A stretch of DNA of 44,769 bases from the IMG/VR virus record IMGVR_UViG_3300032224_000682, positions 1 through 44,769 of that record. One strand, written 5' to 3'. A program made the position numbers and the translations under genes. How positions within the stretch are numbered: position 1 is the stretch's first letter; each line of letters begins with the position of its first letter. The notes beneath the pieces were generated by a model. The model had not been told where the DNA came from. It saw only the letters and a program-made list of their open reading frames with translations, and searched no databases. Positions 1-44,769 of the stretch are shown in pieces. This stretch comes from a virus (lineage: Duplodnaviria > Caudoviricetes).

Positions 1-1
1 C

Positions 2-985
2 GTTTCTCAGGCACTCAATAATTATCTTGCAAATATAGATTGGAAAAAAAGAACCCCACTTCAAAACGCATTAGAGTTTGGTGTGAATGGACTTACTGGA
101 ACGGGTGAAGATATTGGACGCGAACAACAAAAAAAAGCAATAGAGCAGATGAAGGTGGAGGCGGCTGCAAGTAAAAGTGAAATGCCAATCCAAAAAGAAG
201 AGATTCCTACTATTACTGTAAGCAAGCCTAAGAAACAACTAGCCACAAAACTATATCGAGTGATGTATGCTGGTAAAGGTGCTGAAAGCTCCGAAGTATA
301 TAAAACAAAAGAAGAAGCTGATGCTGCGTTGAAAAAAGCTGGAGGGAAGGGTGCTGTTGCTGGAGTGAATTTGTCTCAGAAATCTCGCGGAGAAGAAATG
401 CTCCCAGTTGAAGATGTTCAAGCAAGAAAGCAGAGATATATGGATCAACTTTCTAAAACAAAAGAAATTTCTAAATTGGAATCAGATAAACTTAAAAAAA
501 TACAAGCACTTCGCAATCCACAAACTGAAGAAGAAATTCTTACTGTTGCAGAAAACAAGGGAAGAATGTCTGATGCTTTGGTTGCTGCAAATGAAGCCAA
601 GCGAGCTAAGGATAAAGAGGCTGGTGCTGGGTTTGCATCATGGCGTTCTGATGTTAATACGCGCAGAACAGCTGAAGATTCAGTTAATGCATATAGCCAG
701 CAACTTGGGCTGTTGAAGCAAGCATATAGTAAGGCAAGGCAGATCGGCGATCCAATTAATGCACTTAGAATTTCTGATGCAATACAGGAATTTCAATCTG
801 GCGTTCCAAAAGAAATGGGCGCTCGCAAGAAGTATTTTGAACAAAATGCAGTGAGAGAAAGAAATGCTATGCTTGCTGAAAAATATAGATTAGCCAAAGA
901 AGAGGAAGATAAAAATAGAAGAATTTCATTAGCAAACCCTGACTATGCTAATCAATTTAGTGGAACAACTAAATTAAGATATTAA
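2..985 (+). CDS. Putative internal virion/ejection protein, 5'-truncated by the window
   Basis: Frame is open from base 2, upstream of the GTG at 83; charged helical protein directly upstream of other virion genes. Confidence 0.5.
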   Translation, partial: VSQALNNYLANIDWKKRTPLQNALEFGVNGLTGTGEDIGREQQKKAIEQMKVEAAASKSEMPIQKEEIPTITVSKPKKQLATKLYRVMYAGKGAESSEVYKTKEEADAALKKAGGKGAVAGVNLSQKSRGEEMLPVEDVQARKQRYMDQLSKTKEISKLESDKLKKIQALRNPQTEEEILTVAENKGRMSDALVAANEAKRAKDKEAGAGFASWRSDVNTRRTAEDSVNAYSQQLGLLKQAYSKARQIGDPINALRISDAIQEFQSGVPKEMGARKKYFEQNAVRERNAMLAEKYRLAKEEEDKNRRISLANPDYANQFSGTTKLRY

Positions 986-989
986 TAAA

Positions 990-1772
990 ATGGCTACAAG
1001 AAGAACTGGAAGCGCAACTGATAGTCTTGGTATTTTCAATGGAGGGTTAACGCCTGCCCAAAGAATAATGCAATCTCAAATTGCTCAGACACCAGGGGCA
1101 TTTAATTATGCAGACCTTGATAAGAAGTATCCTACTAGGCAAGTAACGCCAATGGTTCCCACATATATTCAGCAAAAACTAGACGAAGACCTACTTGAAC
1201 AAAAAGAACAATTGGCTACACAAAGATATAGGGAAGCGCAGGCAAGCATCTATGAATCGCAGTTGAATGAAAAACTTCAAACAGCCGATCAAGTTATTTT
1301 GGCAAGAGAAGCGTTCTCTCAATTAAATCCTCAAGACAAAGACTATCCAGATAAACGTGATAAGATATTTATGGATTTGCCATTTGCTGAAAATGACACA
1401 TCGTTTATGAAAAGCGTTGTTGGACGCAATGACAGGTTATACGAGAATTACTTCAAAAAGAATATTGCTGTTCAGAATTTAACTCTTAAAGACTTGGATG
1501 ATTCTTATAAAACAATACAAGCTATAGAAGAAAGCGCAGCCAATAGGGGCGGGTTGTCGCCAATGGAGAAAGACTTAATAAATATGCATAGAGCAAGGAT
1601 AAAGGGTGGAATACAGCAGCAAGGCATTACATCAAATAAACCTACTCAGCAAATAAACGGACAAGAAGATGCTGACGTGGCTCAAGCAAGAAACCTCGTT
1701 TCTAGGCGGCCAGAGCTAAAGGATGAGGTAAATAAAAGATTGATTTCAGCGGGGAAACAACCTATTCCTTGA
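990..1772 (+). CDS. Putative internal virion/ejection protein
   Basis: 260 aa, Gln/Glu-rich helical; ends 3 bp before the giant virion gene. Confidence 0.5.
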   Translation: MATRRTGSATDSLGIFNGGLTPAQRIMQSQIAQTPGAFNYADLDKKYPTRQVTPMVPTYIQQKLDEDLLEQKEQLATQRYREAQASIYESQLNEKLQTADQVILAREAFSQLNPQDKDYPDKRDKIFMDLPFAENDTSFMKSVVGRNDRLYENYFKKNIAVQNLTLKDLDDSYKTIQAIEESAANRGGLSPMEKDLINMHRARIKGGIQQQGITSNKPTQQINGQEDADVAQARNLVSRRPELKDEVNKRLISAGKQPIP

Positions 1773-1775
1773 TGC

Positions 1776-4700
1776 ATGGGACTTTTCGACGATCTTCTTG
1801 AGGAAGATAATATACAGACTACTCCGAAGCGCAATGGCTTATTTGATGATCTTCTTGAAGAAGATGACCTTACTTCCAATCAACATCCCGTTGTTGATGA
1901 TTACTTTACTCCACGGCAAATAGCTACTGATAAATCAGAAAAAGATAAATCATTTTTTGGAGTTTTAGATACTGCGTCTGCAATTGGAGAGGCTGCATCT
2001 GATCTTATAACTGGAGTTCCTGCGGCTATGAGAAGAGCGAAGGTTGGTCTTATTCGCCCAGATCAATATAGTCCAGAAGATGTAATTGCATTTGAGGCTG
2101 AAAGAAAAAGGAACGAACAACTTGAAATTGAGCGTCAGAAAAGAATTTCCGCTGGAGAAGAAACATCTGTTGGTTCAGCAATTAGGGAGGCTGGTAGGAG
2201 TCTTGGATTTACTGCCGCCAATATACTTCCCGCGATGGCTGGTGGAGCTGCTGCTGGAGCTATTGCTGGGGCTGCATTTCCAGCAGCTGAAGTTGCAACA
2301 ATTCCTATTGGAGTAATTGCATCTGGAATTGGAGCGGCTGCTGGGTCTGCTCCAGTTGCATACAGAATGGCTGGAGCGCAATTTTTGGATGATGCATTCA
2401 ATCAGCTTGAAAGCAATTCTCTGAAGAAAAACAATAGACCATTAACAGAAGAAGAGAAGGATGCCGCATACAAAGAACTACTTCCAATAGCTCAAAATAC
2501 TGGAATATGGGAAGCTGGACCGGAGGCTGTTGGTAATGCTGTAACATTAGGAGTTGGTAAGTTTGTATTTGGATTCGGGAAAGAAGTTGCAACTGGCATT
2601 GCATCTAATGCAATTAAATCAGCTACAAAAACAATTGGTAAGAAAGTTATAGAAAAGGGAGCCGCAATAGCTGGTGATTTAGCTGTTGAACTTGGTGGTG
2701 AAACAATTACTCAAACACAGCAAGGGTATGATGATGCAAAGGCACAACAATATATTAAAACCGGTAGCACAGCTGGTGCTGTTGATGAATATAAAGGGTT
2801 AGCTGGGTTGGGAAAAGCCTTCAAAGAAATAGCTCCTGCAACAATAGCCACAATGGGATTAATGGGTGCAGTTGCCGGAGGAGCTAAACTAGCATCAAAA
2901 CCATTTTCAAATAAAACGGAAACTGGAGAGGAAGAAAAAAACAATAATGCTGAAAATACAGCGATTGGAGGAGCTATAATTACTGATAATTTAAATAGAA
3001 ACAATTCTCCAGAAACAGCAAGGGCAATACAAGATTTAGCGGCAAATGAACTTTCAGATCAACTTGAGAGTGACTTTGCATCACAACAAGCAGCAGCCGC
3101 TGCACAACAACAACAAAAAAATGCCACTAAAGAAATCATCAAGCCAGAAGGCGTTCGTGAAGAACCTCAAAACGGAACTGAAACACAACCGACCAATGAA
3201 ACAATCGCTCGCCATCGCGTATTCAATCCAGAAGGAAGCAAAGAAAAAGAACAAATAGAGTCAGGAGTTAAGCTCAAAGACGCTTGGTATAATAGGGAGA
3301 TCAACAATCTCTCCTCTCTTTCTGGCCTCTCTAATCAAAGCGTGCATTCTGCTATGCTCCCTGGCATCCAGAATAGCGAGGTTCTCAAGTCTATTGTCAC
3401 ATTTATTCCCGTTGATGTGATGAATGACCTCAGGGTAAGAAACATCCCTGCCGATGAACTCCTCAACAACCCAGATATGCTCAGGGATACTCTTTCCTCT
3501 GATAGTAATAATGACATATTTAGAGGGGTCGTTGGTGCGCTTGGATCGGGAGTAGCAGGATTGAGAACAGAACTTCTTGGAAGACTTGGAAGGAATGACC
3601 TTGAAGGTGCAGCCGCATTGATTGCAGGATTTAAGAATCCCTCCAGTCTTGCGTCTTTTCTTGCTCAAGACGACATTCCTAAATTTACTTCCTCTGTTCC
3701 AGCAGAGTTTACCAACGCACTCTCTAGAGCAGCATCTAGCGGTCTTCTCCCTGTAGGGTCTGACGCTGAAAATATTTCCACAAACTTCGCACGACTTTTT
3801 GATTTGACTGAGCATAGTGCTAAATTAAAAACTAAATTTAAAGAAAAGTCAATAAGCAATCGCATACAAAAAACAAAAAGCGAAGAAGAAAGGCAAATAG
3901 CCAGAGACATTGTAAGCGAGCTGCAGGCTGTATCAAACAATACCGCTACAAACGAGCAGATTGCCCGTCTATCGATGGATGGACTCGTAGATGTCCGTAG
4001 AGGCCAAGCCATCATCAACGAGGACGGAGAGGGCATCCTCGCGCAAGCACAAGCCCCATTGCCAAAGCTCACTCCAGAAGCAAGAGCGGCTGAAGTTGAA
4101 GCTGTAACTGCACCAGAACTAATGCAAAATGGAGTGATTAGAACTCCACTAAAGGGAATTACAGGATCACAACAAGAAATAGAAGATAAGACTTTATTTA
4201 AAAATCAAATTCTATCGTTACCTGATGGAAGTGTTATTGTAACCGATCCAGATGTTACGGGATTAGCGCGACAAGTTCGTGTATCAAAAATAGGTAATGA
4301 GGTGTGGCTTGAAGACGCTAAAACCGAACAGTTGATTTGGAAGCCTGGTTTAAATGAAGGCGCGATTCTTGATATGAAAGGGGGAGTAATAAAAGCTCCC
4401 GCGATCACTAATACTGTGTCCGAACAACCTATCATTGGAGAAAAACCACAAGTTTCTCCGATAGTAGGCGATCAAGTTACAGATACAACTCCAGTAGAAC
4501 AAGTTGCTGAAACTCAAATCGCAGAAGAACCTATCATCTCGGAAAAACAACAAACTTCTGAGATAGTAGGCACTGAAACTGCTGCACCCGAAGTTTCTGC
4601 TATTAAACCACAAGTTCAAGTTACAAATATTGATTCACTAATAGATCAAGGTGGTGGAACTGTAGCAGTTCAAGAAGATGGGAGAGATGTAAAATTCAAA

Positions 4701-7700
4701 CAATTTGGTATTGGAATTGACGGCAATACGGCAGAAATAGCATTTGTTGAACTTGATCCTTCTGAACAAGGAAAAGGCATAGGAATAGAAGCGTATCGTT
4801 CATTAGGAAGTGAGTTAGCTGCTCGTGGAATTATTTTAAGAAGTAGTGGAGCGCAATATGGGCCCGGTCATAACCTTTGGTTAAAATTAGCAAAAGAGGG
4901 GTTAGCAAAAAGAGTGGGGCAGCGTTATCAGTTTGTCGCACCCGCCGAGCCAACTGTCAACCAACAGTTGACGGTTCCTCCTACACAAGCTGCACCAATT
5001 GAAAAATTAAAATCAACTTCTCCTGAATCGCAATTATATATTGATTGGATAAACGAACAAATTGAATTAGGTGCTAAAATTTATCAAGGAACTCCCAATG
5101 AAAGAGCATTGACTCTTGATGATGTTGTAAAGGTATCGCAGTTAAAGACTGGGGCTATTCCAAATACAACAGAAAATTCATTAAAATACGGAGGTTTAGG
5201 AATTGGGAATCAAATCAGTAAATTGATTCAATCAGATTCAAGACTCCAAGGTAGAAATAATTTTGAAATAAAAAATCAAATTGAAACTGGATTATATTCT
5301 GGTAGGGGAATAGAGATTTCTGCTATTGAACCAGTTGCTACAATCGCTCCAGAACCAGTCACCGCGCCAGTAGCAGAACCTTCCCAAACGGGAATAACAC
5401 GGCCTGCCATAGCCGCCGAAGAACAAGTTGTTACCGAGCTGGAAGCTGCACCAGCAGAAGTTCCCGCGCCAGAGGTTGCGCCTAAAGCTATAAAAGATTA
5501 CGCAACTGGAGATGTTAATACTCCATTTTATTTTGAAAATGATTCTTGGAATGTTGATGAATCACGACTTAAAAGCGGTGATGAGGTAATTGAAACTTCA
5601 GACGGCCCAGCCGTATATTCTCGCGCTAATGACGGTAAAGTTACGGCAATTGGAGTAAACGCAAATGGTCGCCAAGTTTATATTGGTGAATCGTCCAATT
5701 CTTTCATGCCGTCTGATTATTCAAATGTTCCAGTTAGTGAAATGTTTTCCGCATTAAAAGGATCACGCACTTATGAATCTGATAGGGCTGGAGATTTATT
5801 TCCAGTAATAGACCAAAAAACAGCAGAAAAACTTATTTCAAAATACCCTCCAACCAATCCCGCCCCCGCAGTATCGGAAACAATAACAGAGCCAGCAGCT
5901 CAACCTACTCCAGCAACTCAACCGGAAGGCATAGCAGTAGGCAACCGAATCAAGTTAGGCAAGAGTCCACAGACATACACCATCGAAGAAGTAATCCCGC
6001 AGACAACAACAGAGAGAGATTTGGGCGAGCAGTATTACTCTGTAAAAAACGAGCGCACGGGCGAGGTACAGGTAGTGGAGGCAATGGATTTGAAGAAGGT
6101 TGGAGGTAAGAGAGCGCGGAAAATGACTGCTTCTACTCCACAGCAAACGCTTTGGTCAATTCCTCAACAAGAAATCTCAAGTGCTGCTACATCAATTAAT
6201 CAGAGCAAAATGCCAGCTACATTTAAGAATGTTAAATGGGAGTCTGGAACAAGAAATGCAGATATTGGCGGAGGAAGATTTGATAATGCAACTGAATACT
6301 TAGCAGGTCTTGGAACGGAAAATGTTATTTACGATCCATATAATCGCAGCCAAGAATCAAATCAAATTGCTGTATCAAAAATATCTGGAGGGCAATCAGA
6401 TACCGCTACAATAAATAATGTTCTTAATGTTATTGCTGAACCAGAATCACGCGACCTTGTTATTCGTCAAGCAGCAGATGCAATAAAGCCAGATGGTAAG
6501 GCTTACTTTTTAATTTACGAAGGAAGCTCAAAAGGGGTTGGATCACAAACTAAATTTGGATGGCAAGAAAATAGAAAAGCAGAAACATATATTGCTGAAA
6601 TTAAAAACCACTTTGGAAATGTAACGCGAAAAGGAAATCTTATTATTGCTGAAAATCCAGTAAAAACAAAAGAACCATTGCGTCAAGCGGCAGAATTTAA
6701 AAACGAGGAAATAGTCACGCCAATTCCAGAAGCAAATCGCTACACATACGAAGAAGCTGTAAGGCTAGTTGACTCCTACTTCGACAAAGAAGGAATACCG
6801 GAAGGCATTGTTATCGTAAATAATACTACTGATCCAGACCTTGAGATGAAGGCTGGATACTTCGTAGATCGTGGACAGATCGTGATTAACCTTGCGTATA
6901 TCGCTAAAGGCGAGAGCCTATCTGACATTATCTCACACGAACTTGGTCATTTCATATTTAGTGATCCGCAGTTCCAAGCTGACTTCAAAGCATTCTGGGA
7001 CTTGATGACACCAGAGGAGCAGGCTGATGCAGATAGAATCATCAATCAATTTTACAATAAAGAAACTGGAGCAATCCAGATGGAGGAGAAACAAGTCCGC
7101 GCATTCATGCAGTTGATCCAAGACAGCAAAGCAATGCCGAAGTGGAGGCAAATTCTGGACAGCATCAAGCGTTGGATTAACAAGTATCTTAAAACAAATT
7201 TTCAAGTAACTGACAGAAACGCATTGGCAGTCCTTGCTGCCGCACATAAACGATTTAAGAGTGGTGAGCGCATCATCCGTGAGATTGATTCTGGAGTACT
7301 GAAGACAGCAGATACGGCACAGGATGCGGAGTATCTTGCAGCGGTTGAGCGTGGAGACATGGAGACTGCACAAAGGATGGTGGATGAAGCGGCAAGGAAG
7401 GCTGGATACAATAGCCCAATGGTTTATCATGGTTCTTCAGATAAACCATTTAATATTTTTAAAACAAAGCGCGGTAAAAAAGGAACAAGAGAAGGCGGTG
7501 CATTTTTTACCCCAACAGAAACATTGGCTAACTATTTTGCAGAAATTTCTCAACAAGTAAAATATGGAGGGATTACAGATAAACCTGGTATAATTTACAA
7601 GGCATATCTTAAAATGGATAATCCTGTTGTAATTGACCAAAAGTTTGAAAATGTAGGTTCAATAGAAGATAAGAACATAAATAGAATCAAAGCTGCAAAG

Positions 7701-10700
7701 AAATATGGTTTTGATGGAATCATATGGAAGAACACAATTGAACCATTTCATCCAGATGGAGTAGATCAATATATTGTATTTTCTTCAGAACAAATCAAGT
7801 CATCAGACCCAGTAACCCGTGATGATCAAGGTAATGTAATCCCACTCTCCCAAAGATTCCGCACTACCTCGCAAGACATCCGCAGAATGGCAGCAGAGCC
7901 TCGCCGCGAGCAAGTTGCTGGAATGGAACGTGGAGACATTATTACAACTCCAGAAGGAATTATTAAGCAAACCAACGAAGTATTGCGTAATAAGTTCTTC
8001 GATGGATCAGAAGTATCTGATGAGGCTACTTTAAATGCATGGAACTACATAGAGCAAATGTTAGATATTAAATCTGGCGCAGCCAATGCTCTTGCAGGAC
8101 AGATTAACGATGTTGCAGATCAAGAAACAAATTCGGATACAAGAATGGGAGCGAGTTTATTCTCTGTGTCGCTTGCAAATTATGCCGCAAAGTTGGCTGC
8201 TCAAGGTGATACTACGATGATTTCCTATCTTATCCGTAGGATTAATCGTATGCCTATTGATAACCTTGCTGGAGGAATAAGCAAAGCTGCTGAGGCAATG
8301 AGAGCGAAAAGAGAATACAATATTGATGGATTCAATACGCTTAAAACTGAAGGGAAATCTAAAGTAGAAAGAACAGCAGCGGCATTGTTTGGCACAGACA
8401 AACCAGGCGAAGATCAAGTAAAGGCTGTTGATGATGCAATTAAAGCATCAGAGGATACACCTATTGGAGAGCCTGAAGAAGTTTCCGCTGAAATTGAAAA
8501 AGTAGAGAATAGGACAGGGCGTAAAGTAATCAAGGCTATCGATGATAAGATCAAAGAAAATATTGAAGGACGCAAAAATCTTGCACTTGAAAAGCAAAAA
8601 AGCAGACCAAGAACTCCTTATGGAGTAGAAGGACAAGCACAATCAATTATAAATCAATTCTCAACATTATTGAGCGATGTTCCAACATTTACAGAGAAAC
8701 AAGAAAATCGCATTAGAACTATTGTTCAACAAGACTTGAGGCAGAGGCCAGATATGAAACGCAAGCAACCATGGACAAGCCAACTGACGGCAAAGCTTAT
8801 TGATGCTGGTGTTGATGAGGCGCAGGCTCAAATAATTTCTGATCTTGTATGGAGACAGCATGAGATCAAAACAATGGATCGTGAGCTTAAGGAGTTTCAA
8901 ACAGCAGCAGAGAAAGGTTCTCTTACAGTCATTATCCAACGCATCAAAGATACACCTATTGAGCAGCAGCAGAAGCCAGGTTGGATGCAAGGCGTTATTC
9001 GTGAATATTTAATTGGTTCTGGACTATCGAGTAAAGCGGCAGACACGGCAGCAAGACTATATGAAAGCGTAATTTCAGAAAGATTGGCTGAAGCAAAGCA
9101 AAAGGCATTTAATGAAACACTTTCTAAATCTGCTCCGTGGAATAACTATCTATCCAGAAATAGCAGACTCGGAAAAGATGCATTAAAGAAAATTCAAGAC
9201 GCAATCAGAACTGGTGTTCTTGATCCAACGCAAAATGTTGAAAGCATTATTGCAAAAGAAAATGGGTGGTCTGGTTTTTCTAAAGAACAATTGCAGCGGA
9301 TCGTTCAATTGGATAATGTTATTTCTAATCCAGATACTGATGAGGTTACAAAAGCAGAATCAATGCATGAGCTTAACTCAATTATTGTTAAAGCAAAAAT
9401 GCCAGTAAGATTTAAAGATGCGATTGGAGCCTACTATGTTGGTCAGGCGCTTATGGGTATTCCGACATTGACTGTTAACATAGCATCGCCTATTGGGTTC
9501 TCAGTTAGAAATCTTATTTCAGACATTGGGCGTTACTCGTTTACGGAACCATCAAGAATCCCAATGGCATTTGAGACATTCTTGGATAGTATGAAGTCAT
9601 GGTATAACCAAACATCATACGCATTTAAAAACCAAATATATCTAAACGATGTAGTTGAATATCTTAATGGTCAGAATGTTCTTCGTGAGTTGTTTGATAA
9701 AGGAAAGGCTCAGTGGGCTAAAGGTGAATATGCAAGTGGAATGGTTAATATGCTTGTTGGTATGACGCAAATTACTGGGCGTGTCTTAGCGTCTTTGGAT
9801 CAAGGTGCTATTTCAATGTTGGAGAATCAAAACATTAGCCGATACGCAATGGAGGCAATGAAGCAAAAAAACATTCCGCAAGCGAGACGCAAGGAAATTG
9901 CTAATATGATTCTTGATACGCGAAGAAGAACATACGCTGAAAGCATTGCCGCAGGAATGGAGAAAGATCGATCTGGTGTTTTAGCAGATATGGCAGTCCG
10001 AACTGAAATTGCAGAGGCACTTGCACCAGAAGGAATTAATTTCAAAAACGTATTGGATTCTGCAATTAATGACTCGCTTCAAGCTGTTGGAAGGAACAAA
10101 ACAATTGATACAAAAGGAATTGTTGAAGAGAGTAAAAGGCTTTCAGATGCTGGAATGTTGTCTTATTTGCCAATTGAGTTTCTTCAAAAGATAGCATCTG
10201 GAGCAGCTAATAGTGGACCTCTTATGCAAGTATTTTCAAAAATGCTTTATGGATTTGCACTTGTGCCTGCAAGGGTATTCCATACTACAGCTTGGTATTC
10301 TCCATATGGATTTATCCGACTTGGAATTGATAAGTATAAAAAGAACAAAGGCGAAGAGTCTCCGTATGCAATGAGCTTGCAAACAGACTTGCAATACAAG
10401 CAAAGATTAACAGATGCTATTGCCGGATCAATTGTTATGCTTGGATTGGCTGCACTTGCAAGTGGCTCTGCTGATGATGATGACGATAAAAAGTTCAAAA
10501 TTGTTATTACTGGAAACGGTCCAAGTTATACAGCGGACAGACAATATTTTGATTCTTGGAACAAAAAGTGGAAGCCATACAGCATCCATATTGTTATGGG
10601 AGATACAATTATTCCAATAAATATTGGAAGAGGTGGCGAGGCATTATTCTTCCCTATAATGCTTGCTGGTGCATTAGATGATTGGGGAATTAAAAAGAAA

Positions 10701-11423
10701 TTGAATCTCACAAAGAAAACTCCAGAAGACCTTAATTTCGCTGTAGAAGCACTGGGTTCAGCGTTCTTTGCTCTGGCTCAAAGAGGTCCATACGCCGCAT
10801 TCACAAGACCATTGTTTGACGCTTCTAAGGAAGGCAAGATTACCGAAGAGCTTGTTGGTCAAGCTGGGTTCTTTGGTAAAACATTTGTTCCAATATTGGG
10901 GGCATCAGTTGCAAGAAATATATCTGACTTCATCAATGATCCGGTTGATAGGTCTTCATTGGAAGGAGCAATCTATGCCAACACCCCTGTTATTGGCCCA
11001 TGGATGGGTACTAAGGCGCTTAATGCTCTTGGACAACCAATCAGGGCGGATGACTGGGGTGACAAGCTATACAAGCTTGGAGTTCCAGTTGCGTTCTCAT
11101 TTCCTAAAAATACTCCAGAGAATGAACTAAATGAATTGATTCTTAAAAAAGGAGGGGGTCCGTCTATTCCTACAAGATCAAATGCACAGAAGCGACTTGG
11201 TGATGTTATGACAGATAAAGAGTTTGAAACATATGTTCGTGAATATGGACGTGTTGTATCAGACAAGATGTTTAAAAATCGAAAGAAGCTTGAAAATATG
11301 TCAGTTAAAAACTATGATGATGAACTTCAAAAATATGTTACTGGATATTCAATTGACGGAATCAAAGTCACCGGAGCTTCTGATATGGCAGTTCGCGCTG
11401 TAAAGCGATCAAGAAACCAATGA
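1776..11423 (+). CDS. Giant polyvalent virion (ejection) protein with GNAT-like, SAM-methyltransferase-like, HExxH metallopeptidase and ADP-ribosyltransferase-like domains
   Basis: 3215 aa; duplicated GLFDDLLEED at N-terminus; Gly/Ala hydrophobic segments; ELDPSEQGKGIG (GNAT, ~4750); ADIGGGRFD..YDPYNR..NNVLNVI (MTase, ~6260-6430); SHELGH (~6935); VYHGS..GAFFT..GFDGII..YIVFSSEQIKS (ART-like, ~7420-7800). Confidence 0.8.
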   Translation: MGLFDDLLEEDNIQTTPKRNGLFDDLLEEDDLTSNQHPVVDDYFTPRQIATDKSEKDKSFFGVLDTASAIGEAASDLITGVPAAMRRAKVGLIRPDQYSPEDVIAFEAERKRNEQLEIERQKRISAGEETSVGSAIREAGRSLGFTAANILPAMAGGAAAGAIAGAAFPAAEVATIPIGVIASGIGAAAGSAPVAYRMAGAQFLDDAFNQLESNSLKKNNRPLTEEEKDAAYKELLPIAQNTGIWEAGPEAVGNAVTLGVGKFVFGFGKEVATGIASNAIKSATKTIGKKVIEKGAAIAGDLAVELGGETITQTQQGYDDAKAQQYIKTGSTAGAVDEYKGLAGLGKAFKEIAPATIATMGLMGAVAGGAKLASKPFSNKTETGEEEKNNNAENTAIGGAIITDNLNRNNSPETARAIQDLAANELSDQLESDFASQQAAAAAQQQQKNATKEIIKPEGVREEPQNGTETQPTNETIARHRVFNPEGSKEKEQIESGVKLKDAWYNREINNLSSLSGLSNQSVHSAMLPGIQNSEVLKSIVTFIPVDVMNDLRVRNIPADELLNNPDMLRDTLSSDSNNDIFRGVVGALGSGVAGLRTELLGRLGRNDLEGAAALIAGFKNPSSLASFLAQDDIPKFTSSVPAEFTNALSRAASSGLLPVGSDAENISTNFARLFDLTEHSAKLKTKFKEKSISNRIQKTKSEEERQIARDIVSELQAVSNNTATNEQIARLSMDGLVDVRRGQAIINEDGEGILAQAQAPLPKLTPEARAAEVEAVTAPELMQNGVIRTPLKGITGSQQEIEDKTLFKNQILSLPDGSVIVTDPDVTGLARQVRVSKIGNEVWLEDAKTEQLIWKPGLNEGAILDMKGGVIKAPAITNTVSEQPIIGEKPQVSPIVGDQVTDTTPVEQVAETQIAEEPIISEKQQTSEIVGTETAAPEVSAIKPQVQVTNIDSLIDQGGGTVAVQEDGRDVKFKQFGIGIDGNTAEIAFVELDPSEQGKGIGIEAYRSLGSELAARGIILRSSGAQYGPGHNLWLKLAKEGLAKRVGQRYQFVAPAEPTVNQQLTVPPTQAAPIEKLKSTSPESQLYIDWINEQIELGAKIYQGTPNERALTLDDVVKVSQLKTGAIPNTTENSLKYGGLGIGNQISKLIQSDSRLQGRNNFEIKNQIETGLYSGRGIEISAIEPVATIAPEPVTAPVAEPSQTGITRPAIAAEEQVVTELEAAPAEVPAPEVAPKAIKDYATGDVNTPFYFENDSWNVDESRLKSGDEVIETSDGPAVYSRANDGKVTAIGVNANGRQVYIGESSNSFMPSDYSNVPVSEMFSALKGSRTYESDRAGDLFPVIDQKTAEKLISKYPPTNPAPAVSETITEPAAQPTPATQPEGIAVGNRIKLGKSPQTYTIEEVIPQTTTERDLGEQYYSVKNERTGEVQVVEAMDLKKVGGKRARKMTASTPQQTLWSIPQQEISSAATSINQSKMPATFKNVKWESGTRNADIGGGRFDNATEYLAGLGTENVIYDPYNRSQESNQIAVSKISGGQSDTATINNVLNVIAEPESRDLVIRQAADAIKPDGKAYFLIYEGSSKGVGSQTKFGWQENRKAETYIAEIKNHFGNVTRKGNLIIAENPVKTKEPLRQAAEFKNEEIVTPIPEANRYTYEEAVRLVDSYFDKEGIPEGIVIVNNTTDPDLEMKAGYFVDRGQIVINLAYIAKGESLSDIISHELGHFIFSDPQFQADFKAFWDLMTPEEQADADRIINQFYNKETGAIQMEEKQVRAFMQLIQDSKAMPKWRQILDSIKRWINKYLKTNFQVTDRNALAVLAAAHKRFKSGERIIREIDSGVLKTADTAQDAEYLAAVERGDMETAQRMVDEAARKAGYNSPMVYHGSSDKPFNIFKTKRGKKGTREGGAFFTPTETLANYFAEISQQVKYGGITDKPGIIYKAYLKMDNPVVIDQKFENVGSIEDKNINRIKAAKKYGFDGIIWKNTIEPFHPDGVDQYIVFSSEQIKSSDPVTRDDQGNVIPLSQRFRTTSQDIRRMAAEPRREQVAGMERGDIITTPEGIIKQTNEVLRNKFFDGSEVSDEATLNAWNYIEQMLDIKSGAANALAGQINDVADQETNSDTRMGASLFSVSLANYAAKLAAQGDTTMISYLIRRINRMPIDNLAGGISKAAEAMRAKREYNIDGFNTLKTEGKSKVERTAAALFGTDKPGEDQVKAVDDAIKASEDTPIGEPEEVSAEIEKVENRTGRKVIKAIDDKIKENIEGRKNLALEKQKSRPRTPYGVEGQAQSIINQFSTLLSDVPTFTEKQENRIRTIVQQDLRQRPDMKRKQPWTSQLTAKLIDAGVDEAQAQIISDLVWRQHEIKTMDRELKEFQTAAEKGSLTVIIQRIKDTPIEQQQKPGWMQGVIREYLIGSGLSSKAADTAARLYESVISERLAEAKQKAFNETLSKSAPWNNYLSRNSRLGKDALKKIQDAIRTGVLDPTQNVESIIAKENGWSGFSKEQLQRIVQLDNVISNPDTDEVTKAESMHELNSIIVKAKMPVRFKDAIGAYYVGQALMGIPTLTVNIASPIGFSVRNLISDIGRYSFTEPSRIPMAFETFLDSMKSWYNQTSYAFKNQIYLNDVVEYLNGQNVLRELFDKGKAQWAKGEYASGMVNMLVGMTQITGRVLASLDQGAISMLENQNISRYAMEAMKQKNIPQARRKEIANMILDTRRRTYAESIAAGMEKDRSGVLADMAVRTEIAEALAPEGINFKNVLDSAINDSLQAVGRNKTIDTKGIVEESKRLSDAGMLSYLPIEFLQKIASGAANSGPLMQVFSKMLYGFALVPARVFHTTAWYSPYGFIRLGIDKYKKNKGEESPYAMSLQTDLQYKQRLTDAIAGSIVMLGLAALASGSADDDDDKKFKIVITGNGPSYTADRQYFDSWNKKWKPYSIHIVMGDTIIPINIGRGGEALFFPIMLAGALDDWGIKKKLNLTKKTPEDLNFAVEALGSAFFALAQRGPYAAFTRPLFDASKEGKITEELVGQAGFFGKTFVPILGASVARNISDFINDPVDRSSLEGAIYANTPVIGPWMGTKALNALGQPIRADDWGDKLYKLGVPVAFSFPKNTPENELNELILKKGGGPSIPTRSNAQKRLGDVMTDKEFETYVREYGRVVSDKMFKNRKKLENMSVKNYDDELQKYVTGYSIDGIKVTGASDMAVRAVKRSRNQ
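3121..3258 (+). CDS. Small basic phage protein (MPLKK-type) nested in an alternative frame of the giant gene
   Basis: MPLKKSSSQKAFVKNLKTELKHNRPMKQSLAIAYSIQKEAKKKNK resembles a recurrent small phage protein pattern (MPLKK..S..N..E..P.KQA.AIA.S, recalled not searched); A-rich sequence before the ATG. Confidence 0.7.
   Translation: MPLKKSSSQKAFVKNLKTELKHNRPMKQSLAIAYSIQKEAKKKNK
3261..3815 (-). CDS. Zn-finger HNH endonuclease (homing-endonuclease-like) nested antisense in the giant gene
   Basis: Two CxxC...CSxxC modules (CEVC..CSREC, CNQC..CSQSC), then EHIWVVE..VIHHINGNKCDNRLENL..EHSRMH. Confidence 0.9.
   Translation of the reverse strand: MLSQIKKSCEVCGNIFSVRPYREKTARCCSRECVGKLCWNRGSKFRNVVLSKKRRKTGGILKSCNQCGCTFKVIPSKSSKKFCSQSCYSRSKRTNDPSKYVIITIRGKSIPEHIWVVEEFIGRDVSYPEVIHHINGNKCDNRLENLAILDAREHSRMHALIREARKRGEIVDLPIIPSVFELNS
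3824..3852 (-). promoter_or_regulatory. Sigma70-like promoter for the antisense HNH gene
   Basis: Minus strand TTGACT-17 nt-TTTAAT-8 nt-ATG(3815), lying in coding sequence of the giant gene. Confidence 0.65.
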
Positions 11424-12046
11424 TTGAATACGAGTATATTGACAAGTCAACGTCACCTCCTGGTGGGTGGAAAATAAAAGTTATTCAAACTGGGGTTGAA
11501 TTCAAGCACTACGACTATCGTTCAATTTGCAACTTTTATAAGAATCATTGTGCTGCAAATGGAATATTTCTTACGCCAACTTGGGAGGAAGAATTTATTT
11601 CGGAAATGTGTAAACAAAACACGCATTGGGGAAGATTGTGTGTAAGTGTAGATATGAATAAAATAACAAGACGGAGGCTTTCACTAACGTCTGTGCTTTC
11701 ATTTTTAAACATGATGAAAACATGGGCGCAATCAACTCTATCCGGTAAGGCTGCATTTGTTAGCCAAGAAGAAGCCGAGAAACGGGCTACAATTTGCGCT
11801 AACTGCCCAATGAATACTACGCTCCAGTTTTCATGTGGAGCGTGTATGGGGGCTGTTATAACGCTATTAAGCTCTATCCTTGGAAACAGAAAGACAGAGC
11901 AAGACAACGAGCTTGGAGCTTGCCTTGTGTGTAGTTGCTCGTTGAAGGCTGCTGTCCATGTTCCGCTTGATGTTCAAAGAGAAGGATTGAGTGAAGAAAT
12001 TAAACAAGACTTTGAGAAAATAAAACATTGCTGGAAACATATATGA
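11420..12046 (+). CDS. Cys-rich (probable Zn-binding) hypothetical protein with N-terminal PPGGW motif
   Basis: CANC, CGAC, CLVCSC; ATGA overlap with the giant gene. Confidence 0.6.
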   Translation: MIEYEYIDKSTSPPGGWKIKVIQTGVEFKHYDYRSICNFYKNHCAANGIFLTPTWEEEFISEMCKQNTHWGRLCVSVDMNKITRRRLSLTSVLSFLNMMKTWAQSTLSGKAAFVSQEEAEKRATICANCPMNTTLQFSCGACMGAVITLLSSILGNRKTEQDNELGACLVCSCSLKAAVHVPLDVQREGLSEEIKQDFEKIKHCWKHI

Positions 12047-12993
12047 ACTTCTTACACGAAAGAGACTTTGGTGATATTATTTTAAGCTTGGCAGTAGTTA
12101 AATCTGCTTCCGATAGCGCAAATTACTACATTCAAAACAATCCCAAAGCCGTAAAATTATTGACCCCGCTTATTGAGTTTCAATCATATATTAATAAGTG
12201 TGATACATTTAAATCCCAAGATATTGACAAGTCATTTGTTGACTTTAGAAAAAACGGATTTCCATGGGGGGTTCAACTTGGTGTGCATCATGCAATGTGG
12301 GTTAAACAAAAAACGGACTTCTCAAAACAATGGCTATCTGCTCCTAAAGAATCAAAATACAATGGAAGTGTTATTGTTAACAAGACAGAGCGATACGCGA
12401 ATCCACTATTCCCATGGAGTCAACTTGTTAAAATACTTGGAGACAAGATGCTATTCGTTGGGCATGATAATGAATATGATGTTTTCTGTAAGAAGTATGG
12501 AAAAGTAGAGCGATTGATAATCAATGATTACCTTGAACTTGCAACTGCTATCAATAGTTCTGATTGTTTTATCGGGAATCAAAGTTCAGCAAATTGCGTA
12601 GCTGAAGGACTAAAACATAAAACAATTCAAGAGGTTTGTTTGTGGCAACCCGATTGTATCTATAAACGAGACAACGCTGCGTTTTGCTATGATGGAACGA
12701 TAGACGAAACAATATTAGGAATTGATATTGAGATAACAAGGGAGATACAGAAGTTAGATAAACAAGAATGTCCTCCTGGTGGGTGGAAACTAACAACAAA
12801 TGTAAAAACGCTTAAAAGTTATTCAATTGATTTTTTGATTAACGAGGCAAGAAACAATGGCGTTGTTGGAAAAAACAAAGAGATCGAAGAAAAGATTATC
12901 TCTGAAACATCCAACGATAAAAAGCATAATCCAATTGTCGAAAGATTCATGCATGATATAAGGCGTGTTGAGGAATTACTACAGAAAGCATGA
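12043..12993 (+). CDS. GT9 (heptosyltransferase)-like glycosyltransferase with C-terminal PPGGW segment
   Basis: N-terminal FGDIILS and LELATAINSSDCFIGNQSSANCVAEGL match the GT9 GT-B pattern; start set at the ATGA overlap. Confidence 0.7.
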   Translation: MNFLHERDFGDIILSLAVVKSASDSANYYIQNNPKAVKLLTPLIEFQSYINKCDTFKSQDIDKSFVDFRKNGFPWGVQLGVHHAMWVKQKTDFSKQWLSAPKESKYNGSVIVNKTERYANPLFPWSQLVKILGDKMLFVGHDNEYDVFCKKYGKVERLIINDYLELATAINSSDCFIGNQSSANCVAEGLKHKTIQEVCLWQPDCIYKRDNAAFCYDGTIDETILGIDIEITREIQKLDKQECPPGGWKLTTNVKTLKSYSIDFLINEARNNGVVGKNKEIEEKIISETSNDKKHNPIVERFMHDIRRVEELLQKA

Positions 12994-13568
12994 ACGAGAC
13001 AAGTAAAGCAATGCGTCGAAGGATGACTGAAGATGAGCTTGGAATCTTCAACTGGAGTCAGATTATTACTGGTGACGGAATAGATGTTGGATGTGGTCCT
13101 GATAAGGTATGGGATGATAACTGCATAGCGTTTGACCAAGAGCAGGGTGACGCTAACAAGATATCGGAATACTTCACACACAAGTTTGATTACCTACATG
13201 CATCACAATGTTTGGAGCATATGCATGACCCATATGCTGCAATGGTAGAGTGGCTAAAAATTGTTAAGACAGGTGGACACGCGATTATATCAATACCAGA
13301 TTGGACGCTATATGAGGGAAGAGTATGGCCTTCTCGCTATAATCCAGATCATAAAAGTACATGGAGTTTTACATTTGAGCAGAGTCCATCAAAGCATCAT
13401 GTGAATATCTATCAATTCTTGGGAATGCTATCTCCATACTGCTACGCTAAGAGGGTAATGCTGATAGACAATAACTACAACTATAGTGCATCTCCGAATA
13501 CAGATCAGACGTTTGAGGAATCAAATGGAGTTGAGGCATTTATTGAAATGGTTCTATGCAAGCTGTAA
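12990..13568 (+). CDS. Class I SAM-dependent methyltransferase
   Basis: GIDVGCG, FDYLHASQCLEH, WLKIVKTGG, ISIPD motifs. Confidence 0.85.
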   Translation: MNETSKAMRRRMTEDELGIFNWSQIITGDGIDVGCGPDKVWDDNCIAFDQEQGDANKISEYFTHKFDYLHASQCLEHMHDPYAAMVEWLKIVKTGGHAIISIPDWTLYEGRVWPSRYNPDHKSTWSFTFEQSPSKHHVNIYQFLGMLSPYCYAKRVMLIDNNYNYSASPNTDQTFEESNGVEAFIEMVLCKL

Positions 13569-14119
13569 TAGTTAAAGCAAAGTCACAAATATCAGAAGTT
13601 GATAAACTTGTTCAATATTGCAAGCAGTTAGACGGAACTGTAGTCAAAATTATCCAGAATGACGAGAATGTTGCCAGCTATCCAGAACGCAACAATCATG
13701 CGTTACAGCAGGCGTTTAACGCAATGGGTGACGAGCCTTTCATCTGGCTTGAACCCGATAGCATTCCGTTGAAGGAAGGATGGGTTTCTGAACTTGAGTC
13801 TGAGTACAAGAGACTTGGTAAACATATTATGCTGTCAAGCGATACCCATCCACCGCACGATATTGTCGGAGGGATTGGCGTATATGGAGGTCTTGCAAGA
13901 AAGCTGATACCAGCAGGGATTAAAGCAGATGGATGGGATGGATGGACAATCAAGAACATCAAGCCACTGGTTTCTTTTACTCCGCTAATTCAGCACACAT
14001 ATGGCGACTACTCAAAAGGTGGATGTAATCAGCATATCTTCCCAAGAGACAATCACATTATCCGTAAAGATGCTGTGATCTTCCACCGAGACAAACAGCA
14101 GGGATTGATTAATAGATAG
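13556..14119 (+). CDS. Putative GT-A-like glycosyltransferase, paralog of 16341-17291
   Basis: FIWLEPD (ExD in DxD position), GIGVY, LIQH, DAVIFH. Confidence 0.5.
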   Translation: MQAVIVKAKSQISEVDKLVQYCKQLDGTVVKIIQNDENVASYPERNNHALQQAFNAMGDEPFIWLEPDSIPLKEGWVSELESEYKRLGKHIMLSSDTHPPHDIVGGIGVYGGLARKLIPAGIKADGWDGWTIKNIKPLVSFTPLIQHTYGDYSKGGCNQHIFPRDNHIIRKDAVIFHRDKQQGLINR

Positions 14120-15902
14120 AACGGAACTTGCTGAACGCTTGCTTCCATCCACTGCTTAACACCTTATTGTTCGTATTTAATGCCTTTGTTGCCTTTCCGC
14201 TATCAAGGTTCAATCTTTCCCTTGCAAGAGCTAATAGACCCATCCCAGCGTCAGCAATGTCAGGTGATATACCAAACCTTGATTTCATTTCAGACTTAGG
14301 TAGAACTTTAATGCGGAGAGCTAAGTTCTTCTCGCCATTGGGATCGAGCTTTCTCATGCACATCTCGCGCAGCAGATCATCACCAATTCCTTTGATCTGA
14401 CCAGTCCGCATATATTCCTTAGCTGAGTACCAAATCTCAGATACAGAGTTGACATATCTTTCGTGTGACGGGGTTGGATCGTAAGCTGACACCGGATTTT
14501 CAGATGCTCGCCCACCAAACTGAAGACCGTATACGTCTTTTGACCATGCTACCGAGATAAAATCTCCTAGCGGACCACCAGCGCCGGACTTATCGTATCC
14601 TGCATTCTTTGGTTGAACGCCTCTTGCCAAGCACTCATTACGGAACCATTGCACAACTTGCTGTGATCTTGTCATGGACTTGTCAGTAACATCCTCGCTG
14701 AATACAAGAAACTCATCATATTGCAATCCACGATACCCATGTGGCTCTGCTAGTTTACCAACAGTTCCAAAGTAAAGAACAGTTCTATCTCCACCATTGG
14801 TAAATGATGGATCAAGGAATGCAACCTTCGCCTTATCATTATCAAGCCATACCGCTTTGTCAGTAGCCTTAGAGTTAAGTATTTCAACCTCAGAGTAAAT
14901 TTGATCTGTAATACCAGCGGGACACCAGAATCCACGATACATTCGCCAGAACGAGGAAGTATTCTTGGCATCCTCTGGAATCTTATCAAAGTCTTGCGGT
15001 CCTTCCATCCATGAGTAAATCTTTTTTCTGGCAACCATATTGGGATTCTTTAGCCCATCAAAGTGTAAGCACACTCCACGATCCGTCTTCCACTCTTCAT
15101 CATCTACATCAATCGAATCCCATCCTTCTTTAGGTTTAGCAAACTTACCAAACGCATCCACATACGAGGCAGGGTTAGAAATTCCAATAAACTGGAAGCG
15201 TTCGCAACCCTTAGACAAGTTAAAGAATGCAACCTCCGTAATAGCCTCTGATAGCTCAGAAAGCTCATCAGCTACAAAGATAACATTCTTGTTGTGGATA
15301 CCCTGCATCTTACCAGTAGCGTCACGCTCTTTCTTTTTTTCACCAGGAATAAGTACAATACCGGAAAGGTCTGATCGCTTTCCACCAATGCCAACAAAGC
15401 TGATTTTATTCTCTGAATCTACAAGATGCCCTGGAAGTCCAAGCTGTTCGCAAACTCCCCAGTATCGAGTTATCTTACCCCAAATACGCTGCTTAGATGC
15501 TTTGATCGTAGTGGATGTTGCGAGGACTGTGGTGTTCTCTGGATCAGCAAGGTAGTTAATGATTGCCCATATTGCGTACGCTTCTGATTTACCGCAACCA
15601 CCGGAACCTGCAATTGCAAGGTATTCGTGATCGCAAGCTGCGCGTATCATTCGTTCTGCCCATGGATGCCATATAAAGTTAACGGTAGCCTTGCTATCGC
15701 GTTCAGGCCAAAATGCCTTGGCTATCCTTTGGAAGTGATGAAACGTATCTACAGCACCAGTATCAGTTGGTATTCTTTTTGTTATCTTTTCACGGAACAT
15801 TGCTAACTCAATAGCTATTTGGTGTGTTCCCTTACGCCAGTTAAACCCATATTGGTGCAAGTAGCCTTCCATTGGGTCGCCAAAAATAGGAGCAAAATTC
15901 AT
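14109..15902 (-). CDS. terL: Terminase large subunit
   Basis: Walker A GSGGCGKS, Walker B VIFVADE, ISNP coupling motif, RNase H-like AFLDPS...GGD and SPDIADA. Confidence 0.9.
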   Translation of the reverse strand: MNFAPIFGDPMEGYLHQYGFNWRKGTHQIAIELAMFREKITKRIPTDTGAVDTFHHFQRIAKAFWPERDSKATVNFIWHPWAERMIRAACDHEYLAIAGSGGCGKSEAYAIWAIINYLADPENTTVLATSTTIKASKQRIWGKITRYWGVCEQLGLPGHLVDSENKISFVGIGGKRSDLSGIVLIPGEKKKERDATGKMQGIHNKNVIFVADELSELSEAITEVAFFNLSKGCERFQFIGISNPASYVDAFGKFAKPKEGWDSIDVDDEEWKTDRGVCLHFDGLKNPNMVARKKIYSWMEGPQDFDKIPEDAKNTSSFWRMYRGFWCPAGITDQIYSEVEILNSKATDKAVWLDNDKAKVAFLDPSFTNGGDRTVLYFGTVGKLAEPHGYRGLQYDEFLVFSEDVTDKSMTRSQQVVQWFRNECLARGVQPKNAGYDKSGAGGPLGDFISVAWSKDVYGLQFGGRASENPVSAYDPTPSHERYVNSVSEIWYSAKEYMRTGQIKGIGDDLLREMCMRKLDPNGEKNLALRIKVLPKSEMKSRFGISPDIADAGMGLLALARERLNLDSGKATKALNTNNKVLSSGWKQAFSKFRSIY

Positions 15903-15982
15903 TGAAAAAATATTACAATAAATAAAAATTATCGCAATTAGTTATTGCAATAAAATACAAGTCTGTTAATTTTATATTCGCA
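15903..15982. promoter_or_regulatory. Divergent promoters for terL and the portal operon
   Basis: Minus: TTGCGA-16-TAATAT-7-ATG(15902); plus: TTGCAA(15945)-16-TAATTT with TGn extension, 10 nt before ATG 15983. Confidence 0.5.
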
Positions 15983-16339
15983 ATGACACTCCTACAAGAA
16001 CTGGGAATCCAGAAAACTAAGTCAGAGATTTTTATTGACGACAAGCGTCCAGACGTTGATTTTGAAATCATAGTAAAACCAGAAGATTATGTTAACGGAA
16101 TTAAACACGACCCTGCAAAATCTCCTCTTGCTCTCGCGGTATCACGCGCAATCAACGGGAGCGGATTCATGCTTGATAGGGCAGGCTTTAAGGTTATCAT
16201 TATTTCTCGCGGCATTTACGAGTATGCTTTCTTTATGCCTAGGAGGGTGTGGAGGAAGGTGAACTGCCAAGAGTTCGTTGATGAACGATACCCGTTGTCT
16301 CCGATAAAGTTCACGGCAACATTCACAATGTTATTTTAA
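15983..16339 (+). CDS. Hypothetical protein
   Basis: 118-aa ORF heading the portal operon. Confidence 0.6.
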   Translation: MTLLQELGIQKTKSEIFIDDKRPDVDFEIIVKPEDYVNGIKHDPAKSPLALAVSRAINGSGFMLDRAGFKVIIISRGIYEYAFFMPRRVWRKVNCQEFVDERYPLSPIKFTATFTMLF

Positions 16340-16340
16340 T

Positions 16341-17291
16341 ATGAAGCTAGTAATACCAGTATCACGGCATGATCGTCATTTGATTCCTGCTTTTCTAAAA
16401 TCAATTGAAAAGTTGAACCCTGGATCAGAACATGAGCTTCTTGTATTTGGATCACGCGAAGTTGAATCTGATGTATTAGAGATTGAAGCAAAGATTAAAC
16501 ATCTATTTAGCCTATCTGAAACATTGATTATAGATGACACGATGCTTGGCTGGCCTATGTCATGTAACTTTTATTTCCAGCAATTGTGTAGATATATTTC
16601 TGGTAAAAAAAACATTGATGCATTTATGTGGTTTGAACTTGATACCACAATTATAAAAAGCGGATGGCTGGATAAGATTTCTGATGAATACTATTCAGAC
16701 ACAACGAAAGCAGCTAAAGAAAAACGTGACCCTGCTATTTACCTTGGATCGAGAGAAAGGGTTTATGAGGGAAATAATGGGGAACTTTTGCCTGAGTCGT
16801 TAGCTGGTCAACGCATGGCTCAAGTTGGAGTGTATTCCAGAGAGATATGCTTTTCGCCTGTATTGAATTCCTTGTCTCTTACTAATAGGCATTGGACTCA
16901 TGTAATCCAATGGTATATTGTTAAGAGACTAAAAAACTCTTCATTGATTCAAAATAACTGGCGTACAAAAAACTATCGCCATGAAGATAAAAACATTGTA
17001 TGTGATTCTGATGCCAATTTAGCTTGGGATGTTCACTGGAATAAACCAGTTGATAAAGATGCCGTTCTTGTGCATGGTTGCAAGGATGGTTCTCTTTTCA
17101 AGTTATTGTTGGACAATAACAATGATGATATGAAAATGATAAAAAACTTATCAGTTGAGGATGCTGAAGACATCTTGGATGATATCGAAGATGTTACGGA
17201 TTATGATGTAGAAAAACATTCAAAGCTGCATAGACAACGCATATCCAACATTAAATCATCTAAGAAAAAGCAAAAGGAAACTGAAGAATGA
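16341..17291 (+). CDS. Putative GT-A-like glycosyltransferase
   Basis: MKLVIPV, FMWFELD, QVGVY, LIQN, DAVLVHGCKD; collinear with 13556-14119; ATGA overlap with portal. Confidence 0.55.
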   Translation: MKLVIPVSRHDRHLIPAFLKSIEKLNPGSEHELLVFGSREVESDVLEIEAKIKHLFSLSETLIIDDTMLGWPMSCNFYFQQLCRYISGKKNIDAFMWFELDTTIIKSGWLDKISDEYYSDTTKAAKEKRDPAIYLGSRERVYEGNNGELLPESLAGQRMAQVGVYSREICFSPVLNSLSLTNRHWTHVIQWYIVKRLKNSSLIQNNWRTKNYRHEDKNIVCDSDANLAWDVHWNKPVDKDAVLVHGCKDGSLFKLLLDNNNDDMKMIKNLSVEDAEDILDDIEDVTDYDVEKHSKLHRQRISNIKSSKKKQKETEE

Positions 17292-19585
17292 GCGATGTAT
17301 TAGCTACAATTTCTAAAGATGGAACTCCCCCTAGTTCAAGAATCAAGGATGCAAAATCAGCTTATGAGATTTGGGAGACACTACGACGAGCAGATGCCGT
17401 TTCTGCTTTTGACCGCAGTAAGATTGATGCTGCGTATGACAACGAAAGGCCATACGATGAAAGAGCATTGATTAATGCAGGGCAATCTTATCGAGTAAAT
17501 GTATCGTGGGGATTTGCAAAACAGGTACTTGATACCGCGATGGCAGGATACACTGATATTATCAATGCACCGCAAACATTCTTTTCATGCCCTACGCTTT
17601 ACGGAACTCAAACAGAGAATGACGAGCTATCTCAAGTTGTAGCTCAAGAGGTAACTGCCGCCATCCGGTCTTGGCGTAACTTCTTTCCAACATATTTAAA
17701 ACTTTGCAATAGCTTCATTAAACATGGAGTTGGAATCGTTATGTTCAATGATGAGTGGGACTGGCGCTGGAAGTCCACTGATATGTCAGACTTTAAAATT
17801 CCTCGCAAGACTGAGATTGGACAAGACAATATTGATGTTGCTGCCTGCTTGCGCTTCTATAGCCCAACACAGCTTTATCAATTGATTAAGGACGAGGAGA
17901 CGGCACAGATACATGGGTTCAACATTGAAGCTTGTCGTAGGGCAATCATCCAGTCTGTAAATAATAACAATAATTATTATAACTTCCGTCAATATGATTG
18001 GGAGAAGCTTGAAATGGAGTTGAGGAATAATGATTTGTTCTTTACAACTCAAGCAGCGAACCAGCAGTCAATTCGCGTAGTTCACTTGTGGGTAACTGAA
18101 TTTGATAATCGTGTATCTCATTACATGATTAATGATGACAACTCTGTTCAAGATTTCTTATTTAAGAAAGTCGGAAGATTTGAGAATAGCTACCAAGCAT
18201 ACACAGTCTTTACATATGGAGTCGGAACGAATGGATACTACCATGGTGTTCGTGGACAAGGATACGATGTCTTTGCAATTAATGGTGCTTTGAATCGAGC
18301 TTACTGCTCACTGCTAGAGATTGCATCGTTTGGTTCCGCTCCTACATTCCAGCCCAAAGATGAGACTGCCTTGCAAGAAATGCAGTTCATCCCCAATGGA
18401 ATCTATAATTTGCTTTCACCAGGAATTGACGTTATTAAGGATACTATAGTTCCTAATGTATCAAGTGGAACGCTTCCAATCGTCAATGCGTTTACTCAGC
18501 TTTTCCGTGAGAGGACATCATCTTACAATACAGAATCGTTAGTTAATACATCAATTGAGAAATCAGCCACACAAGTACGCGCTGAACTTAGCAATATTGC
18601 TAAAATGAGCGTGTCAAGTTTGAACCTTTTCTTTGATCCATGGGAATCGTTGATGCGTGAAATGGTTCGTAGAATGAAACGCAAAGACTATGATGCCCGT
18701 GAACCTGGTGGAAAACAAATCGTTGAGCTTCACAAACGACTTCTGCGTAGGGGGTCTGAATCATTTGGTGCAAAAGATAGATATCTACAGGCATTCCTAA
18801 GCCTTGACGTTGATAGGTTGCGTATCACTAAACCAGTTGGTGCTGGCTCTGAGGCTGCTCGCATGGTTTCATTTGATCGTCTTATGTCAACATTTGGTAG
18901 TCTTCCTGACTTTGGTAAGCAAAACCTTATTTGGGATATTGTATCTGAAACTGCGGGATATGAGAATGCAGCCCGTTATGCAGTTCAGCCTGGTGAGTCT
19001 GAGCGTCCAACTGTTGATGCTTCAATTGCACAGATTGAAAACAATCAACTTATTGCTGGCAGCAACATTCAAGTTTTGGATGGACAGAATAATCTGGTTC
19101 ACGCAAAGATTCATACTGAAGCACTAAACCCATTGGTTACTCAGGCTCAAGAACTGCTTGAGCTTGACCCAATGCAACTCGCACCAATGCTTGGTGGAAT
19201 CAATGCGCTTAATGCCCATGTCGCGCAACACGTCGAATTGCTTTCTCAAGACCCTAATATGCGTAGCGAGTCGGCTATGTTCCGTCAGGTTCTACAGAAT
19301 GCTGATGAGATTCTACATAACGGAACACTCAAGGTTCAGAAATTAATGGGGCAGCAGCAACAGCAAACAATGATGCAAGGCGAGGATCAACAGCAGCCAC
19401 AGATTGATCCAGCGGTATTGGCTAAGATTGATTCTGAACGCGCAATCCGGCAGGCAAAACTTGAGATGGATATGCAGACTCATCAGCAAAAAATGATTAT
19501 GCGCCAGCAAGACGCATCACAAAAATTAGCTCTGCGTGATGCAGAGGTAGCTAGTAAAATTCAAACACAAGGTATTAGAGCATGA
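17288..19585 (+). CDS. Portal protein
   Basis: 765 aa, KSATQVR motif, Gln-rich coiled C-terminal barrel, position upstream of scaffold and capsid. Confidence 0.75.
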   Translation: MSDVLATISKDGTPPSSRIKDAKSAYEIWETLRRADAVSAFDRSKIDAAYDNERPYDERALINAGQSYRVNVSWGFAKQVLDTAMAGYTDIINAPQTFFSCPTLYGTQTENDELSQVVAQEVTAAIRSWRNFFPTYLKLCNSFIKHGVGIVMFNDEWDWRWKSTDMSDFKIPRKTEIGQDNIDVAACLRFYSPTQLYQLIKDEETAQIHGFNIEACRRAIIQSVNNNNNYYNFRQYDWEKLEMELRNNDLFFTTQAANQQSIRVVHLWVTEFDNRVSHYMINDDNSVQDFLFKKVGRFENSYQAYTVFTYGVGTNGYYHGVRGQGYDVFAINGALNRAYCSLLEIASFGSAPTFQPKDETALQEMQFIPNGIYNLLSPGIDVIKDTIVPNVSSGTLPIVNAFTQLFRERTSSYNTESLVNTSIEKSATQVRAELSNIAKMSVSSLNLFFDPWESLMREMVRRMKRKDYDAREPGGKQIVELHKRLLRRGSESFGAKDRYLQAFLSLDVDRLRITKPVGAGSEAARMVSFDRLMSTFGSLPDFGKQNLIWDIVSETAGYENAARYAVQPGESERPTVDASIAQIENNQLIAGSNIQVLDGQNNLVHAKIHTEALNPLVTQAQELLELDPMQLAPMLGGINALNAHVAQHVELLSQDPNMRSESAMFRQVLQNADEILHNGTLKVQKLMGQQQQQTMMQGEDQQQPQIDPAVLAKIDSERAIRQAKLEMDMQTHQQKMIMRQQDASQKLALRDAEVASKIQTQGIRA

Positions 19586-19920
19586 CGCAAAGACAACTAT
19601 TCCAACTTAATTCAGATAAAGTATCCAAACTTGAAGCACTTTTAGAATCGCCATTACTGAAAGAGGCAATTGCACTCGTAAGACATGAATGCTTTCCCAA
19701 AGCACCAACTGATATTGAAGCTGCAAAGTCAATTGGCTCTGAAGACTTCTTAAATAAACTTGTTCTTCTTACAAAAGTTAATCAAAAGAGATTGAATGAT
19801 TTGGACAAAGAGTATATTGTCCAAGCGCGGAAGAAACTTTTGTCCACCGGATTATATACGGAGGATGAAATATTGGAGGCAGAACGCCTATCAATGCAGC
19901 CTAACAATCAACAGGAATAA
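19582..19920 (+). CDS. Hypothetical protein (post-portal)
   Basis: 112 aa, ATGA-coupled to portal. Confidence 0.6.
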   Translation: MTQRQLFQLNSDKVSKLEALLESPLLKEAIALVRHECFPKAPTDIEAAKSIGSEDFLNKLVLLTKVNQKRLNDLDKEYIVQARKKLLSTGLYTEDEILEAERLSMQPNNQQE

Positions 19921-19924
19921 TATT

Positions 19925-20056
19925 ATGATGAAAGAAAAAGAAATGTCAGCTAAACCAATGGCAACTAAAACAATGTCAACTATGGGTAAAAAAACGAGCG
20001 TCACAACCAAAAATAAATCTTGGGGTGATCGTCATCGCGCAGGTATCAAGAAATAA
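19925..20056 (+). CDS. Small basic hypothetical protein
   Basis: 43 aa Lys/Met-rich ORF exactly filling the gap. Confidence 0.5.
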   Translation: MMKEKEMSAKPMATKTMSTMGKKTSVTTKNKSWGDRHRAGIKK

Positions 20057-20061
20057 ATAAT

Positions 20062-21222
20062 ATGTCTGAACAAACACAAGAAGCACCACAATCAACAGAT
20101 TCAGCAATCTCCAATCTTCGGAGTGCGCTTACATCAATTGCAAGTAATGACCTGTCAATCCAACCTCCGAAAGAGAGCAAGCCTATTGAACCTTCTCAGC
20201 CTGTACCAGCAGCGCAAGAAAAGCAAGAAGCGCAACTTCAACCTGAAGGAGGAAGCGAGGAACCTAAAGTTGAAACTCCTGCAAAAGATGTTCAGTCCGA
20301 AGTAGAGCCTTCTGAAGATAAAGCAAAGATTCGATGGAAGGAACTCAAGCAAGCTGAGTTTGATCTAAAGAATGCACAGCGAGAACTTGCCGAACTAAAG
20401 GCAAGGGGAGATGAATATCAGCAGGCTTCTAAAGAAGTGTCTGATCTTAAAGAACAGCTTGAGGCTATTCAGCAAGAACGTGAAGAACTCGATGGAGAAC
20501 TCTATATGTCTAGGGTTCAATCAACACGCGAATGGAAACAATACATTACTGATCCATTGAATCAAATTATTCAAGATGCGGAATTCTTTTCGCAAAGGAA
20601 TAAAGGAGATACAGGGGAACTTATTGATGCGCTTCAAGCGGACACTAATGGTGATCCGGCTAAACTTGAGAACCTTATTGCTGACTGGTCTGAGCGTGAC
20701 AAAACAAAAGTATGGGCGTTGGCTGATAACCTGTTGCAAATTGAAAAACGGAAGGGTGATCTTGAGTCTAATTCTAAAGCTGCGTACGAGGCTTCAATGG
20801 AGCGTAATAGCAGGGAACAGCAAGAGCAGTATCAGCAATATATCGCGCAGCGTGAAAGTGCTGTAAGCGAAGTATTGCCTAAGATTAGCGAGAAGGTATT
20901 TAATCTATTGCCGGAAGATAAACGTCCAGACATTAACAAACTTCAGCAAGAAGTTATGGGTTACGATGAGTGGCCTGAGAACTTGAAGGTTTATGGAATC
21001 CTTGGAGCTACTGTTCTTCCAGACTTGGTTGATCAAATCTCCTCGTTGCAGAAAGAATTGAGCGAGGCTAAAGAGAACAATGTAAAACTCCGTGGCGGCG
21101 CTCCTGCTGCTGCTGGTGGTAATTCTCCAAGAACTCCAGTAGAAGCAGCAAAGTCAGTTGACTATACTAAAGTAGACACCGATGACTTTGTTAAGAGTCT
21201 TGTAAGTAGAATTTCTGGGTAG
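20062..21222 (+). CDS. Capsid scaffolding protein
   Basis: Acidic Pro/Glu-rich N-terminus, long coiled coils, immediately before the capsid gene. Confidence 0.7.
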   Translation: MSEQTQEAPQSTDSAISNLRSALTSIASNDLSIQPPKESKPIEPSQPVPAAQEKQEAQLQPEGGSEEPKVETPAKDVQSEVEPSEDKAKIRWKELKQAEFDLKNAQRELAELKARGDEYQQASKEVSDLKEQLEAIQQEREELDGELYMSRVQSTREWKQYITDPLNQIIQDAEFFSQRNKGDTGELIDALQADTNGDPAKLENLIADWSERDKTKVWALADNLLQIEKRKGDLESNSKAAYEASMERNSREQQEQYQQYIAQRESAVSEVLPKISEKVFNLLPEDKRPDINKLQQEVMGYDEWPENLKVYGILGATVLPDLVDQISSLQKELSEAKENNVKLRGGAPAAAGGNSPRTPVEAAKSVDYTKVDTDDFVKSLVSRISG

Positions 21223-21244
21223 CGTTGCATTGGTGTAGGTGGTG

Positions 21245-21281
21245 AATAGAGTGGGATTAAAAACCCCACTCTATTTTTTTT
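21245..21281 (+). terminator. Intrinsic terminator
   Basis: AATAGAGTGGG / CCCACTCTATT stem followed by a T run. Confidence 0.8.
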
Positions 21282-21335
21282 ATTATTGTTAAAAATAATG
21301 CTTGCATATTTTAATAACATAACATATTTATCGAA

Positions 21336-21493
21336 ATGCAAGTTGTAAGACTTGTTTAAAAATCTTACATGGATCGCTGATTCCTTAATATCAGTAAACA
21401 AACTGAGCTTATAAATCCGCAAAGTCTTTGATGTGGCTCACCAAAGAAAAATAAACCGAATTACATTTGGCAACTTAAACGCTTTTGTAATTC
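21336..21493 (+). ncRNA. Candidate structured 5' leader of the capsid mRNA
   Basis: Stems TGTAAGA/TCTTACA, GCTGAT/ATCAGT, TCTTTG/CAAAGA, GAATTACA/TGTAATTC in a ~245-nt non-coding gap. Confidence 0.4.
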
Positions 21494-21526
21494 ACAAACA
21501 AAACTTAAATTTAGAAATATAAAATT

Positions 21527-22714
21527 ATGTCACAATATAATCTCGCTGATGTAAACAATCAGCTTCAACAGGAAGCCGGACGTATCGGTGAAATGATCTC
21601 CGCTAAACTCATCGCAACTGACCCTTGGAATCGTCTTGTCAAACAAGACACCTTCCCTGCTGGAATGGGCGAATCTATCCAGACCCTCATTCAAGAGCGT
21701 ACAACCGTTCCTAACGCATCCTCGACTGCGTGGGAAGACGTTGGCACCAACGATGGAACTGGCAATACCTGTAACCCAACTCCTCAAGTTGTTGAGTTTG
21801 CTCGCACACTCAAGAGCTACAACCTCCAGCAGTCTGCTATCCGTTCTCCTGGTTTCTGCGTGAACGATCTTCGCACTGCGTGGAAGGCTGAAGAGCAGCT
21901 TGCTGGTGAAGTCAAGGTTCTTAAAGAGAACTCTCAGTGGTTCTGGAGCAACCGTTATCGTGATGAGTTTTCTCGTCTCGCTGGCAACAAGGTTGTGACT
22001 GACGTGAATGATACTTTGGCGATGTCCACAAGCACATCGAACCAAGCGTTCCCAGCAGCTGCTCCTGCTTACGCCCTTGACCAAGGTATCCTTGATCAGT
22101 TCTATCTCGACCTTTCCCGCGATGCGGCTGAGGGTAACTACGCGATTGTTGATGGTGAGCCTCAGTATGCTCTCATCTGCTCTCCTGAAACGAGCAACTA
22201 CCTCAAGAAACAGAACGCTGATATCCGTCAGGACTTGCGTTTCTCTTCGCAGGTTGATGAGCTTATCAAGCCATTTGGTGCTGCATTCAGCTACAGCGGA
22301 TTTGTCCACTTGGTTGATCGTCAGGCCCCTCGTTACACCTTCACTGGTGGCGCGTTTGTTCGTGTGCCGTTCTTCACTACTGCCCCAGCTGGTACTGGAT
22401 TGAAGGCTGTTGTGAACCCAGCATACCGCACCGCTCCATATGAAGTGTCGTTCATCTACAACCCACACGTCTATACCTCACGTGTTGCACAGGTCATCAC
22501 AAGCCCAGGCTCTGGTCTGAAGTTTGACCCTGTTAACTATCGTGGTGAATTCATGTGGATCAACAACAAGGACAATGCCAACAACATCCTCGGTGTTAAT
22601 GGCTACTTCTATGCCTTGTTCATGCAGGGTTCTCAGCCTAAGCGCACCGAATGGGGTTATGCTATCATGCACCTTCGTTGCAATCCTGCTACTCTGTATC
22701 AGTCCTGCTCGTAA
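21527..22714 (+). CDS. Major capsid protein
   Basis: 395 aa, strongly biased codons (highly expressed), follows scaffold, flanked by terminators. Confidence 0.8.
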   Translation: MSQYNLADVNNQLQQEAGRIGEMISAKLIATDPWNRLVKQDTFPAGMGESIQTLIQERTTVPNASSTAWEDVGTNDGTGNTCNPTPQVVEFARTLKSYNLQQSAIRSPGFCVNDLRTAWKAEEQLAGEVKVLKENSQWFWSNRYRDEFSRLAGNKVVTDVNDTLAMSTSTSNQAFPAAAPAYALDQGILDQFYLDLSRDAAEGNYAIVDGEPQYALICSPETSNYLKKQNADIRQDLRFSSQVDELIKPFGAAFSYSGFVHLVDRQAPRYTFTGGAFVRVPFFTTAPAGTGLKAVVNPAYRTAPYEVSFIYNPHVYTSRVAQVITSPGSGLKFDPVNYRGEFMWINNKDNANNILGVNGYFYALFMQGSQPKRTEWGYAIMHLRCNPATLYQSCS

Positions 22715-22727
22715 GAGTTGGTAATTT

Positions 22728-22763
22728 AATGCGGGGAGGATAAAAACTCCCCGCATTTTTTTT
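22728..22763 (+). terminator. Intrinsic terminator
   Basis: AATGCGGGGAG / CTCCCCGCATT stem plus T8. Confidence 0.9.
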
Positions 22764-22784
22764 AAAATCTAACAAAGGAATAAT

Positions 22785-23120
22785 ATGCACAATAATAAAA
22801 AAGGTGGTGTTGCAGTAATGATTGGAATGGGTGGTGAAGGTGGAATGCATGAAATGGATGAATGTTGCAATGAAGTAATGTTTAATGCTCCAGAAGGAAT
22901 GGATGTTTCCGAAATGGAAAATGGCGACGAGAAAGAAGTTCTTGCTATAGTAAAATATTATGGTGGTGGAAAATTTGAATTACTTTCTATTGATGGATAT
23001 GATATTGGAAATCCAGAAGAAGAAATGCCGGAAGGATACGAAGAAGGCGAAATGGAAAATGAGATGAATCAAATGGCATCATACCCACAAAAACTTCAGT
23101 CACGCGCCGGTTTGTCGTAA
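22785..23120 (+). CDS. Acidic hypothetical protein
   Basis: 111 aa, Glu/Met/Gly-rich. Confidence 0.6.
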   Translation: MHNNKKGGVAVMIGMGGEGGMHEMDECCNEVMFNAPEGMDVSEMENGDEKEVLAIVKYYGGGKFELLSIDGYDIGNPEEEMPEGYEEGEMENEMNQMASYPQKLQSRAGLS

Positions 23121-23121
23121 T

Positions 23122-23274
23122 ATGGCACAATCTCCAGAACATGGTGATTCAGAGTATAATCTGCTTATTAAAATAGCAGAAAATTTTGGAGTTATTGTTG
23201 AGCATGGAGATTCAAAAGAAGTTTTGCTTTACAAGATTGCTGAAAAAACTTATGAATTAGCAAATCAAACTTAA
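23122..23274 (+). CDS. 50-aa protein made of two HGD..LL.KIA repeats (absent from ORF track)
   Basis: MAQSPEHGDSEYNLLIKIAENFGVIVEHGDSKEVLLYKIAEKTYELANQT; same motif begins the downstream fibre. Confidence 0.75.
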   Translation: MAQSPEHGDSEYNLLIKIAENFGVIVEHGDSKEVLLYKIAEKTYELANQT

Positions 23275-23291
23275 TTAGAATTTAAAAATAT

Positions 23292-26200
23292 ATGGCTCAA
23301 CAACCACAACACGGAGACGGAAACTTAAATCTGCTTTTTAAAATTGCAGGTAACACCTATGATATGTCTCAAGGTGGCGGTGGTGGCGGTGGCGGCAATG
23401 GGGCAACTGGAGCTACAGGGGTTACTGGGGCTAGAGGAGCGACCGGAGCAACTGGGGTTGGAACACAAGGAACAACTGGTGCAACTGGTTTAACTGGAAG
23501 TCAAGGTTCTACTGGAGCTACTGGTGTTACTGGAAATCAAGGAAGTACGGGAGCAACGGGTTTGTCTGGTGGACAAGGCTCAACTGGATCGACAGGTCTT
23601 TCTGGTGTTCAAGGAAGTACAGGCGCAACTGGCGGTCAAGGCGCTACAGGCATCGCAGGTGGAAATGGTGCAACTGGCGCTACAGGTGTTGCTGGTGGGC
23701 AGGGAAGCACAGGAGCTACTGGCGTTACGGGGATTCAAGGAAGCACTGGCGCTACTGGAATTGGTTCTCAAGGCAGCACAGGTGCTACTGGGTTGACTGG
23801 TAATCAAGGATCAACCGGAGCCACAGGAATCCAAGGAGAAATTGGGGCTACTGGACTCGATGGAAGCACTGGAGCAACAGGAGTTACTGGCGATGTTGGA
23901 GCAACTGGACTTCAAGGCGCAACTGGTATTGATGGGGCTACAGGAGCAACTGGACTTGATGGAGCGACTGGAGCCACTGGTTTAACGCCATTGCTTTGCA
24001 CTCCATTCCTTGCAGGCGATTATTATTTCCAAGCGGTTGACGCAACATATAATGGCCTTTCCTATCCAAACATGGCATGGGGCGCTGGACAAACATTAAG
24101 TGTATATGCTTCTGATGAAGGTGGAATCGTGCAGCATATGCTGATCAATGCATATGATGCCGCTACAGGAAGTATTACTGCAACTATCACATATTCACAG
24201 AACCCTGGATACAAAACGCAAGCTGGAGTTACGCTTTGTCTTATAGGGCAAACTGGAGCGACAGGTGTTAGTGGGGCAACTGGCTTAACTGGAGCCACTG
24301 GTATTACTGGCGATGTTGGAGCCACAGGATTAGAGGGTGCTACAGGAATTTATGGTTCAACTGGGGCTACTGGATTGACCGGCGATGCTGGAGCCACTGG
24401 CGTAATCGGCGCAACAGGATTGGAAGGCGCAACTGGTTTTGATGGAGCTACGGGAATAAGTGGAGAACAAGGTTCAACTGGCGCTACTGGCATTGAAGGC
24501 TCCACGGGAGCAACTGGTATTCAAGGGCCAACACCTTGGACATTGCCAGCAACGGTATATAATAATGGAGTTGCTTATAACCTTGGCGCAGCAGTCACCT
24601 ATCTTGGTGGTTATTATTACAGGACCGGTAATCCACTTAATCCAGGATACGCTCCAGAACCAGGGGTAATTAATGCATCATGGACTCCTGTTGCAGATGG
24701 TGGAGCAACTGGATTAGAAGGTGCAACTGGACTTACAGGAGCCACAGGCTTGACTGGAGCAACTGGTCCAGCAACTGGAACTGCTGGAGGGGATTTGTCT
24801 GGAAGTTATCCAGACCCTACAGTTGCTAAATTGCAAGGAAGGTCTGTAAGCAACGCAGTACCATCGAGTGGCCAAACATTGCAGTGGAATGGAACAGACT
24901 GGGTTCCAGGAGCTATTCCTAATGGCGGTTCTGGTGGCGGTGGGTTGGTTTATTTTTTAAACTATCAAAATACTACTGGAATTTCACCAACTACTGGACT
25001 TCCAACTTCACCTGTTGCTGTATCGCAGCTTGGTAGAAATTACGACATTGGCTCTGGATCAATCACGTCAGACCCATTAACTGGATCATACTCGCTTGTG
25101 TGCGGATTTGTAACAATTGCCACAGAGCCAAATGTAACAACAATTCCTGCTGGGTTATGGGACTTTAATATTTGGGCAGATGTATCAAGCACATCTGGAA
25201 ATCAAACGCAATTTCAAATTCGTGTTTTTAAATACAATTCAACAACTGGTGTATACACATCGCTTGCTAATTCGGATGACATTTACATATACGATCCCGC
25301 AACAATCGCTCAATATATTGGCAACGTAACGATGCCTCAAACTACGATTCTTGCAACGGATCGTATTTACATTGAGTTGTGGGCGCAAAAAAATGTTAGT
25401 GGGGCAAGAACAGTTTCATTTTATTTTGATTCGCTACATCCATCGCACTTCCATACTACGCTCCCATCTGTATCTGGTAATGGGGTTGTAAAGGTAGTTA
25501 ATGGTGTATTTCAATCTCCAGCATCTACAATTGTTAATGCTGACGTTTCTGCATCTGCTGCTATTGAAGTAAGCAAACTTTCTCAAGCAACAAATAAAAT
25601 CCTTGGTAGAACAACTGCTGGAACTGGCACAGTTGAAGAATTAAGCATTGCTGGAAATCTTTCTCTTGCAAGTGGAACATTGACTGGAACAGGGATTGGC
25701 GGTTCAGCCGGATCAGTTGACAATGCCATCCTTCGCGCAGATGGAACTGGCGGGGCGACATTGCAAAATTCTGAACTTGTAATTGATGACTCCACTACAT
25801 CGACTCAAAACAATGTTGCGATTGTTAACAAGCATTTAAGTCAGACTAACTCATCGGTTGTAATTACTCCCAAGGGAACAGGGGCATTTATACTTGGAAA
25901 AAAACCAGATGGTACTGCAACCGGAGGAAATTCTCGTGGGCCTACAGCAGTTGATTTACAAATATTAAGAAATAGTGCTACACAAGTTGCATTAGGTGAT
26001 TTATCAGTTATTTCTGGTGGTGAAAATAACTCCGCATCAGGTTCTGCATCAGTTATTTCTGGCGGTGAAAATAACTCTGCATTAGGTGATTTATCAGTTG
26101 TTTCTGGAGGTAGTGGCAACAATTCATCAGGTTTTTTATCAGTTATTTCTGGAGGTAGTGGCAACAATTCATCAAATGATTTATCAGTTATTTCTGGCGG

Positions 26201-26786
26201 TGAAAATAACTCTGCATCAGGTCCTGCATCAGTTATTTCTGGCGGTGAAAATAACTCTGCATCAGGTAATTTATCAGTTATTTCTGGTGGTAGCACCAAC
26301 ACTGCATCAGGTAATTTATCAGTTATTTTTGGAGGCTCTCAAGCATTAGCAGACAGATATGGAATGCAATCTTATGCAGCGGGACGATTCTTCGTTACAG
26401 GCGATGCTCAATACACATCTTTTGTACTTCGTTGCAAGACGACAACAAGCACACCAGTTCAAATGGCACTTAATGGATCAACAATATATCTTGGTATTCC
26501 ATTTGGAAAAGTAATGGCAATGACGATTAACATTGCTGGAGTGAAATCAGATGGAAGTTCCGTTGCTCATTATGTCCGTCAATACGCAGTTAAAAATATA
26601 TCAGGAACATCAAGCCAAGTTTACGCGCCAGTAACTATTGGTTCTGATAATCCCGTTGGAACATCTATTGCATTGTCTGTAAATGATTCTGATGATACGC
26701 TAAGAATATTGGTTACAGGAATTGCATCTGAAACATGGAGATGGGTTGCGACAGTTGATGCAGTAGAAATTGGATACGGAACATAA
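23292..26786 (+). CDS. Collagen-like head/tail fibre protein
   Basis: Long G-X-T triplet blocks, [13 protein letters not shown] and [11 protein letters not shown] fibre motifs, 15-aa beta-roll-like repeats. Confidence 0.85.
23400..24770 (+). repeat. Three blocks of Gly-X-Thr collagen-like triplets
   Basis: GAT/GST/GxT repeats at about 23400-23980, 24255-24530 and 24700-24770. Confidence 0.9.
25986..26345 (+). repeat. Eight tandem 45-bp coding repeats (consensus [15 protein letters not shown])
   Basis: Near-identical units with core TCAGTTATTTCTGG. Confidence 0.9.
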
Positions 26787-26790
26787 TTTT

Positions 26791-27033
26791 ATGATTAAAA
26801 CATACGGACTAATCTTTCCAAACGGAAACAAAAAACTTGCATCAGTTGGTCTTGATGAAGAAGGGAATCCTCGCATTGATACAATCAGACCATATCCAGT
26901 TCCAGAAAATTGGATTGATCCAACTCTTGTTGAACTTATAAAAATTGAACAACCAGAAGGAGACAATTGGAAACCAGTTCTTGTATGGTTTGAAGATCGT
27001 GTTGAGCGTCAGTGGGAACAAATAACTAATTAA
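26791..27033 (+). CDS. Hypothetical protein, possible fibre assembly chaperone
   Basis: 80 aa from ATG 26791, directly after the fibre gene. Confidence 0.5.
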
Positions 27034-27038
27034 ACATT

Positions 27039-27500
27039 ATGGCATCACCAGACAGAAATTTTGCAAACTCAGCTATTTTTACACAGACAGCAACCGGCAC
27101 AACCCCTAATGCTGGAGACAACTCTTTGTACTTCAAATCAGATGATAAGGTTTATTCCAAAAACTCCAGTGGTGTAGAAACGCCTATATCTTCAAATGGT
27201 GCAACTGGAGCCACTGGGATTGCTGGTGGACAAGGTTCCACTGGCGCAACAGGAATTGGAGCAACTGGCTCTACTGGGGCAACTGGTATTGGAACTCAAG
27301 GAGCGACTGGTAGCACAGGAGCTACAGGCGTAACTGGAGCAACTGGAGCAACTGGAGTTACACCAGCAAATATTGTTTTGTCTGATATAACTGGGCTAAC
27401 GGGGGCAACTCAGTTGACCAATGTTGTGCAAATTACACTAGCGGGATATTTGTTAATTGGGACTCCAAATGTGAACACGCTTTATGTAATCGTAGGATGA
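27039..27500 (+). CDS. Short collagen-like fibre protein
   Basis: GAT/GST triplets; C-terminal [10 protein letters not shown]. Confidence 0.75.
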
Positions 27501-28618
27501 AATTAACCAATTCTAGCGCAGCTAATGTTGGATTAAGTGTTGTTAGATGTATCGCATCTTCAACAACACTCTTCCGTAATTTTATGGTCTATGCCGCAAC
27601 AACCATTTCGTCGGTTATTTCTGGCGCAATTGGGTTAATTAAAAATGGCACAGGAACTCTTATAACTACCTCAACCAACACCTACACGGGGGGAACTATT
27701 GTTAATGCTGGCACGTTTCAAATAGGAAATGGCACAAATGTTACGGCAAGAGTTTTAAATACCACAACCTTAAGCGGAGGCAACCTTGCTTACAATTTCA
27801 ACGCAAACAACAATGCAGTAAATGGATCAATCACGCTTACTGCAACTGCTACTATAACAAAATTAAATGGATTGTATCAGATCAACTTACAAACAGGCAC
27901 TCTAAATGGTGGAGGGCAGACATTGAATATTTTTGTGGATACAACTGCTGGTGTAGCACCACTTTATTTTAACGGGACGGCTGGAACCAGTTTGAGTCAA
28001 ATAAATATCCTTAATGGTGCTGTAGGGCAAGACGGAACAGGTGGATTACCGCTGCGGAACGCCACGATAAATGTATCGAGCGGGGCGCAATTTAGGACTT
28101 ATACCAGTCCGACGATCAACAATAATTTTACGCTTAACGGCGGAGCTGGGCCAAATGGCAATGGAGTCTTGTGGAATGAGTCTATCGTTGCTGCTCATAC
28201 TCCAATTTATATCGGCACGATCACTTTGGCTACTGGGACAAACTCAAGCGTTGGAAATACGACTTCTGGATTTACTATAACTGGACAAATAACTGGGGCA
28301 GGTTCATTTACAAAAATTGGAACTGGATTACTCTCTACTTACAACAATAATAATAACTACACTGGATCAACAACAATTAGTGCAGGGACGTTAATGGTAA
28401 TTAAAGCATTCGGCGCGATAACTCCTACAGCATCGTTTACCTCAACAACACTTTCCGTTTCTTTTTCTGGAACATTACCAATAGGCACAACAAATTTTAG
28501 ATTCTTCCAGGGCATTACAACTAACGCATACGCTTCAGTAACTTTAATTGGCGTTCCTACTGGGACAACATCAGTATATACGTCAGCAACATCAACGCTT
28601 ACAGTAATAGTGCCATGA
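27497..28618 (+). CDS. Beta-helical protein with autotransporter passenger-associated repeats; putative receptor-binding protein
   Basis: [28 protein letters not shown] and [24 protein letters not shown]. Confidence 0.7.
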
Positions 28619-28812
28619 TAATTCCTTCATACGCAAATGGTTGGTCTTACGATAATTCAGTATGTAACTGGAAGCTGGTATATTCCGATAAGCTAATTGT
28701 TTTATATGAGCAGATAGACGAATCAATTGCAACTCAAAACACTTTATTTGTAGGAACACACGAAGAGTGTGAAAACCAAATCAAACTACTTAACTTAAAA
28801 TTTACAGAATAA
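28615..28812 (+). CDS. Hypothetical protein
   Basis: 65 aa, ATGA-coupled. Confidence 0.55.
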   Translation: MIIPSYANGWSYDNSVCNWKLVYSDKLIVLYEQIDESIATQNTLFVGTHEECENQIKLLNLKFTE

Positions 28813-28819
28813 ATTTAAA

Positions 28820-28999
28820 ATGGACACTCATTCGTTTAACGCAGGAATTACAGGTGTTATTGCAACAGCAACATCTGTGGGAATTTCATTCTTGCCAGAA
28901 ATTGAACAATGGCTCCGCATTGGTTCCCTTTGCATTGGTATTGTAGTTGGCATAGCATCACTTATTGTTATTATCAGAAACTGGAACAAATCAAAATGA
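28820..28999 (+). CDS. Small two-TM membrane protein, holin candidate (absent from ORF track)
   Basis: MDTHSFNAGITGVIATATSVGISFLPEIEQWLRIGSLCIGIVVGIASLIVIIRNWNKSK; ATGA overlap with next gene. Confidence 0.65.
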   Translation: MDTHSFNAGITGVIATATSVGISFLPEIEQWLRIGSLCIGIVVGIASLIVIIRNWNKSK

Positions 29000-29286
29000 A
29001 AACACTATTACTAAAAACACTATCATTCCTTACTGGCGCATCTAAATCTGTATTGGAGTTTATTATTCCAATCTTGAAAGATAGCACTGCAAATATTCTG
29101 AAAGCACTGCTGCCAATTGCCGTTGAGGTTGTATCTTCTTTAGCAGACTCTTCTGCAAGCGGAGATGAAAAACGCAAGATTGCTGGAGAAAAAATAAAAC
29201 AAGCTGCAATTAAGGAGGGTGTTGACGCATCATCAAGGGCAGTTAACCTTGCAATTGAATTGGCTCTTGCTAATATCAGTAAATGA
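28996..29286 (+). CDS. Lysis-module protein (holin-like)
   Basis: 96 aa from ATG 28996; amphipathic, SGDEKRK..AVNLAIELA. Confidence 0.55.
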   Translation: MKTLLLKTLSFLTGASKSVLEFIIPILKDSTANILKALLPIAVEVVSSLADSSASGDEKRKIAGEKIKQAAIKEGVDASSRAVNLAIELALANISK

Positions 29287-29744
29287 ACGAAGAGAAAGCA
29301 TGGTGGCAAAGCCGGACGATCATTGGCATTGTTGTAATGCTACTGGCTCAAGTTTTAAAATCACTCCATGTTGATATTGTTAACGAAGAGTTGACGGATA
29401 TCGTTACCATTGTAATGGAGGCAGCTGGTGCAGGACTTGCTGTTTACGGGCGTGTAAAGGCTCGTAAAACGATTCGCAGGACAAAGCCTGGCGGTTTGTT
29501 CAATCCAAATGCTGAAGTGCGTAGAGCGTCACCTGTGCGAAATAAGATATTCGTATTGTTTCTAATGATGATTGTTTGCTCGTATGGGCAAACATATCCG
29601 TCTAATGTATGGTATCAAAACCCAATTAAATTCACCGAAGTTGTAGATCAGCGTTCATTCCTTGTCCGGCTTATTGATAGCCTCAAGTGCAGTATTGCAT
29701 TGTTCCCGCTTAAAGGAGAGATCAAGGGTTCTGCTGACTTTTAA
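29283..29744 (+). CDS. Membrane protein of the lysis module (holin-like)
   Basis: KAWWQSRTIIG then two hydrophobic helices and a later third; upstream of endolysin. Confidence 0.6.
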   Translation: MNEEKAWWQSRTIIGIVVMLLAQVLKSLHVDIVNEELTDIVTIVMEAAGAGLAVYGRVKARKTIRRTKPGGLFNPNAEVRRASPVRNKIFVLFLMMIVCSYGQTYPSNVWYQNPIKFTEVVDQRSFLVRLIDSLKCSIALFPLKGEIKGSADF

Positions 29745-29746
29745 TT

Positions 29747-30301
29747 ATGCCTCGTAGAATCGACATGGCTGGATTCATCTTGGATTCAGAAGCCCGTAGG
29801 GATAAACAAGGAAACCTCAAGGTCTATGATCTGCCTGCCGCTGATGGTGGTGGATCGTTTGAGGTTGCTGGAATCAATGATCGCTATCATCCAGAGGCTG
29901 CTAAGAAACTCAAACAATTGATTGAGGATGGAAAGCAATGGGAGGCTGAAGAGTACATCAAAGCTTATTTATTGGACTACACAAATATAGTTACCAACTG
30001 GACTCGCAACCCTGCTGTTGAGGCATTCCTTCGTGACACAGCCTTTAATCGAGGCCCGAAAGGTGCATTGCGTATCTTGCAGATTGCTATTGGTGTTCCA
30101 GACGATGGCAAGTGGGGTCCGATTACACAAGCTGCTATGGGGAAGAACACACCATCTGAACTACTGGATAAGCTGCGTAAAGCTAGAGAGACATATGAAC
30201 TCCGTATAGCTCCTCCGGTTGGTGCAAGGAAGCAGTTCTGGGCAGGTCTTCAGAATAGGTGGGATAACGCATTGAATTTCAGTAAGCAGTTTATTGTTTA
30301 A
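29747..30301 (+). CDS. Endolysin, GH108-like lysozyme with peptidoglycan-binding C-terminus
   Basis: E..ADGGG..AGIN, DTAFNRG, LQIAIGVPDDGKWGPIT, GLQNR. Confidence 0.8.
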   Translation: MPRRIDMAGFILDSEARRDKQGNLKVYDLPAADGGGSFEVAGINDRYHPEAAKKLKQLIEDGKQWEAEEYIKAYLLDYTNIVTNWTRNPAVEAFLRDTAFNRGPKGALRILQIAIGVPDDGKWGPITQAAMGKNTPSELLDKLRKARETYELRIAPPVGARKQFWAGLQNRWDNALNFSKQFIV

Positions 30302-30306
30302 CAATT

Positions 30307-30459
30307 ATGAGCGAACAGAAAAATAATCAAGATGGAGATGTTATTTATCTTCAGAAAGAAAACCTAAAGCTAAAAGAAATCTTGCGACAGTGCCTCAAGG
30401 CAAGGCAGATTGCTCATGTTAAACAAATAATTAGAGAAGCGTTCACGCAAGAATATTAA
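30307..30459 (+). CDS. Small hypothetical protein (50 aa)
   Basis: MSEQKNNQDGDVIYLQKENLKLKEILRQ..., fills the gap after the lysin. Confidence 0.55.
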   Translation: MSEQKNNQDGDVIYLQKENLKLKEILRQCLKARQIAHVKQIIREAFTQEY

Positions 30460-30467
30460 AAATCTTT

Positions 30468-30502
30468 TTGACTTATTCACATTGTCTGCTAACTTATTCA
30501 CA
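30468..30502 (+). promoter_or_regulatory. Promoter overlapped by two DnaA-box-like direct repeats
   Basis: TTGACT-16-TAACTT with TGn extension; TTATTCACA at 30473-30481 and 30494-30502. Confidence 0.5.
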
Positions 30503-30504
30503 AC

Positions 30505-30792
30505 ATGAAGCGAATCACCATTAATGTTGATGGAGAGAAGTGGAAAGTTCTTTTCAAAAAACCAACGCAAGACGATTACATTGGTATTGAAGAAGATGAC
30601 ATTGGTCTTTGTGTTATGGAAGAAAGAAAGATATTTGTAACACCCAATCCAGACATGGTTCTTGGCACAGCTATTCACGAAGTTCTTCACGCTGCGTTTC
30701 CTCAAATAAATGAAGATGCTATTATTGCTGGAGAGGAAGCTTTACTTGAATTGCTAAATAAATTTCCAAACGAACTACTACATGAGTCTTAA
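30505..30792 (+). CDS. Small HExxH zincin-like protein
   Basis: GLC..KIFV..TAIHEVLHA..E. Confidence 0.65.
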   Translation: MKRITINVDGEKWKVLFKKPTQDDYIGIEEDDIGLCVMEERKIFVTPNPDMVLGTAIHEVLHAAFPQINEDAIIAGEEALLELLNKFPNELLHES

Positions 30793-31012
30793 GGCTGAAC
30801 AATACAATTCATTGGTTAAAACACAGAAGTTCCTGCGTGATCTTCTATACACGGATACTCGACCAAAGAAAGTATCTGAACTAAAGGAGCGAGCATATCG
30901 TTGTCTTCGTCACTTCCCTCACCTCAAGGAGAACGGTGAACCAATGTTTAGCCAAGATAATTTTCCGTGTCCTAAAATTCAACTCATAGATGAAGATTCA
31001 AACAATAAATAA
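30782..31012 (+). CDS. Hypothetical protein
   Basis: 76 aa, RAYRCLRHFP. Confidence 0.6.
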   Translation: MSLKAEQYNSLVKTQKFLRDLLYTDTRPKKVSELKERAYRCLRHFPHLKENGEPMFSQDNFPCPKIQLIDEDSNNK

Positions 31013-31014
31013 AC

Positions 31015-31761
31015 ATGGCTAACATTACGCACAAATGGAAAAGAGTTTTATCGGTGAGTTGTAGTCATGCAAAGTATTGCGATAAAGAAACATTGGATGC
31101 TGTTCTAAAATTTAAAAGAGACTTTAAACCTCACACAACTATTCATTTAGGTGACTTTGTTGACTTAACCGCCTTGATGTCTGGCGCTAAAGTAGCAAGC
31201 GAAGCGGAGCCATTGATTCCAGATATTGATACTGGGTTGATGCATCTTAAAATGCTTGGGGCAAATGTTGTTCTTTGCGGCAACCATGAAGATCGAGCAT
31301 GGAGATTGCGACATAGCAACAATGCGGTTGTTGCTCATGCCGCCCACAAGATTGTTGAAGCCATTGAAGAGTGCTGCAAGAAGCTCCGTGCGCCACTGCT
31401 TCCGTGGGATGGAGTATTTCAGATGTTTGATCTTGCAGATATTGGATTCCAGCATGGTGTTCTTTTCAACGAGATGGCCGCTAGAGATACAGCAGAGGCA
31501 TTCTGCAATAGCACAAGGCGCAAGGTAGTCTTTGGTCACACGCATAAAATCTCAATTCAATCTGGACGTAACTTACTTGGTGGAACCGGATACAATATCG
31601 GATCGCTTACAAAACGTGCATCTATGGATTATGCTAAAGGCAGGAGGGCTACACTAGCCTGGCAGAATGGCTTCCTTTGGGGTGAGTATTGCGAGGAGCT
31701 TAAACAATCATGCGTACACATTACAAGTCGAGAACAAGGGCAGCAATGGAGACTCCCATGA
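31015..31761 (+). CDS. Calcineurin-like metallophosphoesterase
   Basis: HLGDFVD, GNHE, HG, GHTH motifs; first motif is CSH instead of DxH. Confidence 0.85.
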   Translation: MANITHKWKRVLSVSCSHAKYCDKETLDAVLKFKRDFKPHTTIHLGDFVDLTALMSGAKVASEAEPLIPDIDTGLMHLKMLGANVVLCGNHEDRAWRLRHSNNAVVAHAAHKIVEAIEECCKKLRAPLLPWDGVFQMFDLADIGFQHGVLFNEMAARDTAEAFCNSTRRKVVFGHTHKISIQSGRNLLGGTGYNIGSLTKRASMDYAKGRRATLAWQNGFLWGEYCEELKQSCVHITSREQGQQWRLP

Positions 31762-31997
31762 CACCAAACGATTTTTTAAAAGTCATACAAGATAGTCTCA
31801 ATAAACGATACGAGCCTGTTCCTAATGGTTGGTATTGCACAGATGATTTAATGTCAGCTTGGAACACAGGGAGATCATCCGTTCAAGAGAGAATTAAAGA
31901 AGGAAAAAAACTTGGATGCGTAACTGAAAGAAAGTTCTTTGTTAAAAAAAATGGAGGAAGAATGATCCCATATTACAAGTTCCATCAGAAAAGTTAA
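31758..31997 (+). CDS. Hypothetical (possible HTH) protein
   Basis: 79 aa from the ATGA overlap. Confidence 0.55.
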   Translation: MTPNDFLKVIQDSLNKRYEPVPNGWYCTDDLMSAWNTGRSSVQERIKEGKKLGCVTERKFFVKKNGGRMIPYYKFHQKS

Positions 31998-31999
31998 AG

Positions 32000-32023
32000 G
32001 GGGAGGGAATTTCTCCCCTCCCC
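32000..32023. terminator. Hairpin between convergent operons
   Basis: GGGGAGGG / CCCTCCCC stem. Confidence 0.6.
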
Positions 32024-32069
32024 GCAGTGAACACACAAGCAGGGCAACACAAAGCCCAGCGATGCGAAC

Positions 32070-32474
32070 TTATTTCATTGTTTCCCAATAGTCAATTGGA
32101 TATTTAATTTCTATTTCAGTTTTTTCGTTGTCGAATCCTTTGACTTTTTCTTGTTCGACTTGGAGCTTGATTGTCCATGGGTTGTCTTCAGGTAGGAGTC
32201 CAGAGTGTCGCAAGCCATCGAGTAGATTCTTTGTGGAAGCTGCTGCGTTGTCTGGATCAAGACACCGGACTCGGAACAGAGTGAAGCGGACTTCAATGCG
32301 TCCAACAGCAAGTCCCATGCTAACTTTTTTTCCTTGTATTGGACTGCCCAATGCTGGCGCATGGTTTTGTTTAACGATGGGGTTCTGTATTGGACTGTTA
32401 GTTTTAGTTGCATTGGCTTGTATGAATGATCGTGATGCGTTAGGAAAGGCAAGCAGTAGTTCTTTCTCTGTCAT
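32070..32474 (-). CDS. rusA: RusA-like Holliday junction resolvase
   Basis: LDPDNAAASTKNLLDGLRHSGLLPEDN fits the RusA DxDN..K..D..D pattern. Confidence 0.7.
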   Translation of the reverse strand: MTEKELLLAFPNASRSFIQANATKTNSPIQNPIVKQNHAPALGSPIQGKKVSMGLAVGRIEVRFTLFRVRCLDPDNAAASTKNLLDGLRHSGLLPEDNPWTIKLQVEQEKVKGFDNEKTEIEIKYPIDYWETMK

Positions 32475-32758
32475 AGAGTATATCCCTTTTCTTTAGCCCA
32501 AGCTGGATTGTCATGGCATCTGGTATGACAAATGCGGCAAAGAGATAAAAATGTATCCTTGTTGCACAGATTCTTGCCTCGCTTCGCCATGTGGTGGATG
32601 TCGGTAGCATCAAGACCACAAATCTCACAGTATGGATTTAAAGCAAAGTGTTCCTTCCTTGCTTGCGAGTATTGCTTGAGTTCTTTTGCGTGCCTTGATG
32701 ACACCTTATTCATCGGCTTCTTTGATGTTATTCTACTTCCTCTTTTTAACAGGCTCAT
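32471..32758 (-). CDS. Small HNH endonuclease
   Basis: CEICG..DIHH..LCRICHTRCH. Confidence 0.8.
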   Translation of the reverse strand: MSLLKRGSRITSKKPMNKVSSRHAKELKQYSQARKEHFALNPYCEICGLDATDIHHMAKRGKNLCNKDTFLSLCRICHTRCHDNPAWAKEKGYTL

Positions 32759-32936
32759 AATATGACTCCATACTTGTTAATACTTCAAGGCATTCGCTAT
32801 TCGTGAATGGCAAATCGACGCACTTTGGAAAACTCTTTCCTCGCATATGCATATCACCAAGTTTATTTAGCTTGAAAGGAGAGACGAATACCTTCATATC
32901 CCCATTCTCAAGGCCAATGAACGGGATTAAATCCAT
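32733..32936 (-). CDS. Hypothetical protein
   Basis: 67 aa, tiles the minus-strand operon. Confidence 0.55.
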   Translation of the reverse strand: MDLIPFIGLENGDMKVFVSPFKLNKLGDMHMRGKSFPKCVDLPFTNSECLEVLTSMESYYEPVKKRK

Positions 32937-32937
32937 T

Positions 32938-33201
32938 CTACGAATCCAGTTTTGACATTATCTTTTTTAACCATTGCTCATTTTTTACCTCTTGTTTTTT
33001 CCTTGGCTTGCTTGGTAGCCTAATTCTTTTAAGCCTGTAAACATCCGGTATTGGACTTTTCTTTACAAGAATTTCGTGAGTTATTGTCTTATGTCTCTTG
33101 GAACAATACCTAATTCTTCTGATAAAACAAACATTGTCTTCAGTTGTTAGTGTTCTTGTATCACTTACATCTGTATCAAGTTTACATTTACTGCACTTCA
33201 T
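32938..33201 (-). CDS. NrdR-N-terminal-like Zn-ribbon protein
   Basis: MKCSKC..TDVSDTR..RRIRYC..H..THE; no ATP-cone. Confidence 0.65.
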   Translation of the reverse strand: MKCSKCKLDTDVSDTRTLTTEDNVCFIRRIRYCSKRHKTITHEILVKKSPIPDVYRLKRIRLPSKPRKKQEVKNEQWLKKIMSKLDS

Positions 33202-33643
33202 TTACGAATTTCTTTGCCCCCTCCATTAGAAACATTTTACTTACAGCTTCATCAACTGTGTATGCGGGGTATTCAATTTGATTTATAAGAGACTTAATTA
33301 ATTCAATTGCTTTGTATATTTTATGAACGATCTCGTCATCCGAAACAATGCCGTTATCCCTTGGATGTTTTTTACCGCAAAGACGAGCCTCAACGATTTC
33401 GTATTCGATCTTCCAATGCGCTGCATCTTCTAAAACATCCTCATGTGCTTTTTCCAATCTTTTGATTGCCTTCATAGCTAAATCTCGTTGGTCTTGCAGA
33501 TTTATTATTTCGGAACGAAGAGAATCAATTTCACATTGCGCCATTAAACTGTGGTTAAATTCCAATTTATTTGGCGCATCTTCTGGTCTAGAGATATATC
33601 GAACAGATACATCTCCTACATATTCTGGCATCACATCTTCCAT
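33188..33643 (-). CDS. Hypothetical coiled-coil protein
   Basis: 151 aa, tiles the operon. Confidence 0.55.
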   Translation of the reverse strand: MEDVMPEYVGDVSVRYISRPEDAPNKLEFNHSLMAQCEIDSLRSEIINLQDQRDLAMKAIKRLEKAHEDVLEDAAHWKIEYEIVEARLCGKKHPRDNGIVSDDEIVHKIYKAIELIKSLINQIEYPAYTVDEAVSKMFLMEGAKKFVNEVQ

Positions 33644-33644
33644 A

Positions 33645-34043
33645 TTAATCTTTCTTCAATAGTTCCTCTACGATTTGTTCAGCTACGTCATGCAGCGATG
33701 GGTATGCGAGCATATTGAATGACTTTCCATGCTTTTCAATAAATGCTTTCCAATCTCTGTGTTCAGCTTTAGTGAGCTTTGTTTGGTATGGTCTTGCCTC
33801 TCCAGCCTTACGGATGATTCCCATTATGCTGTCAGCCTTGTTGTGCATGGCAGCTTGGATTTCAGCTCGATCTGGATAGACACACTGCCGGATGCTGGTG
33901 CAGCCTGGTGCTATCTTAACGAGCCAGTAGCCTTCATCAAGGCCATGGTATGCGTTTGGATCATTGACTTGGATATATCGCTTCCCAACTTTGCGGTAGA
34001 GTATATCTGACTCTACTTGCGCTATGCGTGTTTGTGCGTTCAT
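33645..34043 (-). CDS. Hypothetical protein
   Basis: Start set at MNAQTR (34043), 9 nt after a promoter -10. Confidence 0.6.
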   Translation of the reverse strand: MNAQTRIAQVESDILYRKVGKRYIQVNDPNAYHGLDEGYWLVKIAPGCTSIRQCVYPDRAEIQAAMHNKADSIMGIIRKAGEARPYQTKLTKAEHRDWKAFIEKHGKSFNMLAYPSLHDVAEQIVEELLKKD

Positions 34044-34093
34044 GCAAAAAACATCTTGCACTAAATGTAGTGGCGTGTCAATATCTGGTTTCC
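34044..34093. promoter_or_regulatory. Overlapping symmetric divergent promoters with inner palindrome
   Basis: Plus TTGCAC-17-CAATAT-9-ATG; minus TTGACA-17-CAAGAT-9-ATG; CACTA-aatg-TAGTG in the shared spacer. Confidence 0.6.
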
Positions 34094-34267
34094 ATGAAAC
34101 ACACATTCATTCACCTTGGCTGCGAGGTTAAGATCGCAGGTAACGATGTCACAATCTATCGGCAAGATGGAGGTATTGATAAGATCAAATTAAAGTTGAT
34201 CCATGATCAAGACACAGCAGAAGAGTTCGTCAAGGACTACATCACGCTCAGTATTGTTAAACAATAA
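34094..34267 (+). CDS. Small hypothetical protein
   Basis: 57 aa MKHTFIHLG... Confidence 0.55.
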   Translation: MKHTFIHLGCEVKIAGNDVTIYRQDGGIDKIKLKLIHDQDTAEEFVKDYITLSIVKQ

Positions 34268-34282
34268 ACCAGAAAAACACTA

Positions 34283-35716
34283 ATGTGGATACTACCATCA
34301 CAACTCTTGAAATGTGCGCCGGATATGGAGGCATTGGACTTGGAATCAAAAACATCTTTGGCGAGCGATTGCGAACCATTGCATATTGTGAGCTTGAGGG
34401 GTTCGCTCAAGCCAATCTCATCAGTAAGATGGAAAAAGGACTCTTGGATGCAGCACCTATATGGAGCGATCTTAAAACCTTTCCATACGAATCGTTTCAC
34501 AGACTGGTGGACATCCTCATTGCGGGATACCCATGTCAGCCATTTAGCGCAGCAGGAAAGCGAGCAGGTAAAGAAGACCCAAGACATCTTTGGCCTTGGA
34601 TCGCAGACGGAATTCGACTTCTTCAACCAAGAATGTGCTTCTTTGAAAACGTCGAAGGACACATCTCGTTGGGACTCTCAACAGTCATCAGTGATCTGGA
34701 AGAACTGGGTTATAAAAGTTCGTTCGGAATATTCAGTGCGAGTGAAGTTGGCGCAGTCCACCAAAGGAAAAGAGTGTTTATCATGGCCCACCGCAACGGC
34801 GAGGGATTTTGCAGGGAAAAGTGGTTCTGGCAGGCAGGGGCGCAAGGGGCATCCAGCGGATACTCTACCGAATGCGGTAGCTCAATGGCCGACACCAACA
34901 GCAGGAGAATGTCTGGATCAAGGAACGAATTGGGAAACGCTGGCGAGGCTGGACAAGGGTGGTCGAATACTTCGCAGGATGGCATCATTGGAAATGTCTG
35001 GCCATCACGCCCCGGTCAACCACAATACGCATGGGAACCGCCAAGGGTCGTGGCTAACTCCAAACACGATGGACTCACTTCCTGTCAGATCGGAGGAAGC
35101 ACTTGCGAGACAATACCAGAAAAACAGATTTGGGAGGACAACTCACTCAACATTGAGAGAGCAAGTTGCATTGCCACCACCAAGTCAGATGGCATGGGCA
35201 ACTCCTCGCAGTTGTTCTGCTATGGCAGCAACAATAACAGAGGAATCAGTGAACAAGGAGAACAGATTCCCGAATCTAGAAACTCAAGTTGGGAGGCAGC
35301 AATGGGCAACGCCAAGAGCAGGGAAAACAACGGACGAGAATCCAGAGACATGGCTGAAGCGTCAAGCCAACGGGGATGTTGCGACGATGCCACTAACGGC
35401 GCAAGTGAAAGTGAAACAATGGGCAACGCCACGAATAGGCGGCGAGGAAAAAGCGGAGACGAGACTTGCGAGGGGGCGGGAAATTGGACTTCACGGACAA
35501 GTGGGAGCAATGACGAACTCAGCAAAACTCAACAGCCAATGGGTTACTCAACTCATGGGGCTGAATCTCGGTTGGGTATCTCCGAGCTGTCCGGCCTCAG
35601 TGATTCTGAATTGGCCGAAATTCGTGAGTGGATGGTGCGCTGCGACAACAGAACAGATGAACTGCGATTGCTCGGCAATGGAGTTGTCCCGGCAACAGCA
35701 ACCAGAGCTTTTCTGA
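34283..35716 (+). CDS. Overlapping-frame methyltransferase partner (beta-like) with motif IX and six WxTP-type repeats
   Basis: 477 open codons; WPTAT, WPTPT, WLTPN and three WATPR; KLNSQWVTQLMGLNLGW resembles motif IX. Confidence 0.75.
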   Translation: MWILPSQLLKCAPDMEALDLESKTSLASDCEPLHIVSLRGSLKPISSVRWKKDSWMQHLYGAILKPFHTNRFTDWWTSSLRDTHVSHLAQQESEQVKKTQDIFGLGSQTEFDFFNQECASLKTSKDTSRWDSQQSSVIWKNWVIKVRSEYSVRVKLAQSTKGKECLSWPTATARDFAGKSGSGRQGRKGHPADTLPNAVAQWPTPTAGECLDQGTNWETLARLDKGGRILRRMASLEMSGHHAPVNHNTHGNRQGSWLTPNTMDSLPVRSEEALARQYQKNRFGRTTHSTLREQVALPPPSQMAWATPRSCSAMAATITEESVNKENRFPNLETQVGRQQWATPRAGKTTDENPETWLKRQANGDVATMPLTAQVKVKQWATPRIGGEEKAETRLARGREIGLHGQVGAMTNSAKLNSQWVTQLMGLNLGWVSPSCPASVILNWPKFVSGWCAATTEQMNCDCSAMELSRQQQPELF

Positions 35717-35739
35717 CACTATTGGAGAAACTAAAATGA
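34285..35739 (+). CDS. C5 cytosine DNA methyltransferase, catalytic (alpha-like) polypeptide lacking motif IX
   Basis: Motif I CAGYGG, IV GYPCQPFS, VI FENV, VIII QRKRVFI, X LLGNGVVP; GTG start. Confidence 0.85.
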   Translation: MDTTITTLEMCAGYGGIGLGIKNIFGERLRTIAYCELEGFAQANLISKMEKGLLDAAPIWSDLKTFPYESFHRLVDILIAGYPCQPFSAAGKRAGKEDPRHLWPWIADGIRLLQPRMCFFENVEGHISLGLSTVISDLEELGYKSSFGIFSASEVGAVHQRKRVFIMAHRNGEGFCREKWFWQAGAQGASSGYSTECGSSMADTNSRRMSGSRNELGNAGEAGQGWSNTSQDGIIGNVWPSRPGQPQYAWEPPRVVANSKHDGLTSCQIGGSTCETIPEKQIWEDNSLNIERASCIATTKSDGMGNSSQLFCYGSNNNRGISEQGEQIPESRNSSWEAAMGNAKSRENNGRESRDMAEASSQRGCCDDATNGASESETMGNATNRRRGKSGDETCEGAGNWTSRTSGSNDELSKTQQPMGYSTHGAESRLGISELSGLSDSELAEIREWMVRCDNRTDELRLLGNGVVPATATRAFLTLLEKLK

Positions 35740-35915
35740 GCAAAGAACAGAAAGTATGGCTTGCACTTCAGTCTGCAAAGACAGATATTATTCTTGCAAT
35801 TGCTGACTACAAGAAACCAGATCGTGCTGCTTGTAAGGATTGGATAAACCAAGCGACATCAAGGCTGATGGAAGCTTACGCTTTACTGCGTGAGGACGGA
35901 GGATACGAGCTTTAA
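35736..35915 (+). CDS. Small hypothetical protein (59 aa, absent from ORF track)
   Basis: MSKEQKVWLALQSAK..., ATGA overlap with the methyltransferase. Confidence 0.55.
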   Translation: MSKEQKVWLALQSAKTDIILAIADYKKPDRAACKDWINQATSRLMEAYALLREDGGYEL

Positions 35916-35926
35916 CTAAAAATACT

Positions 35927-36565
35927 ATGATTGTAATGCCATCAAACAATAGCGGCATCCAAGTTGGATACATGGCAGGTAAATATCAAGGCAGGATTGG
36001 TTGGTTGTTGTCTCCAGATGGATGGATTAAGCCGCCTTCTTGGATGCCATATGCCATAGACAATGGAGCGTATCCAGCTTGGGCAAACAACGTGCCGTGG
36101 AATGAAGATAAATTCTTAAATCATTTAGAAAAAACAAAAACAGCACCAAAAAAACCATTGTGGGTTGTTGTTCCAGATGTTGTAACTGATAAAGAAGCTA
36201 CTATTGCTAAATGGATTCCTTGGGCTAGACAAATTCGTGAAATATTATTTAATGTTCCTCTTGCTTTTGCGGTGCAGGATGGAATGACAAAGTCAGATGT
36301 TCCATCAGATGCAGAAGTTATATTTGTTGGAGGATCAACAGAATGGAAATGGAAGAACCTTTACGAATGGACTTCAAACTTTAAGCGAGTTCACGTTGGC
36401 AGGGTTAACTCTGAAAGACTTCTTTGGATGGCACACGAAGCTGGAGCAGAATCTTGTGACGGCACAGGATGGGTTCGTGGAGGAGAAGAACGATTAGAGG
36501 AACTACACAGGTATCTTCAACAATCGACAGGTGGAGATAATAGACCGCAATTACAATTTTTATGA
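35927..36565 (+). CDS. TGT-fold DpdA-like 7-deazaguanine DNA transglycosylase
   Basis: Collinear TGT/DpdA-like motifs DNGAY, VPDVV, VQDG, FVGG, VHVG, SCDGTGW; adjacent to QueF-like and QueD genes. Confidence 0.7.
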   Translation: MIVMPSNNSGIQVGYMAGKYQGRIGWLLSPDGWIKPPSWMPYAIDNGAYPAWANNVPWNEDKFLNHLEKTKTAPKKPLWVVVPDVVTDKEATIAKWIPWARQIREILFNVPLAFAVQDGMTKSDVPSDAEVIFVGGSTEWKWKNLYEWTSNFKRVHVGRVNSERLLWMAHEAGAESCDGTGWVRGGEERLEELHRYLQQSTGGDNRPQLQFL

Positions 36566-36804
36566 ACATATACGAAATTACGCATCGGGCAGAATGCCCA
36601 AATGGAAAATTGATTGATACATACAAAATCAAGATAACAAGTCACAATACAATTATCGTTGAGGAACTAATAAATATATTGGAAAATTCTCCAAAACAAA
36701 TCTATCAAGAAGACCTAGCAGATTATCTTCGCGCAAAACTTGGGGCAATGGTAGAGATTGTCGGCTGGCATTACGGAATAAAAATAATCTGCATCAGGGA
36801 ATGA
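36562..36804 (+). CDS. QueF-like (QueF-L) T-fold protein
   Basis: CPNGKLIDTY..IIVEEL..IYQEDLA..GWHYGIKI parallels the QueF-L CP..D..IEE..HEELA pattern. Confidence 0.6.
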   Translation: MNIYEITHRAECPNGKLIDTYKIKITSHNTIIVEELINILENSPKQIYQEDLADYLRAKLGAMVEIVGWHYGIKIICIRE

Positions 36805-37148
36805 AAACCACAATATTCAAAGAGTTTAAATTTAGTGCAGCACACAATCTAACAGTGGATGGTCATACATGCTCAAAACTGCATGGACATAATTACAAAG
36901 TAAGAATAGAATTGTCTGGTAAAATGGATGCAAGTGGAATGATTTTAGATTTCTCAGAAATCAAAAAAAGAATACAGCCGATAATAGATAAATTAGACCA
37001 CTCGTATTTGAACGAAATTATCATACTGCCAACTACATCCGAGAATATTGCTTCATGGATTTTTACTCAATCAAACAATCAGTTAGGATGTGTTGCAAAG
37101 GTAACGCTATGGGAAACTGAATCATGTGGAGCAATAGTAACATTTTGA
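36801..37148 (+). CDS. queD: 6-carboxytetrahydropterin synthase
   Basis: FSAAH, CSKLHGHNY, LDHSYLN, TSENIA, LWET. Confidence 0.9.
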   Translation: MKTTIFKEFKFSAAHNLTVDGHTCSKLHGHNYKVRIELSGKMDASGMILDFSEIKKRIQPIIDKLDHSYLNEIIILPTTSENIASWIFTQSNNQLGCVAKVTLWETESCGAIVTF

Positions 37149-37165
37149 GATGCAATAACGTGGCA

Positions 37166-37239
37166 ATGTGGCGGGTTATACCTTGGCGGGTCGAATCTGG
37201 TCAACAAGTAGCCATCTCCGTAACCACATAAAACGGAGG
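37166..37239. ncRNA. Candidate pseudoknotted RNA
   Basis: ATGTGG/CCACAT crosses CTCCGT/ACGGAG, with an intervening hairpin 37174-37213. Confidence 0.35.
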
Positions 37240-37263
37240 CTCTCAATTATTGTTAAACAATAC

Positions 37264-37296
37264 TTGAACACTACACATGGTTAGTGTAGTGTTCAA
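37264..37296 (+). promoter_or_regulatory. Promoter within a perfect 13-bp inverted repeat (operator candidate)
   Basis: TTGAACACTACAC-7 nt-GTGTAGTGTTCAA; TTGAAC-17-TAGTGT. Confidence 0.6.
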
Positions 37297-37299
37297 TCT

Positions 37300-37430
37300 G
37301 CTGTAGCAATACAGCCATTCGCGTGAGAACGAATGCAACGCAAGATTAAATTGAAACTATATATATCGACTACCTCTCGTAGAGTATTCTCACCCGTCAT
37401 TTCAACGGTCTTGCGCTACGAGGGGAGTCG
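37300..37430 (+). ncRNA. Candidate multi-pseudoknot leader of the replication gene
   Basis: GNRA hairpin, second hairpin, long third stem, plus long-range pairs GTGAGAA/TTCTCAC, CGCAAGA/TCTTGCG, TTGAAA/TTTCAA. Confidence 0.55.
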
Positions 37431-37442
37431 GCCCCATTTATT

Positions 37443-38258
37443 ATGAACGAATCAAAAAAGGAATTTAGAGGCGTGTGGATTCGCGCAAGCCTATGGAAAA
37501 GACAAGACCTAACATGGTTTGAGAAGTGCCTTATTGCTGAGATCGATTGCTTTGCTGGAAACTGTTTTGCAAGTAACGCATATCTTGCTGAGATGATGGG
37601 AACAACTGAGTCTCGTTTAGCGAATGCTCTGAGCAAATTGAGGGGTATGGGATTGATTATTGATGGAAGTTTTAACGGAAGAGTTAGACAGATTATGGTA
37701 TCAAATGAAGTATCATCAGACCCAATAGCAGGGTTCACGCCAGAGTTAAAGCAGGGTTCACCTATATGTGAAGGCAGGATTAACACCAGTGTGAACATAG
37801 ATACTACTATAGAACAAAGGATAGAACATACTCCTTCGGAGTTTGAAAAATTCTATTCTGCATACCCTCGTAAAATCTCAAAACCTAATGCTGAGAAGGC
37901 GTGGAAGAAACAGAAGTGTGTCTTATCAGAAGTCATGCCAGCACTTCAGAAACAAATGAAGCTATGGAACGATCCTCAGTTCATTCCACATCCTGCCACA
38001 TGGTTGAACGGAAGACGTTGGGAAGATGATCTAACTACTAAATCAATACCACCACAGCAGAGCGCATACAAAAACAATTCTAACGCAAACCTCGCGCAAA
38101 AGAAGCGCAACTGGTATGACATATGTGAAGAGCGTGGAGAACGCGAAACATTCAAAACATGGGTTGCAGAAAACAGACCGGAGGAATGGTGTGATTATCT
38201 TCCATCAATGGATGTCCGGTGGTGGGTGGAATTTTGTGATAGATCAATTGAGTTTTAG
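37443..38258 (+). CDS. Phage replication initiator protein
   Basis: N-terminal wHTH (CFASNAYLAEM), FEKFYSAYPRK..AEKAW, FIPHPATWLNGRRWED. Confidence 0.8.
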   Translation: MNESKKEFRGVWIRASLWKRQDLTWFEKCLIAEIDCFAGNCFASNAYLAEMMGTTESRLANALSKLRGMGLIIDGSFNGRVRQIMVSNEVSSDPIAGFTPELKQGSPICEGRINTSVNIDTTIEQRIEHTPSEFEKFYSAYPRKISKPNAEKAWKKQKCVLSEVMPALQKQMKLWNDPQFIPHPATWLNGRRWEDDLTTKSIPPQQSAYKNNSNANLAQKKRNWYDICEERGERETFKTWVAENRPEEWCDYLPSMDVRWWVEFCDRSIEF

Positions 38259-38280
38259 TAGATACAATCAAATCGAACAC

Positions 38281-38388
38281 ATGAAACGAATCAAGCTTCT
38301 CTGGCTTTACATCAAGCGCGAATACTACATCGCGCAGCTGGTGTGGAACGAAATCAAGATTGCAATCATCAAGTCACTCTCAAAATGA
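38281..38388 (+). CDS. Small hypothetical protein (35 aa)
   Basis: MKRIKLLWLY..., ACAC-rich sequence upstream. Confidence 0.4.
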   Translation: MKRIKLLWLYIKREYYIAQLVWNEIKIAIIKSLSK

Positions 38389-38507
38389 AAGAGTTCATTT
38401 TAATGACAGCAATTGCCATGCTGTTTATTTTCACAATTTCCGTTTGGAAGCGGGCAACCCAATCGGACTTCACAATCTGCCCACTCTGCAATCAACACAC
38501 ACAATAA
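38385..38507 (+). CDS. Small membrane protein with CPLC (40 aa)
   Basis: MKEFILMTAIAMLFIFTISVW...ICPLCNQ; ATGA overlap. Confidence 0.45.
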   Translation: MKEFILMTAIAMLFIFTISVWKRATQSDFTICPLCNQHTQ

Positions 38508-38514
38508 ACACACA

Positions 38515-39279
38515 ATGAAAGAATCAGGACACTATTACGATCTCACAGGCAAAGCAGTCTTTGAGGTTCCAAACAAATCAAAAGGTGGAATGCGCCCAAC
38601 GACACTCAAGGATTGTCGAACATTGGGCTTGCTCCCATCGGTTACTACCATATTCAAGTGCCTCGCAGCACCGGAACTTGACCGCTGGAAACAACAACAG
38701 GTTCTCATGGCAAGCCTCACGCTGCCTCGCAATCCAGATGAGACAGATGAAGCTTATTGCTCGCGCATCATGGAGGACGCATTCAAGCAGGTTGAGGATG
38801 CAGCTGATCTTGGAACAAGTATCCACAAGGCGCTTGAGAATCACTTCCAAGGACTACCATACGACCCAATCATGGAAGACTATGTTTCTCCAGTGAAGAA
38901 GTGGGTTGATGCAAACCGAATCAAGTTCCTTCAACATGAACTTCGCTTAGTTAACCCAGATGTTGGTTATGCTGGAACAACAGATGCACTCATTGAGAAA
39001 GATGGTGTGCTGTATGTGCTGGACTACAAGAGCCGAAAAACTAAACCGGAATATGAAGTCAAGCCATGGAGTAAGGAACCCATGCAGATTGCAGCTTATG
39101 CTCACGTTGCAAAGGCTACCCGTGGAGTGAATCTTTACATCTCAACAACAGAGCCTGGGCGTATTGGTGAAGCGTGGTATGATGAGAATACGCTAACAGA
39201 AAATTACAATGCGTTTACACATGTCTGCAAGTATTGGCAGTTTGCTAACAACTATGTTCCTCCGAGCGGATCATTCTGA
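38515..39279 (+). CDS. PD-(D/E)XK exonuclease (RecB/Cas4-like fold)
   Basis: PSVTT, GTSIH, YAGTTD, LDYKS, QIAAY; ATG 38515. Confidence 0.85.
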   Translation: MKESGHYYDLTGKAVFEVPNKSKGGMRPTTLKDCRTLGLLPSVTTIFKCLAAPELDRWKQQQVLMASLTLPRNPDETDEAYCSRIMEDAFKQVEDAADLGTSIHKALENHFQGLPYDPIMEDYVSPVKKWVDANRIKFLQHELRLVNPDVGYAGTTDALIEKDGVLYVLDYKSRKTKPEYEVKPWSKEPMQIAAYAHVAKATRGVNLYISTTEPGRIGEAWYDENTLTENYNAFTHVCKYWQFANNYVPPSGSF

Positions 39280-39299
39280 AAAAAATAAAAAACTTTTTA

Positions 39300-39327
39300 T
39301 TGACCATAGATAAAAACCAAGTAGAAT
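39300..39327 (+). promoter_or_regulatory. Sigma70-like promoter giving a near-leaderless transcript
   Basis: TTGACC-16-TAGAAT-9-ATG(39337). Confidence 0.6.
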
Positions 39328-39336
39328 AAAAACCGC

Positions 39337-40059
39337 ATGAACACACAATCAGATAACATTGCAGACCTCGCGGCTTCGCTTGCCAAAGCGCAGTCGGAAA
39401 TGGGAGCGGTTCACAAGGATCAAGACAATCCTTACTTCCGCTCAAAATTTGCTGGACTCTCAACAGTATGGGAAGCAGTAAAGCCAGCACTCACAAAGAA
39501 CGGACTTAGCATCGTGCAGATGCCAGGTTCTGATGAGCGTGGATACTTTGTCCAAACACAGTTGTTACATAGCAGTGGACAATGGATTCGCAGCACAACT
39601 TACATGAAGCCCGCCAAAGAAGACCCGCAGGGAATTGGCAGTTTAATTTCATACGCTCGTCGATATGCTTTGCAGGCAATGGTAATGGCATGCCCTGACG
39701 ACGATGATGGCGAAGCCGCAATGGGTCGCACCGCTCCACAAAAGCCAGCGGAAGCGTCTAAACCAGCGCAGAAGGCAGAGACACCCAAGGCAAAGGCAGT
39801 CAAACCTACAGAACCAACAGTGGAGTCTGTAGATAAGCCAAAGTTCAATGGTGAATCTCATCAGCAACTCTTTCAGAAGTTGATGGCAGAAGGAATCACG
39901 CAAGATGATTTCATGTCCTCGCTTCGACACGCTGGAACCATTCCAGAGAATGCAAAAGATTTCTTCTTGATGAAGGAAGCAACCGCTCAAAAATTCTTGG
40001 GCGAATTAACAACAACAATCGGTGTAGTCCGTGAATGGATCGCACTCTACAAAAAATAA
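39337..40059 (+). CDS. erf: ERF-family single-strand annealing protein
   Basis: NPYFRSKFA, HSSGQW, QGIGSLISYARRYAL, DDDG. Confidence 0.9.
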   Translation: MNTQSDNIADLAASLAKAQSEMGAVHKDQDNPYFRSKFAGLSTVWEAVKPALTKNGLSIVQMPGSDERGYFVQTQLLHSSGQWIRSTTYMKPAKEDPQGIGSLISYARRYALQAMVMACPDDDDGEAAMGRTAPQKPAEASKPAQKAETPKAKAVKPTEPTVESVDKPKFNGESHQQLFQKLMAEGITQDDFMSSLRHAGTIPENAKDFFLMKEATAQKFLGELTTTIGVVREWIALYKK

Positions 40060-40068
40060 TACAACAAT

Positions 40069-40296
40069 ATGTCACAGCAATTTGACAACACAAACTCCGG
40101 CGTTCTCTTCACTAACACAAAGAAGAACGAGAAACATCCTGACTTCAAGGGTCAACTTAATGTTGAGGGAAAAGAGTGGGAGATCGCGGCATGGAATCGC
40201 ACCAGCAAAGCTGGAAAACAGTTCCTTTCGCTGAAGATTTCGGTTCCTTATGTTAAGGACACATCGAAAGACACTGATCTGAATCAGGATTTCTAA
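40069..40296 (+). CDS. Small putative ssDNA-binding protein (DUF736-like)
   Basis: KHPDFKG..IAAW..GKQFLSL, acidic tail ending in F. Confidence 0.65.
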   Translation: MSQQFDNTNSGVLFTNTKKNEKHPDFKGQLNVEGKEWEIAAWNRTSKAGKQFLSLKISVPYVKDTSKDTDLNQDF

Positions 40297-40313
40297 TTTG
40301 GTATGCATGGCGC

Positions 40314-40347
40314 GGGGAGGCAGGGTTTGGTGGTTACCTGCCTCCCC
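40314..40347 (+). terminator. GC-rich hairpin
   Basis: GGGGAGGCAGG / CCTGCCTCCCC 11-bp stem, weak U tail. Confidence 0.5.
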
Positions 40348-40361
40348 CAAACCTTTAAAAA

Positions 40362-40508
40362 ATGAAAAAGTATCCAGTTTTAGGTGTTATCCTTCCTGAC
40401 AAAGTTAAAAAGGAACTCAAAAAACAATCTGCTAAGAATGGCAGATCAATGTCAACTGAGGCTGCAAGAATCATTGCTAAAGAACTTGGCATGGAATCTG
40501 CTGAATAA
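40362..40508 (+). CDS. Arc-like ribbon-helix-helix DNA-binding protein (absent from ORF track)
   Basis: MKKYPVLGVILPDKVKKELKKQSAKNGRSMSTEAARIIAKELGMESAE matches the Arc NGRS..E signature. Confidence 0.75.
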   Translation: MKKYPVLGVILPDKVKKELKKQSAKNGRSMSTEAARIIAKELGMESAE

Positions 40509-40516
40509 TTAGTTGC

Positions 40517-41596
40517 ATGAACACACTAAAGGGTCAGTTCCAAACCCCAAAAGGAACAATCACACGCCAGCAATTGGCAGAAACATTGGCTGGAAAGTAT
40601 AAAACAGACATCAAAACATCACTAAAGCTCATCTCAATCTGTGAGCGAGAGCTTGAGCTTGAGGAAGATGCGCCAAATAATCACTTTGCATTGCTGGAAG
40701 AAGCCTGTGCCATCATCCAGTTTGATCGAGGTGAGATTGATGCGAAAGAATTGAAGATGACTATTGTTAAACAAGAATTAGAAGAGGGAACTGAGGAGTC
40801 AATCCTTGAAGCCGCACTCAATACACGCTTGGACAATGGCTATAGCAAACTCTCAGAACGCTATGATTTTGGTGAGTTTATGACGCAGTTCAAGCCAAAG
40901 GAAGGCATCATTCCCACACCGGAAGATTATGCTGCTGCCATTGGCATGGGTGTTGATATGTCATCCAAAGGAATGTGGCTTGCAGGAGATGGTATCCGTT
41001 ATCTGTATGCTACTGGACACGAGAATGTTCTGACTCAAATTGCATCGAGTCTCAAAATGTCGTATAGCCATGTAAGCAACTGGCATCGTGCAGCTGCAAG
41101 GATTCCAGCACACCTTCGTAATGAGATTAGCCCAACTGTTGCCGTTGAAATTGCTACCGCAAAGTTCTCAGACGATGAGCAGGAGAACAACCGCAAGATG
41201 TTGCAACTCGTTGATCAAGCGAGGAAAGAGAAGTGGTCTTGCCAAGAGGCTCGTTCTCATGTTCGTGCAGAGAAGGGTGGATCAATGGAGAAGCCAGTCA
41301 AGCTATCGTGGGTTCAAGAGTTTGGTGGAAACGAAGACCTTCTTGTTATTGCTTGCCAATGGTCAATCGGTGGTGGCGCTGGTGAACTTGATCAGTTTCA
41401 TTTCATTGTTAAACTGGCGAAAATTTTCCATCGTCTGTCTGAAAATGCACAGGGATCAATTCGTCTGATCGTCAATGACCGCATTAAAGAACACGCATCG
41501 CTTGAAGAAAGCGGCAAGGAAGGATTGTTTGATGAAGATACGATTCAAGATTTGCTGAAGATTTCAATGAATACATTTGGAGATGGCGCGAAATGA
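40517..41596 (+). CDS. Hypothetical DNA-binding protein (LmbU-like HTH segment)
   Basis: WLAGD..QIASSLKMSYSHVSNWHRAAARIP..R. Confidence 0.5.
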   Translation: MNTLKGQFQTPKGTITRQQLAETLAGKYKTDIKTSLKLISICERELELEEDAPNNHFALLEEACAIIQFDRGEIDAKELKMTIVKQELEEGTEESILEAALNTRLDNGYSKLSERYDFGEFMTQFKPKEGIIPTPEDYAAAIGMGVDMSSKGMWLAGDGIRYLYATGHENVLTQIASSLKMSYSHVSNWHRAAARIPAHLRNEISPTVAVEIATAKFSDDEQENNRKMLQLVDQARKEKWSCQEARSHVRAEKGGSMEKPVKLSWVQEFGGNEDLLVIACQWSIGGGAGELDQFHFIVKLAKIFHRLSENAQGSIRLIVNDRIKEHASLEESGKEGLFDEDTIQDLLKISMNTFGDGAK

Positions 41597-41778
41597 GCGG
41601 AGAACTTCCATTTATCGGTGGTTTTTTCGTAGGATGCGCTCTTACTGCACTTTTAATGCTAATATTTACAATTGACCCACTTGAAAAAGAAGCAATTAAG
41701 AGAGGATACGCAGAAATGAAACTTAAAACACCATACGACACAGAAGCGGTATTTACTTGGAAGGAGGGCGCGAAATGA
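41593..41778 (+). CDS. Small membrane protein
   Basis: N-terminal TM; ATGA-coupled. Confidence 0.55.
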   Translation: MSGELPFIGGFFVGCALTALLMLIFTIDPLEKEAIKRGYAEMKLKTPYDTEAVFTWKEGAK

Positions 41779-42056
41779 GTGACACACCAGAGACGGATGC
41801 GGCAACGCATGACGTGAGTGATTATGGCCCACCTGTGCCTTGTTCTTGGGGAGATTGGGTAGCCGCTGATTACGCTCGCAAGCTGGAGCGCGAGCGCGAC
41901 GAGGCGCGGGAGGCTGCTGATAACCTAGTTGAGTATGCTCGCCAATCCCTTGTGGAACTAGAAAAATGGGGAAAAGGTTATGGTCGCTACGAACGAGAGA
42001 TGAATCAAATCCGAGTGGACATTGCGCGAGTGAACTGGCGGGAGGGCGCGAAATGA
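41775..42056 (+). CDS. Hypothetical protein (MSDTPETD... type)
   Basis: ARKLERERDEAR coiled coil; GC-richer than neighbours. Confidence 0.6.
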   Translation: MSDTPETDAATHDVSDYGPPVPCSWGDWVAADYARKLERERDEAREAADNLVEYARQSLVELEKWGKGYGRYEREMNQIRVDIARVNWREGAK

Positions 42057-42295
42057 ATGAGTATCCAAGGTGCGAACAGTTAGGCATTGTCATCATTCAA
42101 GAGCCAGTAGCGCATATTAAGCGATCTAATTTGCATGAGTGTTTGCTCAAAGATGGGATTGATCTAGAAGAATACTCTGAACTATACGGAATCCAGACGC
42201 AGTATGTAGAAGGACCATATCCTTGGGATGTTGAAGCAGTGCTTGAACGTATGATGTCAGGCAAGCTCACCGGAACGCAGTTTATAATGGATTAA
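42053..42295 (+). CDS. Hypothetical protein
   Basis: 80 aa MNEYPRC... Confidence 0.55.
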   Translation: MNEYPRCEQLGIVIIQEPVAHIKRSNLHECLLKDGIDLEEYSELYGIQTQYVEGPYPWDVEAVLERMMSGKLTGTQFIMD

Positions 42296-42296
42296 T

Positions 42297-42911
42297 ATGC
42301 ACTACGCGCTAAATGCTCCCGTTCCACAACACATCTACGGATATGTAGAGAAAAAAATCTTGTTTGGACTTGATGATGTTGAAGGCTACGAGCCTTGCGT
42401 AATCATTGGAGTTACGTCAATACCTGGGCGAGCGTTACACTTCTCTATTCTTTGCGAAAGCGGAGCGCAGTGGGCAAGGATTCCGATTCATTGCGTATTC
42501 CACAGGATACCATGCTGCGACGAGAAGCCCTTGTATGAGGTTTTTGACCTTCAAATGTGGGATTGTATGGGTTTGGAGTTTAGTGTTGTTCAATACACGT
42601 ATTTCAGAGAGATGTCCTGCACCTTCAGAAACAGAGAAGGCAAGAATGTTCCGGCTCAGTATTGGTTCACCTTGGATCACACCGATAATGGGTTCAGCCT
42701 ATCCCCAACACAGCACAAATGTTTTCACTTACTGAAATGTAATGATGGGTCAGGTCAAATCGCAGCAATGCCTAATAATCGGATTGTGTGGCATGATCCA
42801 TCGTTCGTTAGGCATGGTGATGTTCCTAAGTATAAGGTGATGGCAGATGTAACCTGGCACTGCGAACAACAAGAACTTGACAATCCGCACGATACGGCAT
42901 TTACTGAATGA
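42297..42911 (+). CDS. Conserved phage hypothetical protein
   Basis: SIPGRAL, LQMWDC, HKCFH, AAMPNNRI. Confidence 0.65.
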   Translation: MHYALNAPVPQHIYGYVEKKILFGLDDVEGYEPCVIIGVTSIPGRALHFSILCESGAQWARIPIHCVFHRIPCCDEKPLYEVFDLQMWDCMGLEFSVVQYTYFREMSCTFRNREGKNVPAQYWFTLDHTDNGFSLSPTQHKCFHLLKCNDGSGQIAAMPNNRIVWHDPSFVRHGDVPKYKVMADVTWHCEQQELDNPHDTAFTE

Positions 42912-42912
42912 T

Positions 42913-43410
42913 ATGGCAAGAGCAAAGGGACAAGACTTAACACCTAAAGAACGAGAGTTCTGCAAGTTTCTTGCAACAGGAGTTCCAGTGTATCGAGCGT
43001 TTTTTCAAGCTGGATACAAGGCAACGAACAACAAGTATGCCAGTATGAAGGGGTCTGCTATCTCTTCCCGCCCTAATTGCGCGAAATATATTTCTGAGTT
43101 GAAGGACGCTAATTGGTTATCGAATGTGATGAGTATTGCTGAGAAGCGTTCACTCATGGCTGAGATCGCTAGAGCTAAACCATCAGACATCACCGAGGAT
43201 TCGCCAGCTTGCTCTATATCGATAGACGGCGAAGGAAACAGGTCAATACAAGGGCCAAAGGTTTCGGACAAGCTGAAGGCAATTGAACTCGATGCCAGGA
43301 TATCCGGTGAGTTATCGCAGGAAAATGATTCAAGGACACAAATTGCAATCCAACTGATCAATGATCGGCTGGAGATTCCATCGCCTGAAGTGAAGGCAAT
43401 CGAAGAGTAA
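42913..43410 (+). CDS. Terminase small subunit-like protein
   Basis: LTPKEREFC..AFFQAGY HTH and DKLKAIEL; start MARAKG. Confidence 0.65.
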   Translation: MARAKGQDLTPKEREFCKFLATGVPVYRAFFQAGYKATNNKYASMKGSAISSRPNCAKYISELKDANWLSNVMSIAEKRSLMAEIARAKPSDITEDSPACSISIDGEGNRSIQGPKVSDKLKAIELDARISGELSQENDSRTQIAIQLINDRLEIPSPEVKAIEE

Positions 43411-43411
43411 C

Positions 43412-43449
43412 AAAAAACCCGCTCCGGTTAAAGAGCGGGTATTTTGTTT
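43412..43449. terminator. Bidirectional intrinsic terminator
   Basis: A run, ACCCGCTC/GAGCGGGT stem, T-rich tail between convergent genes. Confidence 0.8.
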
Positions 43450-43469
43450 AGCTTGTGTTTAGCTTGTGT

Positions 43470-43757
43470 TTATATTCCACTGTAGACCGCAAGGACTCTA
43501 GCGTGAGCTGATGGGCGCGTTGCCTTGCGATATTCCAAGCGTTTTATCTTCTTAGCTTTTAGAGCAGCAATAAATCTTCCTCCCATAGCGTTTGGATGCG
43601 GCGGTTCTGGAATCCATGCGCGAACATCTTCAGCGGTGAACTCAGCTCCGTTACGAGCAAGCCACCCTATAATATAATCGCAGTCATTTCTCCAGTCTTC
43701 TGGAGTGTTGGAATCTACTTTTGAGATACCGTAATCACGTAGTTGTTCTCCAGTCAT
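43470..43757 (-). CDS. Hypothetical protein
   Basis: 95 aa, FTAEDVR..PPHPNAMG..SAHAR. Confidence 0.65.
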   Translation of the reverse strand: MTGEQLRDYGISKVDSNTPEDWRNDCDYIIGWLARNGAEFTAEDVRAWIPEPPHPNAMGGRFIAALKAKKIKRLEYRKATRPSAHARVLAVYSGI

Positions 43758-43764
43758 ATTATTT

Positions 43765-43977
43765 TTAACAAGTTGGTTGGCTTAGTGGCGTGTCGCAGAT
43801 GTGTGTTTGTTTTGCTATGCGCGTGAATGATTCGTCTGCTTTTCTCTTGAACGATAATACCTTGCCACTATTGGAAAGAATACAGCAGTTTTGTGTAATT
43901 TTTTCCATGGCATAAATCTCAGCCATTGCGACATTCTCAAATGTGATGTTTTGTGATGCGGTAGATAGAGTAACCAT
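43765..43977 (-). CDS. Hypothetical protein
   Basis: 70 aa from MVTLST. Confidence 0.45.
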   Translation of the reverse strand: MVTLSTASQNITFENVAMAEIYAMEKITQNCCILSNSGKVLSFKRKADESFTRIAKQTHICDTPLSQPTC

Positions 43978-44165
43978 TAGATACCCCTCCTTGCGCGATT
44001 GAGAGCTGCGCGGCATTGCATCATCAAGAGCGTGTCACCGTCACCATAAGCATCAAGAACAGCCTCTAATGCTTCCATCATTTCTCTCCTTGAGGACTCG
44101 CCGGATAGTGGTGAGTCCTTGAATCTGAATAGTGGTTTCTGTTTATGTAGTGTGTGTGTTCTCAT
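43977..44165 (-). CDS. Hypothetical protein
   Basis: 62 aa, EMMEALE..RAALNRARRG. Confidence 0.55.
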   Translation of the reverse strand: MRTHTLHKQKPLFRFKDSPLSGESSRREMMEALEAVLDAYGDGDTLLMMQCRAALNRARRGI

Positions 44166-44299
44166 TTCTTGTTTTTCTTCTGTGGTTTAGGATAATACGA
44201 TGACTTGTATTTAGGTTCTTGGTTATTGCAGTTGCGGATGATTCTGATGTATGCCTCTGGATCGAGGCAAGTGTGTTGTGTTTTTTCTATTGCGCTCAT
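44162..44299 (-). CDS. Small hypothetical protein (45 aa)
   Basis: MSAIEKTQHTCLDPEAY..., ATGA overlap with the next gene. Confidence 0.45.
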   Translation of the reverse strand: MSAIEKTQHTCLDPEAYIRIIRNCNNQEPKYKSSYYPKPQKKNKK

Positions 44300-44301
44300 A
44301 A

Positions 44302-44526
44302 TCAATCGCAGTAACACGTTGCATTACACATATAAACGTATAAGTCACCGACCTTTTCTTCCTGGCATGAGAAGTCTTGTCCGTCCATACCGTGAACCTG
44401 ACCGATTGACCTTGCGCCGGATTTTGTAATCTGACGTGTCGTTTTTACAACGAACTCATACCATTCCGTGTTACCAGAAGATGATACTGATGTTCTTTCA
44501 CCATCGAATTGAATTGTGTTATTCAT
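44302..44526 (-). CDS. Hypothetical protein
   Basis: 74 aa from MNNTIQ, preceded by AAACACAAAACACAC. Confidence 0.55.
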   Translation of the reverse strand: MNNTIQFDGERTSVSSSGNTEWYEFVVKTTRQITKSGARSIGQVHGMDGQDFSCQEEKVGDLYVYMCNATCYCD

Positions 44527-44545
44527 GTGTGTTTTGTGTTTGTTT

Positions 44546-44562
44546 CTGTCAGAATCTGACAG
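44546..44562. promoter_or_regulatory. Perfect 17-bp palindrome (operator candidate)
   Basis: CTGTCAGA-A-TCTGACAG about 20 nt upstream of the minus-strand gene block. Confidence 0.45.
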
Positions 44563-44769
44563 TTTCCGGCATGATTGCCAGACTTCTACGCACTCCATGG
44601 AATGCGTAGAGTGTCTGACTACTTCCAGACCTTTCCAATACGCTCTAATTCGCGCCACATTGGTTTAAATTTTGCGCCCTTCAGACATGCCAGAATTAGG
44701 CTCGGGGGTAATTACCGGCTGGCCATCCACCAGGGCGGGCATAATTTCGGCGTCGTCGGCGGCCAGCTC

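Follow-up and report, generated by a model that had tools for sequence, protein, structure and literature searches.

The window analysed here, a stretch of 44,769 nt spanning the whole of the IMG/VR virus record IMGVR_UViG_3300032224_000682 (Caudoviricetes), contains a giant polyvalent protein gene in which an HNH endonuclease gene lies on the opposite strand, next to a small gene nested in the +1 frame. The features of this locus are collected in Table 1.

Table 1. Features of the giant gene and of the element inserted in it (window coordinates)
Feature	Position	Strand	Basis
Giant polyvalent protein gene, 3215 aa	1776..11423	+	Stop-free across the whole insertion; ART-PolyVal (Pfam)
Small basic gene phrog_2423, 45 aa, at +1 relative to the giant gene; likely target of homing	3121..3258	+	PHROG
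Whole mobile unit	3204..3866		Delimited from its near-identical copies in different giant-gene backgrounds; net gain of 642 nt (214 codons)
Recoded 3' end of the small gene, element-borne, at the left border	3204..3258	+	Near-identity with P0047 and P0065 begins here
HNH endonuclease gene encoding 184 aa, in which two Cys-rich modules accompany an HNH_3 domain	3261..3815	-	Pfam, PHROG
Promoter-like site, read as host protein: TTGACT (3847-3852), TAATTT (3822-3827)	3822..3852	-	Sequence, family pattern
Alternative -10 hexamer TTTAAT	3824-3829	-	Sequence-only reading
Remnant of the small gene's original 3' end (AIAY...KKKGK-stop), +1 frame	3856..3900	+	Imperfect repeat of 3211-3258

The giant protein carries an ART-PolyVal domain at residues 1882-2010 (E 2e-15, 58 bits against a Pfam cut-off of 31), and is therefore a polyvalent protein, that is, a large multidomain phage protein with polyvalent-type domains. 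According to the available text of PMC5512222, the polyvalent proteins of phages are packaged in the virion, and by analogy with that literature the giant protein may be packaged as well. Its homologs are mosaic along their entire length, and the insertion site lies within a Glu/Ala/Gln/Thr-rich stretch. Two of these homologs, P0047 (3036 aa) and P0065 (3562 aa), are each called as a single protein across the insert, and a third, P0048, is called from a Met within the insert, its cluster mate P0065 being full length. The other alternative-frame ORFs of the giant gene (6936-7430, 5786-6106 and 10747-11127) gave no PHROG match.

The antisense ORF matches HNH_3 with an E value of 1.1e-10 and 41.4 bits, against a curated Pfam cut-off of 24.8, and it also matches many PHROG HNH families; an NCBIfam search returned nothing significant. 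Its His-His...Asn...His motif is intact, with H132, H133, N141, N145 and H154 invariant in 10 aligned relatives. The ORF is in exact codon register with the giant ORF, which has no internal stop. An earlier reading of the window, made from the sequence only, had described an intact 184-aa HNH ORF, antisense and codon-aligned within an open 3215-aa ORF, and the Pfam search and the ORF check bear this description out. That reading had also pointed to the lack of TTA, CTA and TCA codons in the HNH gene. The codons are indeed missing (TCA from all 20 Ser codons, TTA and CTA from all 10 Leu codons; P ~3e-5, computed from the codon usage of 21 window ORFs), although their absence restates the openness of the host frame and is thus not independent evidence. 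The antisense in-register layout is cheap to keep, since only TCA, TTA and CTA are barred to the HNH gene and each of them has synonyms. The length of the ORF is unexceptional, the open stretch in the antisense frame being 564 nt against 504 nt for the next-longest.

A structure model of the HNH protein (mean pLDDT 81, from a 10-sequence alignment) displays a strand-strand-helix arrangement at residues 129-166. The best VIA match of residues 99-163 is the intron-encoded I-HmuI, with a middling Z score of 5.7 and an rmsd of 2.4 over 64 aligned residues, while Foldseek returned no match at E 0.001, nor did a PDB profile search yield a significant one. Support from structure for the beta-beta-alpha-metal fold of HNH nucleases is therefore middling. 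The two proteins share the HNH_3 motif, but the window HNH differs from I-HmuI (PDB 1u3e) by its two N-terminal Cys-rich modules and by the lack of an intron. DNA searches for close relatives of the HNH gene found no near-identical copy, P0001 being 64% identical, and the exact HNH protein is missing from a collection of 15 billion proteins in which the giant protein is present.

The small gene, which ends 2 nt before the HNH stop so that the two genes lie tail to tail, matches the phrog_2423 profile with an E value of 6e-14 over 44 of 52 positions. In the best 80 of 117 phrog_2423 loci, an ORF exceeding 1300 codons encloses the gene at +1 in 13 cases, the gene makes up the N-terminus of a long ORF in four, and no long ORF surrounds it in the rest. 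We compared 12 nested copies, namely the window and 11 loci, with L136 and L195 omitted for indels and two of the copies identical. The differences per site amount to 0.17, 0.09 and 0.38 at the first, second and third codon positions of the small gene itself, and the copies are on average 83% identical when read in its frame but 54% when read in that of the host. A T that would create a host stop occurs at none of 197 junctions in the nested small genes, compared with 108 of 464 in 31 free-standing copies hand-picked by the analyst, 30 of which contain a stop in the corresponding host frame. The codon-position pattern and the junction counts together indicate that the small gene is under selection, and that the host frame around it is kept open.

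Our comparison with an insert-free allele showed how the mobile unit is built. The closest insert-free relative, L008 (= L132), is 95% identical to the window over 1.35 kb upstream, and the net insertion measured against it is a multiple of three. Within the small gene, 82 of the first 84 nt are identical to this relative, but only 37 of the last 54 nt, and the stretch 3872-3910 beyond the HNH gene is again identical to it. The remnant of the original end is one codon short. These observations, a recoded 3' end supplied by the element and a remnant of the old one left behind, indicate that the element entered near codons 27-31 of the small gene, and the likely target is therefore the nested small gene rather than the giant protein's own code. 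The sequence-only reading had placed the element at 3261..3852; this interval holds the HNH gene, but the element is wider (approximately 3204-3866), and the nested small gene had been overlooked.

A different giant gene, that of L141 (= L020), harbors an HNH gene 41-47% identical to that of the window, in the same register, behind the same nested gene and with its own remnant. Of the 13 nested loci in the best 80 of 117, no other has an HNH next to the small gene. Among the antisense HNHs scanned for a neighbouring small gene, a set without L207-L222, those of L024 and L121-L125 had none, and we consequently propose this target for the window's site only. In P0057, the usual downstream sequence immediately follows the element's recoded end, without an intervening HNH. 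Such a join matches what the loss of the HNH gene by recombination between the repeats would leave; alternatively, P0057 could represent the allele from which the recoded end was captured.

Filled and empty alleles coexist at this site. A search with the downstream flank retrieved seven viral loci, five of which (L007-L011) align on both sides of the site and are without the segment. In a protein search with host residues 440-770, the window's own protein being excluded, the insert was missing from 16 of 18 homologous giant proteins and present in two (P0047 and P0048). Homologs without the ~200-aa segment, which the sequence-only reading had anticipated, thus exist. The filled alleles are those of the window, P0047 and P0048/P0065, and their occurrence next to empty ones is the pattern of a homing element.

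The element is also more alike between its carriers than are its flanks, another trait of homing elements. In the host frame, P0047 is identical to the window at 175 of 184 residues over the HNH gene (~95%), whereas the right flank matches at 42 of 70 residues and identity drops on the left of the element too. P0065 combines a divergent N-terminal module with a near-identical element that is open throughout, and near-identical copies are therefore found in two otherwise divergent giant-gene backgrounds. Given that the homologs are mosaic along the whole giant gene, ordinary recombination could also carry such a block. With regard to selection, 10 of the 13 distinct host-frame substitutions within the HNH gene (P0047, P0048) can be explained by single changes silent in the HNH frame, against an expectation of 24-37% (P 8e-5 to 4e-3), in a test on protein sequences alone, with n=13, to which host-silent changes are invisible and in which the DNA changes were inferred by the shortest route. 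Moreover, when 19 antisense elements are compared, the HNH frame is the more conserved of the two in the 14 closest pairs, with an identity of, for example, 67% against 52% for the host frame. The variation spares the HNH frame, which favours purifying selection there.

The promoter described in the sequence-only reading, TTGACT-17-TTTAAT-8-ATG, is present as written and is read as host protein. Its -10 box, however, is more likely TAATTT, 2 nt away, which lies 6 nt before the HNH ATG and 19 nt from TTGACT, while TTTAAT, at 17 nt from TTGACT and 8 nt before the ATG, is without the conserved A of the -10. A scan for consensus promoters did not list the TTGACT site (two sites found versus 3.3 expected), and terminator-like hits near the element were at chance level (3 versus 2.1). 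The family pattern is more telling. We examined 19 elements, the window and 18 others from 16 loci, after dropping L207 and L024, which have no suitable ATG, and used as control 296 further antisense ATGs lying in register in the host genes concerned. A TAnnnT hexamer ends 6-7 nt before the ATG in 12 of the 19 elements versus 6 of the 296 controls, and a -35-like hexamer is located 16-19 nt upstream of TAnnnT in 11 of 19 versus 1 of 296. As the element starts were chosen and the -35 rule was set after the data had been seen, and as some elements are related, the nominal P of ~1e-13 is too good, but the contrast is still large. Four of the seven elements without a TAnnnT box have a Shine-Dalgarno-like word instead. 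Similar short-leader sites are recognizable by eye before ordinary genes of the window phage, such as TTGACC-16-TAGAAT-9-ATG before 39337. The box pattern of the family and these short-leader sites make it likely that the HNH is made from a leaderless antisense transcript off the embedded promoter. At both the window (3847-3852) and the right flank of L141, the -35-like hexamer is the reverse complement of a codon pair with CAA in the small-gene remnant, and this overlap suggests that the promoter may be partly built from target DNA.

We estimate a probability of about 0.8 that the unit is a selfish homing element, an HNH gene placed antisense and in register in a linker of the giant gene, read through as ~214 residues, and targeting the nested small gene. 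According to this model, a leaderless antisense transcript from the promoter written into the host frame would yield the HNH protein. During co-infection, this protein would introduce a nick or a break into insert-free alleles, around codons 27-31 of the small gene, and repair would then copy the whole unit into the empty allele. Thanks to its recoded end, the small gene would stay intact and the filled allele would be immune. The ~214 junk residues would be read through in the giant protein and not spliced out; we propose that the giant protein tolerates them because the site is a hypervariable linker. The insert-free alleles, the variation sparing the HNH frame and the divergent backgrounds all support what the sequence-only reading had put forward, namely a splicing-free HNH whose antisense, in-frame insertion in a linker of a polyvalent protein is tolerated and persists.

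Alternatively, the HNH may be expressed without homing, as a passenger or as a domesticated helper, for example in DNA packaging, that is shuffled by general recombination. The mosaic structure of the giant genes would allow such shuffling, phage HNH proteins can aid terminases (in the available text of PMC11855218), and purifying selection on the HNH frame suits any useful function. We nevertheless consider this explanation unlikely, because the element is missing from most relatives and identity falls sharply at both of its borders, because the unit brings a recoded copy of the sequence that it displaces, and because a second, divergent HNH (L141) occupies the same site. It is also conceivable that the giant frame is open and the insert is absent from the working protein, owing to an internal translation restart or to proteolytic removal. 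The annotation of P0048 from a Met inside the insert could reflect a restart, and some polyvalent proteins undergo proteolysis (PMC5512222, available text). The structure model of the host-frame segment is helical with low confidence (pLDDT 57), which would be in keeping with a discarded insert but is too weak to tell order from disorder. Against this very unlikely scenario, neither the window nor P0047 or P0065 has a stop in the frame across the insert, whose net length is a multiple of three, so that read-through is needed at least in translation; proteolysis at a later stage would, in any case, be compatible with a homing element.

The remaining alternative, that the unit is an unrecognised self-splicing intron or intein and that the open host frame is incidental, appears scarcely plausible. 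Most HNH homing endonucleases are carried by introns, an antisense endonuclease that has a promoter of its own resides in an rDNA intron (PMC3073962) and others reside in inteins (10.1101/2025.01.02.630785), as far as the available texts of both reports go, and the related giant protein of L121 has a Hint domain elsewhere. Nevertheless, cmscan of 2500-4700 against Rfam found no intron match, the only hit at E values up to 1 being one chance snoRNA, and thus no group I or II ribozyme core was recognized around the HNH ORF. Pfam detected no Hint or intein domain in the giant protein. Neither end of an intein is discernible, as host residues 471-720 contain no Cys and the whole giant protein contains no HN[CST] motif, so that the defining set of a Hint domain, an N-terminal Cys/Ser and a C-terminal His-Asn before Cys/Ser/Thr is lacking from the window element. 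These Rfam, Pfam and end-motif checks uphold the statement of the sequence-only reading that no intron or intein signature is visible. Furthermore, only ~50 nt on each side of the ORF would be available for a ribozyme, and these are taken by the recoded end and the promoter-like site, and an intron does not need a stop-free frame (P ~3e-5).

The antisense in-register layout of the window recurs in other phages. Searches based on the HNH sequence revealed two antisense in-register cases (L020 and L024). A search with the host-frame "shadow" yielded 22 loci, of which 17 have an intact HNH antisense and in register in an ORF of 667 to more than 4000 codons, one has a same-strand HNH in a shifted frame, and four have an HNH that is not nested; a host-frame translation search detects this register only and is silent on the others. 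No annotated phage record was matched by the shadow search. At the protein level, phmmer with the window's host-frame segment matched 33 proteins, 26 of them longer than 1000 aa. Two giant genes, those of L122 (5914-6492 and 6904-7617) and L215 (1491-2963 and 3327-3842), each contain two antisense in-register HNH genes. The host ORFs of L121-L125, L141 and L024 all encode LPD, ART-PolyVal or ddrB-ParB domains, and related host genes carry LPD22, LPD23, LPD37 and LPD38. None of 545 Ser and Leu codons in the 19 elements is a forbidden one, but these elements were picked for lying in open frames, and the count is therefore not independent evidence. A quick tree groups the 21 antisense elements together (5 changes, against 19 when shuffled) without deciding between one origin and several. 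The antisense class in giant, probably virion-packaged proteins comprises at least 18 phage contigs besides that of the window.

The strategy is not new in kind. HNHs hidden in this manner were described in 2025 for the ShiLan domain and for Pacc40 gp60 (PMC11855218), and, as far as the available text of that report goes, they share with the window element a ~200-codon insertion, an HNH and zinc-finger ORF in another frame, an open host frame, the lack of a splicing element and a patchy distribution; leaderless translation was proposed there as well. In a tblastn search, the window HNH matched the ShiLan-methylase inserts with 26-28% identity over 73-85% of its length (E ~1e-5), and is by its sequence a distant relative of the HNHs of these inserts. 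The window element therefore works like ShiLan, its host frame being open over an other-frame HNH without a splicing element, but it is not a ShiLan domain proper, which is encoded on the same strand, in the third frame, in a dispensable DNA methylase. The window element, in contrast, is antisense and in register, with its own promoter-like site, a giant polyvalent host and a recoded end for a third, nested gene. The main text of PMC11855218 does not contain the words antisense, opposite strand, reverse or promoter. Non-canonical inteins in phage genes carry anti-sense LAGLIDADG or VSR-like endonucleases (10.1101/2025.01.02.630785, available text), and these also represent opposite-strand endonucleases in an open host frame; there, however, an intein splicing domain encloses the nuclease, while the window has no such domain and its nuclease is an HNH.

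The recoded end has a counterpart among fungal mitochondrial genes. A partial duplicate restores the end of the invaded gene there and confers immunity. The available text of PMC7487136 describes such free-standing endonuclease genes at atp9, atp6 and cox1, each adjoining a partial duplicate of the neighbour gene, as in the window; the difference is that the invaded small gene and the endonuclease of the window are both inside a third, larger open frame. The polyvalent proteins of PMC5512222 share ART-PolyVal with the window's host and LPD domains with related hosts, and nested or antisense genes are not described in the available text of that study, in which "HNH" occurs once. In the open-access literature, we found no report of an intein-free antisense HNH in a giant phage gene, nor of the combination of an antisense position, the absence of an intein or intron, a polyvalent host, an embedded leaderless promoter and a nested target.

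On balance, we favour the view that the window exemplifies a widespread, unannotated antisense class of splicing-free homing endonucleases in giant polyvalent genes, always in register and each writing a leaderless promoter into the host code. In the window, the endonuclease would home on a nested gene and rebuild its end, such that three selected genes share one stretch and empty, filled and HNH-lost alleles are found side by side. This class would widen one published case of a splicing-free hidden HNH, on the same strand in a dispensable methylase, to antisense genes in giant hosts. It has a bearing on annotation, as gene callers drop the HNH gene, and the antisense shadow is recorded as an apparent conserved domain of giant proteins. 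The site also offers a compact test system for the origin and persistence of overlapping genes, with a defined predicted target, a predicted start of transcription, and alleles that are empty, filled or devoid of the HNH.

Several further observations concern the loci fetched in this work. In L024 (1050-1120), L123 (6390-6500) and L125 (6345-6473), the antisense HNH lies just upstream, in the host frame, of a conserved SS(F/W)LHES motif, which is likely a second shared target site in hosts of the L023-L025 type. Approximately 20 further HNHs lie on the same strand in a shifted frame of ORFs of at least 400 codons, which is the ShiLan layout; L050, L056, L059, L069, L071 and L074 are among these loci. 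In L015, L039 (two), L041 and L042 (two), the HNH is outside a long ORF, yet the in-register antisense frame is stop-free. Four of these HNHs are at 37-46% GC, and three of the antisense ORFs were scanned and had no PHROG match. They are possibly former elements, or elements embedded in short hosts. In L180, L183, L185 and L186 (7001-12163), a long ORF begins with the phrog_2423 peptide, and that of L180 encodes 1726 aa with LPD23 and a weak ART-PolyVal match. This N-terminal fusion hints that the peptide may serve as a packaging or DNA-binding tag.

Elsewhere in the window, two long antisense ORFs within larger genes, 6933-7430 (-) of 165 aa and 21530-22468 (-) of 312 aa, have no PHROG match and are probably shadows. 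Finally, the ORFs 34283-35716 and 34285-35739 (+), which encode 477 and 484 aa, cover nearly the same stretch in different frames of one strand, and both match DNA methyltransferase families (phrog_1008 for the one; phrog_363 and Pfam DNA_methylase for the other). Their arrangement is reminiscent of two-polypeptide C5 methyltransferases such as M.EcoHK31I.

Follow-up and report, generated by a model that had tools for sequence, protein, structure and literature searches.

A small phage gene nested in a giant polyvalent protein gene and a likely homing endonuclease inserted within it

In the phage DNA analysed here, a giant gene contains, within a linker region, a nested small basic gene of the phrog_2423 family, and this small gene in turn contains an HNH gene that likely encodes a homing endonuclease. 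The inserted element brings a recoded tail for the small gene, leaves the old tail behind and keeps the giant frame open. We give this reading as a whole a probability of about 0.8.

The window, by which we mean the whole stretch of DNA analysed, is a phage fragment of 44.8 kb that encodes a tail fibre, a methylase and a replication initiator. The enclosing gene (1776..11423, plus strand) is an ORF of 3215 amino acids whose product contains an ART-PolyVal domain (PF18760) at 1882–2010, scored at 58 bits against a Pfam cut-off of 31. Its relatives bear LPD23, methylase or ParB domains, and the large polyvalent protein class fits them: ART-PolyVal is found in the window and in L002, and LPD23 in L136 and L075. 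The giant product is likely to be virion cargo. Around the nested gene, the giant-frame sequence is rich in Pro, Glu, Thr and Gln and resembles a linker, with 62–75% disorder-promoting residues compared with 55% overall. The N-terminal ∼450 residues of the giant occur in at least four barely alignable types (window 1776–3120 vs L088–L111, L136, L216 and L222); the downstream parts are mosaic and the nested block is constant. Elsewhere in the window, two long ORFs of 477 and 484 amino acids overlap in different sense frames at the DNA methyltransferase gene (34283–35716 and 34285–35739, plus strand), and a 312-residue antisense ORF (21530–22468, minus strand) lies within a 395-residue gene (21527–22714, plus strand). 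A 597-residue gene (14109–15902, minus strand), on the strand opposite to its neighbours, matches phrog_5902, which is also matched by terminase large subunits.

The nested gene (3121..3258, plus strand) occupies the +1 frame of the giant and runs from an ATG at 3121 through 45 codons (MPLKK...KKKNK) to a TAG at 3256–3258. An earlier note on this DNA had pointed to a likeness to a common small phage protein, and a profile search bore this out: residues 1–44 match positions 1–44 of the 52-position phrog_2423 profile with an E value of 6e-14. The same family is matched by 79 of 88 candidate proteins at E ≤ 0.001, the small protein itself matches 439 phage records at E ≤ 1, and all 11 invariant residues of the family alignment are present in it. 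The family is large, with an estimated 11,000 or so matching stretches in the viral collection. At the level of sequence, these matches confirm the nested ORF as a genuine member of a widespread family of small basic phage proteins. The ORF had been described as following an A-rich run; the ORF is real, but the poly-A run is not conserved in relatives. Its stop does lie 2 nt from that of the HNH gene (3261–3263, minus strand), and the dual-coded stretch, put earlier at about 700 bp, comes to 138 + 555 = 693 bp. No other complete copy of the small gene was found in the 44.8-kb contig.

Selection at this locus acts on the small gene. The set used for dN/dS comprised 16 distinct 138-nt alleles from 19 non-duplicate loci, two having collapsed as identical and L095 having been left out for a one-codon deletion. 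Across these 16 alleles, dN/dS was 0.136 in the nested frame, indicating purifying selection, and 2.35 in the giant frame; variable columns numbered 33, 16 and 7 at nested codon positions 3, 1 and 2, respectively, and amino acid identity was 0.90 in the nested frame vs 0.69 in the giant frame. Selection across the 16 alleles thus favours the small gene over the giant frame, which upholds the earlier note's view of the ORF as a gene. Ungapped DNA identity is ∼0.95 in the first 60 nt of the nested gene; it drops below 0.4 farther than 45 nt upstream and farther than 15 nt downstream, flank values that are depressed by indels. The nested block is the most conserved part of an otherwise mosaic giant gene.

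Whether homologues are free-standing or nested, a question raised with the original observation, has a divided answer. The survey of free-standing copies took in the best 80 among 462 confirmed viral loci, which came from 4 of the collection's 64 parts. Not one of these 80 lies inside a same-strand ORF of at least 150 codons; the only open stretches are antisense, of 151–396 codons, at 14 loci, and N-terminal fusions occur at three. The relevant neighbouring frame is open in 1 of 76 free-standing copies, where ∼3% of random encodings would leave it open. In relatives of the window phage, L001 and L088–L091 among them, the small gene is always nested. A pattern search of viral and metagenome contigs gave 23 matches (some of them the same contigs) and a relaxed pattern 13, every one of them nested; the patterns were designed from nested alleles, so these counts are biased to nesting and give no estimate of frequency. 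Because the family is mostly free-standing, the nested copy is likely to be an old gene captured into the linker and not an overprinted one. A de novo overprinted gene was rejected, since homologues exist outside the overlap.

In proteins, the nested gene leaves a ‘shadow’ in the giant frame. Among 1.84 billion representatives, a shadow profile, which works at the protein level only, picked out 26 clusters; most are proteins of 2300–3700 amino acids with the shadow at residues 400–700. In each of the 26, 18–23 of 23 conserved family positions are codon-compatible, compared with at most 13 elsewhere. Giants lacking the nested gene also exist (L002, L231 and P0084). P0084 misses the 46-residue shadow and is otherwise identical to P0083 at 862 of 867 positions (five substitutions), so the nested gene can be lost, and we infer its occasional loss from giants. 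Shadows also appear at much later positions in unrelated giants, at residue 1519 of P0113 and residue 952 of P0116; this pattern suggests that the small gene may have been captured repeatedly. L231 and L232, sought for the P0113 and P0116 shadows, showed no nested gene in the fetched DNA.

The insert in the nested gene is about 654 bp long (3208..3861, with the right border within 3855–3867) and begins after codon 29. The resident 5′ part (3121..3207, plus strand; codons 1–29) differs from the empty allele L001 at 2 of 87 nt. The incoming 3′ end (3208..3258, plus strand; 16 codons and the stop) differs from L001 at 17 of 51 nt, 11 of them third positions, yet keeps 12 of 16 residues; compared with each of 17 empty alleles, it differs at 12–21 nt. 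The displaced resident 3′ end (3856..3900, plus strand) reads AIAYKKQKAKKKGK-stop and is one codon shorter. Its last 29 nt agree at all 29 positions with L001 and with L103, and they run on directly into the downstream flank of those alleles. The displaced tail is now untranslatable in the nested frame, and the giant frame still codes through it. The net insert of the window and the deletion in this remnant are both multiples of three. Over 3259–3861 the giant frame contains no stop, compared with 10 and 28 in the other two plus-strand frames. The aligned alleles show that the HNH gene was inserted inside the nested gene, replacing its last 16 codons. With a recoded tail, a displaced tail and an open giant frame, a single insert seems to meet the needs of all three genes.

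This geometry revises two proposals made earlier. One had the HNH gene inserted right behind a pre-existing overprinted gene; the small gene is indeed the older of the two, but the HNH gene lies inside it and not behind it, and ‘overprinted’ does not suit a family that is mostly free-standing. The other took the similar peptides TNETIAR and TNEQIAR, on either side of the HNH gene, as marks of a duplication. Both peptides occur ∼40 codons apart in the insert-free alleles L001 and L090 (as TNETIVG/TNETIAR and TNEQIAR/TSEQIAS), which also rules them out as a target-site duplication; the true duplication is that of the small gene 3′ end, 3208–3258 vs 3856–3900. At codons 26–36, the HNH-free alleles L090 and L222/L228 differ from the recoded copy at 5 of 24 nt, compared with 7–11 in others; they may be resistant, or may be left over from loss of the element.

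The inserted gene (3261..3815, minus strand) encodes a 184-residue protein with a zinc finger and an HNH_3 domain, is convergent on the nested gene and is codon-aligned antisense to the giant. The HNH domain (PF13392) scores 41.4 bits against a cut-off of 24.8, the HNH motif is intact, and the Cys and His columns are invariant in four aligned homologues. None of the 30 Leu/Ser codons is TTA, CTA or TCA, where genome usage predicts 8.7 (P = 3e-5). The rarity of an open antisense frame is weaker than codon usage implies, as 15 of 81 distant HNH genes have one and, at GC 0.40–0.50, 3 of 33, L136 being one of these. Two more HNH genes, at L155:4845–5444 and L157:4545–5417 (GC 0.45), have an open codon-aligned antisense frame; they lie within opposite-strand frames of 200 and 291 codons, among genes of that opposite strand, and are possibly further read-through insertions. 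The segment upstream of the HNH gene (3816..3855, minus strand) is AT-rich (GC 0.22) with a TTGACT at 3852–3847 and is a possible promoter; a consensus promoter scan made no call there. A sigma70-like site, TTGATA-16-TACAAT (3909..3936, minus strand), faces the HNH gene and scores weaker in all four empty alleles with the same flank, a weak lead given that the sigma70-like scan found one site with 1.4 expected by chance and that promoter scans gave counts at chance level.

The HNH gene is scarce. No relative at E ≤ 1e-10 was found in 50,697 annotated phages. The HNH protein P0086 is 64% identical to that of the window, and scans for its DNA returned only distant HNH genes and L136. The small gene is present within the fetched flanks at 1 of 105 HNH loci examined (L136). 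Conversely, an HNH gene is nearby at 6 of the 80 free-standing loci, on the small gene's own strand and not convergent, and no HNH was found in any other nested locus or shadow protein examined, leaving two HNH lineages only.

Other carriers and empty alleles came from sequencing runs, among which no RNA run was listed as containing this sequence. Run X1 contains the whole stretch and may be the source of the window. Run X2 comes from a separate study; it contains two HNH fragments without differences from the window, together with an empty allele whose joint is 3207>3872. Run X4, from a third study, carries the element from 3174, where the contig starts, to 3867, with 25 differences in 694 nt. 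The 30 nt that follow it are all identical to allele L111 and not to L001; the L111 giant background differs from the L001 type of the window, so the element is in a second host background. Of the 25 differences, 20 were listed; none of these makes a giant-frame stop singly, and the 13 that fall in the HNH gene are six synonymous and seven not. Alleles with and without the element thus exist at a conserved site that is altered in carriers, and the HNH gene is likely, on these comparisons, to be a homing endonuclease element.

The second lineage, L136, is in a phage of GC 0.53 and contains a nested gene, a convergent codon-aligned HNH gene and an open giant frame. Its HNH protein is 41% identical to that of the window, and the two giants share only the two shadows, those of the nested gene and of the HNH gene, in their first 1200 residues. 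None of 22 Leu/Ser codons in the L136 HNH gene is a forbidden one, although the codon-usage P value is only 0.037. A probable remnant is present in L136 (p = 0.009); it is degenerate and nearer the inserted copy than the empty allele. The empty counterpart of L136 is P0102; flank identity is 81% and 92%, and the insert adds a net 198 amino acids. As judged from these alignments, two HNH lineages share the same three-gene layout.

These observations are consistent with the following course of events. An old, free-standing head-protein gene would have been captured in-frame into the giant linker, where it would be translated from its own ATG at 3121 on the giant mRNA without a Shine-Dalgarno (SD) motif, the giant tolerating the 46 shadow residues. 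The constancy of the nested block would then have made the nested gene a homing target. The HNH enzyme would cleave alleles that lack the element, within or close to the near-invariant L-A-I-A-Y codons, and repair would copy the element in, homology being provided on one side by the small gene 5′ part and on the other by the old 3′ tail. The small protein would be restored by the recoded tail, which would also make the carrier immune. In its codon-aligned antisense orientation, free of TTA, CTA and TCA, the element would be read through in the giant as ∼215 filler residues with no splicing. A broader version is tentative: a long-lived antisense HNH family might home on a nested head-peptide gene, rebuild its tail and be read as filler, with the island acting as a recombination hinge that swaps N- and C-terminal domains of the giants and the peptide serving as an in-trans prohead-loading tag. 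The argument for homing on the nested gene would be that the 138-bp island is the only constant sequence in the hypervariable giants.

It is improbable, to a lesser degree than the explanations considered below, that the HNH gene is a dead or passive passenger, brought in by one illegitimate recombination and spread by ordinary phage recombination instead of homing. In its favour, only two lineages carry the gene, the giant genes are mosaic anyway, and antisense frames are open in 3 of 33 comparable HNH genes. However, the motif is intact and above the Pfam cut-off, nearly half of the listed HNH changes between the window and X4 (6/13) are synonymous, and the recoding of the replacement tail falls on the best-conserved codons. 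A passenger also fits poorly with two HNHs of such low mutual identity at nearly the same site and in the same orientation.

The start of the small gene bears on a quite improbable alternative, in which the small ORF is made by frameshift fusion, either from the giant N-terminus by a +1 shift into the ORF or from the motif, as a leader, by a −1 shift into the giant C-terminus. N-terminal fusions of the motif to a giant (L075) and to head proteases occur naturally, and the leader before the nested ATG (3091..3120, plus strand), which is C/A-rich and weakly structured, has no SD motif. Yet other genes of the window likewise lack SD motifs, the ATG is kept in all 23 nested loci and the stop in all alleles, an in-frame stop lies 0–1 codons before the ATG in 8 of 23 alleles, and no conserved slippery heptamer was seen by eye in the aligned alleles. 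An upstream in-frame ATG at 3046 (70 amino acids) is present in only 2 of 23 alleles, and 3121 is therefore the conserved start. The leader of relatives is also C/A-rich and G-poor, and the fold energy of −30..+15 is below the local mean strength in 23/23 alleles (percentile 0.01–0.26, the window at 0.26). A terminator-like hairpin on the HNH strand lies just upstream of the nested ATG (3090–3103, minus strand); three such hairpins were found with 1.0 expected.

Group I introns and inteins are common carriers of HNH endonucleases (PMC2988022), and the insert might on that ground be removed as an intron or intein, its open giant frame being incidental. This is very unlikely. No Rfam intron matched up to E 1 in 2800–4300, one snoRNA match at E 0.66 lying outside the insert. 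Only ∼50 + 45 nt (fewer than 100) lie outside the HNH ORF, the first 51 of which encode the small gene tail, and RNA splicing would also remove that replacement tail. Neither Cys nor an H-N/Q-C/S/T motif occurs in the 218-residue in-frame insert, and the giant has no Pfam intein match. Both intron and intein were accordingly rejected. Least probable of all is the earlier proposal that the giant ORF grew by reading through a once intergenic block of two genes. Most phages do have the small gene in free-standing form, but all other alleles except the L136 lineage and the carriers found have the nested gene in an uninterrupted giant that lacks the HNH, and giants lacking both (L002, L231 and P0084) remain single ORFs, which contradicts the proposal for the HNH gene.

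Lambda Rz1, inside Rz, is a complete gene in the +1 frame of another. The inner gene of the window differs from it in coming from a large free-standing family, and the outer frame evolves as an unconstrained linker. Proteins of phrog_2423 match the window gene by profile over 44 of 45 residues and share its hairpin; known members are free-standing or N-terminal fusions, whereas the window gene is wholly nested in a sense frame of the giant. The ShiLan domain, a hidden HNH insertion in mycobacteriophage DNA methylases (PMC11855218), is described as a zinc-finger HNH insert of patchy distribution that keeps the host frame open and has no intron or intein features, all of which recalls the element here. 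As described there, the ShiLan HNH shares the strand of its methylase host but is read in a shifted frame, in contrast to the antisense, codon-aligned HNH in a giant polyvalent host, and the words antisense, opposite and reverse are absent from the main text of that report (PMC11855218). In the window, unlike ShiLan, a third gene is involved: the nested one, which is apparently the target and has its tail replaced by the element.

Mobile ORFs with replacement C-termini are reported from fungal mitochondria, in Allomyces atp6 and in Glomus atp6, atp9, cox2 and nad3 (PMC3630166). There, too, an endonuclease brings a diverged, largely synonymous host 3′ end, and the displaced native end matches uninvaded relatives (PMC3630166); in the window, 17/51 nt of the incoming end and 0/29 nt of the displaced end differ from L001. 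The fungal elements, as described, are LAGLIDADG or GIY-YIG ORFs of organelles with no enclosing gene (PMC3630166), whereas the element here is an antisense HNH_3 gene in a phage whose insertion must also keep an enclosing frame open. The free-standing mob/seg homing endonucleases of T4 are similar in including the HNH family, in lying by or in conserved genes and in their sporadic occurrence (PMC2988022), but are described between genes and as cutting at a distance (PMC2988022), while the window HNH is inside two genes at its presumed target. Each part therefore has a published precedent; for the three-gene combination none was found. The search, which covered subscription journals thinly, returned no paper on phrog_2423 as a nested gene and none on an endonuclease within a nested phage gene, and a literature search on ‘MPLKK’ gave no hits.

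The small protein has a mass of 5.2 kDa and a pI of 10.5 and is predicted by AlphaFold to form a two-helix hairpin (pLDDT 87.5). The predicted hairpin matches viral models at TM 0.9, namely other uncharacterised proteins and a prohead protease. Among solved structures, a sequence search gave one hit at E 0.22, no real match, and Foldseek none at E ≤ 0.001; Pfam returned no family for the small protein. DUF6496 is a lead only: 2 of 56 aligned family members match it (best E 0.0036), and it has a 15% share in one Atlas cluster. Free-standing members most often adjoin portal and terminase genes. A member in Pbunavirus Ab28, gp35 (7.43 kDa), is annotated ‘virion protein’, and its counterpart by position and mass, not by sequence, is ORF22 of SCUT-S1, a 7.46-kDa protein listed in particles with seven peptides and 77% coverage (PMC6521218 Table 1). 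The phrog_2423 motif also forms the start of the head maturation protease gp28 of Obolenskvirus AP22. It is the N-terminus of a giant of more than 1700 residues (1709) with LPD23/ART-PolyVal domains at L075:5001–10127, and of two ∼200-residue proteins at L052:3476 and L067:5001. The small protein has about an even chance of being a head-interior peptide, the motif fused to head proteases and giant cargo then likely anchoring them in the prohead. The runner-up, that it is a DNA-neutralising core peptide, is possible but clearly less probable.

Gene callers discard both inner genes, so that a virion gene family and a mobile element become invisible in annotations, and 26 clusters of giant proteins carry the hidden gene. 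Here nesting would have arisen by capture of an old gene instead of overprinting. The insert would represent a third way, beside introns and inteins, for a homing endonuclease to occupy two coding frames with neither broken. Target and immunity could readily be tested in vitro on the matched empty and filled alleles, and the pattern of fusions provides a testable role for the unannotated phrog_2423 family.

Follow-up and report, generated by a model that had tools for sequence, protein, structure and literature searches.

One 1.4-kb phage gene is confirmed to be open and conserved from end to end in two reading frames, and the two chains that these frames encode, likely from adjacent starts, are predicted on comparative sequence evidence to form one orphan cytosine-5 (C5) methyltransferase, a reading to which we give a rough probability of 0.8. 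The gene lies in a tailed-phage genome (with terminase small subunit, tail fibre, endolysin, Erf, and replication proteins), and "the window" hereafter means the whole 44,769-nt stretch of DNA that was analysed. The first-pass annotation of this DNA had described a near-whole-gene overlap with overlapping start codons, and this description holds: the two ORFs, alpha and beta, overlap on the same strand by 1,432 nt and their starts overlap as ATGTG. They show interleaved conserved frames, complementary motif content, and adjacent starts. The features of the gene are as follows.

34260..34287, + strand: A-rich leader ending in the overlapping starts ATGTG (beta ATG, alpha GTG)
34283..35716, + strand: beta ORF, ATG start, 477 aa, +1 frame relative to alpha; the proposed partner chain
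34283..34783, + strand: beta N-terminal region (aa 1-167), under the alpha catalytic motifs, with site-specific constraint
34285..35739, + strand: alpha ORF, GTG start, 484 aa; C5-methyltransferase catalytic chain with motifs I-VIII, filler, and motif X
34315-34332, + strand: alpha motif I, within the motif block 34315..34782
34522-34548, + strand: alpha motif IV with the catalytic PC
34642-34659, + strand: alpha motif VI
34762-34782, + strand: alpha motif VIII
34784-34885, + strand: beta module 1, W-P-T-x type; beta-frame selection (4 relatives)
34886-34993, + strand: beta module 2, W-P-T-x type; beta-frame selection (3 relatives)
34999-35046, + strand: alpha conserved element WPSRPGQPQYAWEPPR (WP..P...WEPPR), in the middle of the beta array; alpha identity 0.88 versus beta 0.56 (24 loci)
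35051-35194, + strand: beta module 3; beta-frame selection (1-2 loci); omitted exactly by a contig of run X2
35195-35302, + strand: beta module 4; beta-frame selection (1-2 loci); omitted exactly by a contig of run X2
35303-35419, + strand: beta module 5; beta-frame selection (1-2 loci)
35420-35527, + strand: beta module 6; beta-frame selection (1-2 loci)
35528-35575, + strand: beta motif IX-like block LNSQWVTQLMGLNLGW, containing LNSQWVTQLMG; family consensus LNPRWVETLMGLPxGW
35665-35691, + strand: alpha motif X-like block RLLGNGVVP; alpha identity 0.90 versus beta 0.44 (27 loci)

Alpha contains what identifies a C5 methyltransferase, namely motifs I-VIII (in the established numbering), the catalytic Pro-Cys, and ENV. 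Its PF00145 match (E 1.8e-29) is limited to residues 6-173, and M.HhaI matches it both in sequence (E 5.6e-10) and, in a Foldseek comparison with the alpha model, in fold (E 7e-12). Together with RLLGNGVVP, the PF00145 match bears out the earlier claim that the frame opening at GTG 34285 carries motifs I-VIII and X. The variable region, motif IX, and motif X do not lie together in one chain as they do in single-chain enzymes: the motif IX-like block and the modules are in the +1 frame and the X-like block is in alpha. Neither the sequence nor the model of alpha revealed a motif IX-like block or a folded variable region. The model is confident for the core and a C-terminal helix, and residues 189-435 are mostly of low confidence and without structure; the middle of the chain has few hydrophobic residues (0.14-0.18), and over every module its conservation falls below that of beta. 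The low-complexity middle reported by the first-pass annotation is a poorly conserved filler joining conserved blocks, except for the one conserved element at 34999-35046.

Beta had been described as a second frame of 477 codons from ATG 34283 with a motif IX-like block, and both the coordinates and the block stand, but the chain holds more than motif IX: a constrained N-terminal third and an array of six modules (W-x-T-P/A type) precede the block. The only match of beta is phrog_1008 'DNA methyltransferase' (E 2.8e-15), and 1,197 homologues were found among 8,000 candidates scored. No family was detected in Pfam, NCBIfam, or PADLOC, and comparison with PDB sequences gave no match (one chance-level match with the single sequence and none with a profile). 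Modelled alone, beta gave a poor model (pLDDT 54, pTM 0.26), for which no fold match was found among solved structures, and its Atlas neighbours are unnamed clusters only. Constrained sites in the N-terminal region include the M-W-I-L-P start, W55, L59, P66, W76, V143, R147, and R153, and the profile of this region matches nested +1 ORFs in phages MM1, Diva, Estave1, JKSyngboy, and C75C1. The block LNSQWVTQLMGLNLGW is called motif IX-like by its position and visible resemblance; in Estave1 gp75 and JKSyngboy gp4 such a block stands directly before motif X in the main frame, and the motif IX profile had no match at E<1 in E. coli Dcm or two plasmid single-chain enzymes.

Chance openness of both frames is excluded. 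For comparison, the +1 frames of 22 other long ORFs in the window contain 479 stops in 10,685 codons (one per 22), the longest open run being 131 codons. With the amino acids of alpha and the codon usage of the window fixed, the probability of no +1 stop is 10^-4.0 over residues 1-172 and 10^-6.8 over 476 codons, and with the amino acids of beta fixed, the probability that alpha stays open over beta residues 168-430 (the modules) is 10^-10.7. Relatives were gathered in three sets: 37 viral loci from an alpha query, the best 80 of at least 567 bacterial-genome matches to two alpha-only patterns, and 79 viral loci from a beta alignment; removal of 24 duplicates and 6 truncated loci left 166. At least 85% of alpha is covered by an open +1 frame in 31/31 non-truncated viral loci of the alpha query, in 74/77 non-truncated bacterial-genome loci (from the best 80 of at least 567), and in 58/58 viral loci of the beta query, a set biased by its query; by the same measure, the +2 frame is open in 0/31, 1/77, and 0/58. 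In Dcm and two plasmid enzymes, taken as single-chain controls, the +1 frame contains 8-28 stops. The first-pass annotation had proposed checking whether both frames stay open in homologues, which they do in 163 of the 166 distinct non-truncated loci, from many assemblies and with 58 coming from the beta query. The combination of a motif IX profile match in the +1 ORF and a motif X in alpha occurs in 29/36, 55/78, and 58/58 distinct loci, most of the remainder having an open +1 frame without a detectable motif IX match. The three loci that break the pattern (L046, L088, and L118) are all among the 77 bacterial-genome loci. An early stop in alpha or beta, or motif IX or X in another frame, was seen in these three and in L110, L114, and L044; these may be damaged copies or reflect insertions or a moved split point.

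Selection alternates between the frames along the gene. When the window was compared with 36 close loci for the most variable codon position, the frame under selection followed the order alpha, beta, alpha, beta, alpha. Beta-frame selection was found over the modules, each resting on 1-4 relatives, and over the motif IX-like block (3 loci). Over beta residues 1-167 variability follows alpha, with an identity of 0.81 for alpha versus 0.61 for beta (35 loci). Codon usage in 49 representatives under 80% identity reveals a further constraint in this region: alpha A152 is GCG in 48/49, which preserves beta R153; alpha P58 is CCT in 44/47, which preserves beta L59; and alpha G142 is GGT in 41/48, which preserves beta V143, whereas other Ala, Pro, and Gly columns of alpha use all four codons. 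The +2 frame control of the codon analysis shares third positions and is not independent, and a fourfold-site comparison was binned on the region that it measures, so weight is placed on the site-specific codon fixation alone. The N-terminal third of beta is constrained beyond being stop-free. Open frames, alternating selection, and codon fixation lend good support to the M.EcoHK31I-like two-chain reading that had been offered for this gene.

Natural rearrangements provide controls. In one relative (L031, 626-1621), whose motif X is in the beta frame, alpha is only 208 aa long, ending just past the WP element, and the following 124 alpha-frame codons contain 9 stops; since stops accumulate once motif X has moved, it seems that the alpha filler is otherwise held free of stops only so that motif X can be reached in the same chain. 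In another (L032, 2963-5217), beta is open for 717 codons across an insert of ~330 aa at the alpha catalytic cysteine, and the insert ends intein-like (C...HN/C). Among named phages, in Estave1 gp75 the main frame holds two modules along with motifs IX and X; in Lunsford the modules, IX, and X are in +1; in JKSyngboy IX and X are in the main frame and the modules in +1; Diva and C75C1 have a layout resembling that of the window, and MM1 has a nested ORF homologous to the beta N-terminus. The modules, IX, and X move between frames as parts of one enzyme.

The start region had been read as one initiation site where the choice of start codon would set the stoichiometry of the two chains, which is a conceivable mode of control here. 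No Shine-Dalgarno match was detected in the leader (34260..34287), and GTG 34285 is the sole ATG/GTG/TTG in the alpha frame upstream of Met10. Because any Met-Trp start automatically creates a GTG at +2, the GTG within ATGTG is not independent evidence. In the loci with ATGTGG (n=84), the second positions of beta codons 3-5 are fixed in 84, 80, and 79 of 84 and the third positions vary, and therefore M-W-I-(L/I)-P is conserved while the first residues of alpha drift. The start layout could be classified in 165 of 175 distinct loci, and the alpha start adjoins the beta start in all 165. The beta start stands directly before the Trp in 106 of these loci, and the other 59 have a spacer between the beta Met and the Trp; ATGTG is the commonest of several adjacent-start layouts (offsets seen: -4, +2, +5, +8, and +11). 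In 35 of the 59 spacer loci, TGG is preceded by a base that gives an ATG or GTG in the alpha frame, 30 of them using ACA among the four Thr codons with no other start near, and in the other 24, where that base makes CTG or TTG, an alpha start lies just upstream (24/24). On a quick tree of 163 alpha N-terminal domains, the layout has to change 17 times, and branches with strong support make 3 to 5 of these changes unavoidable for each layout; the 24 upstream-start loci fall in one part of the tree, so that the layout counts are not independent. For compensation in the start layout, a Fisher test gave P = 1e-12, a value that shared ancestry inflates and on which no weight is placed. That each chain has its own initiation at one site is supported by the conserved beta N-terminus and the adjacent alpha start, but ATGTG itself is not required, given the other offsets in 59/165 loci.

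The beta modules have the consensus W-(P/A)-T-P-x-A-x-D, and the 144 full two-frame loci together contain 633 of them (1 to 9 in each gene), which form 173 clusters at 60% identity. Modules 1-6 of the window are shared with 7, 3, 2, 3, 12, and 3 other modules, respectively, largely from different loci, and this mosaic sharing indicates that modules have been shuffled between relatives. Tandem exchangeable units between motifs VIII and IX, as in multispecific enzymes, are present here (1-9 modules with mosaic sharing); a single polypeptide, as in such enzymes, is not, the modules and catalytic motifs being in different frames. In Estave1 gp75, such modules stand in the main frame between VIII and IX, i.e., in the variable, recognition region. 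Compared with three single-chain enzymes, the module profile gave a weak and inconsistent signal: its top window in Dcm was the TLSARYYKDG region (only 4.4 bits), which we take to be the recognition loop of that enzyme, and in the Delftia enzyme the top window lay outside the variable region. In the available parts of published accounts, the recognition region of C5 methylases occupies the position where the modules sit (PMC3404938), and Bacillus phage enzymes owe their several specificities to recognition domains arranged in tandem (PMC8936443). It is possible, at odds slightly short of even, that each module is a target-recognition cassette and that the enzyme methylates several sites.

A less probable but serious alternative is a heterodimer in which beta is structural or regulatory, as in M.EcoHK31I, specificity coming from alpha (e.g., from WP..WEPPR) and the modules doing something else, such as protein binding. 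The recognition domain of M.EcoHK31I has been placed in alpha, according to the available portions of two papers (PMC2836561, PMC3404938), the WP element is conserved in most close relatives, and the match of the modules to known recognition loops is weak. The element is nearly invariant, however, while variation and shuffling, as expected of parts that set specificity, are seen in the modules; a pattern for the element missed it in 25 of the 55 full two-frame bacterial-genome loci (from the best 80 of at least 567 matches), and the composition, conservation, and structureless model of the middle of alpha, described above, also speak against this alternative, which agrees with the main reading on the heterodimer and departs from it only in the role of the modules.

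Very unlikely is the double frameshifting mentioned by the first-pass annotation, by which one polypeptide would be made through programmed shifts from alpha (I-VIII) into +1 for the modules and IX and by -1 back to X. Along the DNA the motifs are ordered I-VIII, variable region, IX, X, as in an ordinary single-chain enzyme, with which the product would be colinear. Neither frame, however, needs to be open where it is not read, and frameshifting leaves unexplained why beta is open and constrained under motifs I-VIII and has its own start, and why alpha is open under the modules and collects stops when motif X has changed frame. To include the element within the array that is selected in alpha, four shifts would moreover be required, and the gene's 4 XXXYYYZ heptamers are all out of phase with the beta frame. 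Just as improbable is the idea that beta is an overprinted protein in its own right, whose function is unrelated, alpha working alone or with a host partner. The absence of Pfam, NCBIfam, PADLOC, and PDB matches to beta agrees with this idea, and out-of-frame HNH nuclease genes do occur inside phage methylases (PMC11855218, as far as the accessible part of that report describes); against it, alpha has neither a motif IX-like block nor a folded variable region, and the reference phages shift modules, IX, and X between frames as one enzyme's parts.

Contigs of run X1 match the locus with 0 differences and 0 gaps (33900-34681 and 34683-36200), and within these ranges there are no indels of the kind that, as the first-pass annotation noted, would merge the frames; X1 is possibly the window's own source, and position 34682 is without a formal bridge between its contigs. 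An assembly error is unlikely chiefly because the layout is conserved in relatives, which is a stronger argument than the X1 contigs. The reading as an assembly artefact, or as a decayed single gene with two compensating frameshifts, draws on the colinear motif order and on the possible identity of the only full-coverage run (X1) with the source, but is refuted by the open-frame statistics, the alternating selection, and the same layout in 163/166 loci, given that decay would not keep both frames open. Contigs of run X2 omit exactly module 3 (144 nt) or module 4 (108 nt), and another joins 34269 to 35732 across the whole methylase gene; two joints in run X5 omit 209 and 629 nt, neither a multiple of three (in all these contigs, the letters between are unknown). 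The X2 contig joining both flanks suggests a relative without the gene and an accessory status for the methylase. None of the public runs listed for this sequence is an RNA run, which is neutral as to expression of the gene.

In the two-chain enzyme proposed here, ribosomes would start at either codon within one initiation region, alpha would fold its catalytic domain together with motif X, and beta would bind alpha through its N-terminal region and motif IX, supply the small DNA-recognising domain that alpha lacks, and present a module to the DNA. No restriction-enzyme match was found among the scanned neighbours of the gene, and so it looks like an orphan methylase. Its 5-methylcytosine may protect phage DNA against host restriction, which is an established role of phage orphan methylases in the accessible parts of the literature (PMC8936443, PMC12707154). 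A fuller picture, more tentative than the role of the modules alone, is that of a widespread phage family in which one initiation region and two frames yield a catalytic chain and an equal-length specificity chain, here of six recombining recognition cassettes; the anti-restriction enzyme would be reprogrammed by in-frame cassette exchange that keeps two frames open, and the split point would have moved repeatedly.

Several other observations were made in the window. A QueD-like gene (PF01242, TIGR03367) lies beside genes for a 212-aa protein (phrog_15826; unnamed Atlas neighbours only) and an 80-aa protein (phrog_37496), with phrog_3704 'ferredoxin' further on (35927-37148 and 42297-42911, + strand); judging from QueD, this group may be a 7-deazaguanine DNA-modification set next to the methylase. 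GTAC is strongly under-represented in the whole window (46 seen versus 199 expected) and ACGT, CTAG, and GGCC are also low, which may reflect host restriction sites; as a trace of the alpha-beta enzyme, this bias was rejected because it cannot be tied to the enzyme. The nearest named loci in the alpha N-terminal tree are from Verrucomicrobiota, which is only a hint of the host group, and a protein with passenger-associated transport repeats (PF12951) is encoded at 27497-28618 (+ strand); the repeats and the methylase relatives together presumably hint at this group. A 3,215-aa ORF occupies 1776-11423 (+ strand), with no Pfam match in its first 1,408 residues.

If the two-chain reading is right, the M.EcoHK31I design, treated as a one-off curiosity, would be common in phages and prophages in a whole-gene form. 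This form is annotated as just one of the two proteins (as alpha in C75C1, Estave1, and JKSyngboy), and structural or evolutionary studies of phage methylases based on alpha alone may miss half of the enzyme. The gene would then offer a 1.4-kb same-strand overlap whose two products serve one enzyme and along which selection on each frame can be traced. It would also provide a natural experiment in the choice between start codons only a few bases apart and, possibly, many short DNA-recognition cassettes that can be exchanged.

Known systems share parts of this arrangement. In the literature covered, mostly excluding subscription papers, old scans, and supplements, we found no whole-gene two-frame phage methylase with adjacent starts. 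The actinophage methylases of PMC9957025 and PMC11855218 carry, in the accessible parts of these papers, insertions and a hidden HNH gene, not a partner chain. A second +1 gene inside a C5-methylase gene is known from database annotations of Paenibacillus phage Diva (gp49/gp50, 'g49 internal gene') and Streptococcus phage MM1 (ORF13/ORF14), and from PHROG 363 and 1008; both second genes are homologous to the beta N-terminal region, and Diva gp50 also has three modules and motif IX, but the second frame opens at alpha codon 59 in Diva and at codon 30 in MM1, and in the window at the gene start. The multispecific C5 enzymes of Bacillus phages (SPR and H2), as far as described in the available text (PMC8936443), are likewise orphan, with tandem variable units between VIII and IX to which the window modules are likened by layout; unlike the window enzyme, they are single chains. 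M.AquI also derives its activity from two chains, one with the catalytic and one with the C-terminal motifs (available part of PMC3404938), and this split, with IX and X in the second chain, is seen in L031 and mycobacteriophage Lunsford gp79/78; in the window, unlike M.AquI, motif X stays in alpha, and alpha is thus read through the whole of beta. In M.EcoHK31I (YGGCCR), compared here by published description in the portions available (PMC2836561, PMC3404938), alpha with motifs I-VIII and X needs beta with motif IX, encoded within the alpha gene in another frame, for activity (PMC2836561). The window has the same features, a second chain in the other frame and a split of I-VIII and X versus a IX-like block, and the beta N-terminus, which is constrained in the window enzyme, matters for association in M.EcoHK31I by the same partial account. 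In that account, beta of M.EcoHK31I is the smaller of the two chains and alpha is said to hold the recognition domain, whereas the window has a variable module array in beta and no restriction-enzyme match among the scanned neighbours. A two-chain enzyme is thus known from M.EcoHK31I, and the differences in the window are the whole-gene overlap (1,432 nt), the adjacent starts, the equal lengths of the chains, and the module array of beta.

Follow-up and report, generated by a model that had tools for sequence, protein, structure and literature searches.

What is encoded directly upstream of the replication initiator of this phage, and what does it do for the gene that follows? The stretch of DNA analysed here, called the window throughout, is a 44.8-kb fragment (44,769 nucleotides) of a virus record. 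A predicted 143-nt leader RNA is located at 37300-37442 on its plus strand, in a region that follows a QueD-like gene, whose end is at 37148, and precedes the initiator gene (37443-38258). The initiator matches PHROG 270 'replication initiation protein' (E=1e-35) and, weakly and below cut-off, Pfam HTH_36, and it is followed downstream by exonuclease, ERF and SSB genes. A preliminary description of this locus had proposed hairpins with three long-range pairings into the loop of one long stem, which it interpreted as a so far undescribed RNA switch acting on translation of the initiator, with the pseudoknots in the rep leaders of IncI/IncB plasmids as known examples of such control. Each of the pairings it listed was found at its position in the window, and comparison with homologous loci led to the following set of elements:

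37264-37296, plus strand: predicted promoter-like site (-35 at 37264-69, 17-nt spacer, -10 at 37287-92)
37300-05/37310-15, plus strand: P1, a 6-bp hairpin with a GCAA (GNRA) loop, at the predicted RNA start
37316-21/37330-35, plus strand: P2, a hairpin whose loop gives the 5' strand of helix A
37323-29/37387-93, plus strand: helix A, a 7-bp pseudoknot from the P2 loop to the P3 loop
37339-45/37409-15, plus strand: helix B, a 7-bp long-range helix that abuts P4 and P3
37347-51, plus strand: TAAAT, unpaired and invariant, just 5' of the 5' strand of helix C
37352-56/37400-04, plus strand: helix C, 5 bp in the window, which targets the P4 loop
37357-37366, plus strand: A-rich linker, with A37363 and A37365 at the foot of P3
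37367-82/37416-30, plus strand: P3, a 15-16-bp stem with a 33-nt loop holding the targets of A, B and C
37394-97/37405-08, plus strand: P4, a 4-bp hairpin with a 7-nt loop, between the target strands of A and B
37431-37442, plus strand: 12-nt spacer to the start codon, with CC (37432-33) and then A/U-rich sequence without a Shine-Dalgarno motif
37443-38258, plus strand: replication initiator, 271 aa with an HTH N-terminus, directly 3' of the leader

All three long-range targets lie, as had been described, inside the loop of P3, and 12 nt separate the end of P3 from the ATG at 37443. Two of the pairings needed revision. The P2 loop does pair downstream through 37323-29, the loop itself being 8 nt long (37322-29) with 7 nt paired. 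The pairing given as 37351-56 with 37400-05 also exists, as 5 bp and not 6, because A37405, needed for a sixth pair, is also claimed by P4; its target is the loop of P4, and it is weaker in the homologs. P4, which had been missed, appears inside the P3 loop upon plain folding of the window. Comparison of the sequences shows the strand 37387-37430 paired over its whole length, by A, P4, B and P3 in turn; the P3 loop is clamped on both of its arms by 7-bp helices coming from the 5' half, and the invariant TAAAT together with helix C folds back onto the P4 loop. In principle, all of these helices could coexist at once. The linker measures 14-22 nt with helix C counted in, which, on a geometric estimate, is little for P4, B and P3 to stack in a straight line, and the fold would therefore have to bend or breathe. 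With three mutually crossing long-range helices plus the loop pairing, it is unusually knotted for 143 nt.

Such an arrangement had been judged unlikely to arise by chance, and a post-hoc test agrees: when 20,000 dinucleotide shuffles of 37300-66 were compared with the real P3 loop, two non-overlapping 7-bp matches occurred in 74, and two 7-bp matches with an additional 6-bp match in only 7. Moreover, in a folding comparison with 200 shuffled sequences, the leader region was more stable than 199 (z = -3.0).

Homologous leaders were collected by several routes. The initiator protein fetched 11 homologous loci as a first set, and pattern scans of viral and metagenome contigs, together with a profile search over 227 loci, led to 39 distinct copies including the window. 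The first pattern scan produced 61 matches, of which 41 were attributable to chance and dropped, and copies with identical cores were counted once. Loci that do not depend on any pattern were obtained through the neighbouring exonuclease (53 loci) and ERF (80 loci) proteins, and were searched with a covariance model built from the nested helices P1-P4 only. This model matched 27 of the 52 exonuclease loci searched, the others being cut off before the initiator, having another gene order or carrying a different leader; among the 69 ERF loci searched it matched 14, with no match at all in the 45 most distant. The final set contains 54 distinct sequences from uncultured phages, window included (29 effective sequences at 90% identity), and provides natural variants ready for structural work and for the design of compensatory mutations. 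A pattern scan of GTDB gave five matches, none with the leader architecture on inspection, and no relative of the leader was found in collections of cultured phages and plasmids, where a blastn search against 72,556 plasmids was without match. Five relatives are complete genomes of 67.8-69.0 kb, each with a single copy of the leader. None of the five carries a tyrosine integrase, a resolvase or ParA, so these relatives look lytic.

Comparing the homologs and checking for covariation, as the preliminary description had suggested, shows helices A and B covarying beyond a tree-based null across the 54 copies. In an untouched MAFFT alignment of the 39 copies, 100% of helix A cells are paired, with two-sided changes at five of its seven pairs; six pairs of helix B are formed in 98.7% of cells, and P3 is paired in 97.2%, with two-sided changes in 13 of 15 pairs. 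Sliding the partners in this alignment cuts pairing from 90.5% to 37-47%. In the anchored alignment of 54 copies, helix A is paired in every copy at six positions and in 53 at the seventh. Helix B is paired in 53-54 copies at six positions and in 40 at the outermost one, two positions being broken in a single copy, L010. Five pairs of P2 are formed in 54/54 and the sixth in 35/35, the bottom four pairs of P3 in 54/54, and the first three pairs of P4 in 54/54, with swaps in divergent copies.

The covariation null, built for this analysis in place of R-scape, consisted of 200 alignments simulated with per-column rates on a tree derived from the same alignment, the registers of P3 having been picked by folding and that of helix B among three offsets. 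Of 9,316 column pairs, 16 reached E<=0.05; all but one of these belong to the proposed helices (six in P3, three in B, and two each in A, P1 and P2). Two pairs of helix A and three of helix B reached E<=0.005, and six in the upper stem of P3 reached E<0.005, while no pair of P4 or of the P3 foot was individually significant at E<=0.05 in this test of 54 copies. Helix C varies in length, with 2 bp in eight copies, 3 bp in 29, 4 bp in seven and 5 bp in ten, and a compensatory swap is seen in three divergent copies (L295, L332 and L334).

The unpaired residues that are kept fall in two places. At the A/P4/B junction these are TAAAT and two positions of the P4 loop (a C and a T). TAAAT is invariant in 54/54 copies, which is partly by construction since several search patterns contained it; it is kept also in the copies reached through neighbouring proteins. 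At the foot of P3 these are the linker A and the CC that follows the stem: A37363 is kept in 54/54, A37365 in 53/54 and the CC in 54/54. An all-against-all covariation scan returned no significant partner for the CC or for the linker adenines. The GNRA loop of P1 is found in a fixed register in 51 of the 54 copies; P1 is missing in L309 and shortened in L141 and L214, and thus appears to be dispensable. Furthermore, the GNRA loops and the G-U pairs indicate that the plus-strand RNA is what selection acts on. A DNA-level origin element is disfavoured by the GNRA loops and by G-U pairs, which are strand-specific. Taken with the covariation, these features bear out the view that the leader is a conserved RNA structure.

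Where this RNA begins is suggested by the promoter-like site, absent from the preliminary description. In the window it has only 7 of 12 matches to the consensus, below the listing threshold of a consensus scan. In 51 of the 54 copies, a site made of a TTG-hexamer, a spacer of 16-18 nt and TA..T ends 6-9 nt before P1, and its sequence differs among clades despite the constant distance. The RNA therefore probably begins at P1, and is likely to form the whole 5' leader of the replication operon. The promoter of the window is also a 13-bp perfect inverted repeat, a possible operator, in which -35, 17-nt spacer and -10 can be read in either orientation. In 12 of the 54 copies, the sense promoter shares sequence with a reverse site. 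An A/T-rich palindrome at 37243-67 adjoins the promoter and recurs elsewhere in related genomes, and the region containing both (37243-37296) might serve as operator for the Arc-like protein encoded at 40362-40508.

An Rfam match would have made the leader a known RNA, and the scan that had been proposed for this purpose returned no match at gathering threshold when the whole window was compared with 4,227 Rfam 15 families. A search of 37100-37500 up to E=10 gave five weak matches, all far below cut-off. Full-text searches of the literature on this theme turned up no account of the leader RNA. Fremin et al. 2023 (PMC10690425) report DNAVirus_4859, a 106-nt automated candidate with 40 aquatic phage sequences which, from what the article gives, lies within 25 bp of HTH_36 genes, a setting like that of our leader. 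This candidate has one covarying pair and is listed with Phage_rep_O and DUF4373 genes, to which none of the 20 downstream proteins tested from the leader family matched. The two could overlap. We conclude that the leader represents a well-supported new RNA family with an unusually complex fold.

The position of the fold relative to the first gene bears directly on its function. From the last fixed pair of P3 to the first AUG there are 10-18 nt (mean 12.5, sd 1.5), and 11-13 nt in 43 of the 54 copies. This spacing is kept across about ten dissimilar first proteins: initiators that differ in their N-terminal domain, small HTH-like proteins with an initiator behind them, and the products of HNH or endonuclease VII genes. 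The initiators behind the leader differ among clades in both halves, leaving no candidate trans factor, and the sequence available downstream in L141 and L309 contains no recognisable initiator. None of the 54 leaders has a Shine-Dalgarno 4-mer at -14 to -4; in the relative G002, 7 of 47 long ORFs do, and the start regions there are 69% A+T. The constant distance between the fold and the first start codon suggests translation as the target. In L028, L202, L214, L141 and L309 the gene immediately after the leader, at the customary spacing, is of the HNH or endonuclease VII type, and the site resembles an insertion hotspot. L214 is the sole copy with 18-nt spacing, and has the strongest anti-Shine-Dalgarno pairing among the copies.

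The reading that we prefer, with about even confidence, is that the leader is a compact ribosome-proximal element that sets the translation of the first gene. The geometry of the AUG favours an action at the level of initiation, near the mRNA exit of the ribosome. The fold would form as a compact domain with the foot of P3 stopping about 12 nt before the AUG, roughly where the mRNA would leave a ribosome holding that AUG in its P site, and it would take the place of the Shine-Dalgarno helix on the 30S platform. In doing so it would tie up the -27 to -13 region, which is open and A/U-rich in the other genes of the phage, and the output of the initiator would then be governed by the way in which the fold is dealt with by the ribosome (S1) or by a bound factor. 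The region occupied by P3 is open elsewhere in the phage, and for this reason the leader more likely limits initiation than boosts it.

Precedent exists for pseudoknots that dock on the 30S platform and are melted by S1 (PMC3858243). The E. coli rpsO leader pseudoknot, described there as the S15 operator, is likewise a pseudoknotted leader beside a start site, and offers a model for platform docking and S1-dependent handling. It contains a Shine-Dalgarno sequence and its pseudoknot includes coding sequence, whereas the phage leader has no Shine-Dalgarno motif, its fold ends 12 nt before the AUG, and no protein is known to bind it. The T4 gene 32 leader, through which the SSB represses its own synthesis (PMC10690425), is another phage mRNA pseudoknot upstream of the unstructured start region of a replication gene. 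In that case a simple H-type knot is bound by its own product, while the leader described here precedes exchanged genes and has a more complex fold.

Several observations weigh against control of translation. A spacing of 11-13 nt would be expected of any 5' structure that merely clears the ribosome, and P3 forms with or without helices A-C, leaving no evident thermodynamic link to the accessibility of the start site. A simple hairpin would be enough to dampen initiation, so that the invariant core is unexplained. Finally, the absence of integrase, resolvase and ParA from the five complete relatives implies no plasmid-like need for copy-number control. Indeed, the invariant core (TAAAT, the C and T of the P4 loop, the linker A and the CC of the tail) is unaccounted for by every reading considered here. 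Should translation of the initiator be controlled, the leader would represent RNA-only control of the onset of replication in apparently lytic phages, whose genes are mostly without Shine-Dalgarno motifs, and it would become directly testable whether bacterial ribosomes in nature rely on RNA structure to place start sites.

A more far-reaching version, which we regard as unlikely, is an IRES-like domain that would recruit and position the 30S subunit by its shape alone, with no Shine-Dalgarno pairing, and would set in the P site whichever AUG follows at about 12 nt; the invariant junction might in addition sense a ligand that gates phage DNA replication.

Ligand sensing could also be the primary role, the A/P4/B junction with its TAAAT binding a small molecule, such as a nucleotide signal, or an ion and relaying this to the foot of P3 in the manner of a riboswitch. 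The clustering of invariant unpaired residues at one junction, around which the helices are free to vary, would fit such a sensor, as would the 5' leader position, and by the geometric estimate the linker of 14-22 nt is short enough that docking could strain the P3 foot. An alternative hairpin over the spacer, in which the G-run of P3 would pair with the CC of the tail, is possible in every copy and would offer a second state; yet it lies uphill by a median of 7.7 kcal/mol (range 3.7-12.2), with only 3 of 54 copies within 5, and it does not covary. Native tails have no advantage in pairing over swapped ones (25/48, p=0.54), and the hairpin finds no support as a co-evolving switch partner. With no Rfam riboswitch match and no metabolic gene context suggesting a ligand, a sensor appears decidedly unlikely.

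We consider improbable an action on transcription, in which the nascent leader would bind RNA polymerase and allow read-through of terminators in the long replication operon. It is suggested by the put elements of phage HK022, whose antitermination through RNA polymerase is factor-independent: putL lies just downstream of PL and consists of two stem-loops (PMC9378689), and our leader, like putL/putR, would be a cis-acting RNA right behind an early-type phage promoter, with two abutting hairpins, at the head of a long operon. The put sequences are about 70 nt long, made of two stem-loops, present in two copies, one behind each of the early promoters, and not tied to a start codon, whereas the leader has 143 nt, twice that length, and is present once per genome in the five complete genomes. 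P1 is dispensable, as judged from L309, the fixed spacing to the AUG would have no reason, and terminator-like sites in 30000-44769 are at chance level (14 found against 12.6 expected).

Protection of the message is quite improbable as the main role. Here the knotted fold would block 5'-end-dependent mRNA decay, sitting as near the AUG as the ribosome permits; the leader does fill the whole predicted 5' leader from +1, the P3 loop is braced in a ring-like manner, and the spacing from P3 to the AUG is never below 10 nt. A 5' hairpin is normally enough to stabilise an mRNA against this decay. Moreover, this role would account neither for the invariant CC at the 3' foot, with the linker adenines there, nor for how narrow the spacing is at its upper end.

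A new self-cleaving ribozyme was considered because the topology recalls that of pistol, and we hold it to be very improbable. P2, A, B and P4 correspond to P1, the pseudoknot, P2 and P3 of pistol, and the two RNAs have in common the connectivity of the P2/A/B/P4 helices, with a pseudoknot from the P1 loop to the P2/P3 junction in pistol numbering (PMC6154101). Pistol ribozymes are common beside phage genes, and the leader has a compact invariant core. The leader differs from pistol by its additional P1, P3 and helix C, and lacks the catalytic residues (purine 32, G33, G40, C41, G42) and the two-nucleotide cleavage junction. Indeed, the positions matching G40-C41-G42 are covarying Watson-Crick pairs of P4, the P4-B junction has zero nucleotides instead of two, no conserved purine pair precedes the A target, and no Rfam ribozyme matches. 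The topology of HDV-like ribozymes resembles B/P3/P4; the sequence leaves no segment between B' and P3' for the catalytic strand, and this candidate was rejected. A terminator or attenuator was also discarded, at least five T within the 8 nt after P3 being found in only 3 of 54 copies.

The IncI/IncB-type switch, the comparison drawn in the preliminary description, has a scarcely credible chance of being right. In this scheme the start region becomes accessible upon termination of a leader peptide, translation of the replication gene is activated by a pseudoknot, and an antisense RNA blocks it, as in the rep leaders of IncI-alpha (ColIb-P9 repZ), IncB (pMU720 repBA) and IncL/M plasmids (PMC4705826, PMC10724649, 10.1101/2025.01.23.634512). 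Our leader resembles these in being a structured leader before a replication initiator, with a hairpin loop that pairs far downstream near the start (helix A, 54/54), and the window has a 37-codon ORF (37333-37446, plus strand) whose stop overlaps the initiator ATG. The Rfam family of these leaders, RF01089 (PK-repBA), gives a weak match below threshold (19.1 bits, the cut-off being 45; E=0.066), which falls mostly on the promoter palindrome. In contrast to the plasmid leaders, which come from low-copy plasmids and combine one pseudoknot with a leader peptide, an antisense RNA and a weak Shine-Dalgarno and start codon that an inhibitory stem masks, the phage leader comes from apparently lytic phages and has three crossing long-range pairings with a long enclosing stem, an unconserved peptide, no Shine-Dalgarno motif and an open AUG. 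An ATG/GTG/TTG ORF running from upstream of P3 to the start region is present in only 13 of 54 copies, with differing starts and frames, so that a conserved leader peptide was rejected, and the distance from P3 to the AUG occurs in all three frames. A Shine-Dalgarno 4-mer occurs in 0/54, the AUG is unmasked with P3 ending 10-18 nt before it, and helix A has a core that hardly varies, unlike a specificity code. Reverse promoter-like sites were detected in 11 of 54 copies at no shared place, with a strict consensus threshold that misses even the sense promoter of the window. The leader peptide and the masked start region that help define such a two-state switch are absent or unconserved, the alternative hairpin neither covaries nor is near in energy, and control of this type appears largely refuted at the level of the family. 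The 37-codon ORF itself recurs in the same form only in L001.

Related phages have a shorter sibling leader before the initiator, seen in three near-identical copies only (L302 at 3690-3811, L304 and L307) and unmatched by the covariance model. It comprises a promoter, a small hairpin, a further hairpin with loop residues that pair with those in the loop of a long stem, and an inner hairpin, and ends in a terminator-like run of eight T followed by the ATG. Together, the leader family and this simpler sibling suggest a wider class of initiator leaders that is absent from Rfam.

Other features of the locus were noted. The initiators of the window and of L001-L011 are mosaic, with a common C-terminal domain and several unrelated N-terminal domains. 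Inside the window initiator gene, a 12-bp direct repeat (37727-37738 and 37750-37761) could represent iterons of an intragenic origin. At the C5 methyltransferase gene (34283-35739 of the window), two long overlapping frames of 477 and 484 aa are found on the plus strand. The gene cluster at 35927-37148 (plus strand), whose last gene is QueD-like, is an insertion in the window relative to close relatives, and the QueD-ending cluster stands elsewhere within the operon in L153, L111 and L288. Lastly, a second conserved structured RNA is encoded at 37150-37245 on the plus strand, at the end of the upstream operon, and has no Rfam match. It consists of a closing stem, a variable hairpin and an H-type pseudoknot (37168-72/37225-29 crossing 37217-21/37235-39), the latter with compensatory changes among 11 distinct copies, all from a single subclade. 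This RNA is separable from the leader, being missing in L009 and about 200 bp distant in L005.
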